A stretch of DNA of 32,000 bases, taken from contig NC_014833.1 of the NCBI RefSeq assembly GCF_000179635.2, positions 750,001-782,000 of the forward strand, read 5' to 3'. This DNA comes from Ruminococcus albus 7 = DSM 20455. GTDB taxonomy: Bacteria; Bacillota; Clostridia; Oscillospirales; Ruminococcaceae. The notes below the pieces were generated by a model. The model ran no database searches and was not told the DNA's origin. It worked only from the letters and a program-made list of their open reading frames with translations. Positions 1 to 32,000 of the stretch are shown here, one piece after another (positions within the stretch are counted from its first letter, which is position 1; every line of letters begins with the position of its first letter). Made by a program: the position numbers and the translations under genes.

Positions 1-2
1 AA

Positions 3-740
3 TGTCCCGATGAGTTCACTATCGGGAAGAACAGGTTCCTGGGGTTATCTCCGCAGGGACTGGTACATAGTAAGTATATCCATCAGAATGTATACAGCTC
101 CGGATATTTCAGTCTGGCGAACGGTAGAACAGAAAATTTCCGCGAATGGGACAAGGGATTTGATATTTATGCCCCACAGACCTTTGAAGCCCCTGACGGC
201 AGAAGGATATTTATCGGCTGGGAAGGTATTGGTGATATACCTTACAGCAATCCGACTGTAGGATGCGGCTGGCAGCACTGCCTGACTCTTCCGCGGGAAC
301 TGACAGTAGATGATAATGGAGATATCCTTCAGAATCCTGTAAGGGAACTGGAGACTCTCCGAAGAAAAGAAAAAGAGATAAACAGCGGTGACAGTATACA
401 GACAATTCTTCCGTTTGAACTCAAAGGGCGTACAGATAAGGAATTCAAAGTCACTCTTGAAGGCATACTAACTCTGGAATACAAGAACGGTGAGGTCATG
501 CTTAGCTTTATTTCGGAAAATGCAGGCTGCGGAAGATATGTGAGGTATGCACAACTTGAAAGCTGCAGGGATATACGCCTGATAGCTGACACCTCATCGG
601 CGGAGGTGTATCTTAACGGCGGAAAGATCGTATTTTCAACCAGGATGTATCCGGAGGATACCGATATATCCCTTTTGGTGGAAGGTGTAAGCGGTTCGGT
701 GTATGAACTTGAGGGGATAGAGGTGATAAACGATGAATGA
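3..740 (+). CDS. Glycoside hydrolase family 32 (sucrose-6-phosphate hydrolase / beta-fructofuranosidase), C-terminal part; 5' end is outside the window
   Basis: Frame 3 is open from nt 3 to TGA at 738-740. My translation reads ...REWDKGFDIYAPQTFEAPDGRRIFIGWEGIGD...GWQHCLTLPRELTVDDNG..., matching conserved GH32 blocks (YAPQTF, R.I.IGW, LPREL). The ORF track shows only the Met-started tail 498..740. The stop overlaps the next gene's ATG (ATGAATGA). Confidence 0.85.
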   Translation, partial: CPDEFTIGKNRFLGLSPQGLVHSKYIHQNVYSSGYFSLANGRTENFREWDKGFDIYAPQTFEAPDGRRIFIGWEGIGDIPYSNPTVGCGWQHCLTLPRELTVDDNGDILQNPVRELETLRRKEKEINSGDSIQTILPFELKGRTDKEFKVTLEGILTLEYKNGEVMLSFISENAGCGRYVRYAQLESCRDIRLIADTSSAEVYLNGGKIVFSTRMYPEDTDISLLVEGVSGSVYELEGIEVINDE

Positions 741-1695
741 TGTGCTTGCTGCCATAGGTGAGGCACTTATAGACTTCATACCGGATAAGAGCGGCTGCGG
801 TTTCGGTGAGGTATCGGCGTTCTCACCGAAAATAGGCGGTGCGCCTGCAAATGTATGTGCAGCGTTCTCAAAGCTGGGCGGAAGGTCGAGGATGATAACT
901 CAGCTTGGTGATGATCCTTTCGGGCATAAGATAATAGATGAGCTCAACGCGGCTGATGTTGATACAAGCTGTATCACTCTTACAGACAAGGCAAACACAG
1001 CACTGGCTTTTGTATCACTTGATAAGGACGGCGGCAGGACATTCTCCTTTTACCGCAAACCCTCGGCAGATATGCTGCTTGATGAAGACGGCATAAAGGA
1101 GGATCACTTTGATGATGTTTTCGCACTTCATTTCTGCAGCGTGGATATCGGTGATTTTCCCATGAAGCGTGCTCACATCAAGGCTATAGATACAGTAAGG
1201 CGAAAAGGCGGCGTGATAAGCTTTGACCCGAATCTTCGCTTTGCCCTGTGGGACAGCAGGGAAGCTCTGAGATCGGCTGTAAGTGAGTTCATACCTCTGA
1301 GCGATATAGTAAAGATATCCGATGAGGAACTGGAGTTTGTGACAGGCTATGATGATGCGGATACAGGTATAAAGGCTATCCTTGCAGAAGGCGTGAAGCT
1401 TGTGCTGTATACCTGTGGAAGCAGGGGCGCTTACGCATTCACTGAAAATGCAAAGGTATACGCATCGTCGATCAATGTCAAGGCTGTTGATACAACAGGG
1501 GCGGGCGACGGATTTGCAGGTGCATTTCTTTGGAAATTAAAAGCTATGAGTTCGGGCGATGATCTGCTCGCACAGCTGACGGAGGATAAGCTGAAGGAAT
1601 GTCTGGAATTCGCAAACAGATTCTGTGCGCTGAGCGTTCAGCGTAAAGGTGCTATAGCATCCTATCCAACACTTGAAGAAATACCCGAGATATGA
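733..1695 (+). CDS. scrK: PfkB-family fructokinase
   Basis: 320-aa ORF with N-terminal GEALIDF...GGAPANV and C-terminal DTTGAGDGFAGAF, the PfkB sugar-kinase signatures. It overlaps the GH32 gene stop by 8 nt, giving a sucrose-utilisation context. Confidence 0.9.
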   Translation: MNDVLAAIGEALIDFIPDKSGCGFGEVSAFSPKIGGAPANVCAAFSKLGGRSRMITQLGDDPFGHKIIDELNAADVDTSCITLTDKANTALAFVSLDKDGGRTFSFYRKPSADMLLDEDGIKEDHFDDVFALHFCSVDIGDFPMKRAHIKAIDTVRRKGGVISFDPNLRFALWDSREALRSAVSEFIPLSDIVKISDEELEFVTGYDDADTGIKAILAEGVKLVLYTCGSRGAYAFTENAKVYASSINVKAVDTTGAGDGFAGAFLWKLKAMSSGDDLLAQLTEDKLKECLEFANRFCALSVQRKGAIASYPTLEEIPEI

Positions 1696-1709
1696 AAGGA
1701 AGATGAAGC

Positions 1710-1970
1710 ATGAAAGAATTCAGTTATACTATCAAGGATGAGATCGGTATCCATGCAAGACCTGCAGGAAATCTAGTAAAGCTGATAAAGAGCTTTATGA
1801 GTACTGTAACTATTGAAAAAGAAGGTAAAGAGCCGATAAACGGCACAGCACTCATGAAGCTGATGAGTCTTGGGGTCAAGCGCGGTGATACTGTCAGGTT
1901 CACTGTTGAAGGTGATGACGAAGATGCAGCAGTAAAGGGCATTGAAGAATTCATGAAAGAAAACCTTTAG
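1710..1970 (+). CDS. ptsH: PTS phosphocarrier protein HPr
   Basis: 86 aa with the GIHARPA motif placing His at residue 15, the LMSLG block and an acidic C-terminal helix. RBS GGAAGA lies upstream. Confidence 0.95.
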   Translation: MKEFSYTIKDEIGIHARPAGNLVKLIKSFMSTVTIEKEGKEPINGTALMKLMSLGVKRGDTVRFTVEGDDEDAAVKGIEEFMKENL

Positions 1971-1993
1971 TATGCGAAAGGTCGGTGAGAAAT

Positions 1994-3628
1994 ATGACAG
2001 TATATCATGGCAGGGGCGTTTACGGGGCTTACAGTATCGGCAGGATCAGGGTGTTCAGCAGAAGATCGGCAGAGGTACGCCGTGAAACTGTCAGCGATAC
2101 CGAAAAAGAGCTTGCCCGTGTGGAGGCTGCAAAGGCTTTGGCTGTAAGTCAGCTTGAAGAGATATACGAAAAGGCACTCAGAGAAGTCGGTGAAGTAAAT
2201 GCAGAGATATTCGGTATACACATAATGATGCTTGATGACGATGATTACAACGATTCCATAAAAAGCATGATCATGACCCAGCGGGTCAATGCTGAATATG
2301 CAGTTGCTGTTACATCGGATAACTTTGCACAGATGTTTGCTTCTATGGATGACGCATATATGCAGGCGCGTTCGGCGGATATAAAGGATATTTCCGACAG
2401 GCTGATCCTGTGCCTTTCGGGTGGTGGAGCGAATAATAATGATCCGTCCGAAAAATATGTGATATGTGCGGATGACCTTGCACCCAGCGAAACTGTATCT
2501 CTTGACAAAGATAAGGTACTGGCATTTGTTACAGCCTTCGGATCTCCGAATTCTCACACGGCTATACTGGCACGAAGCATGAACATACCTGCCGTTATAG
2601 GTGTGGGCGAATCTTTTCTTGATGCTATCTGCGACGGAGATACGGTGATAGTTGACGGCCATACCGGGGATATAATAGTATCTCCCGATGAAGCGACTAT
2701 AACGGAGTATACCCGCAGGCTGGCAGATGACGAAAAGAAAAAACAGCTTTTGCAGGAACTCAAAGGCAAGGAGAATATCACCATTGACGGCAGAAGAATA
2801 AATATATTCGCGAATATCGGCGGCACAGAGAATATAGGTTCTGTACTTGCCAACGATGCGGGTGGGATAGGGTTGTTCAGGAGTGAATTTCTCTACCTTG
2901 AAAAAGATGGATTCCCGACGGAGGAACAGCAGTTTGCGGCTTATCGTAAGGTGCTTGAAAGCATGGCAGGCAGGAAGGTCATAATCCGTACACTCGATAT
3001 CGGAGCTGACAAGCAGATCGACTATTTTGGTCTGGATAAAGAGGATAATCCGGCTCTGGGTCTTCGTGCTATCCGTATATGTCTTACCCGTCACGAAATA
3101 TTCAGAACTCAGCTGAGAGCGTTGTTCAGAGCATCTGCTTTCGGTGAGCTTGGCATAATGTTCCCGATGATAACAAGTACGGCTGAAGTGGAAAAATGTT
3201 TGTCAATGTGTAGCTCGGTCAAGGACGAACTGAAAAGTGAGGGTATCAGATACGATGAAAATACCGAGATAGGTATAATGATCGAAACTCCGGCTGCAGC
3301 AGTTATAAGCGATCAGCTGGCAACTATGGTGGATTTTTTCAGCGTAGGAACTAATGATCTGACACAGTATACCCTCGCCTGCGATCGTCAGAATGCCAAA
3401 CTGGATCCATTCATTGATACTCACCACAAGGCAGTGCTGCGCCTTATAGAGATGTCAGCGAAGAATGCTCATGAAAATGGTGTGTGGATAGGTATATGCG
3501 GAGAACTGGCTGCGGATCTGACGCTAACGGAAACGTTTTTGCGAATGGGTATTGACGAATTGTCGGTATCGCCTTCCTATGTGCTTCCGCTTCGTGAAAA
3601 GGTGAGAAGTCTGGATCTGAGAGACTGA
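1994..3628 (+). CDS. ptsI: PTS Enzyme I (phosphoenolpyruvate-protein phosphotransferase)
   Basis: Carries GSPNSHTAILARSMNIPAV (phospho-His region), GLFRSEFLY, RTLDIGADK and FSVGTNDLTQY blocks. The track starts at GTG 1985. I prefer ATG 1994, preceded by GGTGAG at a better spacing. The start is uncertain by 9 nt. Confidence 0.93.
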   Translation: MTVYHGRGVYGAYSIGRIRVFSRRSAEVRRETVSDTEKELARVEAAKALAVSQLEEIYEKALREVGEVNAEIFGIHIMMLDDDDYNDSIKSMIMTQRVNAEYAVAVTSDNFAQMFASMDDAYMQARSADIKDISDRLILCLSGGGANNNDPSEKYVICADDLAPSETVSLDKDKVLAFVTAFGSPNSHTAILARSMNIPAVIGVGESFLDAICDGDTVIVDGHTGDIIVSPDEATITEYTRRLADDEKKKQLLQELKGKENITIDGRRINIFANIGGTENIGSVLANDAGGIGLFRSEFLYLEKDGFPTEEQQFAAYRKVLESMAGRKVIIRTLDIGADKQIDYFGLDKEDNPALGLRAIRICLTRHEIFRTQLRALFRASAFGELGIMFPMITSTAEVEKCLSMCSSVKDELKSEGIRYDENTEIGIMIETPAAAVISDQLATMVDFFSVGTNDLTQYTLACDRQNAKLDPFIDTHHKAVLRLIEMSAKNAHENGVWIGICGELAADLTLTETFLRMGIDELSVSPSYVLPLREKVRSLDLRD

Positions 3629-3883
3629 TGTTAGTCGGACTTATTTCTTTGCGGAAGATATCTTTATTTCTGTTGTAAAATTTCCGTGAACAGAGTGCGC
3701 CCCGTTAAATTGTAATTGTTATGATACGATCACAGATCCATAATCATAATGATACAACTAAGAAAAAGTGGATAAAAGCAGCAGAAATATGCAAGTTTAT
3801 AAGCATATATGCACAATAATATCGCTTTGATTTCATATCTAGCTATGCAAGTATACAAATGAGGATTTTTTTGAAAAAAACTA

Positions 3884-3912
3884 TTGACAATCGCGTGAAA
3901 TTGGTGTATAAT
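3884..3912 (+). promoter_or_regulatory. Sigma-70/SigA-type promoter for the tRNA-Met/tRNA-Glu pair
   Basis: TTGACA (3884-3889), a 17-nt spacer, then TATAAT (3907-3912), about 30 nt upstream of the first tRNA. Confidence 0.6.
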
Positions 3913-3941
3913 AATTAAGTCGTTACGGGAGATAACCAAAC

Positions 3942-4018
3942 GGCGGTATAGCTCAGTTGGCTAGAGCACTTGGTTCATACCCAGGGTGTCACCGGTTCAA
4001 ATCCAGTTACCGCCACCA
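3942..4018 (+). tRNA. tRNA-Met (anticodon CAU), elongator type, CCA encoded
   Basis: Hand-folded cloverleaf: acceptor GGCGGTA/TACCGCC, D-arm GCTC-AGTTGGCTA-GAGC, anticodon stem CTTGG/CCAGG with loop TTCATAC, T-loop TTCAAAT (one C-A mismatch in the T stem), discriminator A plus CCA. G1-C72 pairing and no GGG/CCC anticodon stem argue against an initiator. Ile2 (lysidine) cannot be fully excluded. Confidence 0.88.
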
Positions 4019-4038
4019 CTTATCTCCCGTAAAAATAT

Positions 4039-4113
4039 GGCCCGTTGGTCAAGAGGTTAAGACGACGCCCTTTCACGGCGTAATCATGGGTTCAATTCCC
4101 GTACGGGTCACCA
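4039..4113 (+). tRNA. tRNA-Glu (anticodon UUC), CCA encoded; attachment site of the downstream IMEs
   Basis: Hand-folded: acceptor GGCCCGT/ACGGGTC, 3-bp D stem GTC/GAC, anticodon stem ACGCC/GGCGT with loop CTTTCAC, T arm ATGGG-TTCAATT-CCCGT, A plus CCA. Total 75 nt. Confidence 0.93.
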
Positions 4114-4174
4114 TTCAACGTTCTCGGAAACAGCGTAATATCGCCGTTTCCGAGTTTTTCTTTTATAGTGAAAA
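4091..4174 (+). repeat. attL of IME-1: tRNA-Glu 3' end (23 nt) plus downstream terminator; copy 1 of an ~84-bp direct repeat
   Basis: 4091-4113 (TTCAATTCCCGTACGGGTCACCA) is identical to 19607-19629. The repeat continues through the terminator to about 4174 / 19691 with 3 substitutions (4114 T/A, 4119 C/T, 4168 G/C). Confidence 0.85.
4123..4164 (+). terminator. Rho-independent terminator after tRNA-Glu (lies inside the att repeat)
   Basis: 9-bp stem CTCGGAAAC/GTTTCCGAG (4123-4131 / 4146-4154), 14-nt loop, then TTTTTCTTTT. Confidence 0.7.
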
Positions 4175-4181
4175 TCCGCTT

Positions 4182-4202
4182 TGTTCTTTATCTGTTCTTT
4201 AT
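4182..4202 (+). repeat. Direct repeat TGTTCTTTAT x2 (candidate integrase arm-type sites, left arm of IME-1)
   Basis: TGTTCTTTAT at 4182-4191 and 4193-4202. The same pair recurs near the right end at 19469-19489 in the same orientation. Confidence 0.45.
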
Positions 4203-4231
4203 TTTGAAAATGCGGAGGTCTGAGCCGTAGG

Positions 4232-5422
4232 TCAAGCACCTTTCGGCTCTTTTTTCTTGCCTGAGAAATCGAGTGCCGAGCTGACAGCATCGGAGACTTT
4301 CGCTCTGGATTCTTCCAACATATGACAATAAATATTACTTGTTGTAGAAACCGTCGAATGTCCTAACGCTCCCGAAACGGTCACGATGTCCACTCCCTGA
4401 TTGACGAGGAGTGAAGCGAACAAGTGACGGAAGCTGTGCAAGCCGTAGAACGGAAGGTCGTGCTTCTCGCAAAACTCACCGAGCCAGAAATAAGGAGTGC
4501 CGTTCTGCATAGGTTCGCCGTTCCATTTGACATACAGACGGTCTGTTTCCACCCACTTGTCACCGCATTTGAGCGCCTGCTCGTCCTGTTCTGCCTTGTA
4601 CTCCCTCAGCATATCCATGATCGCCTGCGGAAATTTCAGCGTTCTCTGCGACTTGCGTGTTTTGGTTGTGTCGGTGTAAACGCCTTTCTTCGCCGTGTAG
4701 TTGCTTGTGCGGCGGACGCTGATGATGTTGTTCTCAAAATCCACATCTTTCCATTCAAGTCCCAGCATCTCGCCACGTCTGAAACCGCTGTATATCATCA
4801 AGTTAAAGAAAGTGCGGTACTTCAAGGGTTCATCGTTCAGCAGAGAAAGAAATCTCTGTACCTGTTCGGGCGTATAGATCTTCTTTTCCGTCTGTTCGTT
4901 CTTGGGGAGCGTGACCTTTGCACAGGGATTGTCGCTGATTACACCCATTTTCACGCCATAAGCGAACACATCGGACACGAAGCTGAGGTTATGCCTTATC
5001 GTCTTAGGGGCGAGTGGCTTGCCCGTGCGCTCGTTTGCACCCTCTTTCGAGAGCGAGTTCACGAAAGCCTGAATCTGTCTCGGCGTGATCTTGTCCATTC
5101 GGAGATGACCGATAGCGGCATACACCCTCTTGCGGAGTTGAAGCATACGTTCATATGTTGTGTTGCGGAGATTTGGCTTTGCATACTCCTCAAACCACTG
5201 TTCAGCAAACACCTCAAACTTGATAGCCTTGCTCTGATAGCCCTTGTTGCAGGCTTCCTCAAACATGACCGCCTGACGGTTCAGCTCTTTTTCGATCTGC
5301 TTTGCTGTCATTTTCGGCTCGGGTTTCCACGTCATGGACCGGATCACCTGCTTGCCTTTGCTGTCGTAGCCACAGCTAACCCTGATAGAGTAGCTGTCGC
5401 CACGTTTCTGAATAGTTGCCAT
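4232..5422 (-). CDS. int: Tyrosine recombinase / phage-type integrase of IME-1
   Basis: Catalytic blocks ...SGFRRGEMLGL..., HSFRHLFASLL and GHSTVSTTSNIYCH (R, H-x-x-R, Y). I start at ATG 5422 (MATIQKRGDSY..., RBS GAGGAGG), by analogy with the IME-2 integrase (MATIKKRGDSY...), not at the track's 5464. Confidence 0.93.
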   Translation of the reverse strand: MATIQKRGDSYSIRVSCGYDSKGKQVIRSMTWKPEPKMTAKQIEKELNRQAVMFEEACNKGYQSKAIKFEVFAEQWFEEYAKPNLRNTTYERMLQLRKRVYAAIGHLRMDKITPRQIQAFVNSLSKEGANERTGKPLAPKTIRHNLSFVSDVFAYGVKMGVISDNPCAKVTLPKNEQTEKKIYTPEQVQRFLSLLNDEPLKYRTFFNLMIYSGFRRGEMLGLEWKDVDFENNIISVRRTSNYTAKKGVYTDTTKTRKSQRTLKFPQAIMDMLREYKAEQDEQALKCGDKWVETDRLYVKWNGEPMQNGTPYFWLGEFCEKHDLPFYGLHSFRHLFASLLVNQGVDIVTVSGALGHSTVSTTSNIYCHMLEESRAKVSDAVSSALDFSGKKKEPKGA

Positions 5423-5469
5423 AATATGTACCTCCTCGGTAAATATCACAGCGTACCTTTTCAATACAT

Positions 5470-5498
5470 ATTGTAGCGCAATATATCGGCGTTGTCAA
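5470..5498 (-). promoter_or_regulatory. Candidate integrase promoter (P_int, IME-1)
   Basis: On the minus strand: TTGACA (5498-5493), 17-nt spacer, TACAAT (5475-5470). It is bracketed by a perfect 12-bp inverted repeat at 5448-5459 / 5497-5508. Confidence 0.5.
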
Positions 5499-5536
5499 GG
5501 TACGCTGTAACATTTTTTCTCTTGTTCTATCTTGTG

Positions 5537-6982
5537 TTATTCAAGTCCCCACGATTTTTTCTTTTTAGTGGGCTGGTATTCTATCTGTTGTGCCTGCTCT
5601 CGCTGACGCTGTTCTTTTTCTTCCTGCACCAACGCTTTCGCCTGTCTGAGAATATCGGGTGCTATCCTTTCAAGCATTGAATACACCTCGCTGTATCTCC
5701 TGTTTTCGGACTTGACCGTTTTCAACTCGGAAGAAAGACCCGAATTTTCTTTTCTGACAGCATTCAGCTTCTCACGAGCTTCATCACGCTCGGCGATAAA
5801 CTCATCACCACGCTTGTGCAGACTGAAAATGGTGCGGTCTGCTTTGCGCTGCCTCTCCATAGCTGTTTTCGTAAGGCTCTTCAAAGTGTCTATCCAACTG
5901 AGGATAGAATCCTTGTTCCTGAGTATTGACATACCGCTTTTCAGCAGTTTGTCGAGTTCCGATACGGCGACAAGATATTCGTGTTCATCATCAAAGTTTT
6001 TCTCCATATCAGGAAGATAGGTCAATGCCTTATTGACCTGCTCGATCTTTTGTGACAGCTTGGCATCTGCCTTTTCGGTTTCTTCTGTCACCGAGGACAG
6101 CTTTTCCTCGCTTTCGGAAATATCTTTCTTTGTGTCTTCCAGCGTGCTTTCAGCCGACTTCACTTTGTCCTCCACGGCACTCAGTTCGGACAGCTTCATA
6201 TCTATCAGCTTGTCGGCTGCGTCAAGTTCCTCCTGACGCTTTTTCAGCTTGAATTCTTTCAGCGGCAGACCCTCTTTTGCTTCTTCCAGCTTCACCCATT
6301 CGATACCACGTTCCAGCATTAGCTGACCGATGTGAACCTTCTCCTGTTCGAGCCAGTCTATCGTGATCGTCCTGCTGATACCTTTGCTCTCACAGCCCTG
6401 CTGACGTAAAGCACCCGTCAGAGAGTTTCGGACACGCATTCCGTTCTTTCTTTTCTCGTCGGTCACAGGCACAAAGTCAAGGTGCAGGTGGGGCGTGCTT
6501 TCGTCCATGTGTATCACGGCATTGAACAACTTCAAATGGGGATTTCTCTCCTCAAATGAACGGGCATATTCTTCCAGAACAGCCGCCGCTTCTTTGCACA
6601 TTTCGGAGTCCACACCCGTATCATCACGGTTGCCGACCTGGAACAGAACTTCATAGAATTCTTTCTCCTGTCGGCTGTGACGGATATGCTCCTGATAGTT
6701 TGCAATTTTCCTGTCACGCCTTGTCTGTCTTGCGTTGAATTCTTCCAGCGCTTCATCGAACAGATCGTGATAGAGTTGTTTGAGAGAACGCTGACAAATT
6801 ATTATGTCATCGGCGATTTTTTCTTTATCTACATTCGCCGTGATTATCGAGCGGTTGTTGTGGTTCAGATCACCCTTGCCGATACAGCCGCTCAGGGTTC
6901 TTTTTACGATAATATCATCTCCTAAATCATTGATACCGCACAGCGGTAAAAGGCTATTCGCCAACTGCCGACGGAGCGGCAT
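5537..6982 (-). CDS. mob: MobV/Pre-family relaxase (plasmid recombination enzyme type), long coiled-coil C-terminus
   Basis: Has the HMDESTPHLHLDFVPV (HxDE..PHxH) motif and N-terminal GKGDLNHNNR. The start is uncertain. The track ORF reaches 7069 but would then cover the oriT-like region. ATG 6982 has no RBS. Alignment to the IME-2 relaxase plus an AGGAGA at 6923-6918 suggests a non-canonical ATT/ATC start near 6913-6908. Confidence 0.88.
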   Translation of the reverse strand: MPLRRQLANSLLPLCGINDLGDDIIVKRTLSGCIGKGDLNHNNRSIITANVDKEKIADDIIICQRSLKQLYHDLFDEALEEFNARQTRRDRKIANYQEHIRHSRQEKEFYEVLFQVGNRDDTGVDSEMCKEAAAVLEEYARSFEERNPHLKLFNAVIHMDESTPHLHLDFVPVTDEKRKNGMRVRNSLTGALRQQGCESKGISRTITIDWLEQEKVHIGQLMLERGIEWVKLEEAKEGLPLKEFKLKKRQEELDAADKLIDMKLSELSAVEDKVKSAESTLEDTKKDISESEEKLSSVTEETEKADAKLSQKIEQVNKALTYLPDMEKNFDDEHEYLVAVSELDKLLKSGMSILRNKDSILSWIDTLKSLTKTAMERQRKADRTIFSLHKRGDEFIAERDEAREKLNAVRKENSGLSSELKTVKSENRRYSEVYSMLERIAPDILRQAKALVQEEKEQRQREQAQQIEYQPTKKKKSWGLE

Positions 6983-7143
6983 ATATATTGAAGCCTGCAC
7001 AGCAGGCAATCGGTGCGCAGCACCGAAAAATTCGGCAGGAGCCGAATTTGCTTCTGTTACTCTTGGCAAGAGTAACGCAAAGACACTTCCGACAGCCGAG
7101 CGACCGTCTATCAGAAGTGTCTATTGCGCCCTGCGGGGCTGAA

Positions 7144-7170
7144 CGGCTGACAAAGCAGCCGAAAATGTGG
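7144..7170. other. Candidate oriT core of IME-1 (hairpin plus conserved AAAATGTGG)
   Basis: CGGCTG-ACAAAG-CAGCCG hairpin (7144-7161) followed by AAAATGTGG. GCAGCCGAAAATGTGG is conserved at the same position upstream of the IME-2 relaxase (22507-22533). Confidence 0.45.
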
Positions 7171-7233
7171 ACACAGTAATGCGAAAAACGCATTACATAA
7201 ACTCAAAAAATGCGATCAGCAAAACTGCAAAAA

Positions 7234-7416
7234 TCAGAACGTCGGCTCTTCCTCAACACCAAAAGTTTCGAGGAGATGATCTATCTCTTTTCTGTAAGTC
7301 GTAAGCTCATAAGAATTGAGATAGAAAAACGAACGAGCAACAGCTTCACGCACATCAAGACCGCTTCTTTCTTCAAGGATAGAAGTCAGCGCTTTTACCT
7401 TTTCCATATCGACCAT
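7234..7416 (-). CDS. Small conserved IME backbone protein (60 aa), function unknown
   Basis: RBS GGAGGTG. The start lies 3 nt after the upstream HTH gene's stop. A positional homolog exists in IME-2 (22596-22769), sharing the ...RSGL..R(D/E)A.AR... core. Confidence 0.6.
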   Translation of the reverse strand: MVDMEKVKALTSILEERSGLDVREAVARSFFYLNSYELTTYRKEIDHLLETFGVEEEPTF

Positions 7417-7419
7417 ATC

Positions 7420-7716
7420 TCACACCTCCCTCCCGTTGAAATAGGCGATCAAGTCAGCCTTGTTCACAAGGATTTTTCCATTCCTGCCCTCGCCTGTGCG
7501 GACAGACTTCACCTTGCCCTGCTTCACAAGCTGACGGACGGTGTGTTCGGAGAGTCCGCTGATGAATGCGGCGCTCTCCTTGATAGTCAGCATCTCCACC
7601 TTGTCGGTAGTCGGTGCTTTGGTTGTCTGCGGAGCGGAGTTCTCTCCGTCCTCGGTGAGCTGAATGAGCAGCTCCAGAATGTTGTCTACGATTGCTTTTT
7701 TCTGTGTTGTAGTCAT
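7420..7716 (-). CDS. xis: Excisionase-family helix-turn-helix DNA-binding protein
   Basis: C-terminal ...MLTIKESAAFISGLSEHTVRQLVKQGKVKSVRTGEGRNGKILVNKADLIAYF matches the MerR-like excisionase HTH pattern. A close paralog sits in IME-2. Confidence 0.72.
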   Translation of the reverse strand: MTTTQKKAIVDNILELLIQLTEDGENSAPQTTKAPTTDKVEMLTIKESAAFISGLSEHTVRQLVKQGKVKSVRTGEGRNGKILVNKADLIAYFNGREV

Positions 7717-7818
7717 AAATTAAACCTCTTTCTTTCTACGGTTTGTGTTTTATGGATTTTGGGATTTTTGCACCTTTTGCATCTCAAAAAGCCCAAAAGG
7801 TGCAAAAGACAGATTCCC

Positions 7819-9279
7819 TTAACTGAAAACGTGCGGATTGACCTCAATATCGGTCACGGTTTTGTTGTTTGAGCCCTTGCTTGTAAAACGGCGAAGATAG
7901 CCGTATTCTTCCAGCATATCTATCGTTTCGTTAAAGTCCTGAGCGTTTTTGAACAGGGTGCATCTGCAAAGGTGGTGCAGATTGTTTTGCCTTATCTTCG
8001 TGATATGTTTTGAGCGTATTTTGGCAAGTACCCTCTCGGCTTTGACGGTTGCAAAGTCAGTGTCACCCAAGCTGTAAGCATATATCGCCTGCTCTCTGAA
8101 ATACTCGCCGATCTCAATTGCGTTGCAAAAGGTGTCCAGATCGACACGAACTTCAACAGGGTCAGAGCCGTTCAGCGCACATTTTATGCAGTGAATAATA
8201 CCGCACAAACGCAGGATAAGTCCGTGATATTTTCCGCCCCAATCCTTGCAGAAAGCCATATCGGTGACAAGCTGAGGTTCAATGTAATTGTTGTAGTAGT
8301 CAACGAACTCGCCGTAAGCCTTGCCGTCGAAGTGGAGATATTTCTCCATGTCGCTGTGGAAAGTAAACTTATCCTGCAACAGCTTGTATGTCAGATTTTT
8401 GTAGTTTTCGATGACCGCTTCGGGGACAGCCTGCGTGTCATACTTTCGTGAGCCGATATTGCTTTTCGGGAAACAGTACAGAAAACGTGCAATAAGTCCG
8501 CTGCCACGAAATGCCGTGTTGTTTATCATGCTGTCGAACACATAGGGCTGACAAGCAAGGCAAACGCTCATGTAAGGCTTTTTGAGGACAATACTCGCTC
8601 GTGTCGCTCTGTCGCTGATGAACGTTTCGCCGTTCCAGCACTTCAAAAGCAGGTCAATGTTGGGAACGTTGTTGCTGTAACGTCCGCTGAAATTACCGAG
8701 CATTCCTGCTTCATCGGAGATCATCAGCAAGGTGTTATTTTCTTCAAGCAGACGTACCAGCGATTCAGGTGTAACATCGTCCACCGCTATCCTGCGGAAG
8801 TTGCTCTGAGGGATATTGCTGAGGTCGGTTTGCAGCTTGGCTATCTCCTCGGCAGTAACATCATCTTTCTTTTCAAGAGCGAGCATCTTGCTTTCCAACA
8901 GCTTGCGTTCAGCCTGCGACTTGAAAATATCCTGCTTGTTGCTCTCGTTCCAGTCGTGGGCGAATGTGGCGTAGGGACGCTTCACAAGAGAAATAACAGG
9001 CGATTTCTTAAAGCTCGGCTCTGCAACGGTTAGGGAGTAAAGCACCAGTGGCTCGGTGTGGTCACGCTTGGCAGACATTCTGTAAACTCCCGAAAAGCAG
9101 TAGCTTACCGCCGAGAGTATGGAAGTTCCTGCCATTGCAACGTCTGTTGAGGTTGTAGTCGCTATCGCCTGTGCCATGTCTCCTATAATAGGCGGCAGAG
9201 CGTTCACAGGGAACAGCAGGAGGTTTGTCCCGTCGGGACGGAGGGGTGTGGGGGTTGCCCACAGTGTTTCATTGTTCAA
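7819..9279 (-). CDS. DUF3987-like protein (putative replication/primase-helicase-associated IME protein)
   Basis: 486 aa with a TTG start at 9279 preceded by AAAGGACGA. It has a close paralog in IME-2. The family assignment comes from memory of DUF3987-type proteins on Firmicutes/Bacteroidetes mobilizable elements and is not verified. Confidence 0.75.
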   Translation of the reverse strand: MNNETLWATPTPLRPDGTNLLLFPVNALPPIIGDMAQAIATTTSTDVAMAGTSILSAVSYCFSGVYRMSAKRDHTEPLVLYSLTVAEPSFKKSPVISLVKRPYATFAHDWNESNKQDIFKSQAERKLLESKMLALEKKDDVTAEEIAKLQTDLSNIPQSNFRRIAVDDVTPESLVRLLEENNTLLMISDEAGMLGNFSGRYSNNVPNIDLLLKCWNGETFISDRATRASIVLKKPYMSVCLACQPYVFDSMINNTAFRGSGLIARFLYCFPKSNIGSRKYDTQAVPEAVIENYKNLTYKLLQDKFTFHSDMEKYLHFDGKAYGEFVDYYNNYIEPQLVTDMAFCKDWGGKYHGLILRLCGIIHCIKCALNGSDPVEVRVDLDTFCNAIEIGEYFREQAIYAYSLGDTDFATVKAERVLAKIRSKHITKIRQNNLHHLCRCTLFKNAQDFNETIDMLEEYGYLRRFTSKGSNNKTVTDIEVNPHVFS

Positions 9280-9480
9280 CGATCGATCATCGTCCTTTCG
9301 TTTGATATTTTATAAAGCGCTTTATAATAGTTGCGGTCAACATGAGGTATGTTGTTCCGCTGTCAGCTTTCTTTCTCTTGCTGACATGAACATTGTACCA
9401 TACGAAACGATAGCAAATCAAACGTAATTCGTATATACTGTAAAATATACGGTAAATTTTAAAAAAATACGCAAATAGTC

Positions 9481-9509
9481 TTGACAAGATACCGTATCAA
9501 GCGTATAAT
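9481..9509 (+). promoter_or_regulatory. Promoter of the Cys-rich backbone ORF (IME-1)
   Basis: TTGACA (9481-9486), 17-nt spacer, TATAAT (9504-9509). Flanked by the 12-bp inverted repeat TCGTATATACTG / CAGTATATACGA (9429-9440 / 9510-9521). Confidence 0.6.
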
Positions 9510-9557
9510 CAGTATATACGAATATATAAGTTATCGTATCAAGGGAGAGGTTGGAAT

Positions 9558-10553
9558 ATGCTGTTATACCGTATAAATGAAAAAGACCGCACCGTGAGTA
9601 TCGTGTGGTCTATCAATAAAAATGAACTTCTGTCGGCTTCTGAAAAAGAAAAGGTCTATACGTTTGATGAGATACTGTCCCAGCTTGAAGATTTTCGCAA
9701 CAATCGCAGTGAGATATTTGAAAATCTCCGTATCACTATGATGAGCGGTCTGAACGAGCGTATCAAGGTTCAGGATCTTGTAAAAAATGTCGGGTCTGCT
9801 GTTATCCAAAACAGTGACAACGTATTTTTCAAGTATTACAGTAATCTGCTTACGGTAGCTTATATGAACATCGGTGAGCCTATCCTGATGCCGAAGGACT
9901 ATGTCAAGGAGAGATTCAACCATAAAAAGTTGGTGGAAACGGCAAGAGCTGAGCTTCAGAAGCAGTTTGACGAGATATTGCAGGCTATGAACGATGAGCG
10001 TAATTTTGACTACTCGGCTACGGGAGAAATACTGGTCGCTACTCAGAGGTCACAGCTTGCTGTCATTCGCACCGAGAACACCAACATCGTGTATCGTGTT
10101 GCCGATAAACCGCTGCTCACTTTCTTCTATGAATTCAGTTTCGCAGTGTTTAATGCCGGACTTAAAGTTTGTGAGTGCAGGTTCTGTCACCGCCATTTTC
10201 TTGGGACGGAAGAAGCTGTGTGCTGTGAACGTGAAGAATGTCTTGCTGAAAATAAAAGGCTGAAAAATCAGATGATAAGGGAGAAACGTAAAAACAGCGA
10301 CTACACTCGTGACATGGATAATTACACCGCCTATGTCAGAAATAAGAAAAAAGATTTGAGGATAGCCAAAGTCAGCCCATACGTCATGGACGAGTTTGAT
10401 GATCTGAAAAAGAAATGCAAGGCTGTCGTTGACAGCAAGCTGGCGGAATGTGTTGAATTCGGATTGCCTGTTGCAGAGCTGGCTCATACGATCGAAGAAC
10501 AGGAAGCTGTTATCAAGGCTTTCAGGGATAAGGCGTTGGCGGAGAATAGGTGA
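9558..10553 (+). CDS. Conserved IME backbone protein with Cys-rich (zinc-binding-like) motif, function unknown
   Basis: 331 aa, RBS GGGAGAGG. Motif CECRFCHRHFLGTEEAVCCEREEC. The IME-2 paralog (24905-25924) shares YRINE.DRT and CECGFCHKLFLGTEGEVCC. Confidence 0.8.
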   Translation: MLLYRINEKDRTVSIVWSINKNELLSASEKEKVYTFDEILSQLEDFRNNRSEIFENLRITMMSGLNERIKVQDLVKNVGSAVIQNSDNVFFKYYSNLLTVAYMNIGEPILMPKDYVKERFNHKKLVETARAELQKQFDEILQAMNDERNFDYSATGEILVATQRSQLAVIRTENTNIVYRVADKPLLTFFYEFSFAVFNAGLKVCECRFCHRHFLGTEEAVCCEREECLAENKRLKNQMIREKRKNSDYTRDMDNYTAYVRNKKKDLRIAKVSPYVMDEFDDLKKKCKAVVDSKLAECVEFGLPVAELAHTIEEQEAVIKAFRDKALAENR

Positions 10554-10627
10554 TGAGGGAGACTTTGATTCCGGTGGATCCAAAGTTACAATTTAATGAA
10601 AAATGGCGGAAATAATAGCCGAAAGCA

Positions 10628-10656
10628 TTGATCTTTAGCTCTCTTTGTGCTATAAT
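10628..10656 (+). promoter_or_regulatory. Cargo promoter of IME-1 (extended -10)
   Basis: TTGATC (10628-10633), 17-nt spacer, TGcTATAAT (-10 at 10651-10656). The block TTGTG(C/T)TATAATGTAA(A/T)TTGGA is conserved at 26007-26030 in IME-2. Confidence 0.6.
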
Positions 10657-10705
10657 GTAAATTGGACATTGATAACTATAATTAGGCTGTTTTAGGGTGA
10701 TTGAA

Positions 10706-11584
10706 ATGTACACAACTGTAAAACCTTTTATAAAGTGGGCAGGCGGCAAAAGCCAGCTTCTTGAAGAAATAAGAAAGAAATACCCTGCCAAGATCGAACG
10801 TTACTGTGAACCGTTTGTCGGCGGCGGAGCAGTGCTTCTTGATGTGCTTGCAAATTTTCAGCCAAAGGAAGTGCTGATAAACGACATCAATCCCGAACTG
10901 ACAAATACCTATATTCAGGTAAGAGATAATGCTGAAAGTATTATTGCCACACTTTCAGAGATGCAGGGCGATTTTTGGGATATGAATGATGAAAAGCGTA
11001 AAGAATACTTTTATTCTCAGCGAGAGCGCTTTAATGAACTTATAAAGCAAAGTGCATCGACTGAAGAAAAAGCTGCTTTATTTATTTTTATTAACAAGAC
11101 TTGCTTTAACGGACTTTATAGAGTCAATGGCAAAGGGCTGTACAATGTTCCTATGGGGGCATATAAAAAACCGCCTATTTGCGATGCTGAAAATATTCGC
11201 ACAATAAGCGAACTTCTAAAAAGAGTAGACGTTCACTGCGGCGATTATAGTGAATGCGAATCATTTATTACTGATAATGCTTTTGTCTACATAGATCCGC
11301 CATACCGCCCATTGAATGCAACTTCATCTTTTACCTCTTACGCCAAAACAGAGTTCGGCGATGAACAGCAGATACAGCTTGGACATTTCATTGAAAAGAT
11401 TTCTGAAAAGGGTGCTAAGGTTGTAGCGAGTAATTCTGATCCGCATAATACAGATGAAAATGATAATTTCTTTGATGATATTTACAAGATGTTTTTCATC
11501 GACAGAGTTGCCGCTACAAGAATGATAAACAGCAAATCAAATGGTCGAGGAACAGTTAGCGAACTGCTGATTTGCAATTATTAA
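10706..11584 (+). CDS. Dam/DpnM-class N6-adenine DNA methyltransferase (GATC-type, alpha class)
   Basis: PFIKWAGGKSQLL, EPFVGGGAV (motif I) and VYIDPPY (motif IV) occur in Dam order. I prefer ATG 10706 (RBS AGGGTGA) over the track's GTG 10697. Confidence 0.9.
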   Translation: MYTTVKPFIKWAGGKSQLLEEIRKKYPAKIERYCEPFVGGGAVLLDVLANFQPKEVLINDINPELTNTYIQVRDNAESIIATLSEMQGDFWDMNDEKRKEYFYSQRERFNELIKQSASTEEKAALFIFINKTCFNGLYRVNGKGLYNVPMGAYKKPPICDAENIRTISELLKRVDVHCGDYSECESFITDNAFVYIDPPYRPLNATSSFTSYAKTEFGDEQQIQLGHFIEKISEKGAKVVASNSDPHNTDENDNFFDDIYKMFFIDRVAATRMINSKSNGRGTVSELLICNY

Positions 11585-11600
11585 AGGAAGGAGGATTTCT

Positions 11601-11774
11601 ATGCCTTACGGTGAGTACGCAGAGTGTCCTAATTGCGGAAAAACTGCTCATGGTGAAGATGAGATTGAGGAACTGTTTGGATACAGAAATATGGGCGACG
11701 GTCGCACAATACCTCAGTCGTGGTGCCGTGATTGCAGAAGCTCCGGTGGACATGATGACGATGATGATGAATAA
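11601..11774 (+). CDS. Small zinc-ribbon protein with poly-acidic tail (57 aa); not in the ORF track (below cutoff)
   Basis: My translation: MPYGEYAECPNCGKTAHGEDEIEELFGYRNMGDGRTIPQSWCRDCRSSGGHDDDDDE*. Strong RBS AAGGAAGGAGGA lies 6 nt upstream. It has CxxC...CxxC pairs and sits between the methylase and the endonuclease. Confidence 0.6.
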   Translation: MPYGEYAECPNCGKTAHGEDEIEELFGYRNMGDGRTIPQSWCRDCRSSGGHDDDDDE

Positions 11775-11867
11775 TCATCTGTTCGGATTTTGAAGTGACT
11801 GTTGGCAGCAATCATTTGATTCTGCCAACAGTTTACACCTTAATAACGTATAGGCAAGATAATCAAA

Positions 11868-12725
11868 ATGAAAAGAGATTTTAACGAATGGCTCGGTAAA
11901 TTCAGAGACAGTATAGCGAACTATGAATACTATATTGACTTTGCAAAGGTACATAAAAACGTTGACAGCATAAAGGTTGAACTTAATATTCTGAATGCCT
12001 TAATCGGCTCAAAGGATATTGAAAACGAGTTTATGCAGATAGTAAGCAAGTATCCCGAAACGCTGAAATGTATTCCTTTGTTGCTTGCTGTCAGGGCGAA
12101 TGAAATATATGCAATAGACGGTGACGGGGAATTCTCTTATAACTTCAAGAAGATGAACTACTCTCCCGAACAGTACACTGTATTTATGCGTAAAACAGGC
12201 TTGTTTGAGCTTATGGAGAAGCATATTATCCACAGCCTGGTCGATTATGCAACAGGTGTGGAAACAGGTCTTGATTCCAACGGAAGAAAAAATCGTGGCG
12301 GACATCTCATGGAAGATCTTGTTGAAAGCTTTATTGTTAAGGCCGGATATATCAAGGGTCAGAATTATTTCAAGGAGATGTACATTCACGAAATAACCGA
12401 GAAATGGGGCATCGACCTTTCTGCTATATCCAATCAGGGCAAGGCGGAAAAGCGTTTTGACTTCGTTATCAAGACCGAAAATATGATTTATGGTATTGAA
12501 ACAAACTTCTATGCAAGCGGTGGTTCAAAGCTGAATGAAACTGCAAGAAGCTATAAACAGATAGCACAGGAAGTTGATACCATTGACGGATTTACGTTCG
12601 TATGGTTCACCGACGGCAAGGGCTGGCAGAGCGCAAGACGTAACCTCGAGGAAACGTTTGATGTGCTGGATACGGTTTATTCGATTGATGATTTAGAGAA
12701 AGGAATCTTAAAAGAGGTGCTATAA
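11868..12725 (+). CDS. DpnII/MboI-family type II restriction endonuclease (GATC)
   Basis: Recalled DpnII (dpnB) similarity runs along the whole length: FNEWL...YYIDF.KV.KNV.SIKV.LNI.N.LIGSK, GVE.G.D.NGRKNR.G, RFDFVIK, NFY.SGGSKLNETARSYK, W.TDG.GW. The RBS is weak. Confidence 0.88.
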   Translation: MKRDFNEWLGKFRDSIANYEYYIDFAKVHKNVDSIKVELNILNALIGSKDIENEFMQIVSKYPETLKCIPLLLAVRANEIYAIDGDGEFSYNFKKMNYSPEQYTVFMRKTGLFELMEKHIIHSLVDYATGVETGLDSNGRKNRGGHLMEDLVESFIVKAGYIKGQNYFKEMYIHEITEKWGIDLSAISNQGKAEKRFDFVIKTENMIYGIETNFYASGGSKLNETARSYKQIAQEVDTIDGFTFVWFTDGKGWQSARRNLEETFDVLDTVYSIDDLEKGILKEVL

Positions 12726-14443
12726 TGAACATTCAGGTTAATAGAGTTGCTGGAAAACTTAAAGAATTATTTGCTGGTAAAATAGATTTATCAGATGTTA
12801 ATGGTGACAAAGATAAAGCGTTCTTATCACGGTCGTTAGCGTTATATGGCATAATGATGAACACAGACAGTGATGTAGACACTGTAATTCAGTCATTAAC
12901 AGATGGATATCATGATAATGGAATAGATGCTGTTTATTGTGATGACGATCAAAAAACAATGTATTTAATTCAATCAAAGTGGAGTAATGATGGCAATCAT
13001 TCTATTTCTCAAGGAGATACTTCTGTTTTTATTTCAGGCATTTCAAAACTCATAAATGGTGATTTTACAGGTTTTAATGAAAAATTTGAGCCGTTAAAAG
13101 TTTTTATAAATAATGCGATTTTATCTACAGATTATAAAATCAGAGCGATTATAATATATACTTCAAATCAAAAATTTTCAGATGAATGCCAAGAAGTTAT
13201 GCGTTCGTTTGTAGATAATACTAACGATGGAATTGAAATAATAAGCTATGAAGTTATTCAATTGAAAGATATCTATCAATCATTGGCAGATAAAATTAAC
13301 CGAACAATAATGTTGGAAAACGTCGGACTACAAGATTATGGTATTTTGGAAAGAAATGAACAAGAGATTGGGTATTATGGTAAAATACCAGTTAGTACAA
13401 TTGCTAATTGGTGGAAGGAATACGGAACATACCTGTTTTCCAAAAATATTAGGTACTATAAAGGTGATACTGAAGTAAATGCAGGTATAAAATCGGTTTT
13501 GATGAATGAACCAGAGAACTTTTTACTCTTCAATAACGGTATAAAAATAGTTGCTGATAAAATAAATAAAGCCCCATATGGATCTAATGGACGTAAATTT
13601 GGAGTTTTTTCTTTAGAAAATGCAAGTATAGTTAATGGCGCTCAAACCACAGGGTCTATCGGTGAAATGCTTTCCAAAATGCAAGAAAGTATTGAAAATG
13701 CTTATGTTTTAATACAGATGATAAGCTTAGAATCATTAGCAACTGATATGAACGATAAAATCACAAAGTATTCAAATACACAAAATAGGATTGAGAACAA
13801 GGATTTTGTTTCTTTAGATCCTAATCAAAGAAAACTACAACAAGACTTTGCTATGGAAGGTATTGAATACTACTATAAATCTGGCTATACAATTAAAGAC
13901 GAAGAAAAAAGCTGTAGTATTGATGATGTTGCCATTGCTATCGGTTGTGGCTTAAGTAATGTGGCACTTGTTGGTACAATCAAAAGCAATTATGGTAAAA
14001 TCTTTGAAAAAATAGACAAACCCCCATATACTGAAATTTTCGGCACTAAATACTCCACATATTTTATCTGGAATAATATTCAAATATATCGTATTTTTGA
14101 ATCAATAAACACAGATTATCAGAAAAAATCCAATAAATTACATAAGTTAATTAGTGTTCATGGAAATAGATTTTTATTGCATATATTTCTAAATGTTTTT
14201 TCGATGAAAAATAACTTAAATTCATGTTTCTTAACAGAAATAGCTCTTGATGATTTGAGAAATGATATTAGAAAGAACTTACCGCTTATCATAGACCAAC
14301 TTGTCGAAATTAAAAACAAAGATTTTACTGATTCTTATCCTGCTAATATTTTTAAAAATGGTAAAAGATGTGAAGAATTGTTTGAGAAGCTTAGTCAAAC
14401 TGATATATATATATCTATGCAGAAACAGGATGTAATGGTCTAA
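12725..14443 (+). CDS. AIPR-family abortive-infection protein
   Basis: 572 aa with GYHDNGIDAVY...LIQSKW and IVNGAQTTGS blocks typical of AIPR. The ATG overlaps the endonuclease stop (TAATG), and its own stop overlaps the next ATG (TAATG). It is visibly more AT-rich than its neighbours. Confidence 0.78.
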   Translation: MNIQVNRVAGKLKELFAGKIDLSDVNGDKDKAFLSRSLALYGIMMNTDSDVDTVIQSLTDGYHDNGIDAVYCDDDQKTMYLIQSKWSNDGNHSISQGDTSVFISGISKLINGDFTGFNEKFEPLKVFINNAILSTDYKIRAIIIYTSNQKFSDECQEVMRSFVDNTNDGIEIISYEVIQLKDIYQSLADKINRTIMLENVGLQDYGILERNEQEIGYYGKIPVSTIANWWKEYGTYLFSKNIRYYKGDTEVNAGIKSVLMNEPENFLLFNNGIKIVADKINKAPYGSNGRKFGVFSLENASIVNGAQTTGSIGEMLSKMQESIENAYVLIQMISLESLATDMNDKITKYSNTQNRIENKDFVSLDPNQRKLQQDFAMEGIEYYYKSGYTIKDEEKSCSIDDVAIAIGCGLSNVALVGTIKSNYGKIFEKIDKPPYTEIFGTKYSTYFIWNNIQIYRIFESINTDYQKKSNKLHKLISVHGNRFLLHIFLNVFSMKNNLNSCFLTEIALDDLRNDIRKNLPLIIDQLVEIKNKDFTDSYPANIFKNGKRCEELFEKLSQTDIYISMQKQDVMV

Positions 14444-15186
14444 TGAAAAAAATCAAAAAATGGGAGCCCGATGATTTTGAACTTGAAATGACTACTCACT
14501 GGTCATTTCCGAAGCGTGGGGATTGGGCAACCCACGATGCTAAGTGGCGTGGCAACTGGTCGCCATATATACCGAGAAATATCATTCTCAGATATTCGCA
14601 GGAAGGCGATTTAGTTCTTGATCAGTTTGCGGGCGGAGGTACAACCCTCGTCGAAGCTAAGCTGCTCAACAGAGATATAATCGGTGTTGACTGCAACGAT
14701 GAAGCACTCACACGCTGCCGTGAAAAGATAGATTTTGACTATCCTCCTGCACATGGCAAAGTGTTTTTGTATAAGGGCGATGCTCGTGATTTATATTTTC
14801 AGAGTGACGAGTCTGTTGACCTTATTTGCACCCACCCGCCCTATGCTGATATAATCAAATACAGCGATGGAATACCGGAGGATTTATCGCAGCTCAAAGT
14901 AAAAGACTTTCTTGAAGCTATGAAGCCTGTTGCAGCTGAGTGTTATCGTGTGCTGAAAAAAGGAAAGTTCTGTGCAGTGCTTATGGGCGATACACGTCAA
15001 AAGGGCTGTATGATACCTATGAGTTTTGACGTGATGAAGATATTTCAAGAAGCAGGATTTACGCTGAAAGAGCTTATCATCAAAGAACAGCATAACTGCA
15101 AAGCAACGGGATATTGGAAAACCAACAGCGTTAAGTACAATTTTCTGTTGATAGCACACGAATACTTATTCGTATTCAGAAAGTAA
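14443..15186 (+). CDS. Small DNA methyltransferase (N-4/N-6 methylase domain) with motif I before motif IV and no obvious target-recognition domain
   Basis: 247 aa. VLDQFAGGGTTLVEAKLLNRDIIGVD (AdoMet motif I) precedes DLICTHPPYADII (motif IV with His in the first position). Translationally coupled to the AIPR gene and followed by a strong terminator. Confidence 0.8.
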   Translation: MKKIKKWEPDDFELEMTTHWSFPKRGDWATHDAKWRGNWSPYIPRNIILRYSQEGDLVLDQFAGGGTTLVEAKLLNRDIIGVDCNDEALTRCREKIDFDYPPAHGKVFLYKGDARDLYFQSDESVDLICTHPPYADIIKYSDGIPEDLSQLKVKDFLEAMKPVAAECYRVLKKGKFCAVLMGDTRQKGCMIPMSFDVMKIFQEAGFTLKELIIKEQHNCKATGYWKTNSVKYNFLLIAHEYLFVFRK

Positions 15187-15197
15187 ATAATGGTTTT

Positions 15198-15234
15198 AAG
15201 CCGTATGTTTCACTATATGTGAAACATACGGCTT
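15198..15234 (+). terminator. Rho-independent terminator after the second methylase
   Basis: Perfect 16-bp stem AAGCCGTATGTTTCAC / GTGAAACATACGGCTT with loop TATAT, followed by TTAGTTTTAT. Confidence 0.75.
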
Positions 15235-15330
15235 TTAGTTTTATGTTATAATTATCATAGAGAAAGGGTGAGCGATGTGTTGTTTGAATCGGACGAAAAA
15301 TTGTATGCGGTTATCGGCAAAAATATAAAA

Positions 15331-16353
15331 TATGGTTATCCCTTTAACACACCACAAGTAAGATCACTGCACCAAAGCAGCCAAAAGCCTTAAATACGCA
15401 CTGTTTCCCAGCTTACGACGGTTGAATTTGTAGCAGTATTCGGCAGCATATAACGCTGTGTGGATCTTTTCGTTTCCGTGGTAAGTTCCCATGATCATTG
15501 CTTTGAAGTTTGATATAACTTTATGCATCCAGTTCAGCTGACCGCTTGTCGGATCATATGTTTCAAAAACATGGAAGTATTTCTGTGCCAACGGTTTCTT
15601 GTAACTTCGAGCATTATCACTCTCGATCTTCGAGCCTGCGCGGATATTATCCCTGGCAAATCTACCAACAGTTATACCCTTTAAATTCGGCACATCGCTC
15701 ATTTTAACGTACTCGGGATTTCCTGCTGCGTTCTTTGACAAAGCTACTATCATCTTGACTTTTTCAGTTCCTCTGCCACGCTTTTTACCGTGAGTCGGAG
15801 CACCGAGATACGTGTCATCAAGTTCAACGATCCCGTCAAGCAAATAGCGTTCTTCACGGCATTTCATAGCTTTTCTGATGCGATGAAGGATGTACCATGC
15901 AGTCTTGTAGGTCACCCCCAAAGACCTCATCAGCGTAACAGCAGAAACGCTGCATTTGTTGCTCATAATGAGGAATGCGGTGACTATCCACAGTCTGAGC
16001 GGAATATGTGTTCTGTGCATAAAAGTTCCGTTTGTGGCGGATATATCTGCTTTACAGAACTTGCATCGCAGCAGATGGCGTGACCTTATCCTGCGGTACT
16101 CAGAGCCACCGCAAAACGGGCAGGCAAAACCCTTTTCAAAGCGGATATCAAGCAGAAAATCCTTGCAAAAGCTTTCATCTGCGAACTTTGAGTATATCCC
16201 ATCAAGTGTGATCTCAGGTTTCGGAAATCTTTTTGACATAGCGACAGCTCCCTTCGGTTTCTGTCACTATTATACTATATTTTCTGAGTTTTGAGGTCTG
16301 TTTATTTGGACAGCATTGTAAATTATCTGTGGTGTGTTAAAGGGATAACCATG
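15331..16353 (-). mobile_element. IS1595-family insertion sequence, copy A (1023 bp)
   Basis: Terminal inverted repeats ATGGTTATCCCTTTAACACACCACA at both ends. 8-bp target-site duplication ATATAAAA. Single transposase ORF. Confidence 0.88.
15364..16239 (-). CDS. IS1595-family (ISXO2-like) transposase with N-terminal zinc ribbon
   Basis: 291 aa with CPFCGGSEY...CKFC zinc ribbon, VELDDTYLG and ESDNARSY DDE-type blocks. The translation is identical to that of 17013..17888. Confidence 0.9.
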   Translation of the reverse strand: MSKRFPKPEITLDGIYSKFADESFCKDFLLDIRFEKGFACPFCGGSEYRRIRSRHLLRCKFCKADISATNGTFMHRTHIPLRLWIVTAFLIMSNKCSVSAVTLMRSLGVTYKTAWYILHRIRKAMKCREERYLLDGIVELDDTYLGAPTHGKKRGRGTEKVKMIVALSKNAAGNPEYVKMSDVPNLKGITVGRFARDNIRAGSKIESDNARSYKKPLAQKYFHVFETYDPTSGQLNWMHKVISNFKAMIMGTYHGNEKIHTALYAAEYCYKFNRRKLGNSAYLRLLAALVQ

Positions 16354-16898
16354 ATATAAAAAAGTATAGGACGATTGCAGGACTAACACAAGTTCAGTTG
16401 TGTGAGAAAACTGGAATCAGTTTAAGCTATCTTACGAAACTGGAATCTGCTAAGTGTGATAAGAGTGTTTCTCTTTCTTTTCTTAACTTGTTAGCTAATA
16501 CGCTGAATGTTGATATTACTGTATTTTTCAAGGAGAGTGATTAACTATGCCAAGAACCCCGAATACACACGGCGGTGGAGCATTAACAAATGCAAATGGG
16601 TTGCATTTTGAACAGACTACTGACTTAGATGATGCTTTAATTAGAAAAGGATATAGCATTTCAAAAATAGGTGAAGTGTATGGTAATGGTATACATATAG
16701 GATTCAGCAAAAGAAAAAAAGATTTTAGACGATTTTTACAAGCAAACGGAGTGAATTTAAGTGTTAATTCAGATGCTTTAGAACCAGATGATGCTTTCAT
16801 AAACGTCAGAAATCAAACCGTATATATAATTGAAAAGAAATTCCAAAGTGTATCAGGTTCTGTCGATGAAAAACTTCAAACATGCTTATATAAAAAAA

Positions 16899-17921
16899 CA
16901 TGGTTATCCCTTTAACACACCACAGATAATTTACAATGCTGTCCAAATAAACAGACCTCAAAACTCAGAAAATATAGTATAATAGTGACAGAAACCGAAG
17001 GGAGCTGTCGCTATGTCAAAAAGATTTCCGAAACCTGAGATCACACTTGATGGGATATACTCAAAGTTCGCAGATGAAAGCTTTTGCAAGGATTTTCTGC
17101 TTGATATCCGCTTTGAAAAGGGTTTTGCCTGCCCGTTTTGCGGTGGCTCTGAGTACCGCAGGATAAGGTCACGCCATCTGCTGCGATGCAAGTTCTGTAA
17201 AGCAGATATATCCGCCACAAACGGAACTTTTATGCACAGAACACATATTCCGCTCAGACTGTGGATAGTCACCGCATTCCTCATTATGAGCAACAAATGC
17301 AGCGTTTCTGCTGTTACGCTGATGAGGTCTTTGGGGGTGACCTACAAGACTGCATGGTACATCCTTCATCGCATCAGAAAAGCTATGAAATGCCGTGAAG
17401 AACGCTATTTGCTTGACGGGATCGTTGAACTTGATGACACGTATCTCGGTGCTCCGACTCACGGTAAAAAGCGTGGCAGAGGAACTGAAAAAGTCAAGAT
17501 GATAGTAGCTTTGTCAAAGAACGCAGCAGGAAATCCCGAGTACGTTAAAATGAGCGATGTGCCGAATTTAAAGGGTATAACTGTTGGTAGATTTGCCAGG
17601 GATAATATCCGCGCAGGCTCGAAGATCGAGAGTGATAATGCTCGAAGTTACAAGAAACCGTTGGCACAGAAATACTTCCATGTTTTTGAAACATATGATC
17701 CGACAAGCGGTCAGCTGAACTGGATGCATAAAGTTATATCAAACTTCAAAGCAATGATCATGGGAACTTACCACGGAAACGAAAAGATCCACACAGCGTT
17801 ATATGCTGCCGAATACTGCTACAAATTCAACCGTCGTAAGCTGGGAAACAGTGCGTATTTAAGGCTTTTGGCTGCTTTGGTGCAGTGATCTTACTTGTGG
17901 TGTGTTAAAGGGATAACCATA
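16899..17921 (+). mobile_element. IS1595-family insertion sequence, copy B (1023 bp), inverted relative to copy A
   Basis: Same terminal inverted repeats as copy A. 8-bp target duplication TAAAAAAA (16891-16898 / 17922-17929). The transposase and even the antisense spurious ORFs translate identically to copy A. Confidence 0.88.
17013..17888 (+). CDS. IS1595-family (ISXO2-like) transposase
   Basis: Its 291-aa product is identical to that of 15364..16239. Confidence 0.9.
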   Translation: MSKRFPKPEITLDGIYSKFADESFCKDFLLDIRFEKGFACPFCGGSEYRRIRSRHLLRCKFCKADISATNGTFMHRTHIPLRLWIVTAFLIMSNKCSVSAVTLMRSLGVTYKTAWYILHRIRKAMKCREERYLLDGIVELDDTYLGAPTHGKKRGRGTEKVKMIVALSKNAAGNPEYVKMSDVPNLKGITVGRFARDNIRAGSKIESDNARSYKKPLAQKYFHVFETYDPTSGQLNWMHKVISNFKAMIMGTYHGNEKIHTALYAAEYCYKFNRRKLGNSAYLRLLAALVQ

Positions 17922-18109
17922 TAAAAAAATGCAGTATGAAAAACTTGTATCACAAATTGGATGTGATATTGTGTATACATATGTGTTAAGCGATTGGTTC
18001 AAGCAGGATAAGTATCGTGATGTATTAAACTATATACAGTATGTAGGTTGTTACTATTTTTTTAATGAACTACCATTAGATTTTTTAGGACTTTAAAAGG
18101 AGTATTATT

Positions 18110-18634
18110 ATGGCAGAACATCAAATCAACTTCAATTTTGATGCAGTTGGGGATAGGAATAAAGTCAGAATGGAAGTTGTTAATGAACTTTCAAAAGAAG
18201 AACCTGGTCAAGGTAAGAAAGATTTAGCAAGCAGATATACCTATTACGTCGAAACTCTTAATGACGGAAATAGGATATACCTTAGAAGACCTGCTAATCT
18301 TCATAATGGATTTGATTTTGTAGTTGGAGTTGAAAACATTAATTTCAATCCAAACGGGAGAAGACGCAGTTATCCAAAACATGATGACATTATTATTGAT
18401 CTAACAGAAAAGAAGAAGGAAAGTTCTAAGAAATATAGACAACTCTATTCGGTATTGGAGAAGGTATATAAATGTGAGTCAATAAGCGCAGATGAAATGT
18501 TTCTGACATTCAAAACCGGATTTACAACAGAATTGATCATTAAAACGTTAAAATGGTTGTTTATCGAGCAGGATATACGATATTGGAATTATTCCGGCAG
18601 AGATATGCTTTGGAACGCAATAAAAAACGTATAG
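18110..18634 (+). CDS. Hypothetical protein (174 aa), last gene of the disrupted C/R operon
   Basis: RBS AAAGGAG lies 7 nt upstream and the ATG is 14 nt after the endonuclease stop. I recognise no family. It contains ...YLRRPANLHNGFDFVVGVENI... and ...WLFIEQDIRYWNYSGRD... Confidence 0.7.
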   Translation: MAEHQINFNFDAVGDRNKVRMEVVNELSKEEPGQGKKDLASRYTYYVETLNDGNRIYLRRPANLHNGFDFVVGVENINFNPNGRRRSYPKHDDIIIDLTEKKKESSKKYRQLYSVLEKVYKCESISADEMFLTFKTGFTTELIIKTLKWLFIEQDIRYWNYSGRDMLWNAIKNV

Positions 18635-18645
18635 GAATATTAACA

Positions 18646-18671
18646 ACGGCTGCACCCGAAGGTACAGCCGT
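18646..18671. terminator. Hairpin between convergent genes (possible bidirectional terminator)
   Basis: ACGGCTG (18646-18652) / CAGCCGT (18665-18671) with a 12-nt loop. No clear U-tract. Confidence 0.35.
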
Positions 18672-18677
18672 CTGCTC

Positions 18678-19094
18678 TCAAATATAAACCATACACTCAA
18701 ACATCGCTTCTCTCGCCATGTAGACAAAGCAGTTCTCCAGACCGAGCATCTTCTCAGCATCACCACTGAGGACAGCTTTCTGATAGCAACTATCGGTCTG
18801 CTTCCAAAGCTCTACCTGACGGGAGATAGCTTCACCGACTTTCCGTTCCATATCATCAAGATACTGAATGATCCTGCCTTCATTGATGAGTTTGCGAAGC
18901 CTGTCGGGACAATGGCTGTCAGAGAAATGAAGATGATACCTGATGAAATCGGTGGTGTACGTCTTGCTCTCCTCGGTCTGTGTATCTGGATTGAAGTGGG
19001 TGACAGTCACGGTGTTGGTGTCCAGTTTCCACAGCGGAATTGATTTCTTTTTCAGAGTGCTGTACGCAGTCTGTTCGCTCTTATATCTGCTCAT
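18678..19094 (-). CDS. TnpV-like transposon-associated protein (tentative)
   Basis: I use ATG 19094 (RBS GAGGTGG) rather than GTG 19103. The C-terminal half (...RLRKLINEGRIIQYLDDMERKVGEAI...AREAMFECMVYI) resembles TnpV proteins of clostridial transposons. This is recalled, not verified. Confidence 0.5.
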   Translation of the reverse strand: MSRYKSEQTAYSTLKKKSIPLWKLDTNTVTVTHFNPDTQTEESKTYTTDFIRYHLHFSDSHCPDRLRKLINEGRIIQYLDDMERKVGEAISRQVELWKQTDSCYQKAVLSGDAEKMLGLENCFVYMAREAMFECMVYI

Positions 19095-19104
19095 ACCGTC
19101 CACC

Positions 19105-19377
19105 TCACTTAATGGGCTTTATCATTTCAATGACGAGTTGTGCGCCGACCTTAAAGCCTTTGCGGAACTCATTGCGGTTGGAGAGATTGTGCAGTTCAAT
19201 GTCCGCTGTCTGATATTCGTCAAGAATTTCAGTGCTGTCGGGATAGGCTTTTTTCAGTTCGGCTTCTGCCTTGACGAGCCTGTCGAGGGCTTTCTTGTAT
19301 GAACCGTCCATATCCTCAATTTCGGTCAGGTGGAACAGGTCATAATCGTAAAGTTCGTCGAGAATATTTCTACTCAT
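19105..19377 (-). CDS. Small acidic hypothetical protein (90 aa) upstream of the TnpV-like gene
   Basis: RBS GGAGG. ORF ends 19105, 10 nt before my preferred TnpV-like start ATG 19094 (1 nt before the track's GTG 19103). Contains ...NRNEFRKGFKVGAQLVIEM... Confidence 0.65.
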   Translation of the reverse strand: MSRNILDELYDYDLFHLTEIEDMDGSYKKALDRLVKAEAELKKAYPDSTEILDEYQTADIELHNLSNRNEFRKGFKVGAQLVIEMIKPIK

Positions 19378-19468
19378 TGTAAAACCTCCAGTTTGACTTT
19401 CATTTCATCTGAAATGAAAAAAATCCGATCAACAATAGATTTGAAAAGATACGCCGTGATGTGATTCT

Positions 19469-19489
19469 TGTTCTTTATTTGTTCTTTAT
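19469..19489 (+). repeat. Direct repeat TGTTCTTTAT x2 (candidate arm-type sites, right arm of IME-1)
   Basis: TGTTCTTTAT at 19469-19478 and 19480-19489, flanked by GTGATG...CATCAC. Same motif and orientation as 4182-4202. Confidence 0.45.
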
Positions 19490-19606
19490 CATCACAAAAA
19501 GTTGGCATAAAACAGAGTAAGTGAGCTTTTGCAACTTGCTCTGAAATGCCGTATTTTTCCGCATTTTTTCAAACTTACTGAAAATCAGATAAATGGGTGG
19601 GGGATT

Positions 19607-19691
19607 TTCAATTCCCGTACGGGTCACCAATCAATGTTCTCGGAAACAGCGTAATATCGCCGTTTCCGAGTTTTTCTTTTATACTGAAAAA
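19607..19691 (+). repeat. attR of IME-1 / attL of IME-2: second copy of the tRNA-Glu 3' end plus terminator repeat
   Basis: 19607-19629 is identical to 4091-4113. It includes the terminator stem 19639-19647 / 19662-19670 and the T-run. Upstream of 19607 there is no tRNA body. Confidence 0.85.
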
Positions 19692-19697
19692 TGGGTT

Positions 19698-19719
19698 TGT
19701 CCGCTACTTGTCCGCTACT
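19698..19719 (+). repeat. Tandem 11-bp repeat TGTCCGCTACT x2 with inverted partial copy (candidate IME-2 arm-type site / int terminator)
   Basis: Copies at 19698-19708 and 19709-19719, with an inverted GTAGCGGACA at 28-37 (19728-19737). It lies between the att core and the integrase stop. Confidence 0.4.
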
Positions 19720-19745
19720 GCGATTTTGTAGCGGACAGCTTTGTT

Positions 19746-20927
19746 TTAACTTGTGCTATCCTGCGGAAGAAAGCTGAACGCTCCGTCCATTGCCTGAGCC
19801 ACTCTCGCCTGTGCAGTCTGGAACATATGAGCATAGACGTTCAAAGTCGTTCCCGAATTGCAATGTCCTAACGCACCCGATACTGTTACCACATCAAGCC
19901 CCGATGAGATCAAGGCAGAAGCTGCGAAATGACGGAAGCTGTGAATACCGTAGAAAGGCATATCGTTCTTCTCGCAGAACTCTTTCAGCCAGCCGTAAGG
20001 TGTCTGGTTGTTCATGGGTTCGCCGTTCCACTTGACGAACAGCCTGTCGCTCTCTACCCACTTGTCACCAAGCCTGAGTGCTTCCTCGTCCTGCTCATCT
20101 TTCAGCTCTTTGAGGATATTCATAATGTACGGACTGATCTTCAGCACACGCTTTGAGCGTTTGGTCTTGGTGGTGTCGGTGTAGATGCCACGCTCTGCCG
20201 TGTAATTGCTCGTTCTCTTGATGCTGATAATATTGTTCTCGAAGTCGATGTCCTTCCATTCAAGACCGAGCATTTCGCTCCTGCGGAAACCGCTGTACGC
20301 TATCAGATAGAAGAAAGCTCTGTACTTCGTGTCCTCGCCGTTGATAGCCGTCAGAAGCTGTGCGATCTCTTCCTGAGAGTAGATAGGCTTCTCCTTGACC
20401 TCGCCTTTCGGGATAGTCACTTTCCTGCACGGATTATCAGATACCAAGTCCATACGAACAGCGTAGCTGAACACGTCCGATATAAAGCTCAGGTTGTGAC
20501 GAATCGTCTTCGGTGCGAGGGGCTTGCCTGTCTTTTCGTTCGCTCCCTCTTTGGCGAGAGAGTTCACGAAGCCCTGCAAGTGCCTTGCGGTTATCTTGTC
20601 GATACGCAGATGACCGATAGCAGGATAGACACGGTGCGTGAGCTGGAGCATACGCTCGTATGTAGTGCTTCTGAGAGCATTCTTGGCGTAGTTCTCGAAC
20701 CATTCCTCCGCAAGCTCCTGAAACTTCATAGCAGAAGTCTTGTAGCCGTGGTTGACAGCTTCCTCGAACATGACTGCCTGTCTGTTCAGTTCCTTTTCGA
20801 TCTGCTTCTTGCTCATACCCTCTTCGGGTCGCCAAGTCATGGACTGCTCCATGTGTTTACCGTTTACATCATAGCCACAGCTTACTCTGATAAGGTAGCT
20901 GTCGCCACGTTTCTTTATGGTTGCCAT
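19746..20927 (-). CDS. int: Tyrosine recombinase / integrase of IME-2
   Basis: 393 aa starting MATIKKRGDSYLIRVSCGYD. Has HSFRHFAASALI and GHCNSGTTLNVYAH blocks, and shares WKD(V/I)DFENNIIS with the IME-1 integrase. RBS AGGAGG. Confidence 0.93.
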   Translation of the reverse strand: MATIKKRGDSYLIRVSCGYDVNGKHMEQSMTWRPEEGMSKKQIEKELNRQAVMFEEAVNHGYKTSAMKFQELAEEWFENYAKNALRSTTYERMLQLTHRVYPAIGHLRIDKITARHLQGFVNSLAKEGANEKTGKPLAPKTIRHNLSFISDVFSYAVRMDLVSDNPCRKVTIPKGEVKEKPIYSQEEIAQLLTAINGEDTKYRAFFYLIAYSGFRRSEMLGLEWKDIDFENNIISIKRTSNYTAERGIYTDTTKTKRSKRVLKISPYIMNILKELKDEQDEEALRLGDKWVESDRLFVKWNGEPMNNQTPYGWLKEFCEKNDMPFYGIHSFRHFAASALISSGLDVVTVSGALGHCNSGTTLNVYAHMFQTAQARVAQAMDGAFSFLPQDSTS

Positions 20928-21057
20928 AAATTACCTCCTAAAAATCTATGACATACCCTTGTACATCTATAATCTTAGCGCAATATTCCGCTGTTGTCAA
21001 GAGATTTGACGTATCTTTTCAGGGTATGTCATAATGTTATTCTTTTGTCCTGATCTG

Positions 21058-22254
21058 TTATTCTAATTCTGTACTTCTCGACCTGTTATATCGGTACTTT
21101 GCGAAGTCCTCCGTCAGTCCACAGGCAGATATGAAAGCCCTTGCCTTTTGCAGGTCACGGGATAGCTGATCTTCACGTTTGATACGCTTAGCTTCGGCGT
21201 TCTGCTTTTCACGGGAGAAGAAACGCTTGTCCTCCTCTTTCTTTTTGTAGGCAGAAAGCTCCGAGGAAACGGCTTCAAACTGCTGTTTCATAGCACCAAG
21301 TTCCTGCACGGCAGCATCACGTTCTTTTTTCAGCTTTTTGATGTTCTTTTCCATAGCGACATACTTCTTTGCGGTGTCGCTGAGTTTATCATAGTCCTCC
21401 TTAGTGAGAGTGACCTTTTTGCCGAACATAGACTCCTTAGCTTCGATGCTCTCTATCTCGGTGATATTCACTTTCTTCTTGGAGAGCTTCTCAAACTCTG
21501 CAACAGTCTCGTCACGCTCTGCGGTAAGCCTTTCGATCTCAGCGTTAAGGGCGTTTATCTTGTCCTGATGCTCGCCGTATTCCTCGACCGTGTAGCTGTA
21601 ACCCCTGGACTTCTTAGGCTCGCTGATCTCGATACCGTGAGCATTACAGATATTCTTCAAAATATCCCACTCGGCAAGTCTCCAACGGTTGTTCGCCTTT
21701 GCGTCCTTTCCGAAGTTCATTTCTTCGAGAGCTTTGTTCTTGGCGTTGCGAACTTCAAGACCGTTTTTGAAATGTCCTATGGGGATATAGTCGATGTGCA
21801 GATGCGGTGTCGATTCATCAAGGTGCATAACAGCGTTGAACACATAGAAATTCGGGTTTCTCTCCTGAAAGCCCTCCATGTATTCACGCAGGCACTCTTT
21901 CGTTATCTCTGCATCGGGAGTACCTATGCCTGAATCCTTTTTCGTTCCGATGTAAACGAGATGTTCATAGAAGCATTTCTGCTTGTTGGCGTTGACAATA
22001 AAACTCTTGCTGGGCGGACGATTGAACAGGTGTTCAAAGTAGTCACCGATCTTGCGATCCTTTCTTTTCTGACGGGCGTTATACTTCTCGACTGCTTCAT
22101 CAAAAAGCTGGTGATAGGCTTCTCCCAATTCCTGCTGAACGAACACGATGTTGTTCGGCGTTCTGGAGCTGTCGATATTCTTGGCAGTGAACTCTCTGTT
22201 GTTATGTGAAAGGCTGCCTTTACCCTCACACATAGAGATTGATTTTTCACTCAT
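21058..22254 (-). CDS. mob: MobV/Pre-family relaxase of IME-2
   Basis: 398 aa with GKGSLSHNNRE and MHLDESTPHLHIDYIPI motifs. RBS AAGGAGA. Confidence 0.92.
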   Translation of the reverse strand: MSEKSISMCEGKGSLSHNNREFTAKNIDSSRTPNNIVFVQQELGEAYHQLFDEAVEKYNARQKRKDRKIGDYFEHLFNRPPSKSFIVNANKQKCFYEHLVYIGTKKDSGIGTPDAEITKECLREYMEGFQERNPNFYVFNAVMHLDESTPHLHIDYIPIGHFKNGLEVRNAKNKALEEMNFGKDAKANNRWRLAEWDILKNICNAHGIEISEPKKSRGYSYTVEEYGEHQDKINALNAEIERLTAERDETVAEFEKLSKKKVNITEIESIEAKESMFGKKVTLTKEDYDKLSDTAKKYVAMEKNIKKLKKERDAAVQELGAMKQQFEAVSSELSAYKKKEEDKRFFSREKQNAEAKRIKREDQLSRDLQKARAFISACGLTEDFAKYRYNRSRSTELE

Positions 22255-22506
22255 AAAAATGTCTCCTTTTTATATTTTTATTGAACCCTCTGACGAGGGA
22301 AAACAGGTACGCAAAAGGCTTGATGCCTTTGCTATGCGAGCGCCCTTGATGGGCTTTGATTGGCTTGCAACGATACAGTGGTGATCGGCAAACCAAACGG
22401 TGCGAAGCACCGGATTTACTTGCGGAGTGCCGCCAGTAACCCCAAAGCACTTTTGACAGCCGCATACACGACTATCAAAAATGCCGGGGCTCTGCGAGGC
22501 TCCTAT

Positions 22507-22533
22507 CGGCTGACGGAGCAGCCGAAAATGTGG
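22507..22533. other. Candidate oriT core of IME-2
   Basis: CGGCTG-ACGGAG-CAGCCG hairpin followed by AAAATGTGG. The stem and 3' flank are identical to IME-1 while the loop differs. Confidence 0.45.
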
Positions 22534-22595
22534 GTGCATTTATTCAAAAATCCGCATTACAAAATTTCAGAAATGCGATTCTGAAAATTGTAAAA

Positions 22596-22769
22596 TCAGA
22601 ACGGAAGCTCTACCTCAACTTCGTACTGTTCAAGGAGCTGATTAATCTCTTTTTCGTAGAGCCTGATCTCCTCATTCGACAGGTACTCATAGTAGCGAGC
22701 GAGAGCATCACGGAGATGCAGACCGCTTCTTTTCCAGAGGAAGAATTTCAGCGTTTCGAGTTTGTTCAT
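22596..22769 (-). CDS. Small conserved IME backbone protein (57 aa); below the ORF-track cutoff
   Basis: My translation: MNKLETLKFFLWKRSGLHLRDALARYYEYLSNEEIRLYEKEINQLLEQYEVEVELPF*. The start lies 3 nt after the HTH gene stop. Positional homolog of 7234..7416. Confidence 0.6.
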   Translation of the reverse strand: MNKLETLKFFLWKRSGLHLRDALARYYEYLSNEEIRLYEKEINQLLEQYEVEVELPF

Positions 22770-22772
22770 GTC

Positions 22773-23069
22773 TCACACCTCCTTCCCGTTGAAATACTCC
22801 ACAAGGTCAGCCTTGTTCACGAGTATTTTTCCGTTCCTGCCTGCACCTGTTCTTACGGACTTGACCTTGCCCTGTCTCACAAGCTGGCGTACTGTGTGTT
22901 CGGAAAGTCCGCTGATGAGTTCGGCGCTCTCCTTGATAGTCAGCATCTCGACCTTGTTGGAAGTCGGTGCTTTGACGGTCTGCGGAACGGAGTATTCTTC
23001 GTCCTCAGTGAGCTTAATCAGAAGCTCAAGAATGTTGTCTACGATTGCTTTCTTTTCTGTTGTATTCAT
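22773..23069 (-). CDS. xis: Excisionase-family HTH DNA-binding protein (IME-2)
   Basis: I use ATG 23069 (MNTTEKKAIVDNILELL...), which aligns with the IME-1 MTTTQKKAIVDNILELL. C-terminal region MLTIKESAELISGLSEHTVRQLVRQGKVKSVRTGAGRNGKILVNKADLVEYF. Confidence 0.75.
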   Translation of the reverse strand: MNTTEKKAIVDNILELLIKLTEDEEYSVPQTVKAPTSNKVEMLTIKESAELISGLSEHTVRQLVRQGKVKSVRTGAGRNGKILVNKADLVEYFNGKEV

Positions 23070-23155
23070 AGTAATAAACCTCTCTCTTTCTACGGTTTTT
23101 ATGTTGTGAACTTTAAACATTTTAAGCACAATAGCTCCTATAATGTCTAAAATGT

Positions 23156-24625
23156 TTATTGTGTATGGATACGGGGATTGATATAGACCATTATCCCCGA
23201 ACGATTACAGCCGTTTGCTGCCGGTATGGTATCACGACGGAGATAGCCGTATTCTTCCAGCATCTCCATTGTCTCACCGAAGTCGGCGGCATTCTTGAAC
23301 AGCGTACAACGGCAGAGTTTGTATAAATCATTCTGCCTGATGTTGTTTATGTGCTTGGAGCGTATCTTGTTGAGTACCCTCTCAGCTTTAATCGTGCCGA
23401 GATCAACGTCACCGAGACTGTAAGCGTAGATAGCCTGTTCACGGAAATACTCGCCTATCTCAATGGCATTGCAGAATGTATCTAACGTGACACGGTTCTC
23501 TACGGGGTTCCTGTCATTCAATGCACACTTGATGCAGTGAATGATACCGCACAGTCTGAGCAGTTCACCGTGATACTTGCCGCCCCAGTCTTTGCAGAAA
23601 GCCATATCAGTAACGAGATGCGGTTCGATGAAGTTGTTGTAGTAGTCAACGAACTCGCTGTATGCCTTTGCATCGAAATGCAGATACAGCTCCTTTTCAT
23701 CGTGGTATGTGAACTTCGCACCGAGGAGCTTGTACACAAGGTTCTTGTAGTTTTCTGCGACCTGCTCAGGCACAGCCTGCGTATCATACTTGCGTGAACC
23801 GATATTGCTCACAGGAAAACAATACATGAACCTCGCTATCAGTCCGCTGCCCCTGAAAACGGGATTGTTTATCATACCGTCGAACACATAAGGCTGACAG
23901 GCAAGGCAGATGCTCATGTACGGCTTTTTCAGCACGATGCTTGCCCTGGTCGCTCTGTCGCTGATGTAGGTCTCGCCATTCCACGATTTCAGCAGAAGGT
24001 CGAGATTCGGCACGTTGTTGCTGTAACGTCCGCTGAAATTACCAAGCATTCCGGCTTCGTCCGAGATCATAAGCAGAGTACCGTTTTCTTCGAGTAGGTT
24101 CACAAGGGATTCGGGAGTAACATCATCCACGGCTATCCTGCGGAAGTTGCTGGGCGGGATATTGCTCAGTTCTGTTTGCAGTTTTGCTATCTCCTCAGCG
24201 GTAACGTCTTTCTTCTTTTCAAGTGCTTCGAGCTTGCCTTGTAGGAGCTTGCGTTCCGCCTGAGATGTGAATATGTCCTGCTTGTTGTTCTCGTTCCAGT
24301 CATGGGCGAACTGAATGTACGGACGCTTTATCAGCGACATAACAGGTGACTTCTTGAAGCTCGGCTCGGCTATGGTCAGGGTGTCAAGCACAAGCGGCTC
24401 CGTATGGTCACGCTTGGCGGACATTCGGTATACTCCCGAAAAGCAGTAGCTCACTGCTGAGAGTATAGATGTGCCTGCCATTGCAACGTCCGTTGATGTG
24501 GTTGTTGCTATTGCGTCAGCCATATCACCTATAATAGGTGGGAGCGCGTTCACAGGGAACGGCAGGAGATTCGTCCCGTCGGGACGTAGTGGTATGGGCT
24601 TTGCCCACTGTGTTACATTGTCCAA
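23156..24625 (-). CDS. DUF3987-like protein (IME-2)
   Basis: The track ORF (to 25066) has a 147-codon N-terminal extension with no counterpart in IME-1, and it crosses the divergent promoter region. TTG at 24625 (LDNVTQWAKPIPLRPDGTNLLPFPVNALPPIIGDM) with AAAGGACGA upstream mirrors the IME-1 TTG start and gives 489 aa. Confidence 0.78.
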   Translation of the reverse strand: MDNVTQWAKPIPLRPDGTNLLPFPVNALPPIIGDMADAIATTTSTDVAMAGTSILSAVSYCFSGVYRMSAKRDHTEPLVLDTLTIAEPSFKKSPVMSLIKRPYIQFAHDWNENNKQDIFTSQAERKLLQGKLEALEKKKDVTAEEIAKLQTELSNIPPSNFRRIAVDDVTPESLVNLLEENGTLLMISDEAGMLGNFSGRYSNNVPNLDLLLKSWNGETYISDRATRASIVLKKPYMSICLACQPYVFDGMINNPVFRGSGLIARFMYCFPVSNIGSRKYDTQAVPEQVAENYKNLVYKLLGAKFTYHDEKELYLHFDAKAYSEFVDYYNNFIEPHLVTDMAFCKDWGGKYHGELLRLCGIIHCIKCALNDRNPVENRVTLDTFCNAIEIGEYFREQAIYAYSLGDVDLGTIKAERVLNKIRSKHINNIRQNDLYKLCRCTLFKNAADFGETMEMLEEYGYLRRDTIPAANGCNRSGIMVYINPRIHTQ

Positions 24626-24845
24626 TGAATTATCATCGTCCTTTCTGATTTGATCTATAAAAGCACTTTTATATGTATAGCGGTCAACATCGTCATGTTG
24701 CTCCGCTGTCAGAAGTCTTTCGCAACTGACATGAACATTGTAACATTTCTTTCGGAGGGCTTGTGCGTGTATTGCGTATTTACGCAAAATAATACGCAAG
24801 ATATTTTTAAATACGAATATAATCACGCAATAATACGCATTATAA

Positions 24846-24874
24846 TTGACAGTTTGCGTGTTATATGCTATAAT
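24846..24874 (+). promoter_or_regulatory. Promoter of the Cys-rich backbone ORF (IME-2)
   Basis: TTGACA (24846-24851), 17-nt spacer, TATAAT (24869-24874). Embedded in a cluster of TACGCAA/TTGCGTA motifs. Confidence 0.6.
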
Positions 24875-24904
24875 GGAAAAAGATACTGAAAGCGAGGAGA
24901 GCGT

Positions 24905-25924
24905 ATGGGAACTACGACAATTTACCGTATAAACGAAACAGACCGCACGATAAATATCGCACAGTCTGTTAATGATACCGATGAAAGTGTTCATGGCGCT
25001 GTTCTGAATACAAGAACGTTCGACTTTGATGAGCTGATGAATCAGCATAAAGTGTTCTGCGAGCATACCGAGCCTTACGATGCGTTCAGGGACAGGCTCA
25101 ACAGCGCCTTGCGTATTGACAGGAGCATTGATGTCAGCACCGATGATATGATTGCAAGGTTCGTTGCCGAGTATGGGGAAAACATATTCTTCCGTGGCTA
25201 TGTCTGCTCAGTTATTGAGTTCTATGACAAGGAGAGATATGTCCTGCTGAAACCGAATGACGTAGTTATCGCCAAGCTCAACAGAAGAAAGATACAGGAC
25301 GAAGTGTCAAAAAAGCTCATGGACTACATGGATACGCAATTTACGCTTATGAGAAGTGATGCGTATTTCAGCCATAAGGCAAATATGGAGCATTTTATGA
25401 TACAGCCTGGGCGGACGATCATTGCTGCCGACGAATACACTTATAATGTATTCCGTGAAAGCGATAACTGCCTGCTGACTATCCTTGCGGAGATCGGGCA
25501 GCTCGTTCATCAAAACAAGTGGACAGTCTGCGAGTGTGGTTTCTGCCATAAGCTGTTCCTCGGAACGGAAGGCGAGGTCTGCTGTCGCTCTGCTGAGTGC
25601 ATCGAAGCACAGAAACAGCAGAAAGAGGCTATTTACAAGGAGAATACCAAGGAATACTCTGCCGTCAAGCGTGATTATGATGCCTACGTCCGCAGATATA
25701 AGAAGATACTTGTAGAAGCAGGCATTGAGAAATATCATCCTGCCGAGTTTGACGAGTTTATGCAGGCAAAACAGGAGCGTATGGACGATATGGACAAGCT
25801 CAAAAAACGCCTGATACGGAACGGTTTACCGACCAAGGAGCTTTTTGAGCTTGGGGCTAAGTATAAGGCTGAGATAAAGGCGTTGGCTGATGAGCTGGTT
25901 GAGAGGTTCGGAAAGAAAGTCTGA
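24905..25924 (+). CDS. Conserved IME backbone protein with Cys-rich motif (paralog of 9558..10553)
   Basis: 339 aa, RBS GAGGAGAG, motif CECGFCHKLFLGTEGEVCCRSAEC. Confidence 0.8.
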   Translation: MGTTTIYRINETDRTINIAQSVNDTDESVHGAVLNTRTFDFDELMNQHKVFCEHTEPYDAFRDRLNSALRIDRSIDVSTDDMIARFVAEYGENIFFRGYVCSVIEFYDKERYVLLKPNDVVIAKLNRRKIQDEVSKKLMDYMDTQFTLMRSDAYFSHKANMEHFMIQPGRTIIAADEYTYNVFRESDNCLLTILAEIGQLVHQNKWTVCECGFCHKLFLGTEGEVCCRSAECIEAQKQQKEAIYKENTKEYSAVKRDYDAYVRRYKKILVEAGIEKYHPAEFDEFMQAKQERMDDMDKLKKRLIRNGLPTKELFELGAKYKAEIKALADELVERFGKKV

Positions 25925-25989
25925 ACTTTGAATCCAGTGGGTTCAAAGTTATATGGTATCGAATTTTAGGCAATTTACGGGTTTTCAGG

Positions 25990-26018
25990 TTGCTTTTTCA
26001 GCAAATTTGTGTTATAAT
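25990..26018 (+). promoter_or_regulatory. Cargo promoter of IME-2 (extended -10)
   Basis: TTGCTT (25990-25995), 17-nt spacer, TGtTATAAT (-10 at 26013-26018). Sequence around the -10 is conserved with IME-1. Confidence 0.55.
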
Positions 26019-28423
26019 GTAATTTGGATATTTGTTTTTAACATATAAAGCATCATAAGGAGAATAGTTATGGGCATTTCAAGCAAAGAAACAGCAAAAT
26101 CGAAGCTCTCTGAGCTGATTGAACGATATAATAATACGCTCAAAGGTAAAGACCATAAAGACATCAGTGAAGAAACTATCCGTACCTGGCTTAATGAATT
26201 GCTTGCTATTTTCGGTTGGGATGTTCAAAATACTGCTCAGGTACTTCAGGAACGTGTGCTGAACAATCAGCAGGTGAAAAAGCTCAAAGAAATCAGTTCA
26301 ACCCATAAAAAGCCTGATTACACATTGATGAACGGCACTAATATCAAATCATTCTTAGATGCTAAATCTCTTGATGTAAATATATTCACCAGTAAAGAAA
26401 CTGCCTTCCAAATTCGTTCATACGGTTGGTCTGCACAGTCCCCATGTGCATTTGTATCAAACTTTGAGCAGTTCGTAATCTATGATACCCGATTTGTCCC
26501 ATCGCCTGATCAGAGTGCTGCTATGGGAACAAAGCAGTATTCAATAGATGAGTATATTGAATATTTTGATACCCTGTACGAGCATTTATGGCATGATAAT
26601 ATCTGTTCCAACCATCTTGAACAGCTTTATAAGACAAAAGCCATTGAAGGCAATAACCAGCTCGACAGCAACTTTATGCTCATGCTGTCTGATTTCAGAA
26701 TTAAGCTTGCAAGAAGATTGGTAGAGCTTAATCCCAATGTAATAAACAACGATTCGCTGCTCAATTACTATGTTCAGGTGATTCTTGACCGTATCATCTT
26801 CATCAGAGTATGCGAATCGAAAGAAATAGAAAAACACGAAAAGTTAAAGCATTTTCTTTCTGACGAAAACGGATTCTGGAATTCATTCAAGAACAGCTGC
26901 TATATGGAGTTCTATGACCATTATGACGGAGCTATGTTCAAGCGTGACGAACTATTCCAGAGCCTTAATATCGACAACGATGTTTTTGCAGAGTTTGTTA
27001 ACGGCTTGTATTACCCATTTCCATACCGTTTTGACGTAATTCCTGTTAAGGTTATTGCTAACATCTATGAAGAATTCCTTGGTAAACAGCTTGTTATTAA
27101 CAATGGCAGGATAGAGGAAGTCACAAAATCCGAATATGTTAAAACAAACGGAGCTGTCTGCACTCCAGAGCATATTGTGGATATGATTTGTAAGCAGACT
27201 GTTGACCTTTCAGCTGTAAAAACAATAGATGACATCTTCAATATCAAAGTGCTTGATCCTTGTTGCGGTTCAGGTGTTTTTGCTGTGTCCGTTTATGAAC
27301 TGCTTACAAAGAAAATGATTGCAATCCTCAGCTCCGATGAAAATGAACGTAGCAAATACAGCGATTATTTCTATGTTCAAGACGATATCTTTATGCTCAC
27401 GATAGCAGGCAGACGAGCTATTGTAACAAACTGCATTCATGGGATAGACTGCGATGAAGCTGCCATAGAAGTAACGAAGATGTCATTAGCCATGAAAATC
27501 GTTGACGGCAACAATACATTGGCTTGGAATGGTATAGGTGCATTTGGTGAGAAGATACTCCGTGATATAGACGGCAATATAAAGCTCGGAAACACGTTGG
27601 TAAGCACAGATAATCATATTCCGGCAAAGTATATTGCAGAAATCAAGCCTTTTGACATTAAGATCGCTTTTGCTGATGTTTTCAGTAAAAACAAAGGCTT
27701 TTCCTATGTAATAGGCAATCCTCCTTATGTTGAAACAAAGCATTTCAAGGCAGCACAGCCATTGATGCACGATTATTTAAGCACAAAGTATAGCTCATTT
27801 GAGGGTAAAGCTGACCTTTCGGTATTATTTATCGAGAAATGTATCAGCATACTTGCACCGAACGGAAAACTCGGATTTATAATTCAGAGACGTTGGTTCA
27901 AAACTGATTACGGACGTTCGATCCGTACTCTGATCAATGAAGGAAAGTACCTTGAAAAGCTGATCGACTTTAAGTCAACAGATATTTTCAAAGGCAGAAT
28001 CACCTATGTTTCGATCATGGTTCTCTCCAAAAAGAAAAATGATAGCGTTCAATACTTCTTTATGCCTTCGGAAGCCGAGGACATTAAGACTATATTTGAA
28101 AACAGCGAAGATAACGGCGATTTTGCAAGTTGCGACTTCGCTTCATTACCAATAAAAACAGGCACAGAGAGCTGGTCTTATGACAACTATCAGATTGAAG
28201 AAATCAAAAAGAGACTCGCCGAAACCTGCGGTGTCCTGGGAGATTATCCGAAGTTGGATGTAAAGGACGGTATTCAGGCTCTTTGGAAGAAGATGTATCA
28301 TCTTACTAATTGTCATATAGATGGAAAATATATCATCGGTAAGAACGGATTTAAGGAAACTGTAAAAGTCGAAAAGGATGCTGTAAAGGCAGTAATCTAT
28401 AACCGAGAATTCTATCCCTTTAA

Positions 28424-29529
28424 GGCAACACCGCACAACTTGCGCAGCAGCCCAAAAAATGATATAATAAAAGTATGAAAAGCAATCTTCAAACCTCACT
28501 CTTCGGCGATGCCTTCCAGAGTGCAAAGACCAACAAAAAACAGTTCCTTGAGAAAATGGATTCTCTGATCCCTTGGCAAGACTGGGTTTCTATAATATCT
28601 CCGATTTATTATGAAGGGAAAGTCGGACAGAAGCCATACCCAATCGAGCTGATGCTCAGGATCCATATTCTCCAGAATTTCTATGACCTCGCAGATATGG
28701 CCGTTATGTATGAGATACTCGACAGCCGCTCTTTCTCTGATTTCTGCGGCGTATCATCTCCCGATGATGTTCCCAACGGCGATACTATCGGCCGATTCAG
28801 ACAGCTGCTTATCGACAACAATATCCAAGAGCAGATATTCGCGCAGGTCATCAGCATCCTGGATAAGAATCATCTCATCCTGAAGAAAGGTACTATCGTC
28901 GATTCGACACTTATTGCCGCGCCCTCCTCCACAAAAAATGCTGACAGGCAGCGCGACCCCGATGCGCATTCTGTCAAGAAAGGCAATCAATGGTATTTCG
29001 GATACAAGGCGCATATCGGTGTCGATAAGGACACCGGCCTTGTTCACCACGTCAAGGCGACCGCTGCAAATGTACACGATACGGAAGCCGTCGATGACGT
29101 GATCGATGGCGATGAAGATGAAATATACGGAGATTCGGGATATCTGAATGTTGAGGAGCATATATCGGAGGAAAAGCAAAAAGAGGGGCGGGAGTATCAC
29201 ATCAACCGCCGGCGCGGTGCAAAGAAGAAACTGGAGCCTAATGATCAGTTGGTTTTTGAGATAGAAGAGTTTGCGAAGTCCACAGTACGTTCAAAGGTCG
29301 AGCACGTTTTCGGAGTTGTGAAGCGACTGTTCCGATTCCGACGAACGCGGTACCGTGGCTTGCGAAAACAACAAGCCAAATTTAATATGATATTCGCGCT
29401 GGCGAATCTTTATCTGGCTGACAAGAAAAACTTGCTGGCTTGATAAAGTGCGCCCTGCGAACAGGATCTTGGGCAGGCATATCTGTTTGGGGTATGTCTT
29501 GCTTTAGAGGTCATTTGTGCGGTGTTGCC
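28424..29529 (+). mobile_element. IS5-family insertion sequence (1106 bp)
   Basis: Perfect terminal inverted repeat: with the flanking TTAA it reads TTAAGGCAACACCGCACAA at 28420-28438 and its reverse complement at 29515-29533. I interpret this as a GGCAAC... IS end plus a 4-bp TTAA target duplication. A 3-bp TAA/TTA duplication cannot be excluded because TTAA is palindromic. Confidence 0.85.
28475..29443 (+). CDS. IS5-family DDE transposase
   Basis: 322 aa. Recalled similarity to the IS5 transposase: KPYPIELMLRIHILQNFYDLAD, GTIVDSTLIAAPSSTKN..RQRDP.AHSVKKGNQWYFGYKAHIGVD, VEHVFGVVKR.F...R.RYRGL.K. Confidence 0.92.
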   Translation: MKSNLQTSLFGDAFQSAKTNKKQFLEKMDSLIPWQDWVSIISPIYYEGKVGQKPYPIELMLRIHILQNFYDLADMAVMYEILDSRSFSDFCGVSSPDDVPNGDTIGRFRQLLIDNNIQEQIFAQVISILDKNHLILKKGTIVDSTLIAAPSSTKNADRQRDPDAHSVKKGNQWYFGYKAHIGVDKDTGLVHHVKATAANVHDTEAVDDVIDGDEDEIYGDSGYLNVEEHISEEKQKEGREYHINRRRGAKKKLEPNDQLVFEIEEFAKSTVRSKVEHVFGVVKRLFRFRRTRYRGLRKQQAKFNMIFALANLYLADKKNLLA

Positions 29530-30249
29530 TTAAAAAAGTTGAGCCCGATGCTTACTGCGTATTCCCTTATGAAGGGGCAAACAATGACATTATTCCTTTT
29601 CCGGAGCTTAAAGAGAAATATCCTTTATTAGCTGAATACCTGTCAGCAAATAAACAGCGGATCACCGAGCAGGTTGAGTGCTATGAAGGTGATTTGTGGC
29701 ATAGATTTACCCGTGAACACAACCACACACTATATAATGTGGATAAGATCATTATTCCGATGACTGCAAGAGATACGATCGCAACATTCATCAACGACAA
29801 AGGTCTGTATATGGATAATGCGAATGTGTGGTTCATCACTATTAAGGGAGCATCCGCCAATCTTATGAAAGCTATCACTTGCATCATCAATTCAACAATA
29901 TTCACGGTTCTTGGCAAATCGGGAGCTAATCCTCAGAGTGGTGGATACTACAAGTTTAATAAGCAATTCCTGATGCCTATTCCTTTTCCTATTAATGCAA
30001 TCAATGAGAAAGCTAAATGTGTAGCAACACTCGCCAACTATTATGATGTGATTTCTGAGTTACAGGAACAGTATTTATCAGCGACTTTCAATACCAAAGA
30101 AATCATTGCAGGACAACTCAGACAGCTATGGTTTGAACTTGATGATATTTGCTGTGAACTATACAAAGTAACTGCTCAGGATAGACAGCAGATTATTAAT
30201 ATGGGACGAACGGTAAGCCGTATCGACCTTCTGAATGGAGTTAAGTGAT

Positions 30250-32000
30250 ATGAACATAAAACAGCTTGTAAATAAGTTGCTGAAAATATCAGGTGATGTT
30301 ACAAGCATCGAGAAGGCATTGGTTTACTCTTTTGCTGATAAAATCGCTGTTGATACTAATAAGAGTCAGTGGTTGAAGAACTACTTATCAGATATTGATT
30401 ATTCTATTGTAGATAAGGTCAATCAGATCACAGAGAGTAAGCTGACATTAAATGAACTTATCGCTATTTTTGAGATGCTCGTTCCTCAAAGCGAAAAGAA
30501 GGAAAAAGGCGTAGTGTACACTCCTGAGATCATAACAAAATATATCGTCAGTCACACGCTTAACTGTAACAATATACCTACCGTACTTGATCCTTCATGT
30601 GGCTGTGGTGCTTTTCTTGTTACAGCTGCCGAATATATACACGAAAGATATAGTATTTCGTATTCTGATATAATCTCATCTTATCTTTATGGTGTTGATA
30701 TAGACAGCAATGCAATAGACAGGATCAAGTCTTTGCTATCATTAATTGTTCTCATGAATGGCGAAGAAGAAAAATGCAGCTTTAATTTTATATGTTCAGA
30801 TACGCTTGATAAGAAAACGTATGATAAACTTCAGAAAATGCATAAGAACGGCTTCGATTGCGTAGTGGGCAATCCTCCGTATGTTCGTAATAAAAACATG
30901 AGTGAAGACACAAAACGTCATTTGACTAATTGGGTATCATCATCAATTGGTAATGTTGATCTGTACATTCCTTTCTTTGAGATAGGTATTAACCTGCTCT
31001 CTGATAACGGCAGGCTTGGTTATATCTCACCAAACAGTTATCTGCAAGGCGTAAACGGAAGAAGTCTCAGGAAGTATTTTGCTGCTGAACAGCATCAGCT
31101 TGAAATTATTGATTTCAGGGATAGTCAGGTTTTTGAAAATGTTACAAGCTATACTTGCATAACTCTTATAGACAAGTCTGTTAAAACAGATGCTATCAAG
31201 TATTTCAGGTTAAATGAATCCAATACATTGGAAAAGCATACTTTCTCTGAGTATCATTTTACTGACTTCCCTGATGGCAAACCGTGGAGAATGAGAGAGA
31301 GCAGTATTGATGAGGTGATCCATAAGCTTGAATCATCAGGCACTCCGTTATCAAACTGGAAAATCCGTAATGGTCTTGCCACCTTGAAGAATGATATTTA
31401 CTTCTTTGCCCCGATAAAAGAAGACAATACATATTATTATAGAGAATATGACGGTAAGACATATAAAATAGAAAAGAAGCTCTGTATTAAAGTTGCTAAA
31501 CCGAACATCATCAAAAATGAAGCAGAGCTGGAAAAGAAAATGGAAATCGCTATTTTTCCATACACGCATACGGATAATGCTTATCAGCTTATTGATGAGG
31601 AATTGTTTAAATCTTCTTTTCCCGAAGCATATAATTTTCTTACCGAATACAAATCCATATTGCTTAACAGAGATAAGGGACACGGAAACTATCCTGCCTG
31701 GTATGCGTATGGAAGAACTCAGGGCATGAATAACTTTGGCAAGAAACTTCTAATTCCATATATAAGCGGAAGTCCTGTCGCTGTTATGTCCTTAGATCCC
31801 GATGTGTTATTCTACTGCGGATATGCTTTGCTCTCCGAGGATATTGAGGAACTGAAAATACTTAAAGTTTTTCTTGAATCAGAAGCGTTCTGGTATTATA
31901 TCTTCCACACAAGCAAGCCATACTCTAAGGGATATATGGCTTTTGCGAAGAATTACATAGTGAATTTTACAATACCTGAGCTTTCTGAAGAAGAAAAGAC
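30250..32000 (+). CDS. Eco57I-family N6-adenine DNA methyltransferase (companion M of the type IIG enzyme); 3' end is outside the window
   Basis: Not in the ORF track because it has no stop in the window. My translation from ATG 30250 is open to nt 32000: MNIKQLVNKLL...GVVYTPEIITKYIV...VLDPSCGCGAFL (motif I)...CVVGNPPYV (motif IV)...YAYGRTQGMN (TaqI_C-like). It starts 2 nt after the type IIG stop. Confidence 0.85.
   Translation, partial: MNIKQLVNKLLKISGDVTSIEKALVYSFADKIAVDTNKSQWLKNYLSDIDYSIVDKVNQITESKLTLNELIAIFEMLVPQSEKKEKGVVYTPEIITKYIVSHTLNCNNIPTVLDPSCGCGAFLVTAAEYIHERYSISYSDIISSYLYGVDIDSNAIDRIKSLLSLIVLMNGEEEKCSFNFICSDTLDKKTYDKLQKMHKNGFDCVVGNPPYVRNKNMSEDTKRHLTNWVSSSIGNVDLYIPFFEIGINLLSDNGRLGYISPNSYLQGVNGRSLRKYFAAEQHQLEIIDFRDSQVFENVTSYTCITLIDKSVKTDAIKYFRLNESNTLEKHTFSEYHFTDFPDGKPWRMRESSIDEVIHKLESSGTPLSNWKIRNGLATLKNDIYFFAPIKEDNTYYYREYDGKTYKIEKKLCIKVAKPNIIKNEAELEKKMEIAIFPYTHTDNAYQLIDEELFKSSFPEAYNFLTEYKSILLNRDKGHGNYPAWYAYGRTQGMNNFGKKLLIPYISGSPVAVMSLDPDVLFYCGYALLSEDIEELKILKVFLESEAFWYYIFHTSKPYSKGYMAFAKNYIVNFTIPELSEEEK

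Follow-up and report, generated by a model that had tools for sequence, protein, structure and literature searches.

The 32,000-nt window, i.e. the whole stretch of DNA analysed here, holds two tandem mobilizable islands of the IME type (elements A and B) in a tRNA-Glu gene, with the following att repeats and backbone genes.

4039–4113: tRNA-Glu gene, whose 3' end forms the attL core of element A
4091–4113, + strand: attL core of element A, the tRNA-Glu 3' end TTCAATTCCCGTACGGGTCACCA; these 23 nt recur at 19607–19630
4232–9279, − strand: backbone of element A as a whole (Pfam); DNA 68–75% identical to that of element B
4232–5464, − strand: tyrosine integrase of element A (Pfam)
5537–7069, − strand: Mob_Pre relaxase of element A (Pfam)
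7081–7165, strand not applicable: candidate oriT of element A, with an inverted repeat (7081–7122) and a conserved GCAGCCGAAAATGTGG block, 5' of the relaxase gene
7210–7872, + strand: orf220 of element A
7819–9279, − strand: DUF3987 protein of element A (Pfam)
9481–9509, + strand: consensus promoter of backbone ORF A (TTGACA, 17 nt, TATAAT; 12 of 12 matches)
9558–10553, + strand: Cys-rich backbone ORF A, 331 aa, without known family (21 + 192 homologs)
19607–19630, + strand: second copy of the tRNA-Glu 3' end, which is at once the attR of element A and, by tandem accretion, the attL of element B
19746–20927: tyrosine integrase of the second element (Pfam)
24846–24874: counterpart in element B of the ORF A promoter
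24905–25924, + strand: Cys-rich backbone ORF B, 339 aa

These islands combine site-specific integrases and flanking att repeats at a defined target (the tRNA-Glu 3' end) with Mob_Pre relaxases and the candidate oriT at 7081–7165, which is kept in element B (22447–22484; whole structure at 22447–22530). No T4SS genes were found among the ORFs of element A, which is fully contained in the window, and an Rfam scan of the window at the gathering threshold returned two tRNAs and no other RNA family. Both cargo regions described below are inside the elements, the limits of element A being 4091–4113 and 19607–19630. The host family consists of widespread tRNA-Glu-integrating IMEs (integrase, Mob_Pre relaxase, DUF3987) in Ruminococcus and other Oscillospiraceae; such IMEs are common in the rumen and gut members of these groups, with hundreds of protein clusters, some of them present on up to 944 contigs.

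The products of the two Cys-rich ORFs are 30% identical (E 1e-35) and have the common motif CxC-x2-CH...CC-x4-C. There was no significant match to this protein in Pfam, PHROGs or the PDB sequence profile, and its AF2 model (pLDDT 80) gave no Foldseek-PDB match with an E-value below 1. At the DNA level ORFs A and B hardly align, so that the short intergenic blocks are better kept than the gene. These blocks and the cargo genes that follow them are listed here.

10561–10587, strand not applicable: 27-nt palindrome/hairpin A, GACTTTGATTCCGGTGGATCCAAAGTT, a putative parS-like site at the left edge of the cargo slot
10598–10612, + strand: conserved motif GAAAAATrG.GAAA, located after the palindrome and before the −35 element
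10628–10666, + strand: cargo promoter A (−35 TTGATC at 10628–10633, 17-nt spacer, TG at 10648–10649, TATAAT at 10651–10656)
10707–15186, + strand: cargo A, encoding a D12 (Dam-like) methylase, DpnII endonuclease, AIPR/AbiU-like protein and N6_N4 methylase (Pfam)
12725–14443: the AIPR/AbiU-like protein (PADLOC AbiU/MzaE)
15330–16353 and 16899–17922: two identical inverted IS1595-family copies within cargo A (100% over 1024 nt; DDE_Tnp_IS1595)
18646–18671, strand not applicable: hairpin ACGGCTGCACCCGAAGGTACAGCCGT at the right edge of the slot, immediately 3' to the 141-aa ORF, which is convergent
18678–19377, − strand: right-flank module, consisting of the 141-aa ORF (18678–19103) and a DUF6809 protein (19105–19377) (Pfam)
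25924–25950, strand not applicable: 27-nt palindrome/hairpin B, AACTTTGAATCCAGTGGGTTCAAAGTT, whose first base is also the final base of the stop codon
25990–26028, + strand: cargo promoter B (−35 TTGCTT at 25990–25995, 17-nt spacer, TG, TATAAT at 26013–26018)
26070–32000, + strand: cargo B as a whole (Pfam)
26070–28423 and 29530–30248: Eco57I-like type IIG enzyme gene of cargo B, split by an IS (28424–29529)
from 30250: Eco57I-type methylase gene of cargo B, continuing beyond the window end

Comparison with related genomic loci (46 in total, gathered by means of the Cys-rich ORF alone) identifies the interval between this ORF and the first cargo gene as the left edge of an IME-borne defence-gene hotspot. 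Between the same flanks the content differs: the first cargo genes form 24 clusters in 40 loci, the 46 loci display ∼25 cargo architectures, and the cargo consists almost entirely of R-M or other defence systems, as judged by Pfam and PADLOC. The R-M systems include FokI, HaeIII, DpnII, BsuBI/PstI, Eco57I-type (IIG) and type I, and the others McrBC, AbiA, GajA, Mza, AbiU-like, TmtA/Mokosh-like and more. Three other cargos are carried by backbones 91–98% identical to copy A. A cargo and defence hotspot on a mobilizable element, with unrelated DpnII/AIPR and Eco57I-like contents in its two copies, had been proposed in an earlier, sequence-only reading of this DNA, and both proposals are borne out by the Pfam content and by the wider set of loci. 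The IS-split type IIG enzyme of cargo B has an intact version of 1022–1024 aa in two loci (L006 and L007), with alignment breaks at 28423/29530.

Both edges of the slot are sharp. In 207 of 357 pairs of loci with different cargo, homology stops 0–10 nt past the hairpin, and in another 63 it stops 60–100 nt past it, just downstream of the −10 element, so the breakpoints coincide with the hairpin or the promoter, as the sequence-only reading had suggested checking; in pairs with the same cargo, homology runs more than 400 nt further (17 of 17). On the right, homology with 15 or more loci resumes at 18639–18648, the flank being taken to begin at 18642. The hairpin found there, which was absent from the earlier reading and is a second, different slot boundary, is the only match in the window (0 of 100 shuffles matched). 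In the adjoining module, amino acid identity reaches 85–88% in sister IMEs and 35–37% beside parB in ICE-like elements, and the gene for the 141-aa TnpV-like protein is the best conserved of all IME genes. The cargo may be replaced by recombination between elements, for which tandem copies such as those in the window would be an obvious substrate. Since the palindrome on the left, and the second hairpin with the conserved 141-aa gene on the right, are the last sequences common to diverged elements, such swaps would place the junctions precisely at the edges of these sequences; if the two elements have the promoter scaffold in common as well, the left junction would lie directly past the −10 instead.

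The 22-nt promoter blocks (TTGTGCTATAATGTAAATTGGA at 10645–10666 and TTGTGTTATAATGTAATTTGGA at 26007–26028) are the sole matches in the window even at two mismatches, and 0 of 100 shuffles matched. In copies A and B alike, TGnTATAAT is preceded by a −35-like hexamer at a spacing of 17 nt, within the 17 ± 1 nt expected of an extended −10 promoter; the promoter of copy B was not called by a simple scanner because its −35 matches at 3 of 6 positions only. The extended −10 block noted earlier is therefore present in both copies, but its exact 22 nt are not family-wide: what recurs is a scaffold of −35 TTGCTTTTTC, 17 nt and TGnTATAAT, a backbone feature (class I) in 19 of 43 loci that span ∼12 cargo types. 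In an alignment of 18 such loci, again with ∼12 cargo types, conservation extends from the hairpin to TATAAT and ends directly past the −10. Promoter and palindrome are 30–47 nt apart, which places the palindrome ∼80–95 bp upstream of the predicted start, and the GAAAAATrG.GAAA motif follows the hairpin at 11–12 nt in 16 of 40 hairpin-bearing loci. In ∼16 loci another promoter moves with the cargo; thus, loci L002 and L027 have promoter and cargo in common, with backbones 30% identical. AbiA cargo, which begins ∼30 nt past the hairpin, is preceded by no promoter and must be read through the hairpin (hairpin and promoter calls were made automatically and curated by hand, three AbiA loci having had a chance 'other −10' match). 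The idea of a promoter feeding the slot from a fixed position is supported: in 40 of 40 loci, the + strand carries the first cargo gene, co-oriented with the promoter. From the promoter sequence and this universal co-orientation we infer that a predicted sigma-A extended −10 promoter transcribes whichever defence operon fills the slot.

The palindrome has the 27-nt form AACTTTGA(W)TCC-NNN-GG(R)(K)TCAAAGTT. It had been described as a pair of near-identical 23-nt hairpins, and these strings (CTTTGATTCCGGTGGATCCAAAG at 10563–10585 and CTTTGAATCCAGTGGGTTCAAAG at 25926–25948) are indeed the sole matches in the window; the pattern was found in 0 of 100 shuffled sequences, its chance expectation being none. 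Each element has a single copy. Across the homologs of the Cys-rich ORF the hairpin is kept 3' of the gene in ∼40 of the 43 loci usable for this count, and the genes that follow differ, as predicted. The gene itself is not a constant partner, however, as in a sister IME group a Cro/CI HTH (HTH_3) gene replaces the Cys-rich ORF before the same palindrome. A literature search for the palindrome sequence gave unrelated primer matches only.

A start 0–9 nt past the stop codon of the backbone ORF, or overlapping it, is where one would look for a 3' stem-loop, and the hairpin could be a weak intrinsic terminator or mRNA stabilizer, in which case the slot edges would only mark how far purifying selection reaches between two terminators that face each other; the right edge, too, is formed by a hairpin, with a loop of the UUCG type, that follows a convergent gene. 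Hairpin B folds strongly (−13.8 kcal/mol, z −3.5) and, over 30 hairpin variants, pairing is kept in 93% of cells; one-sided G.U changes are numerous, and at one pair four pair types occur. The fold of hairpin A is weak (−9.6 kcal/mol, z −0.9) because of an internal 2x2 mismatch. Covariation consists mostly of one-sided changes and barely exceeds the shuffle controls (18/500 and 32/500), so that it does not discriminate between RNA and DNA function. Among mismatched cells on the + strand, 54 G.T against 9 A.C would be in keeping with a hairpin formed in RNA or ssDNA, but the ratio is 8 to 7 by independent positions. Further, the stem base is A/T-rich, only TT follows in place of a U-tract, and a terminator scan makes no call; a canonical terminator stands directly before the palindrome in the U3, U4 and U7 contexts; the same sequence occurs in frame within parB genes; and the outer arms are kept in nucleotide sequence, beyond pairing alone, while the ORF drops to 30% identity. 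Intrinsic termination as the main function was rejected on the lack of a U-tract, the in-CDS copies, the preceding real terminators and the read-through that AbiA cargo requires, and the stem-loop explanation as a whole appears unlikely.

The same G.T excess by cells, the mobilizable nature of the elements (Mob_Pre) and the location of the palindrome near the relaxase/SSB leading region of ParB-encoding elements could be taken to mean that the hairpin acts in single-stranded transferred DNA, as an oriT, single-strand origin or priming signal. We regard this as highly improbable: the hairpin is only 27 nt long and is followed by no conserved nick-site-like motif, and the palindrome is found on either strand relative to the neighbouring genes. 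As an oriT it was rejected, given the better candidate, a conserved inverted repeat with an identical 16-mer, directly 5' of the relaxase gene.

The sharpness of the junctions (0–10 nt from the hairpin, with ∼24 different cargos) is what one would expect of a site dedicated to site-specific recombination or to cassette capture, whether attC/attI-like or the target of an element-encoded recombinase, and elsewhere, too, the hairpin adjoins variable DNA (several downstream types in U3/U4, several upstream types in D3). Such a site would, however, have to work from a single copy per slot, opposite an unrelated right-edge hairpin, with the sole integrase being the tRNA-targeting one at the far end and no recombinase gene linked to the slot; it would leave the second class of junctions, past the −10 and away from the hairpin, to be accounted for; and the hairpin is always whole, never split into half-sites. 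An integron-like cassette was rejected, as each slot has a single palindrome, its right edge is of another kind and IntI is missing. Among the metagenomic and viral copies, which were picked by the palindrome pattern and whose context frequencies are therefore biased, 10 of the 135 matches listed follow a Cys-rich ORF and 21 are inside a ParB_N + HTH_ParB gene next to a ParA gene. The two largest context groups among these matches, with 28 and 21 copies, have fixed surroundings that are not junctions, and one of the two is within a CDS. The earlier suggestion of a boundary or recombination site therefore stands as to the left slot edge; with most of the copies listed lying elsewhere, some in parB, a dedicated recombination site has little to recommend it, and we think it quite improbable, a parS-like site being the better explanation.

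Hairpin B is identical in 27 of 27 positions to the palindrome inside the parB gene of locus L170. The carriers of such parB genes are relaxase–SSB–ParA–ParB integrative (ICE-like) elements from the same bacterial groups as the IMEs, and they hold a second palindrome site ∼5 kb from the in-parB copy, which makes a parS-type site for that ParB family the most likely function. Among closer ParB homologs, picked on protein identity alone, the palindrome is there in 4 of 4, including an IME-like variant, GACTCCGG-C-GGAGTC (L181), and one altered on both outer arms. More distant homologs (31–42% identity), from Subdoligranulum, Monoglobus, Acetoanaerobium, Enterococcus and Cohnella, have a 25–29-nt palindrome at the same codon region in 7 of 10 cases, with lineage-specific inner bases. 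The palindrome is thus tied to, and co-varies with, a ParB-family gene. The ParB has a GxxR motif (GHNR) and N-terminal-domain matches to Spo0J, ParB, Noc and, weakly, KorB, and its family is large (4047 proteins, from Ruminococcus and Oscillospiraceae MAGs); a scan for relatives among viral contigs gave the query's own contig only.

The palindrome, ∼80–95 bp upstream of the predicted start, might also be an operator of the cargo promoter for another common protein, such as the 141-aa TnpV-like, the Cys-rich or the HTH protein. The 141-aa gene would be the natural choice, being the best kept in the IMEs and having homologs beside parB in L170, L072 and L181, but no 141-aa homolog was found within 6 kb in the palindrome-bearing parB loci L172–L174, i.e. 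the palindrome goes with parB and not with this gene. The gene upstream of the palindrome varies (Cys-rich or HTH_3) while the palindrome is constant, and its in-parB position is conserved across genera. There is, in our judgement, little chance that such an operator is the explanation.

The palindrome is therefore probably parS-like, a putative site for the docking of ParB, and neither a terminator nor a cassette site; recognition by ParB is suggested by co-location and co-variation. The commonest IME variant (GATTCCGGTGGAGTC) and the commonest in-parB variant (GAATCCAGTGGGTTC) differ at 2–3 inner positions, so that cross-recognition by ParB is not guaranteed, although L181 has the IME-like variant. 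The best overall explanation, which we favour with moderate confidence on these sequence comparisons, is that a borrowed, putative parS-like site sits beside the cargo promoter at the edge of the defence hotspot. The IMEs, which lack ParB, may have copied a parS-type loading and binding site from helper elements, and the helper ParB, once bound, could partition the excised IME, as with SGI1 and its mimics of IncC parS, or act on the adjoining cargo promoter in the manner of the KorB (RK2) and BisD (ICEclc) clamps. A more far-reaching version is tentative and, on balance, doubtful: the palindrome would load the CTP-dependent ParB clamp of a helper ICE, which would both partition the excised IME and switch the defence promoter, placing R-M and abortive infection under cross-element control during transfer and establishment. 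Being common to several MGE families, it would also serve as a joint for the exchange of defence modules between IMEs and ICEs in gut and rumen Clostridia.

With its limits set to the nucleotide by two short motifs, the slot offers an easy way to look for defence systems in hard-to-culture bacteria, as whatever lies from the palindrome to the right hairpin can be taken as a candidate; unannotated examples are a 638-aa protein (L013) and a DUF4116–Metallophos protein (L040). If the palindrome is a ParB site, centromere piracy of the SGI1 type would extend to the Firmicutes, and a ParB-family site would stand directly at a defence promoter, so that control of defence expression by a helper could be tested. 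Candidate parS sequences for an uncharacterized family of mobile-element ParBs with more than 4000 proteins are provided by the lineage-specific palindromes within parB.

Hotspots of defence genes on integrative mobile elements are known from P2/P4, SXT hotspot 5, E. coli integration hotspots and pipolins (PMC10121019, PMC10201445, PMC11551731). The slot described here resembles them in having conserved flanks and rapidly exchanged anti-phage cargo on an integrative element, with R-M and abortive infection dominant. It differs in belonging to a new element family of Ruminococcus and other Oscillospiraceae, in having its edges set within a few nt by two short hairpins and in a fixed-distance backbone promoter that, in roughly half of the members, would feed the cargo. 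In integrons, the platform consists of the Pc promoter, attI and attC cassettes. As in integrons, a resident promoter would express exchangeable downstream genes and a hairpin-forming site marks the cassette boundary; unlike in integrons, no IntI is found by the slot (the only integrase adjoins the tRNA att site at the other end), no attC follows each cargo unit at its 3' end, the hairpin is not duplicated, and the cargo consists of multi-gene operons, often with their own promoter.

SGI1, a gammaproteobacterial IME without ParAB, mimics the parS of its IncC helper, and ParB binding and stabilization have been demonstrated experimentally (PMC10954446). The elements described here are likewise ParB-less IMEs with a sequence matching the putative parS of a transferable helper, which would allow partition to be hijacked; here, however, the connection is made by sequence identity with a palindrome located within parB in elements of Firmicutes, and there is one copy per IME, at the cargo promoter. 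The BisD-CTP clamp controls ICEclc promoters from bisS sites (PMC12409273), and KorB of RK2 is a ParB-family CTP clamp that regulates promoters from parS-like operators (PMC11790492). Similarly, a palindromic, putative ParB-family-like site is found here tens to ∼100 bp from a mobile-element promoter, and the ParB has a GxxR N-terminal domain with a weak match to the KorB N-domain. No KorA- or BisC-type partner protein was identified, and, in contrast to KorB and BisD, the regulator would come in trans from another element, regulation being proposed here by analogy.

In 1998, Lin and Grossman reportedly located a parS site within the parB/spo0J gene of Bacillus subtilis. The palindrome is similarly embedded in the CDS of its own ParB gene; unlike the 16-bp B. 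subtilis site (TGTTNCACGTGAAACA), it is 25–29 nt long, has the form ACTT-N8-N-N8-AAGT and belongs to ParBs of mobile elements and not of the chromosome.

The chromosomal part of the window carries genes for a PfkB kinase, ptsI, tRNA-Met and tRNA-Glu, and the 3' end of tRNA-Glu is the insertion point of two related elements arranged in tandem. Because this 3' end (4091–4113) is repeated at 19607–19630, element A spans ∼ 4091–19630; element B, which has the middle att repeat in common with A, starts at 19607 and extends past the window end. The two are 68–75% identical in DNA sequence, and their common backbone consists of a tyrosine integrase, a Mob_Pre relaxase, a 206–220-aa ORF, a DUF3987 protein and a Cys-rich ORF (331/339 aa) that belongs to no known family. 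Both are IMEs (integrative mobilizable elements), and the cargo genes named in the sequence-only reading lie within them. A tandem IME pair is also found on contig CANQKD010000015.1 (loci L002 and L011).

Backbone features of elements A and B (window coordinates)
7081–7165 and 22447–22530: likely oriT upstream of each Mob_Pre relaxase gene: conserved inverted repeat, then an identical GCAGCCGAAAATGTGG block
9481–9509 and 24846–24874: promoters of the Cys-rich ORFs, perfect consensus TTGACA, 17 nt, TATAAT, suggesting strong constitutive expression of the uncharacterised protein
10563–10585 and 25926–25948: left hairpin (palindrome)
10645–10666 and 26007–26028: 22-nt promoter block
18646–18671: second conserved hairpin (element A), at the right edge of the cargo, after the stop of a convergent 141-aa ORF + DUF6809 gene

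Both left hairpins and both promoter blocks lie exactly where the sequence-only reading had placed them; they are unique within the window and had no matches in 100 window shuffles. In both copies the predicted promoter pairs TG-n-TATAAT with a -35-like hexamer at a distance of 17 nt. The Cys-rich proteins of A and B are just 30% identical and their coding DNA is scarcely alignable; therefore, these short intergenic blocks are conserved beyond their surroundings.

Homologues of the Cys-rich ORF are frequent in Ruminococcus and Oscillospiraceae MAGs, and 46 loci were recovered when one genome per species was scanned with a profile. In ∼ 40 of 43 usable loci the hairpin follows the ORF, 0–9 nt past the stop codon or overlapping it. 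The expected variability of the cargo was borne out: after the hairpin we found 109 protein clusters in ∼ 25 architectures, with 24 different genes in first position across 40 loci. This cargo is almost entirely defensive, comprising restriction-modification systems (FokI-, HaeIII-, DpnII-, BsuBI/PstI-, Eco57I-type and type I) as well as McrBC, AbiA, GajA, MzaB/C, an AbiU-like AIPR protein and a TmtA/Mokosh-like helicase. Turnover is rapid, as three other cargos are found on backbones whose ORF is 91–98% identical to copy A. Some of these Ruminococcus-type IMEs are on contigs titled Alistipes (L006, L009, L036) or Escherichia coli (L037), which probably reflects MAG binning contamination and not the true host range.

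Insertion sequences within the cargo (window coordinates)
15330–16353 and 16899–17922: IS1595-family pair, 100% identical, inverted, inside cargo A
28424–29529: IS in element B, DDE_Tnp_1 transposase at 28475–29443, interrupting the Eco57I-like type IIG gene

The IS1595-family pair lies just past the gene for a 247-aa N6_N4 methylase, encloses a 545-bp segment with a PD-(D/E)XK-like ORF fragment (16547–16915) and may have truncated or rearranged cargo A. The type IIG gene is unbroken (1022–1024 aa) in L006 and L007; since in element B the IS splits this gene and leaves the separate methylase gene (from 30250) untouched, restriction may have been lost there and methylation retained.

The slot is a defence hotspot with nucleotide-sharp edges. 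Homology breakpoints between loci coincide with the hairpin or the promoter, as had been suggested: of the 357 pairs of loci that differ in cargo, 207 have backbone homology that spans the hairpin and ends 0–10 nt past it, and in 63 it ends 60–100 nt past it, just beyond the -10. In pairs with the same cargo, homology runs on for > 400 nt (17/17). The right edge is as sharp, with homology restarting at 18639–18648, and slot length is 1.4–8.1 kb. Thus, the slot extends from the 3' hairpin of one backbone gene to that of another, convergent one. The 141-aa right-flank ORF (module 18678–19377) is the best conserved IME gene (85–88% aa identity across subfamilies).

The anticipated promoter downstream of the hairpin is only partly conserved. 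An automatic classifier followed by hand curation divided the 43 loci as follows.

Promoter classes among the 43 loci
Class I, shared scaffold: 19 loci, ∼ 12 cargo types
Class II, different promoter that moves with the cargo: ∼ 16 loci
Read-through, without promoter: 3 loci (L016, L034, L041), AbiA cargo
No promoter-like match: 2 loci (L018, L037), contig ending near the hairpin
Without hairpin: 3 loci (L020, L022, L029)

Class I loci have the order hairpin, GAAAAATAGGTGAAAT motif, TTGCTTTTTC, 17 nt, TGnTATAAT, and are alignable throughout, diverging straight after the -10. Of the 40 loci with a hairpin, 16 have a GAAAAATAGGTGAAAT-like motif between palindrome and -35, starting 11–12 nt past the palindrome (10598–10612 in the window). 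One group in the alignment has an 11-nt deletion, which alters the distance from palindrome to promoter by roughly one helical turn. Class II is exemplified by L002 and L027, which have the same promoter and gene on 30%-identical backbones. AbiA cargo (reverse transcriptase + HEPN) begins with an RBS ∼ 30 nt past the hairpin and has no promoter of its own, so that its expression must depend on transcripts reading through from the backbone ORF, whose own promoter is a perfect consensus match. In 40/40 loci, the first gene of the cargo points the same way as the promoter.

The nature of the hairpin was decided mainly by a motif scan of metagenomes and viral contigs, which found it in at least 124 stretches of DNA (at least 120 metagenomic, 4 viral), with at least 135 strand-specific occurrences. 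Only 10 of the 135 matches listed are 3' of a Cys-rich ORF, although matches were selected by pattern and context frequencies are biased accordingly.

Other hairpin contexts among the matches listed
28 copies: CD1107-like conjugative-transposon backbone, fixed context
21 copies: inside a ParB_N + HTH_ParB gene adjoining a ParA gene
12 copies: sister IME group
Further copies: straight after canonical terminators, beside variable DNA

The sister IMEs have the same integrase, Mob_Pre, DUF3987 and 141-aa genes and retain the promoter scaffold, defence cargo and right hairpin; a Cro/CI HTH gene replaces the Cys-rich ORF. Hence the hairpin belongs to the slot and not to the ORF, and it is common to other element families. 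Its interpretation as a terminator or stabiliser is contradicted on four counts: it lacks a U-tract, occurs inside coding sequence, is preceded elsewhere by true terminators, and is read through in AbiA loci. A role as a cassette recombination site is contradicted by the single hairpin per slot, a right edge unrelated to the left hairpin, fixed contexts that are not junctions and a further class of junctions lying past the -10.

Hairpin copy B is identical (27/27) to the palindrome inside parB of L170, an ICE-like element. Elements of this type have the order integrase ... NikA/MobC, relaxase, SSB, ParA, ParB ... NYN, often with a second palindrome copy ∼ 5 kb downstream. Their ParB, from a mobile-element family of > 4000 proteins in Firmicutes, contains GxxR, and there are matches to the N-domains of Spo0J, ParB, Noc and KorB. 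Four closer homologues, chosen by protein identity alone, all keep a palindrome at aa ∼ 158–162, one as an IME-like variant (GACTCCGG-C-GGAGTC) and one changed on both outer arms. Among ten distant homologues from annotated plasmids, seven (five genera, 31–42% identity) have a 25–29-nt palindrome in the same codon region, always ACTT-N8-N-N8-AAGT with lineage-specific inner bases; the other three, at ≤ 28% identity, have none there. Palindromes in this linker-coding region before the HTH (L172–L176, L179, L181–L184; 25–29 nt) are candidate parS sites, and a cognate parS-type site would be expected to look like this, embedded in parB and co-varying with the lineage of its ParB. In B. subtilis, a parS lies within spo0J. 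Homologues of the 141-aa ORF (35–37%) are found just downstream of parB in ICE-like elements, and directly after parB of a Pusillibacter plasmid come two genes with the annotations 'TnpV' and 'DUF6809', the latter also the family of the other right-flank IME gene; the stretches concerned are L170 4001–4408 and L177 2430–2968. No homology of the 141-aa ORF to this TnpV was detected. The palindrome tracks parB, not the 141-aa gene.

We also weighed two further, less likely readings, binding of the palindrome by another protein and a function in single-stranded DNA. Across 30 distinct hairpin versions 93% of positions pair and changes are mainly one-sided, with statistics that do not separate RNA from DNA function; G.T versus A.C mismatches number 54 versus 9 by cells and 8 versus 7 by independent positions.

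In the mechanism that we favour, a helper ParB would bind the IME palindrome, and binding could serve partition of the excised IME, control of the adjacent cargo promoter, or both. Cargo exchange would come about by recombination between related elements, and the short sequences that they share would mark where homology ends. Partition of an excised IME through parS mimicry has a precedent in SGI1 (PMC10954446). Control of a promoter from a ParB-family site is known for KorB and BisD, and is proposed here. The hairpin motif is absent from the searchable literature and, to our knowledge, a ParB-type site placed next to a cargo promoter, as suggested here, has not been described previously. Integrative elements with defence hotspots are already known, as is an IME that mimics parS; the present elements form a new Firmicutes family whose slot is unusually well defined.

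Follow-up and report, generated by a model that had tools for sequence, protein, structure and literature searches.

An AIPR-family gene embedded at the endonuclease-methylase junction of a Dam-DpnII-M2 cassette in Ruminococcus albus 7

The stretch of DNA analysed here (the window; 32,000 nucleotides of Ruminococcus albus 7, contig NC_014833.1, positions 750,001 to 782,000) carries a restriction-modification (R-M) cassette with the gene order M, small ORF, R, AIPR, M2. Its features are listed below in window coordinates; loci of other genomes are designated by L numbers.

10628..10656, plus strand: best sigma-70-like promoter candidate, 5' of the cassette (TTGATC-17-TATAAT with a TG extension; a consensus match only)
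10697..11584, plus strand: M1, Dam-family (D12 class) N6-adenine DNA methyltransferase (Pfam MethyltransfD12, E = 4e-65)
11601..11774, plus strand: 57-aa Cys-rich ORF (MPYGEYAECPNCGK...CRDCR) between Dam and DpnII, with homologous ORFs at the same position in L001, L022, L028 and L093
11868..12725, plus strand: DpnII-family type II restriction endonuclease (Pfam DpnII and PADLOC REase_II profiles)
12712..12727, plus strand: DpnII-to-AIPR coupling junction, a GAGGTG Shine-Dalgarno sequence followed by a TAATG overlap
12725..14443, plus strand: AIPR/AbiU-like protein, 572 aa (Pfam AIPR, PADLOC AbiU)
14441..14445, plus strand: AIPR-to-M2 stop/start overlap, TAATG read from the sequence
14443..15186, plus strand: M2, SAM-dependent methyltransferase of the N6_N4_Mtase family, 247 aa (Pfam and PADLOC profiles)
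15198..15244, plus strand: intrinsic terminator including its T-rich tail (hairpin 15198-15234; 16-bp stem, 5-nt loop, then TTTTAGTTTT)

The endonuclease matched PF04556 over the full length of the profile (positions 1-278 of 278; E = 1.3e-110, 369.6 bits) and PADLOC REase_II with E = 1.3e-100; from its family membership and the adjoining Dam-family methylase it is a putative cutter of unmethylated GATC. M1 scored 281.7 bits in a profile search with TIGR00571 (dam; cutoff 114.85), and its start in public gene calls yields a protein of 292 aa. The exact sequence of the 57-aa ORF is present on 746 contigs, and a Pfam search with it returned no match. The AIPR protein reached 126.5 bits with PF10592 (E = 2.3e-36; gathering cutoff 25) at residues 238-488, and residues 38-557 matched positions 28-535 of the 537 in PADLOC AbiU (PDLC02357; E = 3.5e-29). 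M2 scored 93.3 bits with N6_N4_Mtase (PF01555; cutoff 26.7), matching in two stretches, and gave E = 1e-139 with PADLOC MTase_II PDLC03376. All three families that had been named from the letters alone (the sequence-only reading), DpnII, AIPR and N6_N4_Mtase, were recovered by these profiles, AIPR and M2 above their cutoffs.

The endonuclease stop codon (TAA, 12723-12725) overlaps the AIPR start codon (ATG, 12725-12727), preceded at a distance of 7 nt by the GAGGTG Shine-Dalgarno sequence. This TAATG overlap had been noticed before and exists, but it had been placed at 12722-12727, one base off from its true position, 12723-12727; the overlap between the AIPR stop and the M2 start is exactly where it was first reported. 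The terminator hairpin folds with -26.2 kcal/mol (z = -7.6 relative to shuffled sequences, and equalled by none of 200 shuffles), which bears out the 16-bp-stem terminator proposed for the end of the unit. Together, the overlaps and the strong terminator point to DpnII, AIPR and M2 as one tightly coupled unit, as the sequence-only reading held, and we infer that the three genes are co-transcribed and translationally coupled. Promoter-like hexamers occur within the AT-rich AIPR gene (13283-13311 and 14004-14032), so M2 could have its own promoter; promoter-like sites were not enriched in the region (21 found vs 18.1 +/- 3.9 in shuffles). The GC content of the AIPR gene is 29.5% (GC3 22%), as against 40.0% for DpnII, 42.6% for M2 and 42.8% for the whole window. 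It is indeed more AT-rich than both neighbours, which supports its description as a compositionally foreign insert joined to them by start/stop overlaps.

An invariant NGAQT motif (N304-G305-A306-Q307-T308) lies inside the AIPR domain and, with more than 50 other invariant columns, is common to the window protein and 31 homologues of 38-75% identity. The window AIPR appears intact, since every clade-invariant residue is present and the structure models are confident (AF2 pLDDT of 85 for the whole protein and 89 for the N-domain). Its N-terminal ~190 aa are predicted to form a restriction-endonuclease-like domain with invariant D68, Q83 and K85. The evidence for a nuclease is weak: the Pfam match of this domain to Mrr_cat_2 (E = 0.005) falls below the cutoff of that family, its best Foldseek E-values were 0.056-0.08, and the AIPR protein had no match in the PDB by sequence. 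Assignment of the protein as MzaE was rejected, as the NCBIfam equivalog scored 60.4 bits against a cutoff of 1050 and covered residues 221-372 only; none of the MZA partner genes (MzaA-D) was found in the window. In Ruminococcus bicirculans, close homologues already carry an AIPR family annotation.

The lactococcal AbiU protein (AbiUi; Dai et al. 2001; PMC13064643) resembles the window AIPR in its near-full-length profile match, its similar size and its predicted nuclease-like region. AbiUi confers modest resistance alone, delays phage transcription and is nuclease-like in AF2 models (PMC13064643), and by this likeness the window AIPR would be of the abortive-infection type. However, AbiUi is a single-protein Abi system, plasmid-borne and paired with the HEPN protein AbiUii, and is not described in a DpnII operon.

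M2 carries FAGGGT (motif I) at ~62-67 and THPPY (motif IV) at ~130-134, a permuted order, and the His at the first position of motif IV is unusual. The permuted order was also evident on alignment to 2zie and to DpnA-type enzymes, with the latter over motif I only. This agrees with the earlier statement that M2 differs in architecture from DpnA, an N-terminal motif I followed by motif IV being a circular permutation of the beta-class (DpnA, MboIIA, CcrM). Close M2 homologues bear the NCBI name 'TRM11 family SAM-dependent methyltransferase'. Of relevance to its specificity, M2 is found alongside an intact methyl-dependent DpnI in L043 and L085, with which the formation of G6mATC on duplex DNA by M2 is hard to reconcile; this co-occurrence suggests that a second GATC adenine methylase is too simple a description of M2.

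Classical GATC cassettes have the order dpnM-dpnA-dpnB (DpnII) or M-R-M (MboI). The window cassette shares with them a Dam-type first methylase, a DpnII-family endonuclease and a second methylase, and the M-R-M order of its insert-free relatives is that of MboI; it differs from DpnII in that its second methylase is not DpnA-like. A classical M-M-R DpnII cassette was rejected as a description of the window on account of its gene order and of the permuted M2.

DNA homology to an AIPR-less relative, L001, ends at 12710 and resumes at 14446, and homology to L028 ends at 12703 and resumes at 14434. Between the window and L093, its closest syntenic relative, identity is 100% for the small ORF, 96.5% for DpnII and 99.2% for M2, but 67.9% for the AIPR; DNA identity drops from ~0.94 to ~0.7 at ~12,700 and recovers to 0.96 at ~14,440. 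The AIPR allele has therefore been swapped between nearly identical flanks. Alleles that are 32% different between flanks of 96-99% identity represent a clean natural case of cassette exchange or diversifying turnover.

At least 495 species genomes carry M2, and its neighbourhood was surveyed in 80 species loci. A Dam homologue lies upstream of M2 in 70 of them; in the remainder, the upstream sequence is mostly too short. DpnII abuts M2 directly in 48 loci; a T(AA/GA)TG stop/start overlap behind a GAGGT Shine-Dalgarno sequence is present in 44 of these, and a Shine-Dalgarno-like motif in 47. The DpnII-to-AIPR junction of the window is the counterpart of this GAGGT-N7-TAATG arrangement, and the coupling noticed in the sequence-only reading is thus that of the ancestral DpnII-to-M2 junction, which the insert has taken over. 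Seventeen of the 80 loci contain other genes in the DpnII-M2 interval. The recognisable ones all share the (plus) strand of the cassette, are closely spaced and exceed their flanks in AT content in most loci. By Pfam they comprise an AIPR (L028), two ThsB-TIR genes, Mrr_cat, HNH, HARE-HTH, DUF3825, DUF5655 and a P-loop protein; PDDEXK_11, p174-family proteins and unassigned genes were further occupants. The AIPR of L028, the only other one in this slot among the 80 M2 loci, is 28% identical to that of the window over the aligned part. Thus, the DpnII-to-M2 junction is ancestral and the slot is variable across genomes. M2 would accordingly belong to the GATC cassette, as the conserved 3' gene of Dam-DpnII-M2.

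The explanation that we favour, and consider probable, is that of an AIPR gene embedded in a mobile Dam-DpnII-M2 cassette and independent of M2. The region would be carried as defence cargo by an integrative mobilizable element and have at its core a widespread, horizontally mobile cassette running from a Dam-type methylase through a DpnII-type endonuclease to M2. M2 would normally be translated by coupling to the endonuclease through the GAGGT Shine-Dalgarno sequence and TAATG, and the DpnII-to-M2 junction would act as a recombination slot, in which the ATG of the AIPR insert takes the place of that of M2 and its stop codon recreates TAATG with M2. A single transcription unit may extend to the 15198-15234 terminator, first-line restriction and a second-line effector being co-expressed. 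The REase-like N-domain with its invariant D...QxK, and the AbiU precedent of delayed phage transcription, suggest that AIPR is an abortive-infection-type nuclease acting independently of M2; embedding would then serve co-regulation and co-transfer, and not a biochemical partnership.

Beyond the terminator, the window contains the following features.

15268..15330, plus strand: 5' remnant, 21 codons long, of the gene for an HTH_3 controller (C-protein) that IS copy 1 interrupts; the remainder lies at ~16354-16544
15331..16353, minus strand: IS1595-family insertion sequence, copy 1 (transposase 15364-16239; DDE_Tnp_IS1595 and Zn_ribbon_IS1595 in Pfam)
16547..16898, plus strand: N-terminal part of a PDDEXK_11 nuclease gene (172 aa if intact); the C-terminal part lies at ~17919-18096
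16899..17918, plus strand: IS1595-family insertion sequence, copy 2, inside the PDDEXK_11 gene (transposase 17013-17888)
18110..18634, plus strand: p174, a 174-aa protein whose family members in other genomes stand in the DpnII-to-M2 slot or in place of DpnII

The HTH_3 remnant is colinear with L093, in which an intact 81-aa HTH_3 gene follows M2; the insertion point of copy 1 and its 8-bp flank overlap were defined against the same locus. The transposase proteins of the two copies are identical. The disrupted downstream nuclease mentioned in the sequence-only reading is real, as copy 2 splits the PDDEXK_11 gene, the intact homologue of which lies at 7795-8313 of L093. Searches of Pfam and the PDB with p174 found no match.

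These genes raise the alternative, akin to the suggestion in the sequence-only reading that M2 may serve the disrupted nuclease, that M2 is the cognate methylase of a downstream type II R-M system, made up of the C-protein and PDDEXK_11, that was inactivated by the two IS1595 insertions; M2 would then adjoin DpnII and AIPR solely as the result of a fusion of two systems. We regard this as unlikely, even though L093 keeps intact M2, terminator, HTH_3 C-protein, PDDEXK_11 (172 aa) and p174 in that order, and PDDEXK_11 lies directly upstream of M2 in L001, L014, L034, L037, L038, L074, L078 and L083. In L107, moreover, an M2-like gene (56% identical) is divergent beside a C-protein (58%) and PDDEXK_11 (54%), and DpnII has its own DpnA-type second methylase; the coexistence of M2 with DpnI, described above, is also in favour of this alternative. 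On the other hand, for most of the 80 M2 loci profile searching to a distance of 7 kb gave no PDDEXK_11 or p174-family gene, the translation of M2 is coupled directly to DpnII in 44 of the 48 insert-free cassettes, and PDDEXK_11 lies between Dam and DpnII, not beside M2, in five loci. Finally, the C-protein and nuclease genes of the window are destroyed, yet M2 is intact and nearly identical to that of L093.

A second alternative, which seems to us doubtful, makes AIPR a PrrC-like guard or back-up of the GATC R-M system, kept latent by it or sensing its failure, and firing upon phage inhibition or evasion. Where AIPR relatives adjoin DpnII cassettes, they are found in one of three places: between R and M2, downstream of M2, or behind an M-M-R set (dpnM-dpnA-dpnB), the last in L098, L107 and L120-L124. 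Members of the clade of 44-100% identity are found immediately 3' of DpnII in several of these architectures, which leaves room for a functional link to the restriction enzyme. Other identifiable partners are a BglII-like R with an MT-A70 methylase and an AlwI-family R with a double D12 methylase, AIPR always being on the same strand and on the 3' side, and R-M genes precede at least 46 of 80 metagenomic members of the clade. Instead of free-standing Abi genes, the clade might even be a dedicated back-up for R-M systems recognising GATC-containing sites, responding to the G6mATC state or to partner-enzyme activity and firing when a phage escapes or blocks restriction, with the DpnII-to-M2 junction as a docking site selected for second-line effectors of this sort in a type II operon; we give this extended version little credence as well. 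The sites of the type members are GATC for DpnII, AGATCT for BglII and GGATC for AlwI. However, co-transfer and recombination at conserved flanks explain the association equally well, AIPR follows M2 and not R in L126, L135, L136, L143 and L189, and the 75%-identical relatives, the closest (L115 and L117), as well as several others, stand without R-M genes to a distance of 4 kb. In addition, AbiUi works alone in Lactococcus (PMC13064643).

That AIPR and M2 form a modification-dependent pair, M2 protecting host DNA from AIPR or marking DNA for it, is very improbable and appears largely refuted by the neighbourhood survey: although the two genes are coupled by TAATG and M2 or an M2-like gene is present in most of the DpnII-linked AIPR loci sampled, M2 stands without any AIPR in 78 of the 80 species loci, AIPR relatives occur without M2 (with BglII-like, AlwI-like or type I systems, or alone), and AIPR alleles are swapped while M2 is constant, hence the two do not co-vary. 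The earlier suggestion that M2 may serve the AIPR protein is not supported, given how widespread M2 is and how rarely AIPR fills the slot, and AIPR relatives downstream of M2 or with a DpnA-type second methylase are further evidence against it.

The embedding of AIPR in a Dam-DpnII-M2 cassette, the reading preferred here, has precedents. PrrC is nested in the EcoprrI type I R-M system. DarTG2 lies between hsdS and hsdR (PMC12255303), and surveys of 'guilt by embedding' (Payne et al. 2024) covered Hma, BREX, DISARM and type I R-M, with the orientation of the host system kept in 96.7% of embedded defence genes (bioRxiv 10.1101/2024.01.29.577857). Like these, the window AIPR is an unrelated gene nested in the same orientation, at a site where the cargo varies between genomes; its host, however, is a type II cassette of compact form, whose translational-coupling junction itself provides the slot. 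The occurrence of the AIPR family (PF10592) in R-M operons, mentioned in the sequence-only reading, was described in 2008 by Iyer, Abhiman and Aravind (PMC2292703); AIPR genes were defined by that context. The window AIPR shares with that family a same-strand location within, or at the 3' end of, an R-M operon, but it is internal, between the endonuclease and the second methylase of a DpnII-type cassette, and overlaps both. Both AIPR in an R-M operon and, since 2024, defence-in-defence embedding are already known, and the window is a further example. Our analysis extends 'guilt by embedding' to a compact type II system, and describes Dam-DpnII-M2, with its abundant and highly conserved M2, as a very common gut-Firmicutes GATC cassette with an operon-internal slot for swapped unrelated defence genes. 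This slot nominates as defence candidates the p174 family, the DUF3825 and DUF5655 proteins, a 445-aa protein and the 57-aa Cys-rich ORF.

The window holds four co-directional genes, recognised from the ORF map and the raw sequence, followed by a terminator:

10697-11584, + strand, Dam-type methylase M1 (TIGR00571 dam, 281.7 bits against a cutoff of 114.85)
11868-12725, + strand, DpnII-family endonuclease (Pfam DpnII, E = 1.3e-110, full length)
12725-14443, + strand, AIPR (Pfam PF10592, 126.5 bits against a cutoff of 25)
14443-15186, + strand, methylase M2 (Pfam N6_N4_Mtase, 93.3 bits against a cutoff of 26.7; PADLOC MTase_II, E = 1e-139)
15198-15234, + strand, terminator hairpin (16 pairs, 5-nt loop, T-rich tail; -26.2 kcal/mol, z = -7.6)

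The sequence-only reading had placed an AIPR gene between a GATC endonuclease and a second methylase, joined to both by TAATG overlaps; this arrangement is seen in the raw sequence, and the family assignments are robust. The overlap of the AIPR TAA with the M2 ATG lies at 14441-14445, exactly as read, whereas the first TAATG, in which the DpnII stop (TAA, 12723-12725) overlaps the AIPR start (ATG, 12725-12727), is at 12723-12727, one base away from the position first given. The 16-bp-stem terminator proposed to close the unit was recovered as the 16-pair hairpin, and AIPR is indeed more AT-rich than both neighbours, with 29.5% GC (GC3 22%) vs 40.0% for DpnII and 42.6% for M2. The PADLOC AbiU profile also matched AIPR (residues 38-557, E = 3.5e-29); it does not qualify as MzaE, scoring 60 bits where the cutoff is 1050. 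A megablast search of plasmid and phage collections with 10600-15300 gave no match, and a PDB sequence search with DpnII found nothing.

Homologues of M2 form about 8000 clusters at E <= 1e-10, the top 120 being 83-92% identical, and when one genome per species was scanned relatives were present in at least 495 species, mostly Clostridia (Oscillospiraceae, Acutalibacteraceae, Ruminococcus) with some Negativicutes. Among the best 80 loci of these species, to which all M2 neighbourhood counts refer, 70 have a Dam homologue upstream of M2, and most of the remainder are short on upstream sequence. DpnII directly abuts M2 in 48 loci and is separated from it by additional DNA in 17; 11 loci lack DpnII and have Dam plus another gene upstream, and four have neither Dam nor DpnII upstream on the same strand, two of them with too little upstream sequence. 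Of the other two, locus L043 has DpnI immediately before M2, and L061 has an unrelated gene there, its Dam and DpnII being inverted at a distance of about 5 kb.

In 44 of the 48 direct junctions the DpnII stop and the M2 start overlap as T(AA/GA)TG, typically preceded by GAGGTTTTTAAA, and the DpnII-to-AIPR junction in the window, GAGGTGCTATAATG, is the same as the DpnII-to-M2 junction of the relatives. The junction is thus ancestral to DpnII and M2, and AIPR has been inserted into it. The idea that the AIPR insertion created the TAATG overlaps was rejected, because the first of them is the ancestral DpnII-to-M2 junction.

Comparison of the window with loci carrying other contents delimits this DpnII-to-M2 slot: DNA homology to L001, which lacks AIPR, stops at 12710 and restarts at 14446, and homology to L028 stops at 12703 and restarts at 14434. 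Other genes occupy the slot in 17 of the 80 loci, as well as in L001 and L007; the recognisable ones all share the cassette's strand, are packed tightly and, in most loci, have a higher AT content than their flanks.

Recognisable occupants of the DpnII-to-M2 slot in relative loci
L028: a different AIPR (668 aa, 28% identical to the window AIPR over the aligned part)
L018, L042: two ThsB-type TIR genes with a membrane protein
L050, L051: Mrr_cat
L027: HNH
L021, L022: HARE-HTH protein
L024: DUF3825
L035, L084: DUF5655-containing protein
L045: P-loop protein
L001: PDDEXK_11
L007, L017, L082: p174-family proteins

The Dam-to-DpnII interval is a second variable position, containing small Cys-rich ORFs, PDDEXK_11, Mrr or a 445-aa protein, and loci devoid of DpnII have PDDEXK_11, a MutH-like protein with PDDEXK_11 or p174, or DpnI instead. 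Across the Dam-to-M2 intervals of L013-L092 the nuclease position of the cassette is interchangeable, reminiscent of the pneumococcal locus at which alternative Dpn cassettes occur. The p174 family, with members in L007 (5450-6001), L019 (4935-5471, - strand) and the window (18110-18634, + strand, intact), is found in the slot, in place of DpnII, or convergent after M2 behind its own HTH C-protein. Its behaviour suggests an uncharacterised restriction nuclease; p174 had no Pfam match and no PDB match by sequence search. One public record names a member of the family 'DNA adenine methylase', which is probably wrong. We regard this survey of the slot as the most useful by-product of the analysis.

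The content of the slot also differs between close relatives. Amino acid identity between the window and L093, a syntenic locus, is 100% for the small ORF between Dam and DpnII, 96.5% for DpnII, 99.2% for M2, 83.7% for Dam and 67.9% for AIPR. DNA identity falls from about 0.94 to about 0.7 at ~12,700 and is back to 0.96 at ~14,440, the most divergent part being the C-terminal third of AIPR (0.57-0.63). Between conserved recombination anchors, the AIPR allele has therefore either been replaced or diversified much more quickly than the sequence on either side. An AIPR with the same sequence as that of L093 is annotated in Ruminococcus bicirculans.

A neighbourhood survey of AIPR homologues, a check suggested along with the sequence-only reading, showed that the R-AIPR-M2 order (R, endonuclease) recurs in L093 (AIPR 68% identical) and L109 (53%), as one of several contexts. 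In L098 (46%) AIPR follows a cassette of Dam, DpnA-like and DpnII genes, upstream of which lie an M2-like gene and a divergent C-protein; L107 (44%) is similar, with the C-protein and then a PDDEXK_11 gene; and in L102 (40%) the genes preceding AIPR encode a BglII-family endonuclease and an MT-A70 methylase. Metagenome contigs, when scanned, provided 80 AIPR loci, 33-75% identical to the window AIPR.

Contexts of AIPR in the 80 metagenome loci
18 loci: beside DpnII cassettes
15 loci: after a BglII-like endonuclease and an MT-A70 methylase
10 loci: after a double D12 methylase and an AlwI-family endonuclease
At least 1 locus: after type I hsdM and hsdS (L191; similar AIPRs in L192 and L193)
1 locus: after a C5 methylase
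1 locus: after a weak DpnA-like (N6_N4_Mtase-type) match
Remainder: R-M genes not detected, or flanks too short (including L115 and L117, AIPR 75% identical, with ordinary neighbours)

The 18 DpnII-linked genes occupy three positions, namely the R-M2 interval, after M2 (L126, L135, L136, L143 and L189) and after M-M-R cassettes, and a specific tie of AIPR to the R-M2 interval was rejected on this ground. Given this range of contexts, AIPR is a promiscuous 3'-side passenger of R-M operons. Within the AIPR clade (L114-L193), the type II partners assignable to an enzyme family belong to the DpnII, BglII and AlwI families only. The type members recognise GATC, AGATCT and GGATC, respectively, and AlwI-family members also recognise GAGTC; the assignable partners all come from families whose type members recognise GATC-containing sites.

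Regarding the activity of AIPR, an alignment of 32 sequences revealed invariant residues in its N-terminal domain (D60, G61, D64, G66, D68, D73, Q83 and K85) and an invariant NGAQT motif at 304-308 in the AIPR domain. In the AF2 models, which are confident (pLDDT 85 for the whole protein; pLDDT 89 and pTM 0.82 for residues 1-215), D68 opens one strand and Q83-x-K85 closes the following one, the layout of a PD-(D/E)XK site. Pfam Mrr_cat_2 matched AIPR at E = 0.005, below its cutoff. Because Foldseek searches of the PDB with the full and N-domain models gave no match at E <= 0.001, and restriction-fold proteins (EcoO109I, arenavirus endonuclease, Nt.BspD6I, Cdn1, MUS81) were simply frequent among the weak top matches, we infer only a putative nuclease. 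PDB sequence searches found nothing with AIPR, either as a single sequence or as a 32-sequence profile, nor with PDDEXK_11 and the BglII-like protein. In our preferred model AIPR would act on its own as a second-line effector of the nuclease type, it would share a transcript and translational coupling with the R-M genes, and its embedding would serve co-regulation and co-transfer.

Defence genes embedded in other defence systems are already established. PrrC is embedded in type I R-M. DarTG2 is located between hsdS and hsdR (PMC12255303), and a 'guilt by embedding' survey covering Hma, BREX, DISARM and type I R-M reported that 96.7% of embedded genes share the host orientation (bioRxiv 10.1101/2024.01.29.577857). 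The window case likewise nests one defence gene inside another defence system, and the finding of AIPR in a DpnII operon is correct but ordinary; it is unlike those examples in having a type II DpnII-type cassette as host and a slot that coincides with the predicted translational-coupling junction.

Relative to beta-class N6/N4 methylases M2 is circularly permuted, in agreement with the earlier remark that its architecture differs from that of DpnA: residues 45-94, the motif I region, align with C-terminal sequence in 2zie, DpnA (5hek), MboIIA and CcrM, and the stretch 104-217, which contains THPPY, aligns with N-terminal sequence in 2zie. The permuted relation also holds against the DpnA-like protein from L107. 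Close homologues are named 'TRM11 family SAM-dependent methyltransferase' or 'site-specific DNA-methyltransferase' by NCBI. Its constant linkage to Dam and its predicted translational coupling to DpnII argue that M2 belongs to the GATC cassette. M2 may instead, or also, serve another nuclease, since M2, C-protein and PDDEXK_11 adjoin in two different arrangements, C-protein and p174 are convergent after M2 in L019, L023, L030 and L055, and M2 directly follows an intact gene of the methyl-dependent, Dam-replacing DpnI family in L043 (6237-7702) and L085 (4978-7741), a pairing that should be lethal if M2 made duplex G6mATC. In L081 a fragmented DpnI separates M2 from a Dam gene that appears intact. 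The central speculation of the sequence-only reading, that M2 serves AIPR, is not supported, as the DpnII-M2 junction is ancestral and AIPR has been inserted into it. M2.Pin17FIIP, a 'second GATC methylase' of Prevotella intermedia, was inactive when cloned (PMC5608340); it was dropped as a member of the M2 family, being not demonstrably related (978-bp gene, ~325 aa, vs 247 aa).

Two integrative mobilizable elements lie in tandem in the window; they share one type of backbone and each carries defence cargo, the DpnII/AIPR island being that of element 1:

4232-5464, element 1, tyrosine integrase
5537-7069, element 1, Mob_Pre relaxase
7819-9279, element 1, DUF3987 protein
15331-16353, - strand, IS1595-family copy 1, cutting the HTH_3 controller gene
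16899-17918, + strand, IS1595-family copy 2, cutting the PDDEXK_11 nuclease gene
19746-20927, element 2, tyrosine integrase
21058-22254, element 2, Mob_Pre relaxase
23156-25066, element 2, DUF3987 protein
26070-28478, element 2 cargo, Eco57I/MmeI-like type IIG enzyme

In L093, where the island is intact, M2 is followed by the HTH_3 controller (81 aa), the PDDEXK_11 nuclease (172 aa) and p174 (174 aa), and this comparison identifies the 'disrupted downstream nuclease' noticed earlier as the PDDEXK_11 gene cut by the second IS copy. The two copies are inverted relative to each other and encode identical transposases. They enclose a 545-bp segment (16354-16898) with 99.5% identity to L093, compared with 83-89% for its flanks, which suggests recent recombination or a composite-transposon mosaic.

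Between Dam and DpnII lies a conserved 57-aa Cys-rich ORF (11601-11774, + strand; CxxC...CxxC, acidic tail), whose exact sequence is present on 746 contigs; other cassettes have an unrelated 84-85-aa Cys-rich ORF instead. The 57-aa product may be a regulator, and the family scan of the 11601 frame gave no Pfam family. Immediately upstream of the cassette, a 331-aa ORF with a Cys-rich centre (9558-10553, + strand) had no Pfam, PADLOC or NCBIfam match, and it also precedes the cassette in other contigs bearing the identical AIPR.
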